Assembly: GCA_016748015.1 (NCBI GenBank)
Contig: JAAOMT010000429.1
Coordinates: 124,001-188,000, forward strand
From: Geosiphon pyriformis uo1
Lineage: Eukaryota; Fungi; Glomeromycota
Direction of reading: 5' to 3'
Length of the DNA: 64,000 nucleotides
In this document: piece by piece, positions 1-64,000 of the stretch
How positions within the stretch are numbered: the first letter of the stretch is position 1
Layout of the letters: each line of letters begins with the position of its first letter
Position numbers and translations under genes: made by a program
The notes under the pieces: generated by a model
What the model was told of the DNA's origin: nothing
Databases searched by the model: none
What the model saw: only the letters and a program-made list of their open reading frames with translations

Positions 1-180
1 TAATACTTATATCTATAGCAGAGAAATAAGTTATAGTCCTATTAGTAATCTCAACAAAACCAGTATTTTTTAAAGATCTATCCATATAAACTTTAATAAC
101 ATCAAACCAAATTTTATGTAAATATCTTTATATATTAAAAAACCTTTTAAAATCCAAAACATTTAAGCCAAGTGATTTAC
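1..180 (-). pseudogene. Decayed LINE ORF2 fragment, RNase H domain
   Basis: Minus-strand translation LHKIWFDVIKVYMDRSLKNTGFVEITNRTITYFSAIDISI resembles the RNase H 'VYTDGS' motif degraded by transitions; it runs off the window edge. Confidence 0.55.
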
Positions 181-1067
181 TGTTATAAATAATTATTTGG
201 ATATTAAAATAAATAACAAACTTATAATTTAGTGCTTAATAACTAATAATATTATTAATAGTTTTTGAAGGTTTTTAGATTTAAAGGTTTTGGTTGAGTT
301 TTTTATATAATAAACAGAAATTTATTTGGTAGTTGTTTTTTTAAATTTTTTTTTTAGTGTGAAAACTAATTTAATTTAACTGTTATGTTCTTTTAGTAAG
401 CTATTTTTAAGTTTTTATTTTTGTTTTATGGGTCTTTTATCAAGCTATTTTTGATATCAATATTTTAGTGTTTAATTTTTTAATTAATTGATACACAATA
501 TAAAAACATAAAAAAATAAAAATAAAAATAAAAGAAAATAAAAGAAAAATAAAAAAATAAATAAGAAGTTAATATTTGTTAATAATTATGATTAAAAACT
601 ATTAGTTTAGTGTGGTTAAGTAGTAAATATTATTAACATAAATTACTAATAGAATTGGAAAATAATAATATTAATTCAATAAAAAAAATAATATAAATTG
701 GATAATAAAACAATAATTTTATTTGATATTTAGATAATTTATTTTAAAATATAAAAAACCATTTTTTAAAGAAAAAAATATGTTATTAATATTTATTGTT
801 AACTAATTAAATACTTGTTTGTCTTTTTTTTACTTTTAATACTATTGTTATATATACTTATTTCTTATTATATAAAATCTTACATATTTTTACTCTTTTC
901 TATGCTACTTTTTAAAACTGTGCTCATTTTTTATATATGTACATATTCCTAAAAATATGTTGTAATTTTTTAAAAATATATACATATGTTGAATATTATT
1001 TTCTATTTATTTATTCTTATAATCTGTTTCTCTATTTTTTTTTTGTATCTTTTTTTTATAAGTAATT
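181..1067 (-). mobile_element. Highly decayed family-1 LTR (probably solo)
   Basis: 181 tgttataaataattatttgg...aataacaaacttataatttagtgcttaat matches the reverse complement of the U5 end at 21213/52022. The 410-480 and 560-620 blocks match family-1 R, and ~1055-1067 resembles the U3 start of J. The right boundary is approximate. Confidence 0.6.
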
Positions 1068-1144
1068 TTTATTTTTATTTTGAATTAACTCTATTATTAT
1101 TATTTTCTAATATTATATGTTCAATTCTGGTTTTTAGATCTTTA

Positions 1145-4100
1145 AATTGGGAGTAGGTTAGATCTGAATGCTACTTGTATCATAGTACTAACTAGAATTT
1201 CTAATGCTATTTTGAGATCTATGCTTACTAGGGAATGTGGGGCTATAACTAGGGATAATTGTCCAGGGTACTATAAATTGAAACCAGCATTGGTGTCATG
1301 TGTTCTTTCAGAGCAGATTCCTTCTTCGTTGTTACTGTACTATCTTACTTCTAATTTTTTAGAGAGGTTGGAATAAGCGAGATACTGTTCTGTTTCTGTA
1401 GTCTCATTTGGCTCTTGAAACAGCCTGTTCTCAATTATTAATTTGGTTTTTTCTTCGGGTTCTAGTAGTTTGTTGATAGGATATAATGTTCTCAGCAGTG
1501 AATTGAACATGAGATCACATTCATTGCAGTACTAGAAATGGCAAGGGATTAGGCAATAATCACATAATTTTGTGTTTAAGTCAGCTAGTCTCTGTTTCTG
1601 TTTTTTCAGGTCAGGGCCAATTCTTAATATCAATCTTGAAATGCATCTGGGTCATCTGTGAAAAAATCTTTGGTGATATAATCAGGTCCATCGTATTTGG
1701 GTACAAATGGATTTTCTTTGATTTCTCATATTTCGCTAAGTGTGGCACCTTCGACTTTGGCACTTGTCATTCTCCATATTTCATGCTCATTGTATGGGTA
1801 ACTATCCAATCAATTGAGTGTTTGTCTCCAGATGTTCTTGATCAGGGTTCCCTTTTGTACCCAATTGTTGATCAAGATGGTATATTGACACACTTCATCG
1901 CATGTTCCTTCTCTGCCGGGTACATTATTCCAGAGCCCTTTATCTGGCAGGCTTTCACTACAGGCAAGACATGGCGTATTGTCTCATTTGCCTTGCCGTT
2001 TTGGTTGTCCAAATTTTTCCAACACACAGAGTCTACAGTAATATTTGGTGGCAGTTGGCCATTCTTCATCATCTTCAATACATGTGCCTATCAAAGATAG
2101 CTTCTTTCCACAATCAGCACAGATTAGCTTTGGAGGTTGATAAAATGGGTTTCTTTGATTGCTAGTTGGGTAGTCCCATGATGGAGGTTCTTCTTTAGCT
2201 CTTCCTTTTTCCTTCTCTTCTCAGATTGGTGGTGGCAGTAATTCTGTTCAGAGGTCATCTGTCCAGAAAACTTGATAAGTTTCTATGATTGGTGGTGGTA
2301 TTGTGTCCTCAAATTTGATCAATGGTTGTTCCCTGTCTTGAGTTTTGAAATATCCACATGTAACAGAAACTCGGGCATGCTGCCCATTGAACGTGATTTG
2401 GAGTTTTTGGGTGTTTCAATTGAAAGTAGCATTGGCTTTTGATAACCAATCATTTTTTACAAGGGCTTGGTATTGAGTTGCTTTCATAATGAGCACTTTG
2501 ATAGGAATTTGAATTCTATTGATTTTGAAAGGAAAATTGTTAATTTCCCCTATTGGAGTTTTTGTGTTTCCGTCTGTGGTGATTATCCTAGTGGTAGCAG
2601 CATGATCCACTCAGCGATCTAGTTGATCTATGAATTGTTTTGTGATTATACTACTGGCTGATCCACTGTCAAGTATTAGCTTAATGTCTAAATTTCCAAT
2701 TCTAGCTTCAGTGTACATGGCCATTATGGGTTTATCATGGTTAATGATGGCTCCACTAAACAGACTAGTGGTATGTAGATTATCCACGTCAAAGGAGAAA
2801 ATAGTGGCAAAAGTAGTGTTTTCTGTAATAATGGCAGATAGAATAGTATAGGGGGTTTGGTTTTGACTCAAAGAGTTGGGAAGTTCTTCTACATCTTTTC
2901 CTTCTAAAGGTGTAGGGCTATCAAAATCTTGGGTTTTGTTAAGACCAAAATAGAAGGCTTGATTCGAGTATCTAAATAGTACTGGTCAAGACAAGACATA
3001 ACCATGATTGATGAGTCACGCTGGTCCACTATTAGTTTGCATTTGATTGTTATTGGAGTTTTTCCATCCTTGATTGTAGTTAATTGCACAAAGTCTTAAT
3101 TGGTTATAAATAGGGTTTTGATACTGAGGGGCTGTTTGAGCCAGTGGCTGTAATGGCTGGTAATAGTTTGAAGATGGTTGTTGGTTATATGTGAATGGTT
3201 GTAAGTATTGGGGTGGTAGATATTAGGGTGGGTATTGTGATCTCATAGCCTGCAGATATCTTGGTTGTTGATATTGATTTCCTCAGTTCTGGTCTACTAA
3301 TTTCTGTTGGCAATTCCAAGCAATATGTCTAGATTTCTGACAGTAGTAATAGTTGTAAAGATTGAATCTCCAAGGTTGTTGCTGTTGCTGATGGTTCTAG
3401 TGCTGTGGGTATTTTCTGCTGTTGTTATTTTCTTTCCGTTGTGGTAGTTGGTAGGTTTCTGCAGTTCTGGCTAAGAATCTCTCAATTTTCTGAGTTAATT
3501 TCTCACTTAATTGGGTGATTTTTGTGTCAATATCAGAGGCTTCATTAATGGCCAAGTTGATGGCTTGAGTATGATTCACTTTTTGTTCTGCAGACTCAAA
3601 ATCACGGGCAAGAGTAACTGCTTCTTGTAAGTTTGTTGGGTGGCGGGGTCTTACTGATTGTAAGATGTTACTTCTTAACTTTTTAACAAATTGATTAAAA
3701 ATTTGTCTGGAAGTGTAATAGTTTCTCTTGATTGCCTGAACCTGTCAAAGAATTTGATTAAACTGTCTAAAATAAGTGGTCATGGCTTCATGATCTTTTT
3801 GTTTTACTATGCTGAACTGATTTTGTAATCTGATGAGTGTATTAAGGTCACAAAAATATTGTAGAAAAGTAAGCTTAAAAGCAGCAAAGTCAATTGGTTT
3901 TTTTGTCAAACTTTGATACCACGAATCTGCAGTTCTTGTTAGGAAGAATGGCAGTACTTGAATAGCTCTGTCATCATTCCAATTTTTGGTGGTAATCACT
4001 TTCTTGGCTTCTGCAATCCATAAGTATGTGTTGTCTTTTTCACCAGAAAATTTTTCTAATTTGGTGATATTTTTATAAGCCATGATCTGGTTGATGAGTG

Positions 4101-4877
4101 GAGGGCTTGAGGAAAGCAGTGTCCATGTTTTAGAGGGTTTTCCGGATGCAAGTTCTAGTTGTTTTCCTTTGTCATTGAAACCAATAGGTTGTAAAATAGC
4201 TGTCTTTTCCATAAGGAGGTTTGTAGTTTCTGCTAAGATTTGTTCTGTTAATGGTTCCCAAGTTGACGTATTCCTATCTGTTTTACTAATTGTGGGGGTC
4301 AGATTTCCAAACAACGATCCGTATTCTCCTAAAGATTTGGTCCAACTGTGGTGACCCCAAGGGTGTGGATTTCCAGGAGTTCATAGTGTTTCCGACTGGA
4401 TTTCCAGGGTTGGGTTGAACACAATTCTACTTTGAGGTGTCTGATGATATAATGGAGTTGTTGGGGAAAGAAATCTTGGTTTTTTGTTGACAGTAGATTG
4501 AGTTTGTTCCCTTCTGGTTGTTGAATTAGATCCCAACTCATTTTTTTCTAAGTCTAATTCCCCTGGTTGGTTTACTTGAAAAAAACATTTTTCCACGTAA
4601 TTTTTAATGTCTGTATCAATTATATAAAAGGTTTCAGTGATGGCTTGTGTTGTGGTGTTTGTTGAGTATCCTAATAATTTGTGGTGGATCTGTTCACCAA
4701 GCTTTTTTGTATCTGTTGATCAGTCTAACAAACAGTCAATTTTTGTGTTGATGTAGTTACAAAAATCACTTTTTGCATTAATGATTTCAGCTAGTATTCC
4801 TAAGTCTTCTCGTAAGTATTAAAATAGTGCTCTTCTGTACGGGAGTGGTTCTTTCCTACTGTTCCAATAGTCGCCAT
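1145..4877 (-). pseudogene. A gag-protease-Cys-rich-dUTPase polyprotein (disrupted)
   Basis: aaaATGgcg at 4877; capsid-like KLEKFSGEKDN..W...WNDDRAIQVLPFFL (ORF 3745-4314); PR LILDSGS (ORF 2611-2871); CADC/CRLC/CLAC/CDEVC motifs at ~1890-2125; dUTPase HDTNAGFNL..IDLKIALEI at ~1190-1310. Confidence 0.85.
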
Positions 4878-4920
4878 TTTTGTGAATATCTGGGGTGTTC
4901 TATCTCTGTGGATTTTATAA

Positions 4921-4937
4921 CCTCACAGAGAGCACCA
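4921..4937 (-). promoter_or_regulatory. Primer-binding site of A (TGGTGCTCTCTGTGAGG)
   Basis: Begins 2 nt after the LTR end; starts with TGG, complementary to tRNA CCA. Confidence 0.85.
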
Positions 4938-4939
4938 AA

Positions 4940-5934
4940 TGTTATGGGTAGAATTCCATGTTTATGGTGTTTATGTTTGGTGCTCTACTTTAGCCTTTCA
5001 AGTTTGTATGTTTTTCTTAGTGTCAGTGTTATCAGTCTCTGAAAGTCTATTCCTGTATGTGAATTTACCTATTGAGTTCTTTGGTTATAAGGCACAGAGT
5101 TTATCTCTTGTTGATTGCAACTTTTCTGTCAATGTAAACATTTTTCTCCGAGCTAACAAGTGCAGTTATTAGGGTCTGGCATTGTCTTTTCACCCTTCTG
5201 GTAAGCTAACAAAATAATATTAATATCCAAAACTGTAGGGGGAGCTTCTCTCTTTTACTAGGCTATCACAAAGTCTATTCCAAGACAGTCAATTTTTTAA
5301 TGTTGTCACTCTATACAAAAAAAAAGAAAACAAAAGAAAACAAAAAGAAAATAAGAGAAAATGAAAAAAAAAAGAAAAGAATTAATTTTCATCAATCACT
5401 GTGATCAAGAGCAATTGGTCTAAGTTGTTAATATTCAAGGCATTTATGCTAATAGCATCTGTTATAGAATGAAGGTAATTAACAATAATTCAATTAAAAC
5501 GTAGAAGTTGGGAGAACATAGGTTTGTGAGTTTGAAATATTTGATTTTATTTTGGAATGTGTGTATAGGCTAAAATATGAGAGAGTAAAGGAAAATTAAT
5601 TCTTGTCTAGCTATCTGTTCTTTTTCTAACTTCTACGACTACTTGTTTTTATATATTCTTTTGGTTTTATAGGATTGCTTTCAATTGTTACATTATCACT
5701 AGCTATTGCTTTGTTATTTCTATTATTGCTTTGTTATTTTATGTTATTGCTAGTTATTTTATGTTATAACACGTTATCTGGCATTATTACATGTTATTCT
5801 GTGTTATCCTATATTATAATGTGTTATCTTGCATTATCCTAAGTTACAATGCATTATTCCATGTTATTGTGCATTATTTTGCGTTATATCACATTTTGTT
5901 TACATTTTGGTCATGTTTTTCTACTTGGGTAACA
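4940..5934 (-). repeat. 5' LTR of A
   Basis: TGTTAC...ATAACA termini, short-period U3 repeats (~5690-5890), TATA at ~5645-5655, adjacent PBS. Confidence 0.85.
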
Positions 5935-6154
5935 ATGCTTTTCTATAGCTAAGAGATTTATTATTTATATAGCTATCAAAAGTAGTCAATGATCAAGTCA
6001 ATGACTAAATCAATAATCAAATCAATGATTAAATCAATAGTCAGGTTATTGATTAGGTCAATGATTACTATCTAAAAATAAAATGGTTAATTATGTGACA
6101 TTAATGGCTAATACATGTAATAATTAATAAGAAGTATAGATTTCAACCATAATA
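5935..6154 (-). repeat. 3' LTR remnant of E (U3 part)
   Basis: Aligns with 47251-47518, including the 12-bp GATYAGGTCAAT repeats; preceded on the minus strand by purine-rich tagagaaaataa. Confidence 0.85.
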
Positions 6155-6159
6155 TTATT

Positions 6160-6663
6160 TTCTCTAAAAAAATTAAGCTCTGGCAAAATCAAGCTATTTA
6201 TGATGTAATCTATTTGAAAAGTTTTATCTAACTTAAAGCTAACTAGTTTGTTGAAGTCTTTTGTGGATAGGATATATAATACTTGAGATAAAATGAGTTT
6301 TGTATCCAAGAAACCAAATCTTTGTATTAGGGTTTTGGCTTTTTTAGCAATAGTTAAAACTCTTAGAACATCTAACTATATAATGCCCAAAATTTCTGCC
6401 TGTATCTCTAAAGTTGTTTTTTTTATGAGTTTTATATTCTCTATGATTTCTCCAAAATGACCATAGAGTTTTAATTGCCTTCTATATGACAAATTTTTGT
6501 TTATGGACAAGATTTCTTGGATTGTTTTTCCAATTGTACTAAAAGATGAGAGTATAGCTGCTGTTATACTTTCTAACAGATATTTATCTATTTTGCTACC
6601 AATTTTTTTTTTGGTAGTGGTTTTTTTTGGTCTAATAACAGTATGTGTTCTATTGTTATCCAT
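6160..6663 (-). pseudogene. E ORF3, unknown accessory protein (frameshifted)
   Basis: ORFs 6376-6690 and 6124-6309 lie between integrase and the 3' LTR, the same position as ORF3 of B, D, G and I. Confidence 0.55.
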
Positions 6664-6689
6664 TATAATAATTTGTTTTTCAATGATCA

Positions 6690-8123
6690 AAATAGCATTT
6701 AAATAGTTTTTGATCCAATACTTATGGAAAATATAGAAAGCATTTTGAATGTTTTAATCCAGAAAATAATTGTTTATGTCAATTGAAGATACTTCTGTTT
6801 TAGGAATGGTGCATTTATTTATACTTAATTTTTGCTGATTATTTGGGTCAGTATAACTACAACAGGCAACCAATTAGATCGTTTATGATATTTCTTGAGT
6901 CATGTACCATGAACAGAATGATCATTGAAGATTGTTCTGGATTGATCTTAAAGAATATAAGAACCATTGTTCAAAACTTTGTTGACTATAAAGAGTCTTT
7001 TCTACTGGCTAGAGAATTTATTATCATAAACATTGTCTCTGTTTGAATAGTATTCTAATACCAAATTACTAATACTTAAAAAAAGTGTTTTATAGATTTT
7101 CTTTTTCTTAAGTTTTTCTTGGAACTGTCTTATCTTTTCAAAAGCAATTATTCATGTTTCTACCAAGGAATCAAGAATGGTGTCAAGTCTTCTTTGCAAA
7201 ATGTTTTTGTAATTTTCTATTGTGATTTCAAAGGGTATTGTCTCAATATTAATTTCTATTGGTAGTGTTGTCATGCATTCATAGAGCAAATAAAAAGGTT
7301 CATAACTTGTTATGTCATGATTCACAGTTCTATAAGCAAACAAGACTGAAAGCAGTACTTTGTCTCATAAGTTTGTTTCTTCACTGGTTTTGGCTAGGGT
7401 TTCTATTAAAACGTTCTATTAGGTCATTTGTTTAAAAGTGATAAGGAGAAAAAAGTTTATAATGTATTCCTATTTTTTTACAAAGTTTTTTAACCAGTGT
7501 ACTGAGAAAAGCTCTTTTTCATCAAATAAAAGTTTTTTGGGACAGCCATGATAACAGATAATATCTTTATAAATAAAATTGGCTATTGAAATTGCTGTTT
7601 GGTCTGAAGTGGCTCTTGCTTCTACCCACTTTGTAAGATAATCAATATCTGTGATAATATATTTATTGCCATCAGAAATTATTGTTAAAAGTTTAACAAC
7701 ATCTATATCAATTCTGTCAAATAGTTAATTAACAGAGATTAAATGGATATCTTCTTTGTAATTGGGTTTGCCTCTTTTTTGGCAGATGTTACAAATTTTG
7801 ATGTATTTAGCAATGTTCTTTTCAAAAGTAGGCCAATAATAGTGAGCTAAAGTTTTCTGAATTGTTTTTGTTTTTCCAAAGTGTCTAGCTAATAGGTTAG
7901 TGTGCATATTGTATATTATAATTTCTTTTTTTTCAAATCTGATAACTCTCTAAGGACAGTCAGGATCTTTTTTGTTTTTTTTATATAATTGGTTCTGGCA
8001 GATCAAATAAAAATTTGATTGTTTGCACAAATGTTCTCTTTGCTGTCAAGTATATTCTGGTGAATATTGTCCTTTACCCAAAAATTCTATTAAGACAGAG
8101 TAGTTGTCCAAGTTTATTATCAT
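6690..8123 (-). pseudogene. E integrase (separate ORF)
   Basis: caaacaaacATG at 8123; HHCC (HTNLLARH...CNIC); decayed DDE core; AYRT...PFYLLY. The C-terminal boundary is approximate. Confidence 0.8.
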
Positions 8124-8181
8124 GTTTGTTTGTGAAGGAATTACTAATAATTAGATTAGTTTAATTTAAAAGATTGTACTA

Positions 8182-10550
8182 TCACTGAATAGTAAGTTTA
8201 GAAAAAACATTAGCATTTTGATAATTTGCTCTTTTGCAGTATTAAATATTATAGTTAAATTGATCCAAGTAGAGTATTCACTGAGTTATTTATTTGTGTT
8301 CTATTTTTTTTTTATTGTGCAGTCAAACCAAGGCTTGATGATTTGTTACTACTACGAATTTCACACCAAGAAGATATTGATCCCAGTAACTAGTAGCCCA
8401 AACTACTGTTAAACATTTTTGTTCAATAATTGAATAGTTCTTTTCTGCTGGTGTAAGAAATCTACTGGCATATGCTATGATATGTTTTTTGCCATTTTTA
8501 TCTTTCTGTAAAAGGATAACATCAAGTCTATAGCCAAATACATTAGTGTGAAAAATAAAAGATTGGTCCAGATTAAATTGCTTAAGGATTGGTTTAGTAA
8601 CAAGTTTTTCTTTCAGAATTTCAAAAGCTTTTTATTAATAAGTGTCCCAGTAATAATTGACATTTTTCTTGAATAGCTGATTAAGAGGAAAAACAATTTT
8701 GGAAAAATCCTTAATAAATTTGTAATAGTAAAAAGCCAAACCAAGAAAAGAGCATAGTTCAAAAACATTATTGATTGTCTAATGTTTTGAACTTTTTTAA
8801 CTTTAGCTGGATCAGAAAAGCTTTTATCTTTTGTAATAAAATGACCAAGAAACTGGGTGAATTAATGTCCAAAAAAAGATTTGATTAGATTGATCTTAAA
8901 ACCAGCATTTTTGAGCAGGTTAAAAACTTTTTGCAAGTGTTTAAAATGTTCATTCCAGGTTTTTGAGTAGACCATTATGTTATCTAAGTAGATCAGAACA
9001 AAGTTTCTTTTTACTGATTCAAATACTTTGTCTATTAGGCATTAAAAAATAAAAGAGACATTAGTGAGATCAAAAAACATAACTATGAATTCATAAGTGT
9101 CATATATGGTAATAAAGGCAGTTTTTTTTTTGCTTTTTGGATCCATCTCTACTTACCAGAATTCAGCAGTTAAGTTAATGGTTGAAAAAAAAGCAGTACT
9201 ATTGAATTTATCTAACATTGCATTAATTTTGGGAAGTAAGTATATGTCTCTTATAGTAATAGTATTTAATTGGCAGTAATCAATACAAAAGCATAAAGTT
9301 CTACTTTTTTTGGATATTACTATGACTAAAAAAGCCCATTCATTCTTGGTTTTTTTGTATAAATCCAAGATTTTTTATCTGGTTTATCTCTTTCTTGATG
9401 AACTTATTATTGTGTTAATTGAATTAATAAGACTTCAAATAAATGGGGCAAGTTTTTTTTGTGGTGATGACATGTTGTATTATATGAGTTTATCCAGGGA
9501 TATTACCTTCTTTTAAGATAACTGGACTATTTCTAGCCAACAGATTTTCAATGTTTACTTTTTTTTTTTAGAGGAAAGTTCTTTTTGTTTTGTAATTAGT
9601 AATTGAATTTCAAGTGATTCATTCTCAAAAAACTTCTGTACTTCTTTTAGTTCTTCTCTGGATATCAAACTAATTGGCTCCCAATCTTTGTAATAAATTA
9701 GGCAAGACTTGCATTTATTACTAAGAGAATACAAAGGTTTATTGCACTAATATTTGGCACAAAAACTATATTACCAATAGCTGTATTTGGCTTTCTTGCC
9801 AGACTTTCTGTCAAAGGTTTTTTTGAGAATATTATAGTAGAATCAGCAAATTAGCTTGCCATTTATCATGATTTTTTCTTTGTCAGCTTTAATATTGTTC
9901 AGTGGCTTGCTATTGCTGATGAAAATAGTATAGACAAGTTTAGCAGTTTCTTCTTGTTCTTCTTGATTTTCTTTATTATTGCTTTCATCATCACTTTCAT
10001 TATTATCTGATTTATCTGATTGCTTATTTTCTTGATTCTGCTTGGGAACTGAAGAAGTTGTCCAATAACAACATTTAATCACAATGGGTTTTTTACTACA
10101 TTTGATGATTAGCTTACAAAGTTCGTAATTAAGCAAAATTTTTGTCTTCTTAAGCCATTTATTGTTAACAATAATAGTGTATTCTTTTGCTTCAGATACT
10201 TTCATGTCAGTCTTAATGCTGATATTATTGATGTAAACAGGAATAGCTTTGGTTATACTCAGATCTTTCTTTTTGTTACCATGTACATTGGTTATTGGTC
10301 AAGTAGAAGGCTTATTAATCTTTCTGCCAATTGCTTCAAGAAAGTGTTTGGCAATTACACTAACAGATGATTTACTGTCTAGAATCAGATTAATGAAGTA
10401 ACCAGTTACTTGGGCTTTGCAAATTAGAGGAGTAACATTGCTATTGTCAACAAGTCCTACTTGATGAAGACACTTGTTGGTTTTTGGAATCTTTTTCTTT
10501 AAAATCAATGATTTGTGAAGATTTTTTTTAAACTGTAAATGGGTTATTAA
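8182..10550 (-). pseudogene. E protease-RT-RNase H (disrupted)
   Basis: LILDSKS (10299-10508); RT FCIDYCQLN...FSTINLTAEFW and LIYLDN at ~8980; RNase H ends NANVFSKLTIQ followed by TGA TAG. Confidence 0.85.
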
Positions 10551-10554
10551 CTAA

Positions 10555-11423
10555 TGTTACTTATAGAATATAGGAAGTATATTAGCATATAAATTAGCCA
10601 ATCAAAAGTAGCCATAGTAAATGTGAAATTCCAGGATTTTTCTCAGAGAAATTGCAGGATTCCAAGAATTTCAAGATTCTTATACAAAAAATTACAGAAT
10701 TCTAGAATTCTCGAATTTCTCTCAAAAGAATTGCAGAATTTCAAGAATTTCAGGATTTCTGAAGTGAAGAATTGAAGAATTAAGGAATCTTAATTATGTA
10801 TATATAGTAGTAACATTAGAAGTAGAAAAAACAAACTTTTTAGTTTAGATTTAATCTAAGCAACTTTCCACTTCACAAATATTAATAAATAATTATTTAC
10901 TATCTCAAATCTATTGTCCACTATCAATCTTTTATGTTGATAGTATCAAATACTTGATTATACTGGAACAATAGCTCTTGATCATGGTTATTAATAGAAT
11001 ACTAATATTAATTGCCTTAGCTTATTTTTTTTTATTCTCTTTTATTTTTCTTTCTTTTATTTTTTGTTTTTTCTTGTTGTTAACTAATTTGATTAAGAAT
11101 AAAGCACTAAGTTATTAATGTCAAAGATAGCCTGGTAAAAGACTCCCAAAAAAGGATATAAAGTTTGATAATTGAAGAATAGTTTATCAGAAGGACATTT
11201 CTGCCAGATTACTGGCCACCATACTAAGAAAGAAATTTGATGGAATTGCAATTCCAAGAGACTACTGAAACACTATTGACTCTCTGTCTATTATACAAAG
11301 AACTTCAACTCAAATCTTCAAATCACAAAAAAAAACTTTTAGAAACTAACATCATTATATCAATTGAGTACCAAGTTATGAGTTTGTTATTTGCATTAAG
11401 ACTCCAAATAAGCACCAGTAATA
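10555..11423 (+). repeat. 5' LTR of D
   Basis: tgttacttatagaat...gtaata, followed by the PBS tggtgc; aligns with 34106-34973. Confidence 0.9.
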
Positions 11424-11487
11424 TTTGGTGCTTTTTGTAAAGTATAATCTAACAGAAAACCAACACTAATAGCACCCATTCAAAACA

Positions 11488-12024
11488 GTGGCAGAATTTG
11501 AAAAAACAAAGACAAATTATTTAGAATTTACAAAATCTTTATTCCAATATTATTACACCTATTTCAGATTAACAAATAATAATTGGCCAACAGAATTAGC
11601 TTTTAATTGCTACATTAAAAAAAGAATAATATATCATTTGAAAGGCCAAAGAGATCTAAAATTCATTTTTAACAATTTTTTTAGTAAACTACTCCAAAGC
11701 ACTACTCTTCCACAAAACTATTTATTTGCACTCTTAATCACAGAAATAAACAGAAAAATTGAAAAATACACCAAGCAAAGATTTCCCATTACTTTTGCTG
11801 ACAAAGAAAAAAGAAAATTACAAACACCAACAGAAATCCCAAAGCAAATTCAATTATCCACTTAAAAAAAACAGATTTAATTCATCTGTCAATCTATCAT
11901 ATTACCACATATCCAAAAGCACTATCAATATAATAGGCATGTCTACAGCAAGTGTGACAATGCTATTAAACAGAATTCTGTTCCAAAGTAAACAAAAAAA
12001 GGCAGAATTATTAAGAATATACAG
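11488..12024 (+). pseudogene. D gag, N-terminal part
   Basis: GTG-start ORF 11488-11865 is homologous to B ORF 24804-25298. Confidence 0.8.
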
Positions 12025-12738
12025 TATTATAGGTGATTATTTGGGGTCTTAAATCAAATAACAAACTTGTAACTTGGTATTTAATTGATATAATAATGTT
12101 GGTAATTTCTGAAAGTGTGGTTTTTGAAAGTTTTGGTTGAGTTCTTTGTATAATGAACAAAGATTCAATTGATAGTTTTATTTGTAGTTTCCCAAAACTG
12201 CAGTTTCATCAATTTTTTTCTTAGCATAATGGCTGGTAATCCTCTTGGTAAGATATCCTCAATTCCAAGTGTCAATCTTTATTTCTGGGTCTTTTACTAG
12301 TGCTGTATCCTGATGTCAGTACCTTTGTATGTAAATCTTTTTAAATCAAAAACAATAAAAAAAATAAAGCAAAAAAGAAAATAACAAAATAAGAAAAATA
12401 AGCCAAGGCAATTTGCATGTTAGTATCTCATCAATAGCTATAATCAAGAGCTATTGTTCCAGTGTGGTTAAGTATCAACATAAAGTGTTGATAATGGAAA
12501 GTGGATTGAAATAATGAACAATTATTTATTGATATTTGTAAGATAAAAGGTTGCTTAAGTTAAATTTAAATTCAAATGTCTAGAAATTTTAATAATTATG
12601 ACTTGTAAGTCTAATTGACTTTGAGAGTTCTACTGATTCTGAGTTTTTTTGACTAATTTTTTAGCTTCTGATACTACTGCTATATATACATAAATTTTAT
12701 TGTATGAAATTTCTTAAATTCCTCAATTTTCTAGCCAG

Positions 12739-13665
12739 TGTTACAGGTAAGTCTTTGGGGTGTCAAGTAAGTAACAAACCTGTAACTTGGTATGCAAAGT
12801 GATTGGTGACAATGATAATTTGAAGGTATTTTATCTGAAGGTTTTCCAATCGAGTTTTTTGTATAATAGACAGAGATTCAATGGTAACAGTTTATCAGTA
12901 GTTTCCTGAAACCATAGTTTCATTGATTGTTTGCTCAGTTTGATGGTTGATAATTCTCCTGGTATGATATCCTCTGTAAGTGTATATCAGTGCTGTTTTC
13001 TGATGTTAGTTCCTCTGTAAGTCCTCCAAGAGTAAGTATTGTTTAAGCAAGTTTATTCCTCCATAAGTCCTCCAAGAGTAAGTATTTTTTAAGTAAGTTT
13101 TATTCCTCTGTAAGTTCTCCAAGAGTAAATCCTTTAATCAAGTTAGTAGACAACAAAGAAAATAAAGAAAGATAAAAGAAAAAATAAGAAATAAGCCAAG
13201 GCAATTTGCAAGTTAGTATTCCGTCAATAGCCGTGATCAAGAGCTATTGTTTCTGTATGGTTAAGTATTAATTATTATCAACATAAAGTGTTGATAGTGA
13301 AGAATGAATTTGATATAGTGAATAATTATTTATTTAAGGATTGTGATAATTCAGCTAAGAATTTCTAGTGTCAATTCTGTCTTTTCTGCTTTTAATGCTA
13401 CTGTTATATATACATATTTGAGATTCCTTAATTCCTCAATTTCTTGCAACAGGAATCCTAGAATTTCTGGAATTCTGCAATTCCTGATGAGAGGAATCCT
13501 GGAATTCTGGAATTCTGCAATTTCTTGTCAGAGAATCCTAAAATTCCTGGAATCCTGCAATTCCTCTGAGAGGAATTTTGGAATTCCATATTTACCACAT
13601 CTATATCTGATTGGCTAATTTCTACTGACTAATAATACTATATTTCTTATATTCTATGAGTAACA
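12739..13665 (-). repeat. 3' LTR of B
   Basis: Direct repeat of 25361-26287. Confidence 0.95.
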
Positions 13666-13678
13666 TTATTCTCTCCTT

Positions 13679-14338
13679 TTAATATTGAGCTTTGTCAAAA
13701 TCTAATTCCTTTAATTCCTCTTCTTGAATTATTTCTTGAACTTCTTTTTCGAGTATTACTTGTGTTATTTTAGTTTGTAGTTCTTCAAATTGGGCATTGA
13801 TCATTTTTTCCAATTGATTACTTGTAATTATATCCATTGCTGTATTGAGTAAGATTTCTGGTCAGTCTTGAAATCTCATATATAGCTGGTAAATAGCTTG
13901 AGCTTGTGTAGTTAGATTGTTTTTTCCCACAAATTGTTCCAGTTGTCTCAGTATTGTTGTGTCAAATAACCATTTTGTTTTGTCAGTGTACAAATTCTGG
14001 ATATTTACATGTTGTCTTAAGTGGAAATGACAATAGTTTTTCGGAAATTGTTGCATCCACCAAGTCCAAGTTTCTCTGGTAAGTTCTTGGTATAATCCGA
14101 CTATTGGTTGTTCTTTTATGACCAATTTTATCTTGGTCATGATCTTGTCAACAACATTTCCAAGTCTTTTCTGTGCTTTGTTTTGTGGTATTTTTGCCGT
14201 ATTTTTGTAACAAATGGTTTGTTGATTGATTGTAATTTTCATCTCCTGGTGTTAGATTAATTGAAAAATTTGTTGGGCTAGTGAATAGATATTGTCCATA
14301 ATTTCTATTTTTCTGATCTCTTCTGTCACGTCAACTAT
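13679..14338 (-). pseudogene. B ORF3, unknown accessory protein
   Basis: Includes ORF 13862-14242; homologous to D 33434-34091; ends ...AQY* immediately at the PPT. Confidence 0.7.
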
Positions 14339-14361
14339 GTTCTTATATATTCTTTTGTCGA

Positions 14362-15744
14362 TCAATTGGATGTGTTGTTGTCAATGATAATGATTGGTTT
14401 CAGATCTCGTGGAATCTCATCTGGTTGGATTAGTATTTTCTGTATTCCTAATTGTGGAATATTACTGGTGGATGATGATGCTATATGGTGATATGGTTTC
14501 AATCAATCTCCATGTGCTGCTTTGGTCAAAATTTTGTTATTTAATCTTAATTTGTAAGCTCCATTTCTTAGAATTTCTTCTATGTAAAATGGTCCGTCCC
14601 ATTTGGGATCAAATTTTCTATTCTATTGTTTTTCCGCTTTGGTATGATATAGTAATACTTTGTCTCCAATCTTGAATTCAACTGGTTTATCTGATAGTTG
14701 GTTATTATGTTTTTCTTTTTGTTTCTCTTGTGATTTTTGTATGTTATCAGCTGATCTTTGTTATTTGTTTTCTAATGTTTCCATTAAGTCATATGTTCTT
14801 CTCAACAATGTGTTTTTGAAATTCTTTTTTGTTATTGGTTCAGTTGAGTATGTGCTGACTTCTATTTCCACTGGTAGTGTTGCTGTTCTATCATATACTA
14901 ATTCAAATGGTGTTGCTTGTGTAGTATCTTGCTTTATTGTCTAATAAGCAAATAGTACTGATAATATCAACAAATCTCAATCATTCTGGTTTTCTTGGCT
15001 GAGCTTAGCTATTGCTTCACACAATGTTCTGTTGAATCTTTTGACTAATCTGTTGGTTTGTGAATGGTATAGTAATAATAGTGGTCTCTTAATTCCGAAT
15101 CTTTGGCTCAATTCTGTTAATATTCTGTTCACAAAATGAGTTCCTTGGTCTGATAATAATTCCTTTGGACATCTGTGTTGACAAATTAAATCTTGATAAA
15201 TGAATTTGGCAACAGATTCTGCATCCACTCTTTGAATTGCTTTTGCCTCTGGCCATTTAGTGAAATAGTCCATGGCTACTGCTATGTACCTGTTTCCTCC
15301 ATTGGTGATTGTTAATGGTCCGACTAAATCAATTCCAATATGGTCAAATGGTTGTCCCACTTTGATTGGTTTTAATGGTTCACTGAGTTTTGTTCTACCT
15401 CTTCTTTGACAAGCATCACAATTTTGAACATATTGGATAATATCTGAATACATTGATGACCAATAGTATCTTTTTTTGGTTCTTTCCATGGTTGCTTCTT
15501 TGTGAAAGTGTCCTGCTGTTGGATTTGAATGCATGTTGAATAATATTGTCTCTTTTTCTGGCTCTGTAATTACTCTGGTTGGTTGCTTCAGATCTCTTCT
15601 ATTTTTCTAATAAAGTATATTTTGGTGAGTGATAAAATATTTTGATTGTTGTTTGATACTCTTTTGTTCCATTTGAGATAAATTCTTCTTGAACTGTTGA
15701 GTGTTTATATAATATTGCAGTTGTTGATATCTTTGTATGTTTAT
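14362..15744 (-). pseudogene. B integrase (separate ORF; start decayed ATG>ATA)
   Basis: ORF 14977-15534: HSNPTAGH...CDAC, GIDLVGPL, LLSDQGTHF, LVKRFN; GPF-type C-terminus. Confidence 0.9.
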
Positions 15745-15806
15745 CTTTTGTTATATTTTTTGTTGGCATTGTTCTGGTTTTGTTATATTTTTGGGTTGAA
15801 ATGTTC

Positions 15807-17819
15807 TTATATTTGTTTCATTTGCAACAAACTGTTAGTATTTCTGTTGTCTTTTTCTTTTTTATAATGTATAGTATAATTATATAATATGAGTGCCATT
15901 TTCCATCTTAACTGTCTTCCATCTCCAAATTCTTGTTTTTGAAGTGATGTTAATTCTTTGTGATTTGTGTATACTTCAAACTTTTGGCTCAAGTATTTTT
16001 TCCATTTTATGACTGCTCAGTATATTGCTAAGTGTTCTTGTTCCAGTGTTCTATAGTTCTTTTTGGCTGGTGTTAAACCTCTGCTGGCATATGCTACTGG
16101 ATGTTCTCTGTTATCTGGTCCTCTTTGAGATAGTACTGCTCCTAATGCTTGGCTAGATGTATTGGTAGTAATGATGAATGGTTTGCTGTGATCTGGATAG
16201 ATCAGTACTGGAGCTTGAATGAGCTTTCTTTTCAGAATATCAAAAGCTTCTTGTTGACTTTCTGTCCATTTATATTTTGTATTTTTGGTTTGCAGTTGGT
16301 TGAGTGGCTGCGCTATCTTGGAAAAATTCTTGATAAAATGTCAATAGTAGCTGGCAAATCCCAAAAATGATTTCAGTTCTGTCATATTGGTTGGCACTAG
16401 AAAGTTCTTTACTATCTCTATTTTCTCTGGATCTGTTTTGATGCCATCTTTACTGACTATGTGTCCCAAGAATTTTAGTTCTGTCTTGCTAAAAAAACAC
16501 TTTGTTGCATTTAACTTTAGTCCTGCTTTTCTTAGTCTTTCGAACACTTGTTGAAGATGATGAAGATAATTATCAAATGTTTTTGAGAATACATTGGTGT
16601 CATCCAAGTATACAACTACTGATTTCCACAATAAGCCAGTATAAACAATTTCTATTAGCCATTGGAAAGTGGCTGGTGCATTGGTTAAGCCAAATGGTAT
16701 TACTTTAAATTCAAAATTCTCTTCTCTGGTAGTGAATGCTGTCTTTTCTTTGTTGGCTGGATCCATAGCTACTTGCCAGTAACCACTGTCCAAGTCTAAT
16801 GTTGAAAACCATTTATTTCTACCAAAAGCGTCGAATAATTCTTGGATCTGTGGAGTGGGGTAGCTATCTCCACAAGTTACTCCATTGAGTTTTCTATAAT
16901 CCACACAAAAGTAGATTTTTCCATTCTTTTTCCAGACAAGTACCATGGATAATAACCATGAGCTCATTGATGGCTGAATTAGCCCATTATCAAGCATTCG
17001 GTTTATTTCTTGACAGATAATCTCGTGGCTAGCTGGTGGTACTTTGTATGCTCTTTGTTTAATTGACATTGCATCTCCAGTCTTAATCTGATGTTGGATA
17101 ATGTCAGTTTGGCCAAACTCGTTTTTGCTGGCAAAGATGTTGTTGAAATTGTTAAGCAACATTTTAAGTTGCATACATTGGAGTGAATCTAAGTTTCTCA
17201 TGTTTATTTGTTCCAATTGTTCTGGTTGGAGCAAATAACATTTGCTTCATCTGTATATCGTTTATGATGTGATATCAACATATCCACAAAGCTGTGGAAA
17301 GTCTGGAATGGTGCTTGGTAGTTGATCCTCTATTTCAGTGCTTAAGTATCTAATGGTGGTTCTGACTGGTATTACTATGACATTTCCTGTATTATTGTAG
17401 ATTGGAATTTTAATGTGGCTGTAATCTTTGGCTGGTATATGGAGATTAATAAGTCCAATCTCTTCTGATTTACAGAGAGTTGGTTCTGCTTCAAAAATCT
17501 GATTCTGTTCTTTTATTTCCCGCTTTATCCCTATCATGTACTGGCCATATGGCGGAATGGAAATTGTTTGACCCATTGAGATAATTTCCCCTTGGTCAAC
17601 AATTTTTTCTTCTGCCATATTGACTGGTACATCTACTCTATCTGTCAATCCAAATCCCTGTATTCCTCTTGCTGTTATTCCTAATTCCCCCTTCTTTTCT
17701 ACTTTGTCAAGCAACTGTTTGCTACAAGTGAAACATAGTTTGTTGTCCCACTTGCCCTGTCTTTTTGGATAGCCATACTGTTCATGGTGGCAAGACTTGC
17801 AATAATAGTGAGTTCACAT
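15807..17819 (-). pseudogene. B pol: partial Cys-rich domain fused to dUTPase motif 5, then RT and RNase H
   Basis: ORF 16341-17234 with FCVDYRKLN, LDLDSGYWQ, PFGLTNAPATF and VVYLDD; ORF 17262-17714 with RGIQGFG; RNase H ends MKQI*. Confidence 0.92.
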
Positions 17820-20800
17820 TGTTACTCATAAAATATAGGAAGTATATTAACATATAAATTAACCAATCAGAAGAAGACATAGTAAATGTAGAATTCCAGG
17901 ATTCCTCTCAGAGGAATTGCAGGATTCCAAGAATTTCAGGATTCTTATATAAAGAATTGCAGGATTCCAGAAATTCCAGGATTCCTGGTGTGAAGAATTG
18001 AGGAATTGAGAAATCTCAATTATGTATATATAGTAGTAGTATCAAAAGCTAGAAAATTAGTCAAATAGACTCCCAAAGTTAATTAGACTCAAAGTTAAGA
18101 AGACTAAGAATCAGTAGGACTCTTAAAATCAAATTAGATTTGCAGGTTATAATTATTAAATACCCTTCCTTCAAAAGATAGAATACTATAACTTGAAGTG
18201 AAATCACTTCTATATTAATGAAATTATCTATTATCTTCAAATCCATGTTATTATTCACTACTTAATTTGCTGGCACAATAGTTCTTAATCACAGCTATTG
18301 ACAGGACACTTATTTCTTATTTTATTTTCTTATTTTTTTATTTTCTTTTATTTTCTTTATTTTATTTTCTTTTCTTTTGTTGTTCACTAAATTGATTAAA
18401 AGAATTAAGTGCTGAGTTATTGATGTCACAAATAGCCTGGTAAAAGACCCAAAAATAAGAGTAGAATTATATATTATCAGATAGCTTACCAGAAGGGCAC
18501 AACTGCCAGAATAAATCTGGCCACCAAGCTAAGAAAAAAATTGGGAAAACAACTTGAGAATACAACCACTATCAACCTTATTGAATCTCTGTCCATTATA
18601 CAAAGAACTCAATTGGAAAATCTTCAGATAAAATACCTTCAAATTATCATTGTTACTAATTGCCTTAAGCACCAAGTTATGGATTTGTTATTCACTCAAC
18701 ATCCCAAAGAATCACCTGTAACATTTGGTGCTTCCTGTGAGGTATAATCCAACAGAAAACCAGTACCAACAACAACTATGCAAAAAAGTGGCAGACCAAA
18801 AGAAAACAAGAGAAAATCATTTAGGATTCGCAAAATCTTTATTTTACCATTACCTTTGAAAACCTCGTTAAATTAAAACTCCAATTATTCAAGACCCAAT
18901 CATTAAAACCCCGAACATTCAAAAATTATTATTAATAAACTTGTTAAAACTCTGATTATTCAAAACCTGATCATTAAAACCCTGAACATTTGAAACTCAT
19001 CTTTGATAAAAAAAATCATTAAATTCAAACTCTGATTATTCAAAACTCGATCATTAAAACCCTGAACATTTGAAAATTATTTTTGATAAATTCATTAAAA
19101 ACTTGTTAAATTAAAACTCTGATTATTCAAGACCCAATTGTTAAAATCCTGAACATTTGAAAATTATCATTGATAAATTCATTAAAAACTCATTAAATTA
19201 AAACTCCATTTATTTAAAATCTGATCATTAAAACCCCAAACATTCAAAACTTACCTTTGATAAATTCGTTAAAAACTCATTAAATTAAAACTCTGATTAT
19301 TCAAAACCTGATCATTAAAACCCCAAACATTCGAAAATTACCATTGATAAATTCATTAAAAACTTGTTAAAAACTTGTTAAATTAAAACTCCAATTGTTA
19401 AAACCCCGAACATTTGAAACTTACCTTTAATAAATTCATTAAAACTTGTTAAAACTTCAATTATTCAAGACCTGATCATTCAAAAACCCAAATATTTGAA
19501 ACCTGATAATTCTAACCCTGCTATTGTACAAAGAAACTTACTGTTGATAAAACTTGTTAAACCTCTAGCAATTCAAACTCCGGGAATTATCCAAAAACCC
19601 GAACATTTAAAGTCTGATAAATTCCAAACCCTGCTATCATACAAGGAAATTTATCTCCGATAGCCCAATAAAACCTAATTCGCATAGTACCAATAAATCA
19701 GCAAAACTTACCTGACAATTCTGAGTCAGAGTATTGGGATGTAGTCACAATCCATTCCCATGTGTCATATATTCAAAGAAGAGCCAATCAGCAAGAACAA
19801 ATGGGAATCAGAATCAGAACTTAATCCTAATTCAAACTCTGTTGATGACAGCAACAATTCAAACTTCACTAATAACAGCAATGATTTAAATTCTGCTAAT
19901 GACAGCAATGATTTAAACTCCACTAATGACAACAATGATTTAAACTTCACTAATGACAACAATAATTCAAACTCCACTAAATGACAAATGACAATTTAAA
20001 TTCTGCCAACAACAATTCAAACTCCACTTCAAACACCGAACAATATATTATGCTTCTAGATCTTACAATGGAGCAGGAATTAACTCAATTCAGTAATAAT
20101 AATGAGGGCATTATGTCTGAAAATGCACATAATACAGATGCAAAATTTGAAATTGATATTCTGGACAAACTACTATAGTTAAAAACTCCAGTTACATATA
20201 AAATTAGATTTAAAAAAAAAAATAACAATAGAAATTACAGCAACAACATTAATACAAAAGAGAAATTTAGAAGATTTTACAGAAGCTCAATATTAAAAAA
20301 GGGAATAATGTTACTCATAGAATATAGGAAGTATATTAACATATAAATTAGCCAATCAGAAGGAGACATAGTAAATGTGAAATTTCAGGATTTCTCTCAG
20401 AAGAATTGCAGGATTCCAGGAATTTCAGGATTCTTGTATGAAAAATTGCAGGATTTCAGGAATTCCAGAATTTCTGGTGTAAAAGATTAAGAAATTGAGG
20501 AATCTCAATTATGTATATATAGCAGTAGTATCAGAAGCTAGAAAATTAGTCAAATAGACTCCCAAAGTCAATTAGACTCAAAGTTAAGAAGACTGAGAGT
20601 CAGTAGGACTCTTAAAGTCAAATTAGATTTGCAGGTCATAATTATTAAATACTCTTTTTTCAAAAAATAGAATACTATAACTTGAAGTGAAATTGCTCTC
20701 ATATTAATAAAATTATCCATTATTTTCAAATCCATGTTATTATCTACTACTTAACCTGTTGGCACAATAGCTTTTGATTACAGCTATTGACAGGACACTT

Positions 20801-21213
20801 ATTTTTTATTTTATTTTTTTATTTTTTTATTTTCTTTTATTTTCTTTATTTTATTTTCTTTTCTTTTGTTGTTCACTAAATTGATTAAAAGAATTAAGCG
20901 CTGAGTTATTGATGTCACAGATAGTCTGGTAAAAGATCCAAAAATAAGGGTAGAATTATATATTATCGGATAGCTTACTAGAAGGACACAACTGCCAGAA
21001 TAAATCCGGCCACCAAGCTGAGAAAAAAATTGGGAAAACAACTTGAGAATACAACCACTATCAACCTTATTGAATCTCTGTCCATTATACAAAGAACTCA
21101 ACCAAAACCTTCAGATAACAATATCTTCAGATATTACAACAATATTATATTAATTGAGCACCAAGTTATGGGTTTGTTATTTGATTTAAGACCCCAAATA
21201 ATCATCTGTAACA
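17820..21213 (+). mobile_element. Element F: non-autonomous family-1 LTR element (LARD/TRIM-like)
   Basis: LTRs 17820-18723 and 20309-21213; PBS 18726-18742; PPT ~20294-20305; TSD acat/gcat. The host frame re-joins as HWM(R)THYYCK. The 1.6-kb interior lacks PR, RT and IN. Confidence 0.9.
18862..19700 (+). repeat. Tandem array inside F, ~9 copies of a 70-110 bp unit (three consecutive 87-bp periods)
   Basis: The motif attattcaa-acctgatcattaaaaccccgaacattc recurs at ~18913, 18984, 19064, 19151, 19238, 19325, 19408, 19490 and 19601. Confidence 0.85.
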
Positions 21214-21217
21214 GCAT

Positions 21218-24200
21218 CCAGTGATTTTTGTCTGGTGCGACCCAAGCTTCCATGGAAGAGAGTTTTTTTCCACAATCTTTGCATTTGAGTGGTATGTGTG
21301 GTGGTTGTGGCAGTGGCTCATGAACAGAGTACAAACTTGTCCAACCACTAGTGGTGTCTTTTGTTGATTCAGTTTTCTCTGGTAGATTGTCTTCTCTTTC
21401 CTTTCTCTTTCTTTTTTCTTCCAAACTTAGTGTAGGTAGCAATTTATTTTGGTTGTCATCAATCCAAGTGCCAATGGTGGTTTCCCAAGTATGTTTTTCT
21501 TTCTGCTTTCCTTTTCCATGATTATCTTCATCTCAGACAAGTATGGGCAGCAGTTTATTGTGGTCAATGTCAGCTCACAAAACCTGATATGCTTCCCATG
21601 TTGGTTTCTTTGTTTTCTCCTTAAGTTCAATTAGTGGTTGCAAGTTGGTTGGTTTAAAGTGACTGCATATTGCTGGTGCTCAAATATGTTGACTGTTTTG
21701 GCTCAGTTGGAGCTCTTGCATTGTCCAATCAAGTACGGTATTTGTTTTGGATAGCCAATTATTTCCAACAAAAGCTTGGTACTGAGTGGTTTTTATTACA
21801 AAGACTTTGATGAGTACCGTGATGCCATTAATTTTGATAGATAGATTGTCTATTTCGCTTATTGGAGTTTTAATCACTCTATCAGCTGTGATGATCCTTG
21901 CACTGGCAGTTCAGTCAAACTTGGCAACCTAATTGATCCATGAGTTGTCTTGTTATGATGCTGCCAGCCAATCCACTATCCAAGATCAGTTTGATGGCGT
22001 GGTCATCGATTTTGGCATCTGTATACATAGTGGTAATTGGCTTCTCTTCTAAAGCTGCTTCACTGAATAACGGAACTTTGATCATTTTTTCCAAGTCAAA
22101 AAGAAAGATAGCCATAAGTAATTCATCATTGGTAACAGTTGCTGATAGAATGTTGTTGGTAAGTGCTTGTTGTTGGTTGGATCCCAAATTGTTGGTGGTG
22201 GTGTCTTCTGGGATAACCAGTAAACTTAAATAGTTTTGGGAATTCGGGTTTTGGGTGGCACTAGTACCCAAATTCTGTAAACACAATCCTGATAGTAAGT
22301 TGGAAGAACTGAGGATTGGTTGGTGAACAACCATTGCCGATCTCTAGTTTTGTGTGATTCTAGGTCTGGAATGGCCTAATGTTGTATTAACTGAATTTTG
22401 GGGCGGTGTCTGAATTGATTGGAGTTGATAAATTACTTGTGACTGTGGTTGATATATTACATGTGGCTGTGGTTGATATATTGCTGGTGGCTATGGTTAA
22501 TAAACTGAAGTCTAATATACTAGTACTTGGTAAATTGGCTGCTGCATTGTTATTCATAAAAATATAGGAAATATATTAGCATAATTATTAGCCAATCAGA
22601 AGTAGGCGTAGTAAATGTGGAATTCCAGGATTCCTCTCAGGAATTACAAGATTCCAGAAATTTCAGGATTCCCTGATGAGAAATTGCAAGATTCCAGAAT
22701 TTCAGGATTCCTCTTAAAGGAATTGCAAGATTCCAGAAATTCCAGGATTCCTGTCATGAAAAATTGAGGAATTGAGAAATCTCAATTATGTATATATAGC
22801 AGCAAGATTAGAAGCTGAAAAAAACGACTCAGTTTAGATTTAATCTAAACAACCTTCCAGTTCCCAATTATCAAATAAATAATTATTTTATATATTAACC
22901 CACTCTTTACTATTAACACTTCATGTTGATAGTAATTGATACTTAACCATGCTGAAACAATAGCTTTTGATCACGGCTATTGACAGGATACTAATTTACC
23001 AAATTGCCTTGGCTTATCTTCAGCCTCATTATTTTCTTTATTTTATTTCTTTCTTTCTTTGATTTTGTTGTACCTACTAATTAATTGAGGATTAAAAGTG
23101 CTGAGTTATTAACGTCACGGATAGCCTGGTAAAAGACCCAGAAATAAGGATAGATTTATATATATTATCAGTTAGCTTACCAGAAAGGCACAACTGCCAG
23201 AATAAATTTGGCCACCAAGCTGAGAAAAAAATTGGGAAACAACTGACAACAAACAACAAATTGCCACATAATTGAATCTCTGTTCATTATACAAAGAACT
23301 TCATCAAAACCTTTAGATACAACACTTTTAGAATATTATTGACATAAATAGCTTTTGAGCACCAAGTTACAGGTTTGTTATTGATTCAAAACCCCAGCAA
23401 ATTCAATTGTAACAGTGTCATTGGCAGGTAAGTGTTTTAATATTGTTTCTGATTTTGTTGATATCTCGGAGTTTGAAATTGGCAATTGGGATTTCTATAT
23501 TGATTTTCTGATTGCTGATGGTTATAAGCATTGCAGTTTGCTCTGATGTGCCCTTGTTTACCACAGGTGTGGCAGACATGTGTCTCTTGCTGCCACTGCT
23601 GATTGGCCAATGTTGAGGGATGCACTTGATTTTGGAAATGATTGTAGTTTTTTGAATTGCTGCATCATTGAGGTGGTTGATAAATTGCACAATTGTCAGC
23701 TAAGTATCCTTCTAATTTCTGATTAATTGAATCACTGAATTGTTTCAATTTGGAGTCTAATTCAGATGGTCCATTCATTACTAGATTAACAGCTTGGGCA
23801 TGGTTGGCCTTGGACTTAGCTGATTCGAAATCTCTGACACATGTGACTGTATCTTGAAGTGTGCCTGGATGCAATGGACATACATGTTGCAAGATGCTAC
23901 TGTACAGACCATGGATAAACTGGTTGAGGATCTGTGGTGCTGTAAAATAGTTGACGTCAATTGCCTGGATCTGGCACAGATTTCTATGGAAGCATCCCAG
24001 GTAAGTGGTAACTGCTTTAGTTTCTCCTTGCTTCATGGTGGTGAATGTATTGACTAGGCAGTTGATACTGTTATTGTTGCTGAAGTATCTTAAAAATTCC
24101 ACTTTAAAGACATTGAAGTCTTGTGGTTTATTGATCAAGCTCTAATACTATGAATCGGCAGTATCTTTGAGAAAATAGGAAATGGATTGCATTGCTTGGG

Positions 24201-25298
24201 CATTATTCCATCCATTGGCTGTGATGGCTTTTTCCACATTATTCAGCCATACTTGAGCATCGTCCTCTTCACTGGTAAAATATCCAGTTTTGCGATTGGT
24301 GTGTAGGCTATTGGATCTAAGTTGAGTGGTTGTGGTGGCTGTTAAAATGGTTGTTGATTTTGTTGAGGTGACAGTTGAAGTGGCTGCTATATGGGTTTGG
24401 CTATTAGATTAATTAGTGGTTGATTGATAATGATTACTAGAGGTAAGTTTGGTTGATTAATTAGATCAGGGTTTTGATTATTTTGAGTTGGCAGTGTCTA
24501 AATATTCGGAGTTTCAACTTCCAAATTTACTGAATTTAAATTTTGCTGGTTCCGAAGATTCAGGGTTTTAAATTTTGGGTTTTCAATAATCAGATTCTGA
24601 TAAGTGAATTCTTGATCCTCAGTTTTTTCTTTTTTCTTTTCTCCTGATTCTATTACCTCCCATGGATCAGAGATTCCAAAATCTGGTGGAGGTGGCAGTG
24701 ATCAAATTCCTGATGGCATTGGTGATTGCAATTTAAATCCTTCAAAATATTCTCTGTATGGTCCTAATAACTCTGCTTTTCTTTGTTTACTTTGGAATGT
24801 GAATCATCTAAATGTTGATATCACATGTGTTGTGGACGCGTCTGCAGATAAAATATTGATAGTGCTTTTGGATGTGTAATAATATAATGGATATGGTAGG
24901 GATTCAATTTTTTGTTTCTTCCAGGTTGGTAGTTGTATCTCTTTAGGTGTTACTGCTGGTGTTTGTAACCTTCTTTTACCTCTGTCTGTGTAAGTAATAA
25001 GAAATTGTTGTTGTATGTATTTTTCAATGGTTTGATTAATTTTTCTAATTATTGGTGTGAAACTATAGTTTCTTGGTAAGTTGGTGTGTTGGAATAATTC
25101 TGTGTAAAAGTTTTCTTTTGCTGCTTTAATGTTAACTGTTTGTCCTAAGCATTTAGTGATTTTGTTGTTGACATAGAAGTTGAAGGCTGATTTGGCTGGG
25201 TAATAATTACTGTTTAATCCTAATTGTTGGCTGTATTGTTGAAACAAGAATTTCGCGAATCCTAAATGGTTTGCTCCTATATTTTCTGATTCTGCCAC
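21218..25298 (-). pseudogene. B gag-protease-start of Cys-rich domain (interrupted by H)
   Basis: ORFs 24804-25298, 23665-24138 (capsid), 23437-23625 (zinc knuckle CHTCGKQGHIRANC), 21915-22334 (LILDSG) and 21134-21442 (CKDC). Confidence 0.9.
22548..23414 (+). mobile_element. Solo LTR H (family 1) in B gag
   Basis: tgttattcata...tgtaaca; flanks gcat/gtgt (both derivable from GCGT); no PBS or PPT alongside. Confidence 0.9.
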
Positions 25299-25341
25299 TT
25301 TTGGTTTGTTTTTGTTGGTGCTAGTTCTCTGTAGAATTATA

Positions 25342-25358
25342 CCTCACAGGGAGCACCA
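25342..25358 (-). promoter_or_regulatory. PBS of B (TGGTGCTCCCTGTGAGG)
   Basis: Begins 2 nt after the LTR CA; shared with A, D, E and F. Confidence 0.85.
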
Positions 25359-25360
25359 AA

Positions 25361-26287
25361 TGTTACAGGTGAGTCTTTGGGGTGTCAAGTGAGTAACAAA
25401 CCCATAATTTGGTGTGCAAAGCAATTGGTGACGATAATAATCTGAAGATATTTTATCTGAAGGTTTTCCAATCAAGTTTTTTGTATAATGAACAGAGATT
25501 CAATAATAACAGTTTATTAGTAGTTTTTAGAAACTGTAGTTTTGTCAATTGCTTGCTCAGTTTGATGGTTGATAATTCTTCTGGTATAATATCCTTTGTA
25601 AGTGTATACCAGTGCTGTTTTCTGATGTTAGTTTCTCCATAAGTCCTCCAAGAGTAAGTATTGTTTAAGCAAGTTTATTCCTCTGTAAGTCCTCCAAGAA
25701 TAAGTATTTTTTAAGTAAGTTTTATTTCTTCATAAGTTCTTCAAAAATAAATTCTTTAATCAAGTTAGTAGACAACAAAAAAAATAAAGAAAGATAAAAG
25801 AAAAAATAAGAAATAAGCCAAGGCAATTTGCAAGTTAGTATTCCGTCAATAGCCATGATTAAGAGCTATTGTTCCTGTATGGTTAAGTATCAGTTATTAT
25901 CAACATGAAGTGTTGATAGTGAAGAATAAATTTGATATAGTAAATAATTATTTATTTAAGGATTGTGGTAACTCAGCTAAGAATTTCTAGTGTTAATTCT
26001 GTCTTTTCTGCTTCTAACGCTACTGCTATATATACATATTTGAAATTCCTCAATTTCTCAATTCTTTGCAACAGGAATCCTAGAATTCCTAGAATCCTGC
26101 GATTTCTGATAAGAGGAATCCTAGAATTCTGGAATCCTGCAATTCTTTGTCAGAGAATTCTGAAATTCCTGGAATTCTGCAATTTTTCTGAGAAAAATCT
26201 TGGAATTCCACATTTACCACGTCTACATCTGATTGGCTAATCTCTACTGACTAATAATACTATATTTCTTATATTCTATAAGTAACA
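25361..26287 (-). repeat. 5' LTR of B
   Basis: Direct repeat of 12739-13665; adjacent PBS. Confidence 0.95.
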
Positions 26288-26500
26288 CCAGGAATTTTGG
26301 AATTTCTAGAATTCTGTAATTCCTTTAAAAAGAATTCTGGAATTCTAAAATTCTGTAATTTCTTATACAAAAATCCTAAAATTTCTGGAATTCTGCAATT
26401 CCTCTAAGAGAAATCTTGGAATTTCACTTTTACTATGTTTATTTTGATTGAATAATTTATGTACTAATACTTAATTCTTATATTCTATGAGTAACAACAG

Positions 26501-29500
26501 TGATTATTTTGAGAGATTCAAATCACAATCCTTAATGCCATCAAGAATTCAATTACTACTACCACAATTAGATTTCAGAATCATTAGTCTTTAAAAGATA
26601 ACTGATTCTGAGAAAGAAGAAAATAATAATCAAGAAAACAATAAGAAAAATCTAATTTTAGAAAATCTAAAAATTGAGATCCTGAATATTCAAACTCCAC
26701 AAAATCAGAATAATCCAAACCCCAATATTAATAATCAACAAAACTTACCTCTGATAATTATTATCAATTAGCCACTGATTGAATCAATTGCTAAACTGAT
26801 TTAATAGCCATAAGTACCATCTTAGCAACAATCACAACAACTACTTTAACCATTATCACACTCATAATAGCTGTCATTTGTAGCTCCAATGGCATATGCT
26901 CCAATTGTAAAAATTGAAAAATTTACCAGCAAAGAGGATAACACCCAAATGTGGCTAAACAATATTGAAAAAGCTATTGCAGTTAATGAATAAAATGACA
27001 CTAAAACCATGCAAGCCATTTCATACTTTTTGTAAGATACTACTAACTCATAATATCAAAGCTTAATTAACAAACTCCAAGACTTCAATGCATTCAAGCT
27101 TAAGTTTTTACAATACTTTAGTAACAATAATAGTATTAACTAACTGGCAAATATCTTGACTACTATCAAACAAGAAGAAAATGAAGCAGTTACTACCTAC
27201 CTAAGATGCTTTTATAAGAATCTGTGTCAAATTCAGACAATCTAAGCCAATTATTTCACAGTGCCACAAATTCTAAATTAATTTATCAAAGGCCTATACA
27301 GTAGCATTCTTTAACATGTACATCTATTACATTCAGCAGACTTTCAGACTGCAGTCACAAACACCAAAGATTTTGAAGCAGCTGAACTTGAAGCTAATCA
27401 TGTCCAAGCTGTAAATCTAGTAATGAACAGATTATCTGACTTGGATTCTAAATTAAAACAATTTAGTAACACAATCAACCAGAAATTAGAGGGATACTTA
27501 GCTAACAATAATAGCAATTAGGCCATCTATCAAATCTCACAATGGCAAAATAATTAAGGAAACTTTAATCGTCCCCAAAATTAATCACATTTATTATCCT
27601 TAACTAATCAACAGTGATAACAGAAAATGCATGTGTGTTACTATTATGGTAAACAAAAACATCTGCAATTTAAATGTCATAAATAGTTAAGTGATCAATG
27701 ATCAGATAATCAGTATCAAAACTCTGATCACCAACTCCAAATGCAGAATTACATCAGTAATCAATCACAAAATATTACCAACATCAACCATATTATGCTC
27801 AAGTGACTCAGCCAATATATCAAGCACTAATGTCACAGCAATTATACTCATCTTCAATATATTAATCAGCAACACCCATAATATATTAATCACTATAGTC
27901 ATAACTAGTTTATCAATCTCAACCCATTTAAACACTACTATAAATAACTATGCCCAATGGAAATTAAAGGCTGAGAACCATTCAACAAAATTAGAGATCA
28001 GTAATGGTTGTTTATTAACCAATCTTCAGCATATTTCAACAACTCTCAGAATTACATTCAAGAAATTCAGGAACTAAGTACACCCAAAATCTGAGTTCCC
28101 AGAACTATTTAAGTTTCCTAGTTACCCCAAAAAACACTTCACCTAATGACTTAGAAACAAACCAGAAACCACTTACCAGCAACATTTCACTAGCAATTGT
28201 CACCAATAATGAGTCATTAGCAGCAATTTTTCCTTTCGAGATTGAGGAACCAATCAAAGTACCTCTTTTTAGTGAAGCCACTTTTGATGTGAAGTCTATT
28301 ACTACAATGTACATAAATGCCAAAGTAGATGATCAGTTCATCAAACTAATTTTTGACAGTAGATCAGCAGACAGCATTATCACACAACAACTCATAGACC
28401 AATTAGGTCGCTAAGTTGATTATGCTGCCAGCACTAAAATTATTACAGCTAATAGAGCCACAAAAACTCTTATTGGTAAGATTAATGACTTCTTCTTTGA
28501 AGTCAATGGCATTATTATACCAATCAAAGTCTTAGTAATAGAAGCCACTCAGTACCAAGCTCTTATTGGTAATGACTGGCTAGTTAAAACCAATGTTGTA
28601 CTTGACTGGACAATGCAAGAGCTCTAGCTCAGCCAGAACAGTCACCATACACAAATACCAACAACCTGCAGACATTCAAGCCAACCACTGCATTATCACT
28701 AATTACATTCGAAAAAGAAAAGAAAAAACCCACCTGAGAAGCTTACCAAATTTCTTGGGTTAATAATGACCACAATGAGCTATTACCAATTCTAACTTGA
28801 GATGACAAAAGAAAAGGAAAAAAAAAAGACAAACCCAAAGAAATCATGGCCACTGAGGAGATAACAGGTAACTGAGAAAAATCATACTTACACAAATCTA
28901 TAAAAAAGCCATTTTACATACCACTCAAATACAAAGATTACAAGAAAAAGCTGTTCTCTATGAGAGCATGGATCATATCTGACAAAGACTATTAGACCTG
29001 TATCCACTACTATTGCAAACCATGCCACTGAAAATGCTATAAGTACCCCAAATAACAAGACAAGTAAGACAATAAATCATATTTCACTTGTGGGAAACAG
29101 TTACTTAACAAAAAAATGTAATAACATTCCTGATCAAGGAGGAACATATGACATCTTATGTCAATACACAATCCTCATTAGTGACTGAATCAGTCATAGA
29201 ACACCTTTCAATACTGCATGAAACTGTGCTTTGACATGTTTAGATGACTACTCACATAACAAAGACGAAATCTGGAGAATGGTAAGTGCCAAAGTTGAAG
29301 ATGCTTTACTTAGTAAAATATTGAAAATTAAGAATAACTCATTAAAACCAGTCAAAACTTTTTTTATTACTAACCCAAACACTTTTCTTGATATCAAAAC
29401 CAGTCCAGAAGAGTTTTATGAACATTATCAGAACTTAACACCTATCCAAAAAGAGCAAAAACAGCAGTTAGAACAACTAAATGCCAGACTGTACAAATAT

Positions 29501-31998
29501 TGCCTAATTTCCAGTGACTTTGAATATTGTGATGATTGTGATATTGTTTACAATCTACCACCATACATAATTTACACAATTCCAGAAGAACACAAACCAA
29601 TCAGCAGCTGCACATTAGAATTAGAATCAATGTTTAATTCCAATTCAAACTCCAATAACAACAATGATGATAATAATGATTCCAGCTCTGTTCAAAATAA
29701 TAATAATAACAATTCAAACTCAGATTTAAACATAGAACAATATATTACACTCTCTGATCTTACCAAAGAGCAAGAACTGAAGTGGTTTAGTGATAATAAT
29801 GAAGGTATTATGCCAAAACACACACATGATACTAATGCAGGGTTTGATCTAAAATACCCAGGAAAAAAAGCTATTAAATTGGAATCACATTCATGCACCT
29901 GTATTGATCTAAAAGTAGCACTGAAGATTTCAGTGACGACAATGGTTCAATTCACATCCAGGAATAATTTAGTGAAAAAAAGGATTAACATCAGAGAAGA
30001 AATAATTAATACAGGATATATAGGAAATATTATTGCAATATTACAAAACAATTCAGAAAAAATCTATATCATAGAGCCAAATGAAAAAATAGCACAGGCA
30101 ATATTCCTGCCTCTGGTTAAAATAGCTCAATTAGTGTTAGTAAAAAAAAGAGAAAAATTAGGAATTACAACTAGAGAAATACAAAAATTCAAATTCACAG
30201 GTAGAATAAATATACCAGTTAATATAACAGAAAAAAAAGTTATTTCTATCCGTCAATCAATTTTTATCTTATCATATAACCAGTACATATTAGCCATAAA
30301 AAAGAATGTAAAGAATCAAGCTCAGATTTTTGAAGTGGAAACTACAATTTGTAAATTAGAAAAGATTGGACTCACCAATTTTTACATACCAGCCAAAAGC
30401 CTGAAGCACATAAAAATTTCCATCCATAATACAACTGAAGATGTTTTCGAAATACCAAAAGAAACTACCATTGAATATCTAAGCACTGAAGTTGAGAACC
30501 AACTGCCAAACACCATTCCAGATTTTCTACAACTGTACAGATATGTAGATATTACATCTCAAACAATTTATGAACAGAACAAATGTTATTTGTTCCAACC
30601 AAAACAATTAGAACAGATGAACTTAAGAAATCTAGACCTATTTTAACATATGCAGATTAAAATATTACTTAACAACTTCAATAAGTGAAAATGAATTTAG
30701 TAAAACTGACATAATCTAGCATTAAATAAAGACTGAAGATGCAATGCCAATCAAACAAAAAGCATATAAGATATCATCAGCCAGCCATAAAATTATTTGA
30801 CAAGAAATCAATCAAATGCTGGACAATAGACTAATACAACCATTAATGAGTTCATAGTTATCACCAGTAGTACTGGTCCAAAAGAAGAATAGGAAGATCT
30901 GGTTTTGTGTAGATTACAAAAAACTCAATAGAGTTACACATAGAAACAGTTATTTGGATCCAAAAACTATTCGATGCTTTTGGAAGGAAAAAATAATTCT
31001 TAACACTAGATTTAGACAGCAGTTACTGGCAAGTAGCCATGAATTCAGCTGACAAAAAGAAGATGGTATTTATTACTAGAGAAGAAAATTTTGAATTTGA
31101 AGTAATATCATTTGGCTTGATGAATGCTTCAGCCATATTTCAATAACTAATAAAAATTATTTATATAGGATTGCTATAAAAATCAATAATAATCTACTTG
31201 AACAACACCAATGTATTTTCAAAAACATTTAATGATCATTTATATTATCTTTAGCAAGTGTTTGAAAGATTAAGAAAAGCTAGACTGAAGTTAAATGCTA
31301 CTAAGTGCTTCTTTGGCAAAACAGAATTAAAATTCTTGAAATATGTTATAAGCAAAGACAGCATCAAAATAGATTCAGACAAGATTGAAATAGTCAAAAA
31401 CTTTTTAATACCAACTAATTTAACCAAACTACAAGCATTCTTGAGATTTGTTAAATACTATCACCACTTTATCAAAGATTTTTCCAAACTGGCTCAACCA
31501 TTACACCAGCTCTAAACAAAAAACACCAAGTATAAATGAAAGAAAAACCAGCAAGAAGCTTTCAACATATTAAGAAGAAAGCTGATTCAAGCTCCAGTAC
31601 TAATTTATCCAGATTATAGCAAGCCATTCATTATCATTACCAATACATCAGGTCAAGCATTGGAAGCAGTATTATTGCAAAGAGGACTAGATGGAAGAGA
31701 ACATCTAGTAGTATACACCAGCTCAAATTTGAGTCACAGCAAAAAAGAATTATAGAACACCAGCACTAGAATACTTAGTTATCTATTGGACTGTCATCAA
31801 ATGGAAAGAATACTTAAGCCAAAAGTTTGAAGTATACATTAATTACAAAGGATTGACTTCAATTCAAAAACAAGAATTTAGAGACAATTACTATGCTAAA
31901 TAGAAAATAAAACTTTCACTATTTAATTATACAGTACATTACAAAAAGAAAAAAAAAATGGAAATGCTGATGGTTTGTCGTGAATGAAACAAATCTAA
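26501..31998 (+). pseudogene. D gag-PR-Cys-rich-dUTPase-RT-RNase H (disrupted)
   Basis: Capsid ~26890-27500; decayed PR LIFDSRS at ~28345; ORF 29231-30646 with dUTPase (HDTNAGFDLKY, INTGYIG, EKIAQAIF); RT 30650-31515; RNase H ends MKQI* at 31996-31998. Confidence 0.9.
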
Positions 31999-32028
31999 GA
32001 ACATTCCAATCCAAAAATATAACAAAAG

Positions 32029-33409
32029 ATGAACACACAAAAATATTAACAACTTCAACATTTTATAAATACTCAATAGTTCAAAAAAAAATTATCTCCA
32101 AAGAAATGAAACCATATCAAACAACAGTCCAAATATTTTATCACTCACCAAAATATATTTTATCAGAAAAACAGAAAAAATTCAGATCAACTAACCAGAG
32201 TAATTACAGAACCAGAGAAAGAAACAATATTATTTAACATGTACTCTAATCTAACAGCAGGACATTTTCACAAAAAAGTAATCATAGAAAGAACCAAAAA
32301 AGATAATATTGGCCAATAATGTATCCAAACATCATTCAATATATCTAAAATTGTGATACTTGTTAGAGAAGAGGAGAAACAAAACCAAGCAAACCATTAA
32401 GACCAATCAAAATAAGACAACCATTTGATTACATTGAAATTGACTTAGTTAGACCATTAACAATAACCAGCAGAGGAAACAGATATATTGCAATAGCCAT
32501 GAATTATTTTACTAAATAGCCAGAAGCAAAAGCCATTCAAAGAACAGATGCAGAATCTGTTGCCAAATTTGTTTATCAAGATCTAATTTGTCAACATGGA
32601 TGTCCAAAAAAACTATTATCAGATCAAGGAATTTATTTTGTGAATAGAATATTAGCAAAATTGAGTCAAAGATTTGGAATAAAAAGACTATTATTATCAT
32701 TATATCATTTATAAACCAACAGCTTAGTTGAAAGATTCAATAGAATATTGTGTAAAGCAATTGTTAAAATTAGCCAAAAAAATCAAGATGAATGAGATTT
32801 GTTTATACCATCAGTATTATTCACTTATTAAACAATAAAGCAAGACACCATACAAGCAGCATTATTTGAATTAGTATATGGTAAAAAAGCAATATTATCA
32901 ATTGAAATAGAAGTTAACACATATCCAACAGAACCAATAACCAAAGATGATCTTCAAGAAATGTTGCTAAGAAGAACATATGACTTGATAAAAACTCTAG
33001 AAAACAAATGGCAAAGAGCAGCTAATAATATCCAGAAGTCACAAGAGAAACAAAAAAAAAGACATGATAACCAACTACTAGATAAACTAGTTGAATTCAA
33101 AATTAAAGACAAAGTACTCTTATATTATACCAAAATGAAAAAACAATGGAGTGGAAAATTTGACCCCAAATAGAATGGACCATTTTACATAAAAAAATTC
33201 TTGGAAATAGAGCTTACAAATTAAGATGAAACAACAAAATTTTAGCCAAAGCAGCACATAGTAATCAACTAAAACCATATTACCATATAGTATTATCATC
33301 TACCAATAATATTCCACAACTGGGAGTATAATGAATACTAATCCAACCAAATAAGATTCCATGAGATCTGGAACCAATTATAATCATTGAACCAAACATG
33401 TCAAATTAA
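32029..33409 (+). pseudogene. D integrase (separate ORF)
   Basis: aaagATGaac at 32029; colinear with the B integrase; many transition-derived stops. Confidence 0.85.
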
Positions 33410-33433
33410 ACAACCAAAAGAGTATATAAAAAC

Positions 33434-34091
33434 ATGGTATACATGACAAAAGATATCAGAAAATAGAAATTACCAACAATATACACACATTGGCACAACA
33501 GTTTTTCCAACTGATTCAACAACAGAATATGAAAATTACCATTAATCAACAAATCATTCGATATAAAAATACAAAGAAAAGATTTCAACACAAAGACAAA
33601 AAAAACCAGAAAACATTGTTGACAAGATAATAACAAAAGTAAAAATGGCAATCAAAATACAAACAGAAGGTGTATCATATACAAAGTTAATGATAGAAAT
33701 GTGGAATTAGTGAATACAACAATTTTCAAAAAACTTTTGTTATTACCACTTGGGACAATATCTGAATATTCAGAACTTATATATGAATAAAACAAAGTAA
33801 TTATTCAATCCAAAAATATTACAACAACTTGAACAATTTGTGAGAAAAAACTATTTAACTACACAAGCATGAGCTATCTATTGATTGCAAATTGGATTTC
33901 AAGACCAACCAGAAATCTTACTCAATCCAATAATAGACTTTATTATCATTAACCAAATAAGAAAAATAACCAATGCCTAATTTGAAAAATTACAAAACAA
34001 GATAACACAAGTAATTCTTAAAAAAAAAGTTCAAGAAATACTCAAAGACAGAGAATTAAAATTAGAAGATCTCAATGGAGCTCAATATTAA
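33434..34091 (+). pseudogene. D ORF3, unknown accessory protein
   Basis: aaacATGgta at 33434; colinear with B ORF3; ends AQY*. Confidence 0.65.
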
Positions 34092-34105
34092 AAAAGAGGA
34101 AATAA

Positions 34106-34973
34106 TATTATTTATAGAATATAGAAAGTATATTAGCATATAAATTAGCCAATCAGAAGTAGCTGTAGTAAATATGATTTCCAAGATTCTTCTTAGAGAA
34201 ATTGCAAAATTACAGAAATTTCAGGATTCTTATACAAAGAATGGCAGGATTCTAGAATTCCAGGATTCCTCTCAAAAGAATTGTAAGATTTCAGGAATTC
34301 CAAGATTTCTGAAGTGAAGAATTAAGGAATTAAGAAATCTTAATTATTTATATATAGCAGTAGTATTAAAAGTAAAAAAACAGACCTCTCAGTTTAAATT
34401 TAATCTAAGCAACCTTCTATCTCACAAATATCAATAAATAATTATTCATTATTTCAAATCCACTGTTCACTATCAACTTTTCATGTTGATAGTATTAAAT
34501 ACTTGATTATGCTGGAACAATAGGTCTTGTTTATAGCTATTGATAGGATATTAACATTAATTGTCTTGGCTTATTTTTCTTTATTCTCTTTTATTCTTCT
34601 TTCTTTTATTTTTTGTTCTTTTTTGTTGTCAACTAATTTGATTAAGGATAAAGCACTGAGTTATTGACGTCAAAAATAGCCTGGTAAAAGATCCCAAAGA
34701 AAGGGTATAAAGTTTGATAATTGAAAGATAGCTTACCAGAAAGGCATTTTTGCCAAATTACCAGCCATCACACTAAGAAAAAAATTTGACAGAATTGCAA
34801 TTTTGGGAGGCTACTGAAACACTATTGACTTTCTGTCTATTATACAAAAAACTTTAATCCAAACTTTCAGATCACAAAAAAAAAACCTTCAGAAACCAAC
34901 ATTGTTATATTAATTAAGCACCAAGTTATGGGTTTGTTATTTGTGTTGAGACTCCAAATAAGCATCAATAATA
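34106..34973 (+). repeat. 3' LTR of D
   Basis: Direct repeat of 10555-11423, preceded by the PPT. Confidence 0.9.
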
Positions 34974-34977
34974 CTGG

Positions 34978-36860
34978 TCAAAAGTGATATGTGCTGGAGT
35001 TTCCATAAGATTTTTTACAACAGAATAGAGTCCAGATTTTTGTACAATTTCTGGGAATTCCAACTTTGGAGAATTCTTAAAAACTTTAGCTTTTGGTGGC
35101 TCATTATTATCAGCAGTGAAAATTGAGGCTTTGTTGGGATCTAGAACAAAATCAACCTTGGCTTTCTTCTTCTTTCTTGTTGAGTCAGAAGTATTAATTG
35201 TTAGTTCATTTATATTATGGTCATCATCAGTTAAGTTTAAGACAAAAAAAGAGTTTTCTTCTGGTTGGCTTGCACTCTCACTCTTTGAAAGTGTGTCTAC
35301 CAGTTTAAAAACTAATAAACAATAGCTTCAATTAGAGAATTCTTTCCAAAGAAATTAATATTGGCATGATTAAATCTTTGATTGGGGATATTATTGTTGA
35401 TAATTCTGTTGTTTTGATTATTATTGTTTCTAGGAGCTAAAGATGGCAAAGAAAGATTATTGCAATTTCTTGAAAAATGTCCGATTAATCTATAGTAGTA
35501 GCACACAAGTGGGCCACAATTTTGTTATCTTTGGTAAGAAAGCTGCTGAGGCTAATTAAAACGTAGTTCAAATCTAAGTCTTTGTGGTTGCTGGTTGTTT
35601 TTGACTGCTTGGGCTAATAGTTCTAATAGCTGAGCAAAATTTGCTGTAAGTCTATCTATCAACTATTTATTTGGGTCTTGAATTTGGGTGGCAAAAAAGA
35701 TAGCAGTCATTTATGGATCAAGAGCCATAATAGAAGCAGAAACAAAAACTGGAAGAGTGGATCCCAGATGTATCCTTTGGTTATCTTCTATTTTTTGGAC
35801 AAGTTCAATAGCCATATCTATTGTGGAATTATCTTTTAAGACCAGGAGGGGCCAAAGAGCATATGACAAATCTGTTCTTAATTTTTTTGTAAAAGAATGA
35901 ATCTTTTGCTCTTCTGTTCAGTTTTTTTTAGAGTTTACTCTTTTAATTAACTTTCTTATGGCCTTGGTATATTCAGTTACCACTTTACCAGAATCTTGGG
36001 TTTTCTTTTTAGTTCTATGTGCTATTTAGAGATTAGGATAAGAGTTCTAAATTTAGTTTCAAATTGGGTTGTAAAAGAGATGTTTTCTTCTTCAACATTT
36101 GTTGATGCCCATCTAATGATTCTTTGGTGAGCACCAGCATTAGTTTTTTATGAAAACCAAGTAGCAGAAGAGCCTTGGAGGTAGCCACCAACAATTTAGA
36201 ACTTGTATTTAGCATTATATTGGTTGGTAATAGCTGCTCTTTTAGAATTGTTCAACCATTCAATTGAATCTTGTGTATTGCCTCTAAATATGGGTAGTGG
36301 AGTGTTGTTTTTTTGTCTCAAAGCAGTTTGTATACCTTGGAGGACAGTTAAAATATTTGTTTACATGAAGTCATTAGCCATTGGTTCAGAAGTAACTGTT
36401 TGTGTAGAATGTTCTAATTCTTTTAAGAAGAAATCAAAAACAGAAGCAGTTTAGTAGCTTTTTTTTTTTGTTTTAAGAGGAGTTTCAACTAATTAATAGG
36501 CAGCAATCTAAATGTGGATTTGATGATTCAAATATTTGAAATCAGGGGGCTGTTGTTCAAAGATTGTTAAGTATAAAAGTTAATTAATGCTGTTGTTTCT
36601 TTTTTCAAAGTTGTTTTTAAGATAAGCTTGGTCAAAGTAGTAAATTGTATAGGCTGTGTAGGTTTCAACTGAATGCTTATTTAAGAACCAGTTTCAAAAA
36701 TCTTGGAATTGTCTACTGGATTGTTCTTTAATGAGAAAGCAAATCAAGTAGAAGGGCAAAGAATTGAGTTTAATAAAGTCTAAATCGTTTTTGTTGTGTG
36801 CTTTAAAGTGTTTTTTTGATTGTTGTAACAGGTATAAATAATCACCCATACAATAAAAAA
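34978..36860 (-). pseudogene. E gag (disrupted)
   Basis: Follows the PBS at 36878-36894; capsid-like PLPIFRGNTQDSIEWLNN; decayed zinc knuckle CYYYRLIGHFSRNC at ~35460-35505. Confidence 0.75.
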
Positions 36861-38133
36861 CAAGTAGATTTTAACAACTTTACAGGAAGCACCACTTTTA
36901 TGTTACAGGTTGAAATAACAAACTAACAGATAGCAAAGGAGAACAAGATTATAAAATGATGAAAAGAATTAAAGAGAATTCAACTTCAAAGAGCAAATTG
37001 AATAAGTATGGATTCAATGTGTGAAATCAGTCTTATAAAATATTTCAGTTGCTATACTTTTCAAAAGATAACCAGGGAATCTGAAAGTAGAGGGATAGTC
37101 CGTACTGTCAACAAATGATCACACACTGGTATAATTCTATGTTTCATGTTAGTACTTTTAGAATTCAATATCAGATATCAAATGTACTTTTCAGTGTTAC
37201 CAGAGGTTTTTGGTCTCTTTTTTTGAATGTTGTAACTGTCTGTTGGTTGCAAATTCACATTTTCTAGAAGTAGTTGAACCTCTAGTAACTGAATTTATCT
37301 TCAAATTATTTCCTATAATTTGAACTGCTGGGCTTATAAGTAGAATGGCCAATTCCATGCCAGTTGCTTTGTGTAGTTATGTTGTAGTAAACGTCAACTC
37401 TTTCCCAGAAATTGCTCATCTAGAAGCTCACTAAAATGTGTAGTTACTTTGTTGTAAAAGTCAACTCTCCTACAGGAATCTTGTCTGTAGGCTACTCTAA
37501 TGATTGTAATAAAAAAATAAAAAAAAAATAAAAAAAATGTAAAAGAAATAGAATTTTATCAAGGAAAACGTTTTTCTATCTAGGCCTAGAGTTACTAACA
37601 GTTTACTGAAATTGGTAGCTAATCAATTTCAAAATGTTAGTTGGGTTTTAAGGATTTTCCAAGTGTAATAATTAAAGAATTTGGTTTTTTTGAATTATTT
37701 GATTTTTATTTTTTTTTGTGTGTGTAGGAATGGTTCTAAGTGATAAATTTAAAGTAAGATACATTTTCTCGAAGAGAAAAGCTCTTCTTTTATACAACTT
37801 GTCATAACACTATTCTATAAACTTGAACTTTGCTCTTTTCTATAATTTTGCTGAATTGAAGATACATTTCGGCAAACTACAAGTTAATTCTGCAAACTAT
37901 TAGATATTTCAGTGAATTATCAATTATTTTGGTGAATTTCTACAAATTTCAGCAAACTTTTGAATGTTACATATTTCGGGGTATTGTATGATTGATCATC
38001 GCAATTAGGTTACATCTGTGTTATGTACAAATTGGGTTATTAATTAAATGATAATTTTGGACATTTTGCTAATATAATAAGTGATAATTTAAAACAATAA
38101 TATATGCTAATTAATGATAAAGATAATTTCATG

Positions 38134-38853
38134 CTAAATAATATTTCTAATTTTGTCTGGTAACATAACCTCCTCCTTAAAACTGAGCTCCATCGAAGTC
38201 CAAGTACTGTCTATAATTTTCAGATAATAATCCAAAATTATTGAAGAAATTTGGTCTGAAAATTGTTGAAATTTCAGTTTAGTAAGCTTTCCAATATACT
38301 GAATCTTCAAAGGCTGTAAAATTGGGTTTTGTAGGACGTTTTCACAGGTATAAAATAGGTTATAAAGTCTAAGAGCAGCTCTTAGTTTATAATGACTGTT
38401 TGTAGGTCCAGCTGTTGTCTTGAATTCATTGTGGAGTTGTTTCTGAATAGCTTCTTTTGTGAGGTTTGCTGCTGTAAGCTCCCATTTTTGTTTGTAAAGT
38501 GTTTTTCCAATGTAGAAATATTTATATATTGGAGTATAGTTGTAGTTTTCTTTATTAAGACACAGTTGAAGTTTTTGTTGAATAGTAGCATTTGGTGGAA
38601 TACTAATAGAAGTGAGCATTAAGTTTTCTCTTAAAGCAAGCTTTAAAAGTTCTGGCAGGTGAATTCCAGAATAACTTCTTGTGTTCTTCTTATACAGGTG
38701 ATATTTTCGTGCATTTGGGGCTAAATTTGTAACTACTTCTATTTGGGTATAATTAATGTGGTTTCCAGTAACAGTAATGGATAATTCGGGTATTGTTTTT
38801 AAAGCTAACATTAGTTTTTGGAATAATTGTTGAATGTTTTGAGAAATAGTCAT
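38134..38853 (-). CDS. G ORF3, intact 239-aa protein of unknown function
   Basis: Open ATG-to-stop frame downstream of integrase that runs through the PPT into the 3' LTR; homologue in I from 63387. Confidence 0.75.
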   Translation of the reverse strand: MTISQNIQQLFQKLMLALKTIPELSITVTGNHINYTQIEVVTNLAPNARKYHLYKKNTRSYSGIHLPELLKLALRENLMLTSISIPPNATIQQKLQLCLNKENYNYTPIYKYFYIGKTLYKQKWELTAANLTKEAIQKQLHNEFKTTAGPTNSHYKLRAALRLYNLFYTCENVLQNPILQPLKIQYIGKLTKLKFQQFSDQISSIILDYYLKIIDSTWTSMELSFKEEVMLPDKIRNII

Positions 38854-38975
38854 TATAAAAGATTTGAAAATAAAGAAAAATTATTTTTGGTGTATGGGTT
38901 TTTATGTTATTTTTGTTTTGTTTTTGTGAGATTGTTTCTAAATTATAAGGAGATAACTATAATAATAAATTTAAA

Positions 38976-40360
38976 TTAAGTGTTCAAGTTGGGAGGTTGT
39001 TCAATGACAACTATTGGTTCTAAATTTTGGGGAATATTTTCAGGATTGATTAAAGGGAAATGTATACCAATTTGTGGAATTAATGGTTTAGGATTGTTTC
39101 TGGAATTATAGTGTTTCAAATGATCTCCATGTGCAACTTTTGCTAGGATTTTGACATCAAGTCTTAGCTTATATGATCCGTTGCCTAGGATTTCATGGAT
39201 AACAAATGGTCCATCCTATTTATTTTCAAATTTTTTACTCCATTGTTTTTTGGCTTTAGTTCTGTATAAGAGAACTTTGTTTCTAATTTTAAATTCATTA
39301 GTGACTGGTAGCAATTTATTGTCATGCCATTCTTTTTGTTAAGCTTTGGAGTGTTTAATGTGGATTGCTGCTATTCATCGTTTTTTTTCCAATGTGCTAA
39401 GCAGAGTGTAGGCTCTTTGTTGTAGTGTTTCCTGAAAGTTGTCTTCATTAATTGGCTGTACTGGGTATGTTTCTACTGTGAAACTAATTGGTAATGTTAC
39501 TGTCCTTCCATAGGTTAAATCAAATGGTGTGTGTTTTGTGGTATCTTGTTTTAGTGTTCTATATGCTAGTAACACTGATAGAATAAAAATATCCTATTCC
39601 TGCTCAAAATCTGTTGAGACTTTGGCTAAAGATTTACACAATGTTCTGTTGAAACGTTTTACAAGTCCATTTGTTTGTGAATAGTAGGGTGAAGATAATG
39701 GTCTTTTAACATTGAATTGTTCACAGATTTTTTGAATTAGATTGTTCACAAAATGTGTTCCTTGATTGGATAAAAGTTTGATTGGGCATCCATGTCTACA
39801 AATAATGTCTTCGTAAATGAAGTTTGCTACTGATTTGCATCTGCTCATTGAATGGCTCTGGCTTCAAGCCATTTGGTGAGATAATCTACAGCTACTGTGA
39901 TATAACGGTTTCCTTAGTTTATAATAGGTAGTGGTCCGACTAAATCAATACCAACTCAGTCAAAAGGCTGTCCAACTTTGATTGGATTTAAAGGTTCTGT
40001 AAGGCGAGTTTTTTTTCTTCTTTGACAACTATCACAAGATTTAATGTATTCATGAATGTCTTTTCTCATTTGGAGCCAAAAGTAGTGTTTTAATGTTCTT
40101 TGGGTGGTGCTATCTTTTCTTAAATGTGCTGATGAAAGGTCTGAGTGCATGTTGTATAAGATAGTTTCCTTCTCATTTTCTTGTATTAATTTGAGTGGTT
40201 TGTTTAGGTTTCTGAAGTTTTGATAATAAATGGTGTTATTGTGTAGAAAATATTGTTTGGCTTTTTGTTGTAATCAGTGTTTTTCATCTGAAGACCAATC
40301 TGTTGGGATTGTTAGTGTCTCCAAATATTGTTTGAGATTGTTGTAGTTTTCAGGGTTCAT
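38976..40360 (-). pseudogene. G integrase (separate ORF)
   Basis: aaacaATGaac at 40360; HSDLSSAH...CDSC, GIDLVGPL, LLSNQGTHF, GPFVIHEILGNGSYKL. Confidence 0.9.
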
Positions 40361-40409
40361 TGTTTGTTGTTTTTGTTACTGCTAATTCAAATGGGTGTTG
40401 GTTTTGTGT

Positions 40410-43400
40410 TCTAATCTTGTCTCATTCTTGAGAGACAATCAACATTAGTGTGGAGCTTTTCTAGTTTGTAATATACAATGTATTGGTAGTTGGCTAAAAA
40501 TTCTGTCCATCGGGTTTGTTTGGCATTCAGCTAAGTGTTTTTGTTTTAAAGCCATTTGAGTCCAATATTATCAGTGATAATATCGAATTCTTTGGGTTTG
40601 AAATAAAGATTGAAGTGATGTAGGGCCCAGATTACTGCTGTAGTTTCTAATTCTGTTGCAGGGTAATTCTTTTCAACTGGTTTCAATGTTCTGTTAGCAT
40701 AAACAATTACTCGCTCATTTCCATTGTCATCTAACTGTGATAAGATGGCACCAAAGGCAGTATAAGAAGCATCTGTTGCTAACTGGAATTGGTTGTTGAA
40801 ATCTGGGTAGGCAAAAATTGGAGCTGTGGTTAGTTTTTCTTTGAGGATTTCAAATGCATTTTGGTGTTCAGTAGTCTATTTGTATTCGATGTTTTTGGTG
40901 GTAAGCTGGTTAAGAGGTTTTGCGATTTCTGAAAATCCTTTGATAAACTTCCAATAGTAGGAGGCTAACTCTATGAATCTTCTTAGTTCTGTAGTGTTTT
41001 GAAGAGTTTTGAAGTTTTTAATAGTGCTGATTTTTTCAGGGTCTGGTTTGATTCCATCTTTATTAATGATGTAACCAAGAAAAGCCAAACTTGTTTTTCC
41101 GAAGTAGCATTTTTTGATGTTTAGTTTCAATTCTACTTTCCATAATTGTTGAAAGACTTCTCGCAGGTGTTTTAAGTGTAATTCAAAAAATGGTGAGTAA
41201 ACATCAGTATCATAGACAACTACTGATTTCCAAAGGAGGCCTTTGTAAACAACATCCATAAGTCTTTGGAATGTTGCTGGTACATTGCATAATCCAAAAG
41301 ACATTACATTGAACTCATAATTTCTTTCTTGAGTGGTGAATGCTGTTTTGGGGTGATCTTTGGGATCCATAGCAACTTGCCAGTATTCATTCTCTAAATC
41401 TAATATCAAAAAGTATTTGGACTTCTCAAGAGCATTTAGCATGTTATCAATTCAGAAAAAAGGGTAGACATCTTCAATGGTGATGCTGTTGAATTGTTGA
41501 TAATCAACACAAAATCGTATTTTTCCATTTTTTTTTTAACTAAGACCACAGGTGAGGCCCATGGACTTATTGATGGTTGAATAAGCCCATTGTTGAGCAT
41601 TCATTGTACTTCTTCGCGGATAAATTGGTGACTTTCTAGAGCAACTTGGTAGGCTTGCTGTCGCTTTGGTTTGGCATCTCCTGTGTTGATTTGATGTTAA
41701 ACCAAATTGGTTCTTCCTAAGTCATTATTGTTTTTGGCAAAAATATCGGCAAATTCTGCAATTAGCTCTTTGAGCTGGCTCTGTTGTTGTGGTTCAAGTT
41801 GTCCCATGATGATTTGAGATAGTTTTTCTATGACAACATAGTAGTTTTAAGAGCTGGGGTTTGGGTTGATTTTTAGTAGTGAATGTCCAATAATTTCAGA
41901 GAAATTGGGGACTATTTGGGGTAATTCTTGTTGAAAGATGTTACTGTGAATGATTTCAATTTCCAAGTTATTTAATAAAACTATGAGATAATTGTTGGGA
42001 TTGTAAAAAGTAACTCAGACTTTCTTTGTTCATTCTGGAATATTAATATTTTGAATTGAGATATTATGTTCCAAGCAGATTCATTCATTGGACTCAAAAA
42101 TTTGTTGGGTGGTTGTTGACTTTGGGCAGATATAGATTTCAGGGTGTTCTCCAAAAAGTGAAATAGTGATTGGTTGAGGAAAGCATAAAATCTGGTAAGA
42201 CTCATTCTGTTTATTGAGAGCTATGTTTACTGGAACTGTAAATCGTCCAGTTGAACCAAAATCTTGGATTCCTTTTTCACTTTTTCTCAATTGTTCTCTT
42301 TAATTAACTAATTGTAAATCTGAAATGTTGATTAAAGGTAAATAAATAGCTTGGGCAATTTTTTCAGCATGTTTAATCTTAAATGGCTTGTCAGTTTTGT
42401 TTTGGAGTATTACTGTTATATCACCAGTATATCTAGCATCGATTATTCCTCCTCTGACATTGATTCCTTTGCTTGCTAGAGAGGACTGGGAGGCGATTTG
42501 AACCATTGCTCCTGACAGGATTTCAAGAGCAATTTTGAGGTTGATTTTTGTGAGAAATTTGGATTTGAGAACAAGAGCATCTTTGTTTAAATATTTTAAG
42601 TCATATCCAGCATCAATTTTATGTGCTTTTTCAGGTTTTATTCTTTGTCTATTGTTGTTGAAGTATTTGAGTTGTAAGGCAGGCTGATTTTTAATGAGAT
42701 AGATGGGTGTTGTTTCAATTTTTTCTGTTGCTTTAGGTTCTTCAAATTCAATTTCGTTTTTATCGTTTTTACTGAGCAGGGAAATGCTAAGAGCATAGCA
42801 TTCAGAGCACCATTGCTTATCACAAGGCATTATGTATTCTTCACACAATTTAATGTTCATTTGCTCTAGCTGTTGAGCTTGAGGTTCTTTAGTCGGGTAG
42901 GTGTGACTTGCAATTTGATGGTACACTTTTACTTCATCTTCATAATCATATCTAGCTGATTCCAAGATATATTTGATATATTTAGCTTTTTTCATTTGAT
43001 GAACATCTTCTTTGGTAGCTTCATTAACCAATGCCATTGCTAAGTCGAAAATCATTTCAGCATCATAGAGGTAGTGATAGAGTTTGTTGAAAGCACTGTT
43101 GTATGCTGCATTAAAGGGTGTTTCTCTTTTGACTTTTTCTGAAATTGATAAAGCATATTGGCAAGTTTGATTACAGACTTCTCCTTTCATTGCTACATCA
43201 ATCCAATTGTATTCTTCTGGTAGTGTATCTCCACAAGTCAAACAAGGAGTGTTGTTCTATTTTTCACTTTTTTTTATTAGATGGCCCTATCGTTTTCTGT
43301 GGCAAGCTTTACAGTAATAACAAGTATGATTTTCATATTCTTCTTCAGGTGAAATGCAGGCTCCCATTAAGAAGAGTTTCTTGTGGCAGTCCTTGTATTT

Positions 43401-46041
43401 GAGTAGAATGTAAGGGTGTTGTTTCTTTGGTTCTGGTTTAGAATATGGGATGTTCTATTCAGAGGTTTCTGATTTCTCTGAATATGATTTTGTTGCAAAA
43501 TACATTTGCTCAGTTTCTTCAACCCAGTTAAATGTTGATTTAAGGGCCATAAATGTTTTGACTACAGGCTTTTCTTCCTCCTCTTCAAATTCGAAGACAG
43601 GGGCTTTTTCTGATTGTTTGTTAAATGTACCACAAGTAATGGGTACTCAGGCATGTTGTCCTTAATAAAAGAGTTGTAATTCTTGGGTTTTTCAGTCTAA
43701 TTTTGCATTGGCTTTTTGGAGCCAATCATTTCTGACAAGGGTTTGATACTGGGGCACATCCATTACAAGAACTTTGACTGGAATGATGAATCCATCAAGA
43801 GTGAATAAAAAATTGTCAATTTCTCCTATGAGAGTTTTTTTCATGTCATTAACAGTGACAATTACTGTCTGAACTGGTTGGTCAACATTTCTCTTTAACT
43901 GTTGCATCAACTGGTAGGTGATGATGCTTCTGGTAGATCCACTGTCTAGGATCAAGCAAATTGTCTTTCCTTTGACTTCTGCTTCAGTGTACATAGCAGT
44001 GATTGCTTTTTGTTCATTGGTGGCTGCATTGCTGAGCAAGAATGGTCACTTATTTGCTTTGAACTCAAAAGTGAAAGATTGGCATTTTCAGCAATTCTGG
44101 CTGGTAGGATTGTGGTAGAAGTATAGGAAGGGTTTTGTTGTCATGCTGCAGCTCTACCTTCCGAGAGTACAATATGGTGAAAATCTTGTTCTTCTGGCAT
44201 TGTTAAATAACTGGGTTGAGTGTGATAGTGGTTGGGTCTTGGTTGAGTGGAATTTCAGAAAACCAATTGGTTGTTCGAACTGATTCTATTGTTGTTTACT
44301 TGGTATCAGTTTTGTGGTGTAAATTGATTTTGTGTAATCAATTTTTGAGCAGGTACTTAATAATGTTGTGTGGGTGGTTGTTAGTATTGCTGTTAGATTG
44401 GCTGTGAGATAGGCTGATAATAGTTATTTTGGTATTGGGGTCTTAGTAGATAGTAAGCTGGTGATGGTGGTTGATAATAAGATTGCTGTGGTGGAGAATA
44501 ACATTGATTACTCCTATTTTGTTGGTCTCATTGTAGCTTTCTGCAATCTTTTTTCCAGTGGCCAAAAATTCCACAGTAATGGCAATTCTAAGGCTGGTTA
44601 TTAGAAAGTAATGTGAAGTTATTTTGATTTTATCTTTGAGGTAGTTGATATCTTTGGGGTTGCTGTTGTTGTTGGTTGGTGAAATAGTTTTCGACTTTCT
44701 TTGTAAGTTGGTCAATTTTCTCCTTAGCTGCTAAGCTGGTTTCTCTAATGGCCAAGTTTACAAGTTTTGTGCAATTGGCCTCTTTTATGGCCATTTCATA
44801 TCTCTTTGCATACTGTATGGCAGAGTTTAAATCTTCTGGGGCATGTGGGCAAACTTTTTTAATCAGTTTATCCTTTAGACCAGCAATAAATTGATCCAAG
44901 ATTTGAGCATTGGAATAATAATCATTAGTTTTAAGTTGGCAAATTTGTCTGAGAAGTTTGTTGAATTTCCCAATATAAGTCATAACAGATTCGAAGAGTT
45001 CTTGTTTGATATTGCAAAAATGATTTCAAAGAGTAATGGAGATGTTGTTATCAGTGAATTGTTCTAAGAAGGCAGTTTTGAAAGCTGTCCAGTCATTAAA
45101 AAGGGTGGTCAATTTTTCGAACCATTTGCCTGCTGTTCCTTTGAGAAAGTAAGGAATTGTTCTTAACATTCTGGCAGCATTCTATTTATTTGCATCTCCA
45201 GCTTTAGTAACTTGGTCGAAACATTCTTGAGGACTGGTCTCAATATTTTTTCCATTAAATTCAGAAATTTTTGCAATATAAGCTGTTATTTTATCTTCTT
45301 TCTTGTTATCTGTTAATTCACTTTCTTCTTCAGATTCTATTTCTTCTTTAATAGTTTCAGAAATGTTTTTTTTGTTGGCTAATGTTTCAGAGTGTTTACT
45401 TGTGTTTTCTGCTAAATAGTCAAGAAGATTGGTACTAGTCTGAAGGATTTCTTGTTGTCTGGTGGGACTTCTGGGTGATGTATAATCTTCTAGTCTTAAA
45501 AATCAATTTAAAGATGAATTAGGAGTTTCTGCTTGTGCAAGTAAAGCTGGAAAAGGTGTAATAGTGAGTGAGAGTTTTGAACTGGTTCCTTGTTCAGGTG
45601 TTTGTAAGTTTTTGGCAGTTGTTTTTAGTAGTATTGGAGTATTTGGGGTGGTTTTTGAGTATTGCTTCAATTTTTGTTTGCTTTTGTTGCTTGTTTCTGT
45701 CTCTGATTCAAAGTCAAAAGAGTATTTAAACTGTACTGGGTATTTTTTTTCACAATACTCAATAATGTTAAAATTAAGTTCTTGGAAGTAAGTAGAAGTG
45801 TTTCACTGTTCAGATCTTCTGTTCCCAATTGTGAATAGTGCACTAAATTATTGTAAAAGTTGCTTCTAACTTCTGAAATGTTGTAGTTTTTAAAAAGATA
45901 ATTGTTGATGCGGTCTTCAATGTATTGGTATACTGATTTCTTGAAAACTTCAATTCCGTCTGGAATGTTGAATCTTTGCTTGCAGTGTGTGTAAATTAAC
46001 TGGTAATACTCTAGAGTTGCTGTGTCTGGTGTGGTTGCCAC
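40410..46041 (-). pseudogene. G gag-PR-Cys-rich-dUTPase-RT-RNase H single ORF (disrupted)
   Basis: Zinc knuckle CHYCGIFGHWKKDC; LILDSGS; ORF 42300-43241 with dUTPase AHKIDAGYDL/GGIIDARYTG/EKIAQAI; RT ORF 40876-41442; ends DCLSRMRQD*. Confidence 0.92.
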
Positions 46042-47729
46042 TTTGAATTTGTTGTTGCTGTGTTATTTCCGTGGGAGAGCACCAAATGTTACCAGAGGTT
46101 TTTGGTCTTTTTTCTTAAATGTTGTAACTGTCTGTTGGTTACAAATTCACGTTTTCTAGAAGTAGTTGAATCTCCAGTAACTGAATTTATCTTCAAATTA
46201 TTTCCTATAATTTGAACTGCTGGGCTTATAAGTGGAATGGCCAATTCTATGCCAGTTGCTTTGTGTAGTTACGTTGTAGTAAATGTCAACTCTTTCCCAA
46301 GAATTGCTTGTCTAGAAGCTCACTAAAATGTGTAGTTACTTTGCTGTGAAAGTCAACTCTCCTACAGGAATCTTGTTTGTAGGCTACCCTAATGATTGTA
46401 ATAAGAAAAGAAAAGAAAAATAAAAAAAATGTAAAAGAAATAGAATTTTATCAAGGGAAACGTTTTTCTATCTAGGCCTAGAGTCACTAACAGTTTATTG
46501 AAATTAGTAGCTAATCAATTTCAAAATGTTAGTTGGGTTTTAAGGATTTTCTAAGTGTAATAATTAAAGAATTTAGTTTTTTTGAATTATTTGATTTTTT
46601 TTTTTTTTTTGTGTGTGTAGGAATGGTTCTAAGTGATAAATCTAAAGTAAGATACATTTTTTCGAAAAGAGAAGCTCTTCTTTTATACAACTTGTCATAA
46701 CACTATTCTATGAACTTGAATTTTGCTCTTTTCTACAATTTTGCTGAACTAAAGATACATTTCGGCAAACTACAAGTTATTTCTGCAAACTATTAGATAT
46801 TTCAGTGAACTATCAATTATTTCAGCAAATTTCTACAAATTTCGGCAAACTTTTGAATGTTACATATTTCGGAGTATTGCATGATTAATTATTGCAATTA
46901 GGTTATATTTGTGTTATGTACAAATTGGGTTATTAATTAAATAATAATTTTGGATATTTTGTTAATGTAATAAGTGATAATTTGAAACAATAATATATGC
47001 TAATTAATAATAAAGATAATTTCATGCTAAATAATATCTCTAATTTCATCTGGTAACATCAGTTACATTTTATTCAATAATCTTCAAATACTACAATTAC
47101 ACATTTTAAGAAAAGAGTAAGAAATAACCAATAAGTAATCTTTTATCTCAAGATGTTTAGATACTTGAAGATAAGAAAAAAGAAATTAGCAATAAAAGTA
47201 TAATTGAAATGAAAGTTGTTATTTTATTTCTTTTTTTCTTTGATTCTTATATGCTTTTCTACAGCTAAGAGATTTATTACTTATATAACTATTAAAAAAA
47301 GTTAATGATTAGATCAATGACTAGGTTAATGATTAGGTTAATAATCAGGTCAATAATTAGGTTATTGATCAGGTCAATGATTAGGTCAATGATCAGATCA
47401 ACAGTCAGGTCTTTGATTAGGTCAATGATTACTATCTAAAAATAGGATGGCTAATTATATGACATTAGTGGCTAATACATGTGATAATTAATAAGAAATA
47501 TAGGTTTCAACTGTAACAATACAATCTAAAACTAAGATAAAAATTTGTAATTTTACCAAAGTTAATAATAATAAACTATAAATATTTATAAATATTTTTT
47601 TTATTAAAGTTTAATAAACAAGACCCAAAAACTACTTAGAATAATATATCAAACTAAGTAATCTAAACTAGACACTAATCATGCATTTTTCACACATAAC
47701 CAACCACTCAGACCAGTTAAGGACAAACT

Positions 47730-49550
47730 ACATTAATGCTACAGAAAAAAACTTACCCAAAGATACCATTTTTTAAATAACAGAAAACAAAGTTGTACTG
47801 CAAGAAACCAAACCAACTAACCACTCAGCAGTTTTAAAAGGATCAGTTTTAACATCAATGGACTCATGCTCCCAAAGAGACATTAAGTTGGAAAACACCT
47901 TATTACTCACAACAGACGGAAGCTTTGAATTACCAGACATATCAATGTCCTCCATGCAGTATTTTTTTTTCAAAGAAACCACTTTCCTCTTCAACTTATT
48001 AACAGTCTTACTAAAAGAATTTATATGCACCAAAACCTTATTAATTCTAAGACCAAAAGCACTACTTAAAACCAAATTACTATTAATAAACTGTTTAAAA
48101 GTTGTAATCAAAGAGCCAATAGGCTTAATAATAGACTCAACCAAAGCAGAAAGCTTAGTTAAATTAGATTCCAAAGAAAACAATTAGGACAGCACCAAAG
48201 AGTTACCAACAACAACTGAAGAAGAGACAAAAGGTGACAAAAGTGGAAATCCAAAAAAGCTTAAAGGAGCAAAAGCCTTGGCATAAGACTTAGAACCAAC
48301 AAAGCATGATGTAAACATTTTAGAAAACTTGGGAGGCAGAGGCAAAGAAACCTTACAGTTCACAGTCAGATGACCCAGCTTTTAACACTTGAAACAATGC
48401 CAATAACCAGAAGTTTTTTACCAAATATAGTATTTTCTCAGTGTACTAGTTTTAACAATAGCAGAATCCAAATCAGCTTGAAAATTAAATGTAACCAGAG
48501 TAAACTGAAAACAACAACCAAACTCAAAAGAATGAGGAATAAAACATGTCTGACCACCAACTTGAGAAATCATATTACTAATCTCAAAAACTGTACATTC
48601 AAAAGGAAGATTAACCAACTTGGCCTTAAACTTATTATGAGACAAAATAGTCTTATTTTGATTTACCAGAGGGAGGATTCTAACACTATTTTTGTCCACC
48701 AAGATTGACTAATGATTCAAAGCAGACACAGCAGAGTCTAACTTCTCAAAATAAACCACTACATACTGCCAAATGCCAACAAACTTTAGCACAATATGAA
48801 TAACATTACTAAACACATTGAAAGCAGTCTTAATGTCAGCAGCAGACACACCCAAGGACACATTATGCAGTATAACAGCAGCAAAAAGGGAACCAGACTC
48901 AGAAATCACCAAAAACTTGGCAATTTTAAGAGTGGCCAAATGTACAGAGCTTGTAAGCTCAACCAAAAATGCAGCTTCTAAAGACACTTGAAAAGCAAAC
49001 TCCATACAAAACAGCTTTATATTGTCCTTTGATACTGACTTTGCATCCAAAAAACCATGTACTGACTGAAAAACAGCCTTAACATGAGCCAATTTGATCT
49101 TAAAAGTGGCACCAAACACCAAAGTAGAGACCATCCACTTAGCAAATTTTTGACAACTAGTAATAGTTTCTCAAGCACCACCAGAAGTAGCACCAGAGGA
49201 AAAGATGATTCAGTTTCCATTTGATCAGCCCAGTTTTTAAAAACAGGTGACTCAACAGAAGAAGATTGTTTTGTTTCTAAAACTGGCAAAAATCTGCCAA
49301 AAGACACTATATTTGACAACACAGTTAGTGGTTGATCTTGGCTCATCTTAAATGATATGTTAGATGATGTTATAGAGATCTCATCTAAGATCTTATTGGG
49401 AACCACAAAGAGATTCAATGCAACAATAGCAGAGGCAAGTAACTGTCCCCATTTTTCTGAACTTTTGGTCTTTTTAACCATTTTTTTTGAAGAAAAAGTA
49501 CCAATAGCATCAGATGTTAAAGCTATGAAAAGGAATACCAGTTTGTTAAT
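47730..49550 (-). pseudogene. LINE ORF1-like (RRM-like + CCHC knuckle + coiled coil) gene without ORF2
   Basis: ORFs 49017-49481, 48709-49134, 48418-48702 and 47773-48183; KLVNLPFECT..EI...I.QVGGQTCFIP resembles the plus-strand LINE ORF1; CFKC*KLGHLTVNC at ~48355-48397. Confidence 0.65.
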
Positions 49551-50030
49551 ATATTTATATTAAGACTAAAATTTAAAAAATAAATAAAAACTTTATTAAT
49601 AATAAATAAAAATCTAAATTTTTAACAAAACTATTAATAAAAACAGTAATAATATTTAATTAACTTTCTTTAAGCTTTTTTTAATTATTTTAAAACCATA
49701 AAAATTAAATAAACAATAATATAAATTAGTAAAAAATATCAAAAAATATCTATTAATAAAACTATTTTTATTTATAAATATAATAATAAGTTAAATTAAG
49801 CAAAAACTAAATTTTTAAAATCAAGTTTTTTTAACAATAAAATTTTTTTAATTAAAACAAAAATCATAATAATTTAAAAATTAATTTATAAAAACAATAC
49901 TAAATTATTTTAAAAACTTAATTATATTATAAAAATTTCTTTTTTTTTTGTTCTAAATTCCCAAAAAAGAGTCAAAAAAAGTTTTTGAAAGAAGTTTTTT
50001 ACCATTCAGTATGATAAATTTAAACTATTT

Positions 50031-52672
50031 TTGCTTGACTATAAGGCCACTATTGGCTGTAGTATTGCTATTATAAAGAAAACTGTTAAAAGTTCTGGTT
50101 TTGGCACTAATAGTAGGAATGTTGTTTTTAGGAAGAAAAGAAAGAGTGTTGTGCTAAAGAATAGTATTACTTATGATATAGCTTTTACTAATAAGATGGT
50201 TAGAAATTCTTGGAATTCTAAAGTTAGAAATACAACTGAATCTGATAATGTTAACATAGAAAAGAAATTTCTAGTAAAAAAAACCAGTGTAAATTATGAT
50301 AAAAAGAATGTGTCTATTGAAAGTAATTCTGATCAAATACCAAAGAGACTGAGATTGGTGACAAAAAAGACTTTGAAAACATCTTTGGAAAAGATAAATT
50401 TTTTGGTTTACAATAATGATGATGTTTTTTTGAATGTTTCTGTAGTCCTCTCTCCTTTTCTAAAAAACTTGGTTAATATTCAAGTCAGAAAGTCTTTTGC
50501 TATGAATATTGAACCAGATAAATTGCCAAGAAATCATCTTAAAAGAAGCTAACAGTGGTCAGAAAAATATTTTCAAAAATCAATAATTTTAGAGAAGCCT
50601 CTATTTTCTCAAAATTTGCTGAAATCATCAGAGCAACATTTATTTCTAAATTGAGCTTGGCACAAGTTTCTAAAATGGCAAAGATGGCAAAAATTTTGGT
50701 AAATATTGATCTTAAGAAATTTACTGGTTGTGTAAATTGGGCTGTGATAATAAAAGAAATTTCTGTTAGAACATCAGCTAAAACTGTACACATTGTACTA
50801 TTTGAGTTTAAAATAATTAAGTCAATTAAGATGCAGTTGGTGGAACTTTGGCAGAAAACTGTAGTTGAGTTTGAGCAATCAGAGCATGCTAATTTAGTCA
50901 CAGCAAAGTGGTCCATTCTAATTGGAAAAAATGCTATACATGTTGCTAGATCTGATAAGGACAAGAAATCTTGAGATAAAAGAGATATTCATAAAGTGCT
51001 GTTTTACACTTTGCTTTTGGGAACCAATACACATAATATTTGGGATTATGTCAGCTCAATAGATGAAAAAATTTGTATTATTGACTGCCATCTAGTTACT
51101 TATGCTCAGACCAAATATGCAATTGTTTGTTTTGACTCTACACCTTCTCTGGATGTTGTTATGGAGACCACACCAGTATTATAGAATGCTATTACTCATA
51201 AAAAGAAAACAGATATAGAAAAACAGTAGACTAATAAGAGAGTAGTAGTTAGCATATAAACATATTGCTCAGCAATGTAAGCATTACTTGAGAAATTATA
51301 GAACATTGTTTGAGAATGTAAGCAATCTTGTAGAACTCAAATTATGTATATATAGCAGTAATATCAAAAGTTAAAAAATTAGTCAAGGAGACTCAAAGTC
51401 AATTGATTTGTAGAGTCAATTAGACTCATAGAATTAATTAGACTCATAAATCATAATTATTAAAAATAAAAAAAAAAAGAATCGGAGAGTTAAAAATCTT
51501 CCATCCACAAATATTAAATAAATAAATTATTTACCATCCAAATCCACTCTTTATTATCAATACTTTATGTTGATAGTAATTAATACTTAACCATACTGGA
51601 ACAATAGCTCTTGATCATGGCTATTGACAGGATACTAATTTGCAATTGCTTTTGTTTATTTTTTTATTTTCTTTTATTTTATTTTATTTTTTTTTGTTAT
51701 TTTTTTGGTTTTACTAAATTGATTAAGGATTAAGTGCTGAGATACAGATGTTATAGAGACTGGTAAAAGACCAATGAAACAAGGGTAGAACACTCATAGA
51801 TTTGAGAATAGCTTACTAAGAGGATTACCAGCCATCACATTGAGAAAAAAATTTGACAGAATTGCAATTCCAGAAGGCTACTGAAAACAACTATTAAATC
51901 TCTGTCCATTATACAAAGAACTTTACAACCAAAACCTTCAGATATCAACACCTGAGTACCAATTAAACACCAAGTTACAGATTTGTTATTTGACTTGAGA
52001 CCCCAAATAATCATCTGTAACAATGCTAATCTATATTGGTCTCAATTGGACTTTGCCAAATATACTAAGTATGAAAAATTGGGTTATACATTATTGGACT
52101 GTATTTCTGGTAAGAAAAATTCTCTTGGTGTTCCTTTTCATAAGATGCTATTTAAGAAAGATAAAAGCAGATTGGTTTCCGTTTATATTAAGTATTTAAT
52201 TCTTATTGCTCACTCTGTCTTTTTTGGTAGTGCTTCTTGGACAAAAATTGTTGGTGGATCTTTTTTTCCTTTACATAATAATTTGGCTTATTCTGATTCT
52301 TTTTCAAAGATAAAACCTCTTTTGCCTATTGTTAATAAGTTGGAATTATGTTTGGTAAACATTAAAAGCAGTCTTACCAGTCTTACAAAACAAATTGGTA
52401 AGTTGATTAAGAGATTGAAGTTACTTGTGCTGATGATTTCCCAGTCTAACCTTGAATATCAGCCATTGGTGACTCCTCCATCACAAAATCAGGACTTGAA
52501 TAAGACTATTAATAGTAAGACTGTTATGGTTTTGGGCTTTTCTGTCCTCTCTAATATAGTGTGATTGGAAAACATGCTAGAAGAACTTACTGCTTCAGTG
52601 CTGAGTCTGTTAGCACATTTTAATAGTTTGGTTTTGGCTGGTAGTACACTTTTTAAACCCCTTTTTCAATGA
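50031..52672 (+). pseudogene. LINE ORF1 (disrupted)
   Basis: ORFs 50031-50552, 50555-50974, 50996-51184 and 51983-52564. The frame re-joins across J as TTPVL*NANLYWSQL; ends KPLFQ*. Confidence 0.75.
51190..52022 (+). mobile_element. Solo LTR J (family-1 R/U5 with a different U3)
   Basis: Perfect TSD ATGC at 51186-51189 and 52023-52026. Confidence 0.9.
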
Positions 52673-55175
52673 GTGATCTGATGTAGAAAATTGCTACAAG
52701 CAATATTAGGAGAATGAACAATTCTACAAAACAGATTGATATCATTTGTTAGCACAAAGACATAAACAATTTGGTTTCTATTTTCACAGAAATAAAGCTG
52801 AAAGAAAAGGTTTACCCATAGATTGTCAACAAGTTTAATGGTATTCAGGTATTTATTTTTAATTTAGATTCTGGGTATTTGAGTGCTAGTGTTGTAATTG
52901 TCATGAATTTTTTTTTGGCAAAACATGTGTATAAGGTTTCTAAGATGCCTGGTTGGCTTCTTTCTATTAAGTTACTTTTCAAAAATAAACTTTCTGTTTC
53001 AATTTTGGGGCTTTATGCTGGTGTTTTCTCAGTGGTTTGATTTTCTCAAGCTAGTAAAATCAATTTTCTGATTGTGAAGACTGTGAATAAGTTTTCTTTT
53101 ATCATTCTAGGTGGCAATTTTAATAAAAATGATTTCCATAAATGTGCTAGTTTCAAGAAGTGCCTTGATTTGGGATTGGTTAATTTGTTGGTTAGAAGTT
53201 TACTTACAAGATTGTTTACATAGAAGAATTCTAAAGGTGTGTTTAAAACAATTGATTACATGTTTGTCTTTTTGAATTTGGTTAATACAATAGTAGATTG
53301 TAAAGTTAAAGATATTAGTGATTACTTTAACTCAGATTACCAAGCCATTTTTGTTTCTGTTGGTTTGAATGGCTTGTTGAATATACATCTGAATTTTTTG
53401 TGTAAACAGGCTAATAAAAACCATTGAAAATTTGACATTAAATATGTTGATGAGACAAAATAGACTAATTTTAAGAATACTATGATAACTAATATAGTCT
53501 TGTTTTTTGATAAGTTTATCTTTTTTAATAAGTTTTCAGATCTAGATTTTATGTAAGATGTTGTTTGCAAAGTGATGATTTTTTTGGTTAGAAAGATATT
53601 TGAGAAAAAATGGTTCAAAAACTTTGATAATGTCTTTACCAAGAACTTTTCAAAATTTCACAGACTGAAAGTTTTGATTTTAAAGATTGTTAAGACTTCT
53701 CATATGAAAGGCAATAATAGGTTTGCATTTTTAATAAGCAGCTAAACAGTTTTAAACTTTGATAAGACTTTAACTATTCAAGTTCTATTCAAGTTTTGAT
53801 CATGTAAGATTTACTCTTTTTGGCATAAGAAAAACTTATTATGCTTTTAAGCTTGCTGAATTTCTAAAGACTAAAAAGTCAGATATTAGGTCTGCCATTA
53901 ATAAATAAATAGAAAGTTTTGCTTCTGATAAAGATCACACTATCAAGAATGTATTAGAACATTTTTTTTATAAGGTGGAATTGGATTATCTAGTTATTAA
54001 TAATAAATTGATTCTGGAATCTGATCTGGTTAAGGCCAAGATAGATGTGATTATAGAAGGATAGATTAGAGAATGTGTAATGGTTTCTGATATCTTTGAT
54101 AATTGGTTTTGTTAATACCAGCCATTGAAATATGTTTTTAATAATGCTTTTTCAGATGTAATGTGTCCAGTTGGCTTTAATAAATTGTTTTGTGTAATTT
54201 TTGATCTGCTTGATGACAAAGCTGCTGGTTTTTCTAATATTTCAAATAAGCTTTGAAAACATTACAACAAATCAGTTTTAGATATGCTTTTAGTGTTTTT
54301 GAACACTTGTTTGTCTTGCAAATTTATGCCCAGTTCTTGAAAAGATACTTGGATCTCAATAATCTTCAAACCATATAAATAAAAGGATGTTTTCATAAAT
54401 ACTTGTCCTATCACTCTAATTGAAATGGCTCATAAGATTTTTTCTAAGATTTTGTCTAATAAGATTTTATTGACATGCAACATTTTTAATGTTCTTTATG
54501 GAGACAATTTTTCAGTTCTAAAAGATACAATTATGCAATCTCCAATTTGTGTAGTTGACTCTATAATAAAAGATGCTTTGGAAAAGAACTGTGAACTCTG
54601 GCTGGTTTTGCAAGACATACAAAAGACTTACAATTCTGTTGGTTGGGAGCAGCTTAAAAAAAGCTTGATTAGAATTAAAATATATAGCAAATTTATTTCT
54701 TTTTTCAGTAGTATTCACGATAATTGCATCAACAGAGTTATGACAGACTTTGATTTAACAGGTAGTTATTATGTGCATGATGCTTTAGATGAAGAAAAAG
54801 TCTTCTTACTTTTTCTTTGGTATATATTTTACAATTCTCTTCTTTGTAAAGTCAATAGACAAAAAAGTGTGTATAAATATAGATTAAATTTTTACTTTAT
54901 TTTAAGAAATAGTCATGCAAAATCTAAAGCTAGGTTGTCTTCTTTTTTCACTATTAAAGCTTTTGTTGATGATACAATTTGGGTTGATAGCAGTCAAAGT
55001 GCCACCCAACATATTTTCAATGTTATCAGTGAATTTTTTTGGATTAATAACATTTCTATCAATACCAACAAGACTGTAGTTATTCTTATTAATTGCAAAG
55101 TTGTTAGTTCTACTTTGTTTATTAGTGGCTTGCCTATTTTTATTGCCAAAAAAAAAGAATTTCATTAATACTTGG
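52669..55175 (+). pseudogene. LINE ORF2: APE endonuclease + reverse transcriptase (disrupted)
   Basis: KIATSNIRRMN, IFTEIKL, ILGGNFN, TIDYMFV and SDYQAI (APE motifs); CPITLIE, VLQDIQKTYNSV, AFVDDTIWV, INTNKT and YLG (RT motifs). Confidence 0.88.
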
Positions 55176-56156
55176 TGTTACCAGACGAAATTAGAGATAT
55201 TATTTAGCATGAAATTATCTTTATAATTCTTATCATTAATTAGCATATATTATCGTTCAAATTACTACTTATTATATTAGCAAAATATCTGAAATTATTA
55301 TTTAATTAATAAACTCAATTTGCACATAACATAAATATAACCTAATTGCAATGATCAATCATGTAATACTCTGAACTATATAACATTCAAAAAGTTCGCC
55401 GAAATTTGTAGAAATTTGCCGAAATAATTGATAGTTCACCGAAATATCTAATAGTTCACAGAAATAACTTGTAGTTCACTGAAATGTATCTTTAATTCAG
55501 CAAAATTGTAAAAAAGAGCAAAGTTCAAGTTCATAAAATAGTGTTACGACAAATTGTATAAAAGAAGAGCTTCTCTTTTCGAGAAAATGTATCTTACTTT
55601 AGATTTATCATTTAGAACCATTTCTACATACACAAAAAGAAATAAATATCAAATAATTTGAAAAACCAAATTCTTTAATTATTGTACTTGGAAAATCCCC
55701 AAAACCCAACTAACGTTTTGAAATTGATTAGCTACCAATTTCAGTAAACTGTTAGTGACTCCAGGCCTGAATAGAAAAACGTTTCTCTTGATAAAATTCT
55801 ATTTCTTTTACATTTCTTTTATTTTTCTTTTTTTTTCTTATTACAATCATTAGGGTAGCCTACAGACGAGATTCCTGTAGAAGAGTTGACTTTCACAGCA
55901 AAGTAACTACACATTTTTAGTGAGCTTTCAGACAAGCAATTCCTGGGAAAGAGTTGACGTTTACTACAATGTAACTATACAAAGTAACTGGTATGGAATT
56001 GGCCATTCCACTTATAAGCCCAGCAGTTCAAATTATAGGAGATAATTTGAAAATAAATTCAGTTACTGGAGGTTCAACCACATCCAGAAAATGAGAATTC
56101 ACAGCAAACAGGTATCAACAACATTTAAGAAAAGAGACCAAAAACCTCCAGTAACA
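55176..56156 (+). repeat. 5' LTR of I
   Basis: tgttaccagac...ccagtaaca; reverse-complement homologue of 46087-47058. Confidence 0.95.
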
Positions 56157-56201
56157 TTTGGTGCTCTCCCATGGAAACAACATAGCAAAAACAACTTCAA
56201 A

Positions 56202-59200
56202 GTGACGACCACACCAGATACAACAACTCTAGAGTATTACCAATCAATTTACACCCACTGCAAGCAAAGATTCAACATTCCAGATGGAATTGAAGTTGTC
56301 AAGAAATCAGTATACCAATATATTGAAAACTGCATCAACAATTATTTTTTTGGAAATTACAATATCTCAGAAGTTAGAGGCAATCTTTATAATAATTTAG
56401 TACACTATTCACAGTTGGAAACTGAATACCTTAACAGTGAAACACTTGCCACTTACTTTCAAGAACTTAATTTTAACATTATCAAGTACTGTGAAAAAAC
56501 ATATCCAGTGCAGTTTCAATATTCTATTGATTTTGAATCAGAGACAGAAACAAGCAACAAAGACAAACAAAAATTGAAGCAATACTCAAAAACCACCCCA
56601 AATACTTCAATACTACCAAAAACAACTGCCAAACACTTACAAACACTTAAACAAGGAACTAGTTCAAAACTTCCACTTACTATTACTTTTTTTCCAGCTT
56701 CACTTGCACAAGCACAAACTCCTAATTCACTCTTAAATTGATTTGCAAGACTAGAAGATTTTACATCACCCAGAAGTCCCACCAGACAACAAGAACCCCT
56801 TCAAACTAGTTCTAATTTTCTTGACTTTCTAGCTGAAAATCATAGTGAACACTCTGAGACAGCAGTGAACGAAAAAAATGACTCTGAAATATCTGAAGAA
56901 GAATCAATAGACAGTGAAAATGAAGAAGATGAAATAACAGCATACATTGCAAAAATTCCTGAATTTAATAGAGAAGACATTGAAACCAGTCCCCAAGAAT
57001 GGCTCGACCAAGTTACTAAAGCTGAAGATACAAATGGATGGAATGCTGCTCGAATGTTAAGAACAATTCTTTACTTTCTCAAAGGAACAGCAGGAGAATG
57101 GTTTGAAAACTTGACCACCTCTTTTAATGACTGGACAGCTTTCAAAACTGCCTTCTTAAAACAATTCACCGATAACAACACCTCAATCACATTTCGAAAT
57201 TGTTTTCACAATATCAAACAAGAATCCTCCAAATCTGTTATGACTTATATTGGGAAATTCAACAAATGTCTCAGACAAATTCGCCAACTTGAAACTAATA
57301 ATTATTATTCCAATGCTCAAATTTTGGATCAATTTATCACTGGTTTAAAGGATAAACTGATTAAAAAGGTTCGCCCACATGCTCCAGAAGATTTAAACTC
57401 TGCCATTTAGCATGTAAAGAGATATAAAATGGTCATAGAAAAAGCCAATCATACAAAACTCATGAACTTAGCCATTGGATAAACCAGCTCAGCAGCTAAA
57501 GAGAAAATTGACCAACTTGCAAAGAAAATCATTTCATCAACTAACAACAACAGCAACCCCAAAAATATCAACTACCCTAAAGACGGAATCAAAACAATTT
57601 CATATCATCTTCTAATAACCAGCCTCAGATTTGCCATTACTGTAGAATCTCTGGCCACTGGAAAAAAAATTGCAGAAAGCTACAACAAGATCAACAAAAT
57701 AGGAGTAATCAACGTTACCCTCCACCACAGCAATCTTATTATCAACCACCACCACCAGCTTACTATCTATCAAGACCCCAATACCAAAATAACTATTATC
57801 AGTCCGCTCCACAGCCAATTTAACAACAATACCAACAACCACCCACACAACATTATCAAGTACCTGCTCGAAAATTAATTCTGCAAAATCAATTTACACC
57901 ACAAAACCAATACCAAGTAAACAACAATAGAATCAATTCAAACAACCAATTGGTTCCCCGAAATTCAGTTCAACCAAGACTCAACCACTATCATACTTAA
58001 CCTAGTTATCTTATGATGCCAGAAGAACAGAATTTTCACCATACTGCACTCTCAGAAAATAGAGCTGTAGCACAACAACAAAACCCTTTCTATATTTCTA
58101 CCACAATCTCACCAGCCAGAATTGCTGAAAACACCAATCTTTCAGATATATTTCCTTTCAAATTTGAAGCAAATGAATCACCATTCTTGCTTAGCAATGC
58201 AGCGGTTAACAAGCAAAAAGCCATTACTGCAATGTACACAGAAGCTGAAGTAGAAGGAAAGCCAATTTGCTTGATCCTAGACAGTGGATCTACTGGAAGC
58301 ATTATCACATATCAATTGATGCAGCAGCTAAAGAGAAATGTTGACCGACCAGCTCAGACAATCATTGTCACTGCTGATGGCATGAAAAAAACTCCAGTAA
58401 GAGAGATTGAAAACTTCTTATTCACAATTGACAGAATCACTATTCCAGTCAAAGTTCTGGTCATAGATGCTCCCCAATACCAAGCTCTCATTGAAAATGA
58501 TTGGCTTCAAAAAGCCAATGCTAATCTGAATTGGAAGACACAAGAGTTAACAATCTCTTATTAAGAACAACATGCCCGAGTACCTGCCACTTGTGGTACA
58601 TTCAACAAACGCTCTGAAAAAGCCCCGGCTTTTGAATTCGAACCGGAAGAAGAAAAGCCCATCATTGAAACATTTATGGCACTTGGGTCAATTTTTAATT
58701 GGGCCAATGAAACTAAACAATAGTACTTTTTAACAAATAATTCTCTTGAAACAAAAAAACCAGTGACAGCCAGATGGAATGTTCTCTATTCAAAACCAGA
58801 ACCACAAAAACAACACCCCTACATTCCACTCAAATGCAAGGACTGCCACAAGAAACTCTTCTCAATGGGAGCCTGCATTTCACCTGAAGAAGAATATGAA
58901 AATCATACTTGTTATTGCTGCAAGGCTTGCCACAGAGAATGATGGGGCCATCTAATAAAAAGAAGCAGAAAATGGGACAACACCCCTTGTTTGACTTGTG
59001 GAGATATGCTACCAGAAGAATGCAATTGGATTGATGTAGCAATGAGAAGAGGAGTCTGCAATCAGACCTGCCAATATGCTTTATAAATTTCAGAAAAAGT
59101 AAAAAGAGAAACACCCTTTAATGCAGCATATAACAGTGCTCTCAACAAACTTTATTACTACTCCCATGATGCTGAAATGATTTTCGACCTAGCAATGGCA

Positions 59201-61831
59201 TTAATTAATAGAGCTATCAAAGAAGATGTCCATCAAATGAAGGAAGCAGAATACATTGAATACACCATAGAATTAGCTGGATTCGATTACGAAGATGAAG
59301 TAGAAGTCTACCACCAAATTGCAAGTCACATCTACCCAATCCAAGAAGCTCAAATTCAACAATTAGAGCAAATAAACATTAGGCTATGTAAAGAATGCAT
59401 TATGTCTTGTGATGAACAGTGGTGTCCTGAATGCTATGTCTTTAGCATTTCATTACTCAGTGAAAGTAACGAATATGAAATCAAATTTGGTGAACCTGAA
59501 GCAACAGAAGAAATTGAAACATCACCCATTTATCTCATCAAAAACCAGCCTGCCTTACAACTCAAATACTTTAACAACCATGGACAAGGAATAAAACCTG
59601 GAAAAGCACATGAAATTGATGCTGGATATGACCTAAAATATTCAGACAAGGATACTCTTATTCTCAAACCCAAATCTCTTACAAAAATTAACCTCAAAAT
59701 TGCTCTCGAAATTCCGCCAGGAGCAATAGTTCAAATTGCCTCCTGGTTCTCTCTGGCAAGCAAAGGAATCAATGTTAAAGGAGGAATAATTGATGCTAAA
59801 TATACTGGTAATCTAACAGTAATACTCCAAAATGAAACCAATAAATCTTTCAAGATTGAACATGTTGAAAAAATTGCCCAAGCTATTTATCTACCCTTAA
59901 TCAACATTTCGGGTTTACAATTAGTCAATCAAAGAGAACTATTGGAAAAAAGTGAAAGAGGAACCCAAGGTTTTGGTTCAACTGGACAATTCACAGTTTT
60001 AGTAAACATAGCCCTCAACAAACAGAAAAAATTTTACCAGATTCTATGACTTCTACAACCAATTACTATTTCACCCTTTGGAAAACATCCGGAAATCTAC
60101 ACCTGTCCAAAGTCAACAACCACACAACAAATTTTTGAATCCAACAAACAAGTCTCCTTGGAACATAATATCTCAATCCCAAACATTTATATTCCAGAAG
60201 AAACAAAAAAAGTCTGAGTTATTTTTTACAATCCCAACAATTATCCCATAGTTTTATTAAATAACTTAGAAATTGGAATCATTTACAATAACATCTTTCA
60301 ACAAGAATTACCCCAGACAATTCCCAATTTCTCAGAAATCATTGAACATTCACTACTAAAAATCAACCCAAATCACAGTTCTGAGAACTACCATGTTGTC
60401 ATGGAAAAACTATCTCGAATCAACATGAGACAACTTGAACCATAACAGCAGAACCAGCTCAAAGAGTTAATTGCAGAATTTGCTAATATCTTTGCTAAAA
60501 ACAACAATGACTTAGGAAGAACCAATTTGGTTCAACACCAAATCTATACAGAAAATGCCAAACCAAGGCGACAACAAGCCTACTGAGTTGCTCCAGAAAG
60601 TCACCAATTTATCTGAGAAAAAATGCAACGAATGCTTAACAATGGCCTTATTTAACCATCAATAAATTCATGGGCTTTACCTGTGGTTCTAGTTAAAAAG
60701 AAAAATGAAAAGATACAATTTTGTGTTGATTATTGACAACTCAACAGCATCACTATTGGAGATGCCTACCCTCTTCCCTGAATTCATGATATGTTGGATG
60801 CCCTTGGAAAGTTTGAATACTTTTCGACATTAGATTTAGAGAGCAGATACTAGCAAGTTGTCATAGATTCCAAAGATCGCCCCAAAACAGCATTCACCAC
60901 TCAAGGAGGAAACTACGAGTTCAACGTAATGCCTTTTGGATTATGCAATGCACCAGCAATATTTCAAAGACTCATGAATGTTGTTTACAAAGGCCTCCTT
61001 TGGAAATCAGTGGTTGTCTATCTCGATAATACTGATGTTTATTCACCATCTTTTGAATTACACTTAAAACACCTGTGCGAAGTTTTTCAACAATTATGGA
61101 AAGCAGGATTGAAACTGAACATCAAAAAATGCTACTTCAAAAAAACGAGTCTGGCCTTTTTTGGTTACATTGTTAGCAAAGATGAAATTAAACCAGATCC
61201 CAGAAAAATCAGCACTGTCAAAAACTTCAAGACTCCTCCACAAAATACTACAGAATTGAGAGGATTTATTAGATTAGCTTTCTATTACCAAAAATTCATC
61301 AAAAGATTCTCAGAAATCACAAAACCTCTCAACCAGCTCACTACTAAAAATGTCAAATACAAATGGACAGAAGAACACCAAAAAGCTTTTGAAATTCTCA
61401 AGAAAAAGCTAACAACAGCTCCAATTCTCGTCTACCCAGACTTCAGTAACCAATTTCGACTAGCTACAGATGCTTTTTACACTGTCTTTGGTGCCATCTT
61501 ATCACAATTAGATGACAATGGAAATGAGCAAGTAATTGCTTATGCTAGTAGAACATTAAAACCAGCCAAAAAAAACTACTCTGCCACAGAACTAAAAACA
61601 ACAGCCGTAATTTGGGCCCTACACCACTTTAACCTTTATTTCAGGCCTAAAGAATTCGATATTATCACTGATAATATTGAACTCAAATGGCTTCAAAACA
61701 AAAACACCCAACTGAATGCAAAACAAACCTGATAGACAGGATTTTTAGCCAACTACTGATACATTGTACACCACAAACCAGAAAAACTCCACACCAACGT
61801 TGATTGTCTCTCAAGAATAAGGCAAGATTAG
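56202..61831 (+). pseudogene. I gag-PR-Cys-rich-dUTPase-RT-RNase H single ORF (disrupted)
   Basis: ORFs 56865-57410 (capsid), 58013-58564 (LILDSGS), 59177-60049 (all five dUTPase motifs including RGTQGFGSTG) and 60929-61732 (RT/RH). PR through RH share one frame; ends DCLSRIRQD*. Confidence 0.93.
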
Positions 61832-61877
61832 AACATAAAAACAACACCTATTTGAATTAACAACAAAACAACAAACA

Positions 61878-63263
61878 ATGAACCCCGAAAACTACAACAA
61901 TCTTAAACAATATCTGGAAACATTAACAATCCCAACAGATTGGTTCTTAGATGAAAAATATCAGTTACAACAACAAGCCAAACAATACTTCTTACACAAC
62001 AACATTATTTATTATTGAAACTTCAGAAACCCAGACAGTCAGCTCAGATTAATACAAGAACATGAAAAAGAAACCATTTTATATAACATGTACTCAGACC
62101 TTTTATCAGCATATCTAGGAAAAGACAGCACCACCCAGAGAACACTAGAATATTATTTTTGGCCTCAAATGAGAAAAGACATTCATGAATACATTAAGTC
62201 TTGTGATAGTTGTCAAAGAAGAAGAAGAACTCGCCCTACAGAACCTTTAAACCCAATCAAAGTTAGACAGCTTTTTGACTAAATTGGTATCAATTTAGTC
62301 AAACCACTCCTTATTACAAACCAAGAAAACTGTTATATTGTAGTAGCTGTAGACTATCTCACCAAATGGCCTGAAGTCAGAGCCATTCAACGAGCAGATG
62401 CAAAATCAGTAGCAAGCTTCATCTATGAAAACATTATTTGTAGACATGGATGTCCAATAGAACTTTTATCTGATTAAGGAACACATTTCGTGAACAATTA
62501 AATCCAGGAAATTTGTGGATGATTTAATGTCAAGAGACCATTATCTTCATCCTACCATCCACAAACAAATGAACTTGTAGAATGTTTTAACAGGACATTA
62601 TGTGAATTATTAGCCAAAGTCTTAACCGATTTTGAGCAAGAATAGGATCTCTTTATTCCATCAGTGTTACTGGCATATAGAACACTAAAACAAGATACCA
62701 CAAAACACACACCATTTGATTTAACATACGAAAGGACAGCAACATTACCAATTAGTTTTATAGTGGAAACATACTCAGCACAACCAATTGATAAAAACAA
62801 TTTCCAAGAAACACTACAATGAAGAGTCTACACTCTACTTAGCACGTTAGAAGGAAAATAACAAATAGCAGCCACCCATATTAAACACTTCCAAGCTCAA
62901 CAAAAAGAACAGCATGATGACAAATTGTCTCCAGTTACCAGTGGATTTAAAATCGGAAACAAAGTTCTCTTACACAGAACTAAAGCTGAAAAACAATAGA
63001 GTGGAAAATTTGAAAATAAATGAGATGAACCATTCTTTATCCATGAAGTCCTAGGCAATGGATCATACAAGCAAAGACTTGATAACAAAATTCTAGCAAA
63101 AGTTGCACATGGAGATTGTTTGAAACACTATAATTCCAGAAACAATCCTGAACCATTAATTCCACAAATTGGCACACATTCCTTTTTAATCAATCCCAAA
63201 GATATTCCCTGGAATTTAAAACCAATAGTTGTTATTAAACAACCTCCCAACTTGAACACTTAA
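61878..63263 (+). pseudogene. I integrase (separate ORF)
   Basis: aaacaATGaac at 61878, in a different frame from RNase H; colinear with the G integrase. Confidence 0.9.
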
Positions 63264-63386
63264 TTTAAATTTATTATTATAGTTATCTTCTTATAATTTA
63301 GAAACAATCTCACAAAAACAAAACAAAAAATAACATAAAAACCCATATACCAAAAGCAATTTTCTTTTATTTTCAAATCTCTTATA

Positions 63387-64000
63387 ATGACTATTCCTCA
63401 AAACATTTAACAATTATTCCAAAAACTAATGTTAGCTTTAAAAACAATATCCGAATTATCCATTACTGTTACTAGAAACCACATTAATTATACCTAAACA
63501 GAAGTAGTTACAAATTCAGCCCCAAATTCACGAAAATATTATCCATATAAAAAGAACACAAGAAGTTATTCTGGAATTCACCTGCCAGAACTTTTAAAGT
63601 TTGCTTTAAGAGAAAACTTAATGCTCACTCCTATTAGTATTCCACCAAATACTACTATTTAACAAAAACTTCAACTGTGTCTTAACAAAGAAAACTATGA
63701 CTATACTCCAATATATAGATATTTATACATTGGAAAAACACTTCACAAACAAAAACGAGAGTTTACAGCAGCAAACCTCACAAAAGAAGCTATTCGAAAA
63801 CAACTCCACAATAAATTTAAGACAACAGCTGGACCTACAAACAGTTGTTATAAACTAAGAGCTGTTCTTAGACTTTATGACCTATTTTACACCCGTGAAA
63901 ACGTCTTACAAAACCCAATTTTACAACTTTTGAAGATTCAATACATTGGAAAGCTCACAAAACTGAAATTTCAACAATTTTCAGACCAAATTTCTTCAAT
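63387..64000 (+). pseudogene. I ORF3 (disrupted, runs off the window)
   Basis: Homologue of G 38134-38853 with CAA>TAA stops. Confidence 0.75.

Follow-up and report, generated by a model that had tools for sequence, protein, structure and literature searches.

The window, the whole 64,000-nucleotide stretch of Geosiphon pyriformis DNA analysed here, is a nest of LTR retrotransposons with a GC content of about 30% and CpG at 0.16 of expectation. LTR elements make up 41.2% of the Geosiphon genome (PMC11952901). Element G, on the minus strand, spans 47058-37195 and has an LTR at each end and a 4-bp target duplication (CTGA). Its domain order of gag, protease (PR), dUTPase, reverse transcriptase (RT), RNase H and integrase (IN) is that of Ty3/Gypsy elements, so that both marks of the group, LTRs with a target duplication and the order PR-RT-RNaseH-IN, are present in the host element. 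Behind the integrase lies ORF3, the third gene of the dUTPase-bearing Ty3/Gypsy elements of G. pyriformis; in G it starts 122 nucleotides past the integrase stop, and its final 32 nucleotides lie inside the 3' LTR.

46087..47058, minus strand: 5' LTR of G, with the primer-binding site next to it
38976..45800, minus strand: gag-PR-dUTPase-RT-RNaseH-IN of G, decayed (24 stops in 1828 aligned codons)
42300-43256 in G, 59087-60049 in element I, 29222-30646 in element D: dUTPase domain between protease and RT
38134..38853, minus strand: ORF3 of G, 239 amino acids, open, ATG start
38620..38853, minus strand: N-terminal module, residues 1-78, predicted with low confidence as helix, beta-hairpin, basic disordered linker and helix
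38218..38592, minus strand: core all-helical domain, residues 88-212, predicted (pLDDT 91, pTM 0.83)
38353..38457, minus strand: candidate helix-turn-helix, residues 133-167
38169..38190, minus strand: conserved GAGCTYA motif and polypurine tract (PPT), a cis element
37195..38165, minus strand: 3' LTR of G, differing from the 5' LTR at 61 of 972 columns (58 transitions)

That the LTR-pair differences are almost all transitions, together with the low CpG content, is expected from methyl-cytosine decay.

The preliminary description held that every autonomous-type copy with a 3' end has a sense ORF in this position. The window contains the following further copies and remnants.

63387..63998, plus strand: ORF3 of I, 87% identical to G, 3 stops in 204 codons, ending at the window edge
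13679..14308, minus strand: ORF3 of B (B/D family), 2 stops in 209 codons, terminating before the PPT
33463..34091, plus strand: ORF3 of D, 6 stops in 211 codons and a frameshift
6124..6663, minus strand: ORF of E in the same position, homology to ORF3 unsupported
20250..20301, plus strand: B-type ORF3 tail, only the last ~50 nucleotides, before the PPT (blastn E 2e-5)
1103..1161, minus strand: probable ORF3 tail remnant of short element A (blastn E 8e-4, tblastn E 0.1, HMM E 0.025)

G, I, B and D carry homologous ORFs. The proposed kinship between the G and B families holds through intermediate sequences: a profile built from G only finds no match to the ORF3 of B or D, but G ORF3 is matched by an intact B-family protein (P0161) at E 5e-6, and P0178, which belongs to a further subfamily, matches G at 1e-11 and B at 6e-25. 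The exception is E, whose ORF gave an hhalign probability of 0.2% against the family profiles, no HMM match and no tblastn match with any of five queries, and E is therefore excluded from the family; its 3' ORF would be either unrelated or very distant, judging from sequence. The integrase of E is 36-38% identical to those of the other elements, and its U3 has a ~12-nucleotide repeat of its own.

Beyond the window, a first search found 209 relatives of G ORF3 at E<=0.001 among 431 candidates. Among the 120 matches listed, 119 are named, all of them as G. pyriformis hypothetical proteins, and 24 of the 120 clusters listed are 238-239 amino acids long. Further searches accepted 333 of 2161 and 52 of 2418 candidates, and a profile search of 1.84 billion representatives returned 35 matches, the six most distant being four from Geosiphon and two from metagenomes. 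A scan of metagenome DNA gave at least 592 stretches, of which two were confirmed. ORF3 thus occurs in five or more Geosiphon subfamilies and in two metagenome lineages, and its core domain is conserved in alignments of all lineages. In one metagenome locus (L001), an ORF3 homolog with 28% identity follows RT, RNase H and integrase and is itself followed by a PPT and LTR. For two of the subfamilies the position is less direct, one being placed through gene models that fuse the integrase C-terminus to ORF3 and the other having no placed copy. In a second metagenome locus (L002), an extra open frame of 137 codons (398-811) lies directly upstream of the ORF3 homolog, and some lineages may have two 3' genes.

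The informative pair of copies for selection is B and D. Their ORF3 sequences differ by transversions at 32 of 380 non-degenerate sites and 11 of 46 four-fold sites (p=0.003, from this one informative pair), and neither of two shifted frames has such a contrast; dN/dS is accordingly not near 1 in this pair. The corresponding counts are 6 of 545 and 17 of 81 for RT, and 2 of 374 and 4 of 60 for integrase. On these site counts, ORF3 is under purifying but relaxed selection, much weaker than that on RT or integrase. Among G, B and L001, integrases are 54-57% identical and ORF3 sequences 18-28%. The G versus I dN/dS is 0.44 in the coding frame, 0.39 when the frame is shifted and 0.21 in an antisense frame; we rejected it as evidence of selection, since 40 of the 43 differences are transitions and the ratios off-frame are similar or lower. 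G and I (47058-37195 and 55173-64000) differ by ~7-10% in LTR and ORF3 and by ~11-20% in gag-pol, with a synonymous excess confined to pol, which suggests a recombinant with a common ORF3-LTR end.

The frame of G ORF3 is fully open, as had been noted, although its pol is dead, but this is not special to ORF3. The ORF3 copies of G, I, B and D together contain 11 stops over 863 codons, and their aligned gag-pol regions 84 over 5515; with rates so alike, there is no sign that ORF3 was protected after insertion. For G alone the chance of zero stops in ORF3 is ~0.04, G being one picked out of four, and its open frame fits luck. Similarly, the reported read-through of the PPT into U3 is real in G but depends on the family. 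The motif GAGCTYA stands before the purine tract at all six ends compared (G, B, D, E, a short element and L001); the ORFs of G, E and L001 run through it, whereas in B and D the same DNA motif falls in a neighbouring reading frame and the ORF ends immediately ahead of the PPT. The read-through is therefore not common to all and, by this comparison, is incidental. The likening to Nef, which implies a consistent U3 overlap, fails, since B and D have no overlap, whereas that of G is 32 nucleotides and that of L001 about as long.

The claim that ORF3 is not Env stands: no transmembrane stretch, a mark of Env and env-like proteins, was found by hydropathy in any of eight members (best 19-residue value 0.27-1.29). 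Nor did a known retroelement domain emerge from Pfam, PDB or fold searches. Pfam had no match for ORF3, and in 12 members neither a GDSL esterase nor a DEDDy exonuclease family was found. We rejected such enzymes on this ground, together with the all-helical predicted core and the lack of catalytic residues, the ORF3 alignment having no conserved Asp/Glu/His column. Searches of PHROGs, NCBIfam and PDB sequences gave no consistent match, and weak hits to FtsQ, RGS18 and importin were discarded. G ORF3 also drew no usable match in the Atlas. Foldseek on the predicted structure returned nothing at E<=0.001 and no viral fold. A likeness to DUF1016_N, the N-terminal domain of YhcG, was also dropped (hhalign 0.5-0.9% against 31 YhcG sequences). 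Below significance, ParB/KorB-like proteins matched over the whole domain, and PNPase over the first half of the core only.

Additional ORFs in the interval from pol to the 3' LTR have been described before, most of them without a known function (PMC7264820, PMC5408684, PMC13547354). The plant env-like aORFs and rotifer ORF3 types resemble the Geosiphon gene in position, sense and presence in most copies of a family (PMC7264820, PMC5408684). The proteins described there are however env-like with a transmembrane segment or are enzymes (GDSL esterase, DEDDy exonuclease), whereas Geosiphon ORF3 is predicted to be soluble and is without a Pfam match. Such an ORF goes unmentioned in the part used here of a survey of fungal LTR elements (PMC3248453). 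We found no description of this ORF family in titles and abstract openings of the literature, and an annotation of it may already exist in Repbase, Dfam, GyDB or the Geosiphon genome paper. We regard ORF3 as a new accessory-protein family within the known class of 3' extra ORFs. The preliminary reading of a helical accessory protein agrees with the homology across lineages, the purifying selection, the absence of a transmembrane stretch and the helical model, and ORF3 is very probably a real, selected, non-Env accessory gene.

As to what the gene does, candidate target sites lie in the LTRs.

46759..46849, minus strand: G-family U3 repeats of the 5' LTR, candidate ORF3 sites
37866..37956, minus strand: G-family U3 repeats of the 3' LTR

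The G-family U3 has four to five copies of an 11-nucleotide motif at an exact 20-nucleotide spacing, ~70 nucleotides upstream of a TATA-like box. The motif occurs five times in the 5' LTR of G, four times in its 3' LTR, five times in the 5' LTR of I and nowhere in eight other LTRs, and several of the G and I repeats retain CpG. B-type LTRs have a different U3 motif and L001 a third, with no occurrence across families among the 11 LTRs examined. These motifs were chosen by eye from the very LTRs examined, and the evidence they give is therefore limited to their spacing and their confinement to one family.

These observations lead us tentatively to favor a soluble helical product that binds its own LTR, activating it or shielding it from silencing, a proposal we hold with some doubt. 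Its core would be a ParB/KorB-like helix-turn-helix, in which the predicted helices H133-148 and H153-167 flank a conserved G149-x-x-N152 turn. The protein, which would be translated from a message of its own or by reinitiation and not as part of Pol, would dimerise through the N-terminal module and recognise the U3 repeats that lie upstream of the TATA box and differ between lineages; once bound, it would promote transcription or resist CG-methylation silencing. It would presumably act in trans, so that short elements can drop the gene. The short element at 17820-21213, with B-type repeats, keeps only ~50 nucleotides of ORF3, which fits a product supplied in trans. That element has LTRs and a 4-bp target duplication that is nearly perfect; it also contains an 87-bp tandem array (18859-19653) and a piece like the protease-dUTPase region of D, and with no more than an ORF3 tail is likely to be non-autonomous. 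Of the earlier functional guesses, transactivator and anti-silencing factor gain slightly from the sub-significance ParB/KorB-like matches and the U3 repeats; that of an integrase chaperone gains nothing.

The comparison with ParB/Spo0J/KorB (HTH_ParB, PF17762) is below significance by structure and by profile: hhalign gave 0.2% against 12 ParB sequences and 0.5% for a reversed control, and Pfam had no match. ORF3 also differs in having no ParB N-terminal CTPase domain, in its longer helices and in its setting in a eukaryotic retroelement. Small non-Env genes that adjoin or overlap the 3' LTR are familiar from foamy viruses (Tas/Bel) and lentiviruses (Nef), and foamy virus Tas is a DNA-binding activator of the LTR. 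No homology of ORF3 to these proteins appeared in Pfam, PDB or viral fold searches, and the LTR overlap of 32 nucleotides in G is absent in B and D. A further comparison is VANC of the Arabidopsis VANDAL elements, a fast-evolving, transposon-encoded anti-silencing accessory protein with family-specific tandem-repeat targets (PMC5735166). The analogy is functional only, VANDAL elements being plant DNA transposons to which we found no sequence or fold link, and repeats of the VANC kind, though present here, make a weak likeness since family-specific repeats are common in LTRs. By analogy, ORF3 might work like VANC or Tas while belonging to neither.

An RNA-side factor, such as a silencing suppressor or a helper of RNA export or packaging, whose ligand would be element RNA or a silencing protein of the host, is unlikely: the PNPase match is partial and below significance, and Pfam gave no known RNA-binding motif. 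Rather unlikely, too, is the fuller form of the LTR-binding proposal, in which the clade acquired a bacterial ParB/KorB-type DNA-binding domain as its own transcription or anti-methylation factor, co-evolving with the U3 repeats family by family. We place a little lower a protein-protein adaptor, be it an integrase partner, a targeting factor in place of a chromodomain or a particle component. In every placed copy ORF3 comes immediately after integrase, the integrase pieces scanned gave no chromodomain match, and a helical bundle is predicted; but ORF3 has its own frame past the integrase stop, and it diverges far faster than integrase, which one would not expect of an obligate partner. The host group is coenocytic and ORF3 is in the position of Env, which would suit spread between nuclei, hyphae or hosts by a substitute for Env or a movement protein without a membrane anchor. 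For plant env-like ORFs, a role other than that of Env has been proposed (PMC7264820). With no transmembrane stretch in any of the eight members and no viral fold match, we consider this very improbable. Least probable is that ORF3 was captured from the host and is a passenger of little use to the element: its constraint is weaker than that of pol, and the top Atlas match of one member (P0149; score 0.94, 176 shared features, below the recognition threshold) is a cluster of 98 eukaryotic hypothetical proteins, mostly from Mucoromycota, but the reading frame and the fold pattern persist in lineages with integrases only ~55% identical, and B versus D gives a purifying signal.

The family is old, selected and, by prediction, well folded, with candidate target sites. 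If LTR-binding ORF3 counters CG-methylation silencing, it would show how an LTR clade came to fill 41.2% of the Geosiphon genome (PMC11952901), and the family would provide small proteins that differ in their DNA specificity. Should the ParB/KorB-type reading be true, a fungal retrotransposon would have a self-activation system like that of VANC or Tas, and this could help account for the expansion of LTR elements to 41% of the genome. Hundreds of Geosiphon 'hypothetical proteins' are transposon ORF3 copies, not host genes. Many annotated Geosiphon gene models (P0042-P0054, P0182-P0187) join ORF3 by splicing to parts of integrase or of other repeats, and these chimeras are probably annotation artefacts. 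Within the window, another E-type LTR piece adjoins G at 47251-47511, and the remnant of a non-LTR-type reverse transcriptase at 54383-55168 is split by element I.

Follow-up and report, generated by a model that had tools for sequence, protein, structure and literature searches.

Integrase encoded apart from Gag-Pol in nested LTR retrotransposons of Geosiphon pyriformis and their relatives

The stretch of DNA analyzed here (the window) spans 64,000 nucleotides of the Geosiphon pyriformis uo1 assembly (contig JAAOMT010000429.1, positions 124,001–188,000). It is A+T-rich (25–37% GC), strongly depleted in CpG (observed/expected ratio of 0.16) and occupied by LTR elements that are nested in one another. 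Pfam searches identified domains of gag, aspartic protease (PR), dUTPase and reverse transcriptase (RT), as well as integrase (IN; H2C2 and rve), in these elements. The features of copies I, G, D, B and E are as follows:

55176–56156, plus strand: copy I 5′ LTR (TG...CA)
56159–56175, plus strand: copy I putative primer-binding site (PBS), beginning with TGG 2 nt past the LTR
56001–61828, plus strand: copy I gag-protease-Cys-rich insert-dUTPase-RT-RNase H, decayed; the frame of gag is already open within the LTR and its start is not fixed
61829–61831, plus strand: copy I TAG terminating RNase H, four codons past DCLSR (DCLSRIRQD-TAG), with a second in-frame TGA
61832–61877, plus strand: copy I spacer, 46 nt, A/C-rich, unstructured and without ATG
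61878–63263, plus strand: copy I stand-alone integrase ORF, decayed, starting with ATG (61878) in frame +1 (N-terminal helical extension, H2C2, rve core and C-terminal domain)
63389–64000, plus strand: copy I ORF3, truncated where the window ends; belongs to a conserved helical ORF3 family (HMM E 5.5e-14)
37195–47058, minus strand: copy G, full-length, with LTRs at 46087–47058 and 37195–38165
40360–40413, minus strand: copy G junction; RNase H stop (TAG, 40413–40411), 50-nt spacer and integrase ATG (40360), frame +2
38134–38853, minus strand: copy G ORF3, open, 239 aa, continuing through the polypurine tract and entering the 3′ LTR
31996–32031, plus strand: copy D junction; TAA (31996), 30 nt and ATG (32029), frame 0, with a second TAA
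15742–15809, minus strand: copy B junction; TAA (15809), 62 nt (spacer duplicated) and ATA (15744) where the start codon is expected, frame +2
8121–8184, minus strand: copy E junction; TGA (8184) followed by TAG, 58 nt and ATG (8123), frame +1

Copy G has the hallmarks of a Ty3/Gypsy element: LTRs that are 93.6% alike with TG...CA ends, a 4-bp target duplication (CTGA), a PBS and a polypurine tract. The domains follow the Gypsy-type order PR-RT-RNase H (RH)-IN in Pfam and PDB matches, and the closest solved structure is Ty3 Gag-Pol (E 2e-49). The split elements also have a dUTPase between PR and RT, which likens them to the dUTPase-bearing PosPlaTy3-5 (PMC2864245, accessible text). We detected no chromodomain at the C-terminus of the window integrase or among the domains of the 120 integrase matches listed, the closest named protein among which was from G. 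pyriformis (78%, covering 35% of the query). The integrase of Ty3 is part of Gag-Pol (PMC4974528, accessible text), and Ty3/Gypsy integrases lie inside the pol ORF and are cleaved from the polyprotein. In the elements described here, integrase instead lies outside Pol, with its own start and no RH-IN linker, and an extra ORF3 can follow it. In some sub-lineages, furthermore, RNase H is followed by a zinc-finger tail and the integrase ATG is preceded by a hairpin. The location of integrase outside the pol ORF makes these elements a Ty3/Gypsy variant rather than canonical members.

The first-pass annotation had proposed that RNase H ends in a stop shortly after the D.LSR motif in five decayed Ty3/Gypsy copies and that integrase begins 30–62 nt past this stop with its own start codon (ATG, or ATA in copy B). 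We re-found all five junctions in this form. The relative frame of integrase does vary between copies, as the annotation had noted; its assignment of copy G to frame +1 was in error, because the copy G spacer is 4 nt longer than that of copy I and the frame is +2. The copies are decayed (in copy I, for example, the 449 codons of RT-RH contain 9 stops and the 461 codons of integrase contain 10), so a single stop alone could be due to chance. Chance does not account for a stop three to four codons past the motif combined with an ATG whose position in the protein is shared by three lineages. We also surveyed variants in one public DNA run that contains the family and is perhaps the window's own source. 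Among 186 contig pieces at least 80% alike, from which rare variants are omitted by assembly into contigs, the only positions at 61800–61910 with variants of at least 3% were 61834, 61836, 61841 and 61849, all in the spacer. No variant at this threshold affected the TAG or the ATG of the copy I junction in these pieces.

The same organization was present in relatives outside the window. Among the best 80 of 542 metagenome loci, fetched with an integrase alignment, 40 show both the RNase H end and the integrase start; in the other 40 contigs the RNase H end is not visible, and they were not counted. RNase H and integrase were split in all 40 informative loci and fused in none, so the continuous RH-IN frame that the first-pass annotation had named as contrary evidence was not found in this DNA. 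The three frames of integrase relative to RNase H occur in 12, 14 and 14 loci. The gap from stop to ATG ranges from −20 to −1 nt in 10 loci, is +2 nt in one, 24–163 nt in 24 and at least 365 nt in five (maximum of 943 nt), counts in which the integrase ATG is uncertain for six of the 40 loci and the loci, being related, are not independent. The long gaps of L053 and L072 stem from premature stops in the Pol tail, which leaves three true cases above 300 nt. Furthermore, several of the split elements are intact. For example, L045 encodes a 1,612-aa Gag-Pol, a split integrase and ORF3, and L054, L069 and the LTR-flanked L088 are further intact examples.

Protein searches are consistent with the split. 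Met is the first residue in 117 of the 120 integrases listed (from 903 matches, restricted to lengths of 253–807) and lies 66–75 residues before the zinc finger in 95 of them, which begin with M-D (67), M-E (19) or M-N (9). Gene callers begin at ATG, so the count of Met starts is biased when taken alone and the split observed in DNA is the stronger test. In a search with RT-RH for longer proteins, 120 of 3,335 matches were listed and 110 were kept for the tree (match of at least 400 aa). Integrase is present in 47 of these; of the remainder, 41 stop no more than 30 residues from the match and 22 carry a longer, integrase-free tail. The most similar RT-RH relatives among the matches listed (up to 53%) are integrase-free. 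IMG/VR contained only distant integrases (best identity of 30%).

The integrase starts have a distinct sequence context. A purine occupies position −3 at 56 of 63 integrase starts versus 2659 of 4712 other ATGs (56%). ATGs are scarce in the spacers, with 5 versus 17.0 expected in the 20 clear spacers of up to 200 nt (Poisson p of 7e-4, for loci that are not independent), 10 versus 23.9 expected in all 24 spacers, and none in four window spacers. The spacers are unstructured and, in the window, A-rich. Stop and start overlap at 10 of the 40 junctions (three ATGA, one TAATG and six other overlaps), and 11 loci place the start codon within −20 to +2 nt of the stop. Three long spacers (L038, 365 nt; L073, 521 nt; L088, 727 nt) contain 7–12 ATGs each, and their last 60–110 nt are ATG-free. 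TGGGA, which we take to be motif 1 of calicivirus-type TURBS, lies within 90 nt upstream of the stop in two loci and is absent from there in the other 38. We found neither a common structure upstream of the RNase H stop nor a promoter motif common to the junctions. As read from DNA, integrase is a separate cistron with a genuine-looking initiator.

We also identified a stem-bulge-stem-loop of 43 nt that immediately precedes the integrase ATG in 17 loci, plus one truncated weak match, out of 81 sources. The model was built from 14 loci, and the three further strong matches are near copies. In the alignment, 94% of cells pair (23–47% in controls slid along the sequence) and 8 of 13 pairs have changed on both sides. 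The covariation score was reached by none of 500 shuffles and is far above that of the slid controls. The distance between hairpin and ATG is −2 to 9 nt for 17 of the 18 cases, and that between hairpin and upstream stop is 14–138 nt. Its fixed distance to the ATG, and not to the stop, ties it to initiation rather than termination. The hairpin is limited to a sub-lineage with an acidic Pol tail bearing CxxxC-x4-HHxH-xx-CxxC, is preceded by A/T-rich tracts (70–100% A+T over 30 nt) and was not found in the window. Searching Rfam with the 14 loci (E up to 5) returned one unrelated minus-strand chance match elsewhere and none to the hairpin, and the exact pattern had no match in viral or prokaryotic contigs. 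By eye, the hairpin has no hammerhead core. The hairpin is an RNA motif newly found in this analysis, and its position points to a role in the control of integrase initiation or in protein binding.

How integrase could be made from such a locus is a matter on which we hold graded views. We give an even chance to a model in which ribosomes finishing Gag-Pol re-initiate on the same genomic RNA. The split itself, the conserved ATG, the start context, the ATG-poor short spacers and the blocked recoding all favor it. In the window families, the 40S subunit would scan 30–60 unstructured nucleotides, as proposed for the 63-nt spacer of LINE-1. In relatives with overlaps, the ribosome would restart on the overlapping stop and start codons. 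In the hairpin sub-lineage, the structure at the ATG may assist in positioning the ribosome or serve as a binding site for a protein of the element. Because a single frame encodes both Gag and the enzymes in many members, re-initiation at low efficiency would hold integrase far below Gag, which may be its purpose. Re-initiation after 1,300–1,800 codons is expected to be weak. The rarity of TGGGA, the lack of a common structure upstream of the stop, the formal recoding routes left at some junctions and the link of the hairpin to initiation and not termination also count against this model. We further speculate that integrase is made on the packaged RNA and loaded by binding that RNA or RT, and not through fusion to Gag; alternatively, it may meet the cDNA outside the particle. 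Precedents for re-initiation include LINE-1, SART1, victoriviruses and hypoviruses (PMC5972666, accessible text). In these systems a second long cistron likewise follows a long ORF, the two being joined by an overlap (UAAUG or AUGA) or by a short intervening spacer, which measures 63 nt in LINE-1 (PMC5972666, same text). They are non-LTR elements or RNA viruses, whereas the second cistron here encodes integrase, gaps range from −20 to more than 700 nt without a common upstream structure, and re-initiation is the proposed mechanism.

The contrary view, that the elements continue to produce a Gag-Pol-IN fusion through removal of the spacer by splicing, frameshifting or read-through, or that the split reflects decay, appears very improbable. 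RNase H is joined to integrase in four Rhizophagus clarus database proteins, as this view would predict, but these lack the last 15–23 columns of the RNase H profile, D.LSR included, and use two join points, as introns introduced by gene prediction would give. Recoding has a formal route at 16 of the 40 relative junctions (a frameshift window in 13 and a single in-frame stop in three) and is blocked at the other 24; no single frameshift or read-through joins RNase H to integrase at any of the five window junctions. Six loci have an in-frame TGA-CTA and one has TAG-CAA-TTA upstream of RT, which are known read-through contexts, and no context of this type recurs at the RNase H stop. Splicing fares no better in DNA: an in-frame GT/GC..AG pair that spares the RNase H motif is available in only 8 of 32 short-tail loci, at no common place. 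A conserved intron of the kind that the first-pass annotation had asked about, removing the spacer to fuse RNase H to integrase, was not found in these loci at the DNA level. Three unnamed fused elements close to the lineage in both trees also speak for fusion, whereas the free variation of gap and frame and the intact split elements speak against it. The intact elements already largely refute decay, and with the blocked recoding they bear out the annotation's argument against random decay, a fixed frameshift or read-through.

More serious is the proposal that integrase, with ORF3 where present, is translated from a subgenomic mRNA, transcribed from an internal promoter in the RNase H end or spacer or generated by splicing that joins the 5′ leader to an acceptor preceding the ATG; we consider it a real possibility, clearly short of even. 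The depletion of ATGs and the start context are no less compatible with the 5′ leader of an independent mRNA, which weighs against re-initiation. Ribosomes scanning onward from the Pol stop would be unable to traverse the three long spacers with their 7–12 ATGs, and the ATG-free final 60–110 nt fit an internal promoter or splice acceptor. The A/T-rich tracts before the hairpin and the need to express a third cistron point in the same direction, and internal initiation is known for Ty1 p22 (PMC4974528, accessible text) and internal promoters for foamy viruses (PMC12789967, accessible text). The overlapping junctions, the usual mark of coupling, are at odds with a separate mRNA, as is the lack of a constant YAG acceptor (by eye) and of a common promoter motif. 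Cap-independent internal entry on the genomic RNA, through the A-rich spacers or the hairpin, seems quite unlikely. A covarying hairpin fixed beside the ATG and the A-rich window spacers would suit it, but the hairpin is confined to 17 (plus one weak) of 81 sources with none in the window, overlap-type junctions have no spacer, and 43 nt is small for an IRES. Sub-lineages may differ in their route of integrase expression.

The first-pass annotation had also described the elements as multicistronic (gag-PR-..-RT-RH / IN / ORF3). The separate integrase cistron in this layout is upheld as a structural claim, whereas ORF3 is not a constant part of it. Of the 40 loci that extend far enough, 24 have a homologous all-helical ORF3 of about 140–260 aa after integrase, and 21 of these 24 were in the training set. 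The family is also represented in window copies G and I, with only weak matches in D and B (E 0.19) and none in E. Its absence from 16 loci makes the RH-IN split independent of ORF3 and weakens the idea that ORF3 is obligatory as a transactivator or loading adaptor. ORF3 was modeled by AlphaFold with a pLDDT of 95. It shares no Pfam or PHROG family and had no PDB sequence match, no Foldseek match at E 0.001 and, for the window ORF3, no usable match in the ESM Atlas; the best VIA-align Z was 4.4. The missing matches do not show that the fold is new.

We found no description of a separate integrase ORF in LTR elements in the literature searched, including the accessible text of PMC3248453, PMC2864245, PMC2836005 and PMC13468544 (subscription journals, Repbase reports and supplements were outside its scope). 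Within searchable papers the system is thus undescribed, as the annotation had suspected, and the integrase split is a new Ty3/Gypsy organization. Textbook LTR retrotransposons and retroviruses deliver integrase within Gag-Pol. A large, old lineage without integrase in Gag-Pol needs another way to translate the enzyme and bring it to the cDNA, and both problems become addressable in one natural system. Foamy virus pol is expressed from a separate mRNA. Foamy viruses may offer a parallel in that an enzyme made apart from Gag reaches the particle, with Gag GR boxes and Pol incorporation described for them (PMC12789967, accessible text); the whole of Pol is separate there and only integrase here. 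The junctions would also provide a further instance of polycistronic translation in eukaryotes, in which the junction types form a series of overlap, short spacer, hairpin and long spacer. Furthermore, the split explains the many lone 'integrases' and false RH-IN fusions in annotations of mycorrhizal fungi.

The split elements group in a single deep radiation in RT-RH trees, with weak support. Single origin is compatible with the data (AU p 0.89), the constrained tree being 47 log units better than that of a quick search. Sub-groups in the RT and integrase trees are concordant, which argues against recent swapping. The split elements are probably a deep, mainly fungal Ty3/Gypsy lineage. The three unnamed fused elements (P0311, P0329 and P0324) lie near it in both trees, so fused sisters or re-fusions exist.

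The split integrases also resemble Ginger1 DNA transposons, which have a stand-alone Gypsy-like integrase, an N-terminal extension like the YPYY region and a 4-bp target duplication (PMC2836005, accessible text). They differ in that they sit in LTR elements behind RT-RH and lack Ulp1 or OTU domains. The presence of RNase H directly upstream of integrase in all window copies and in 40 of the 80 loci rejects their assignment to Ginger1, which has terminal inverted repeats and no RT. Many Ginger1-type transposases (integrase with Ulp1, OTU or PHD) share the start register of the split integrases, about 8 of 16 beginning with M-D/E/A there, and the best matches of one Ginger1-type query were split integrases (41–42%). 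In our trees Ginger1 is a clade of its own, and its attachment to the split integrases is ambiguous (support of 67/87, AU p 0.39). This ambiguity agrees with the statement that a grouping of Ginger1 with any Gypsy lineage lacks support (PMC2836005, accessible text). The split lineage is a candidate for the Gypsy lineage, so far missing, that could give rise to stand-alone Ginger1 transposases. A bolder scenario, which we regard as rather doubtful, is that an old polycistronic LTR lineage keeps integrase as a free-standing, transposase-like cistron of common origin with the Ginger1 transposases, a present-day bridge from DNA transposons to Gypsy elements, and that synthesis and loading of this integrase are governed by the new cis-acting start-codon hairpin, read by an element protein (the Pol zinc-finger tail or ORF3). 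Among the fused neighbors, P0311 carries a Met at the same position as the start of the split integrases.

Metagenome loci fetched with the integrase alignment (L numbers; positions within each locus) include seven in which RT is preceded by a lone stop codon.

L037:2882, L038:870, L059:902, L063:3290, L103:1585, L088:3358, L112:929: single in-frame stop 5' of RT

The stop lies in the context TGA-CTA in six of these loci and TAG-CAA-TTA in the seventh, both of which have the form of known read-through signals. This context suggests that programmed read-through from the protease region into RT operates in these sub-lineages.

Further downstream, the integrase start codon of one sub-lineage is preceded by a hairpin without a match in Rfam.

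L040:582-624, L045:5189-5231, L054:4460-4502 and 14 further loci: covarying 43-nt hairpin, immediately 5' of the integrase ATG

L050:21-61 is a shortened version, and a different hairpin occupies this position in L098. Long spacers between RNase H and integrase contain small ORFs of 60-70 codons (L038:2490-2854, where the product is basic, and L073:871-1391). Stop/start overlaps also occur at the junction of integrase with the third ORF (ORF3), at L044:1488 (-4 nt), L085:1557 (-1), L055:1596 (-8) and L051:2039 (-11). In the window, open frames overlap the 5' LTR of copy I and the 3' LTR of copy G.

Window 56001-56160, + strand: gag frame open from within the 5' LTR across the PBS
Window 38134-38180, - strand: ORF3 crossing the polypurine tract to enter the 3' LTR

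Pol itself carries additional segments. An acidic tail of 80-400 aa follows RNase H in four related proteins (P0171, P0182, P0200, P0233) and in L045, L054, L061 and L069; it has no Pfam match and includes the conserved motif CxxxC-x4-HHxH-xx-CxxC. Nor was a Pfam match seen for an insert between protease and dUTPase.

Window 58830-59440, + strand: Cys-rich insert with several CxxC pairs, likewise in the corresponding part of copy G (- strand)

A NUDIX hydrolase takes the place of dUTPase within Pol in three relatives (P0180, P0184, P0198) and constitutes the third ORF of L042 (L042:1945-2886).

Outside the LTR elements, window 54383-55168 (+ strand) weakly matches the RT family RVT_1 of Pfam (E 1e-5) and is probably a piece of another retroelement. 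A tandem array with a period of ~87 nt spans window 18859-19653.
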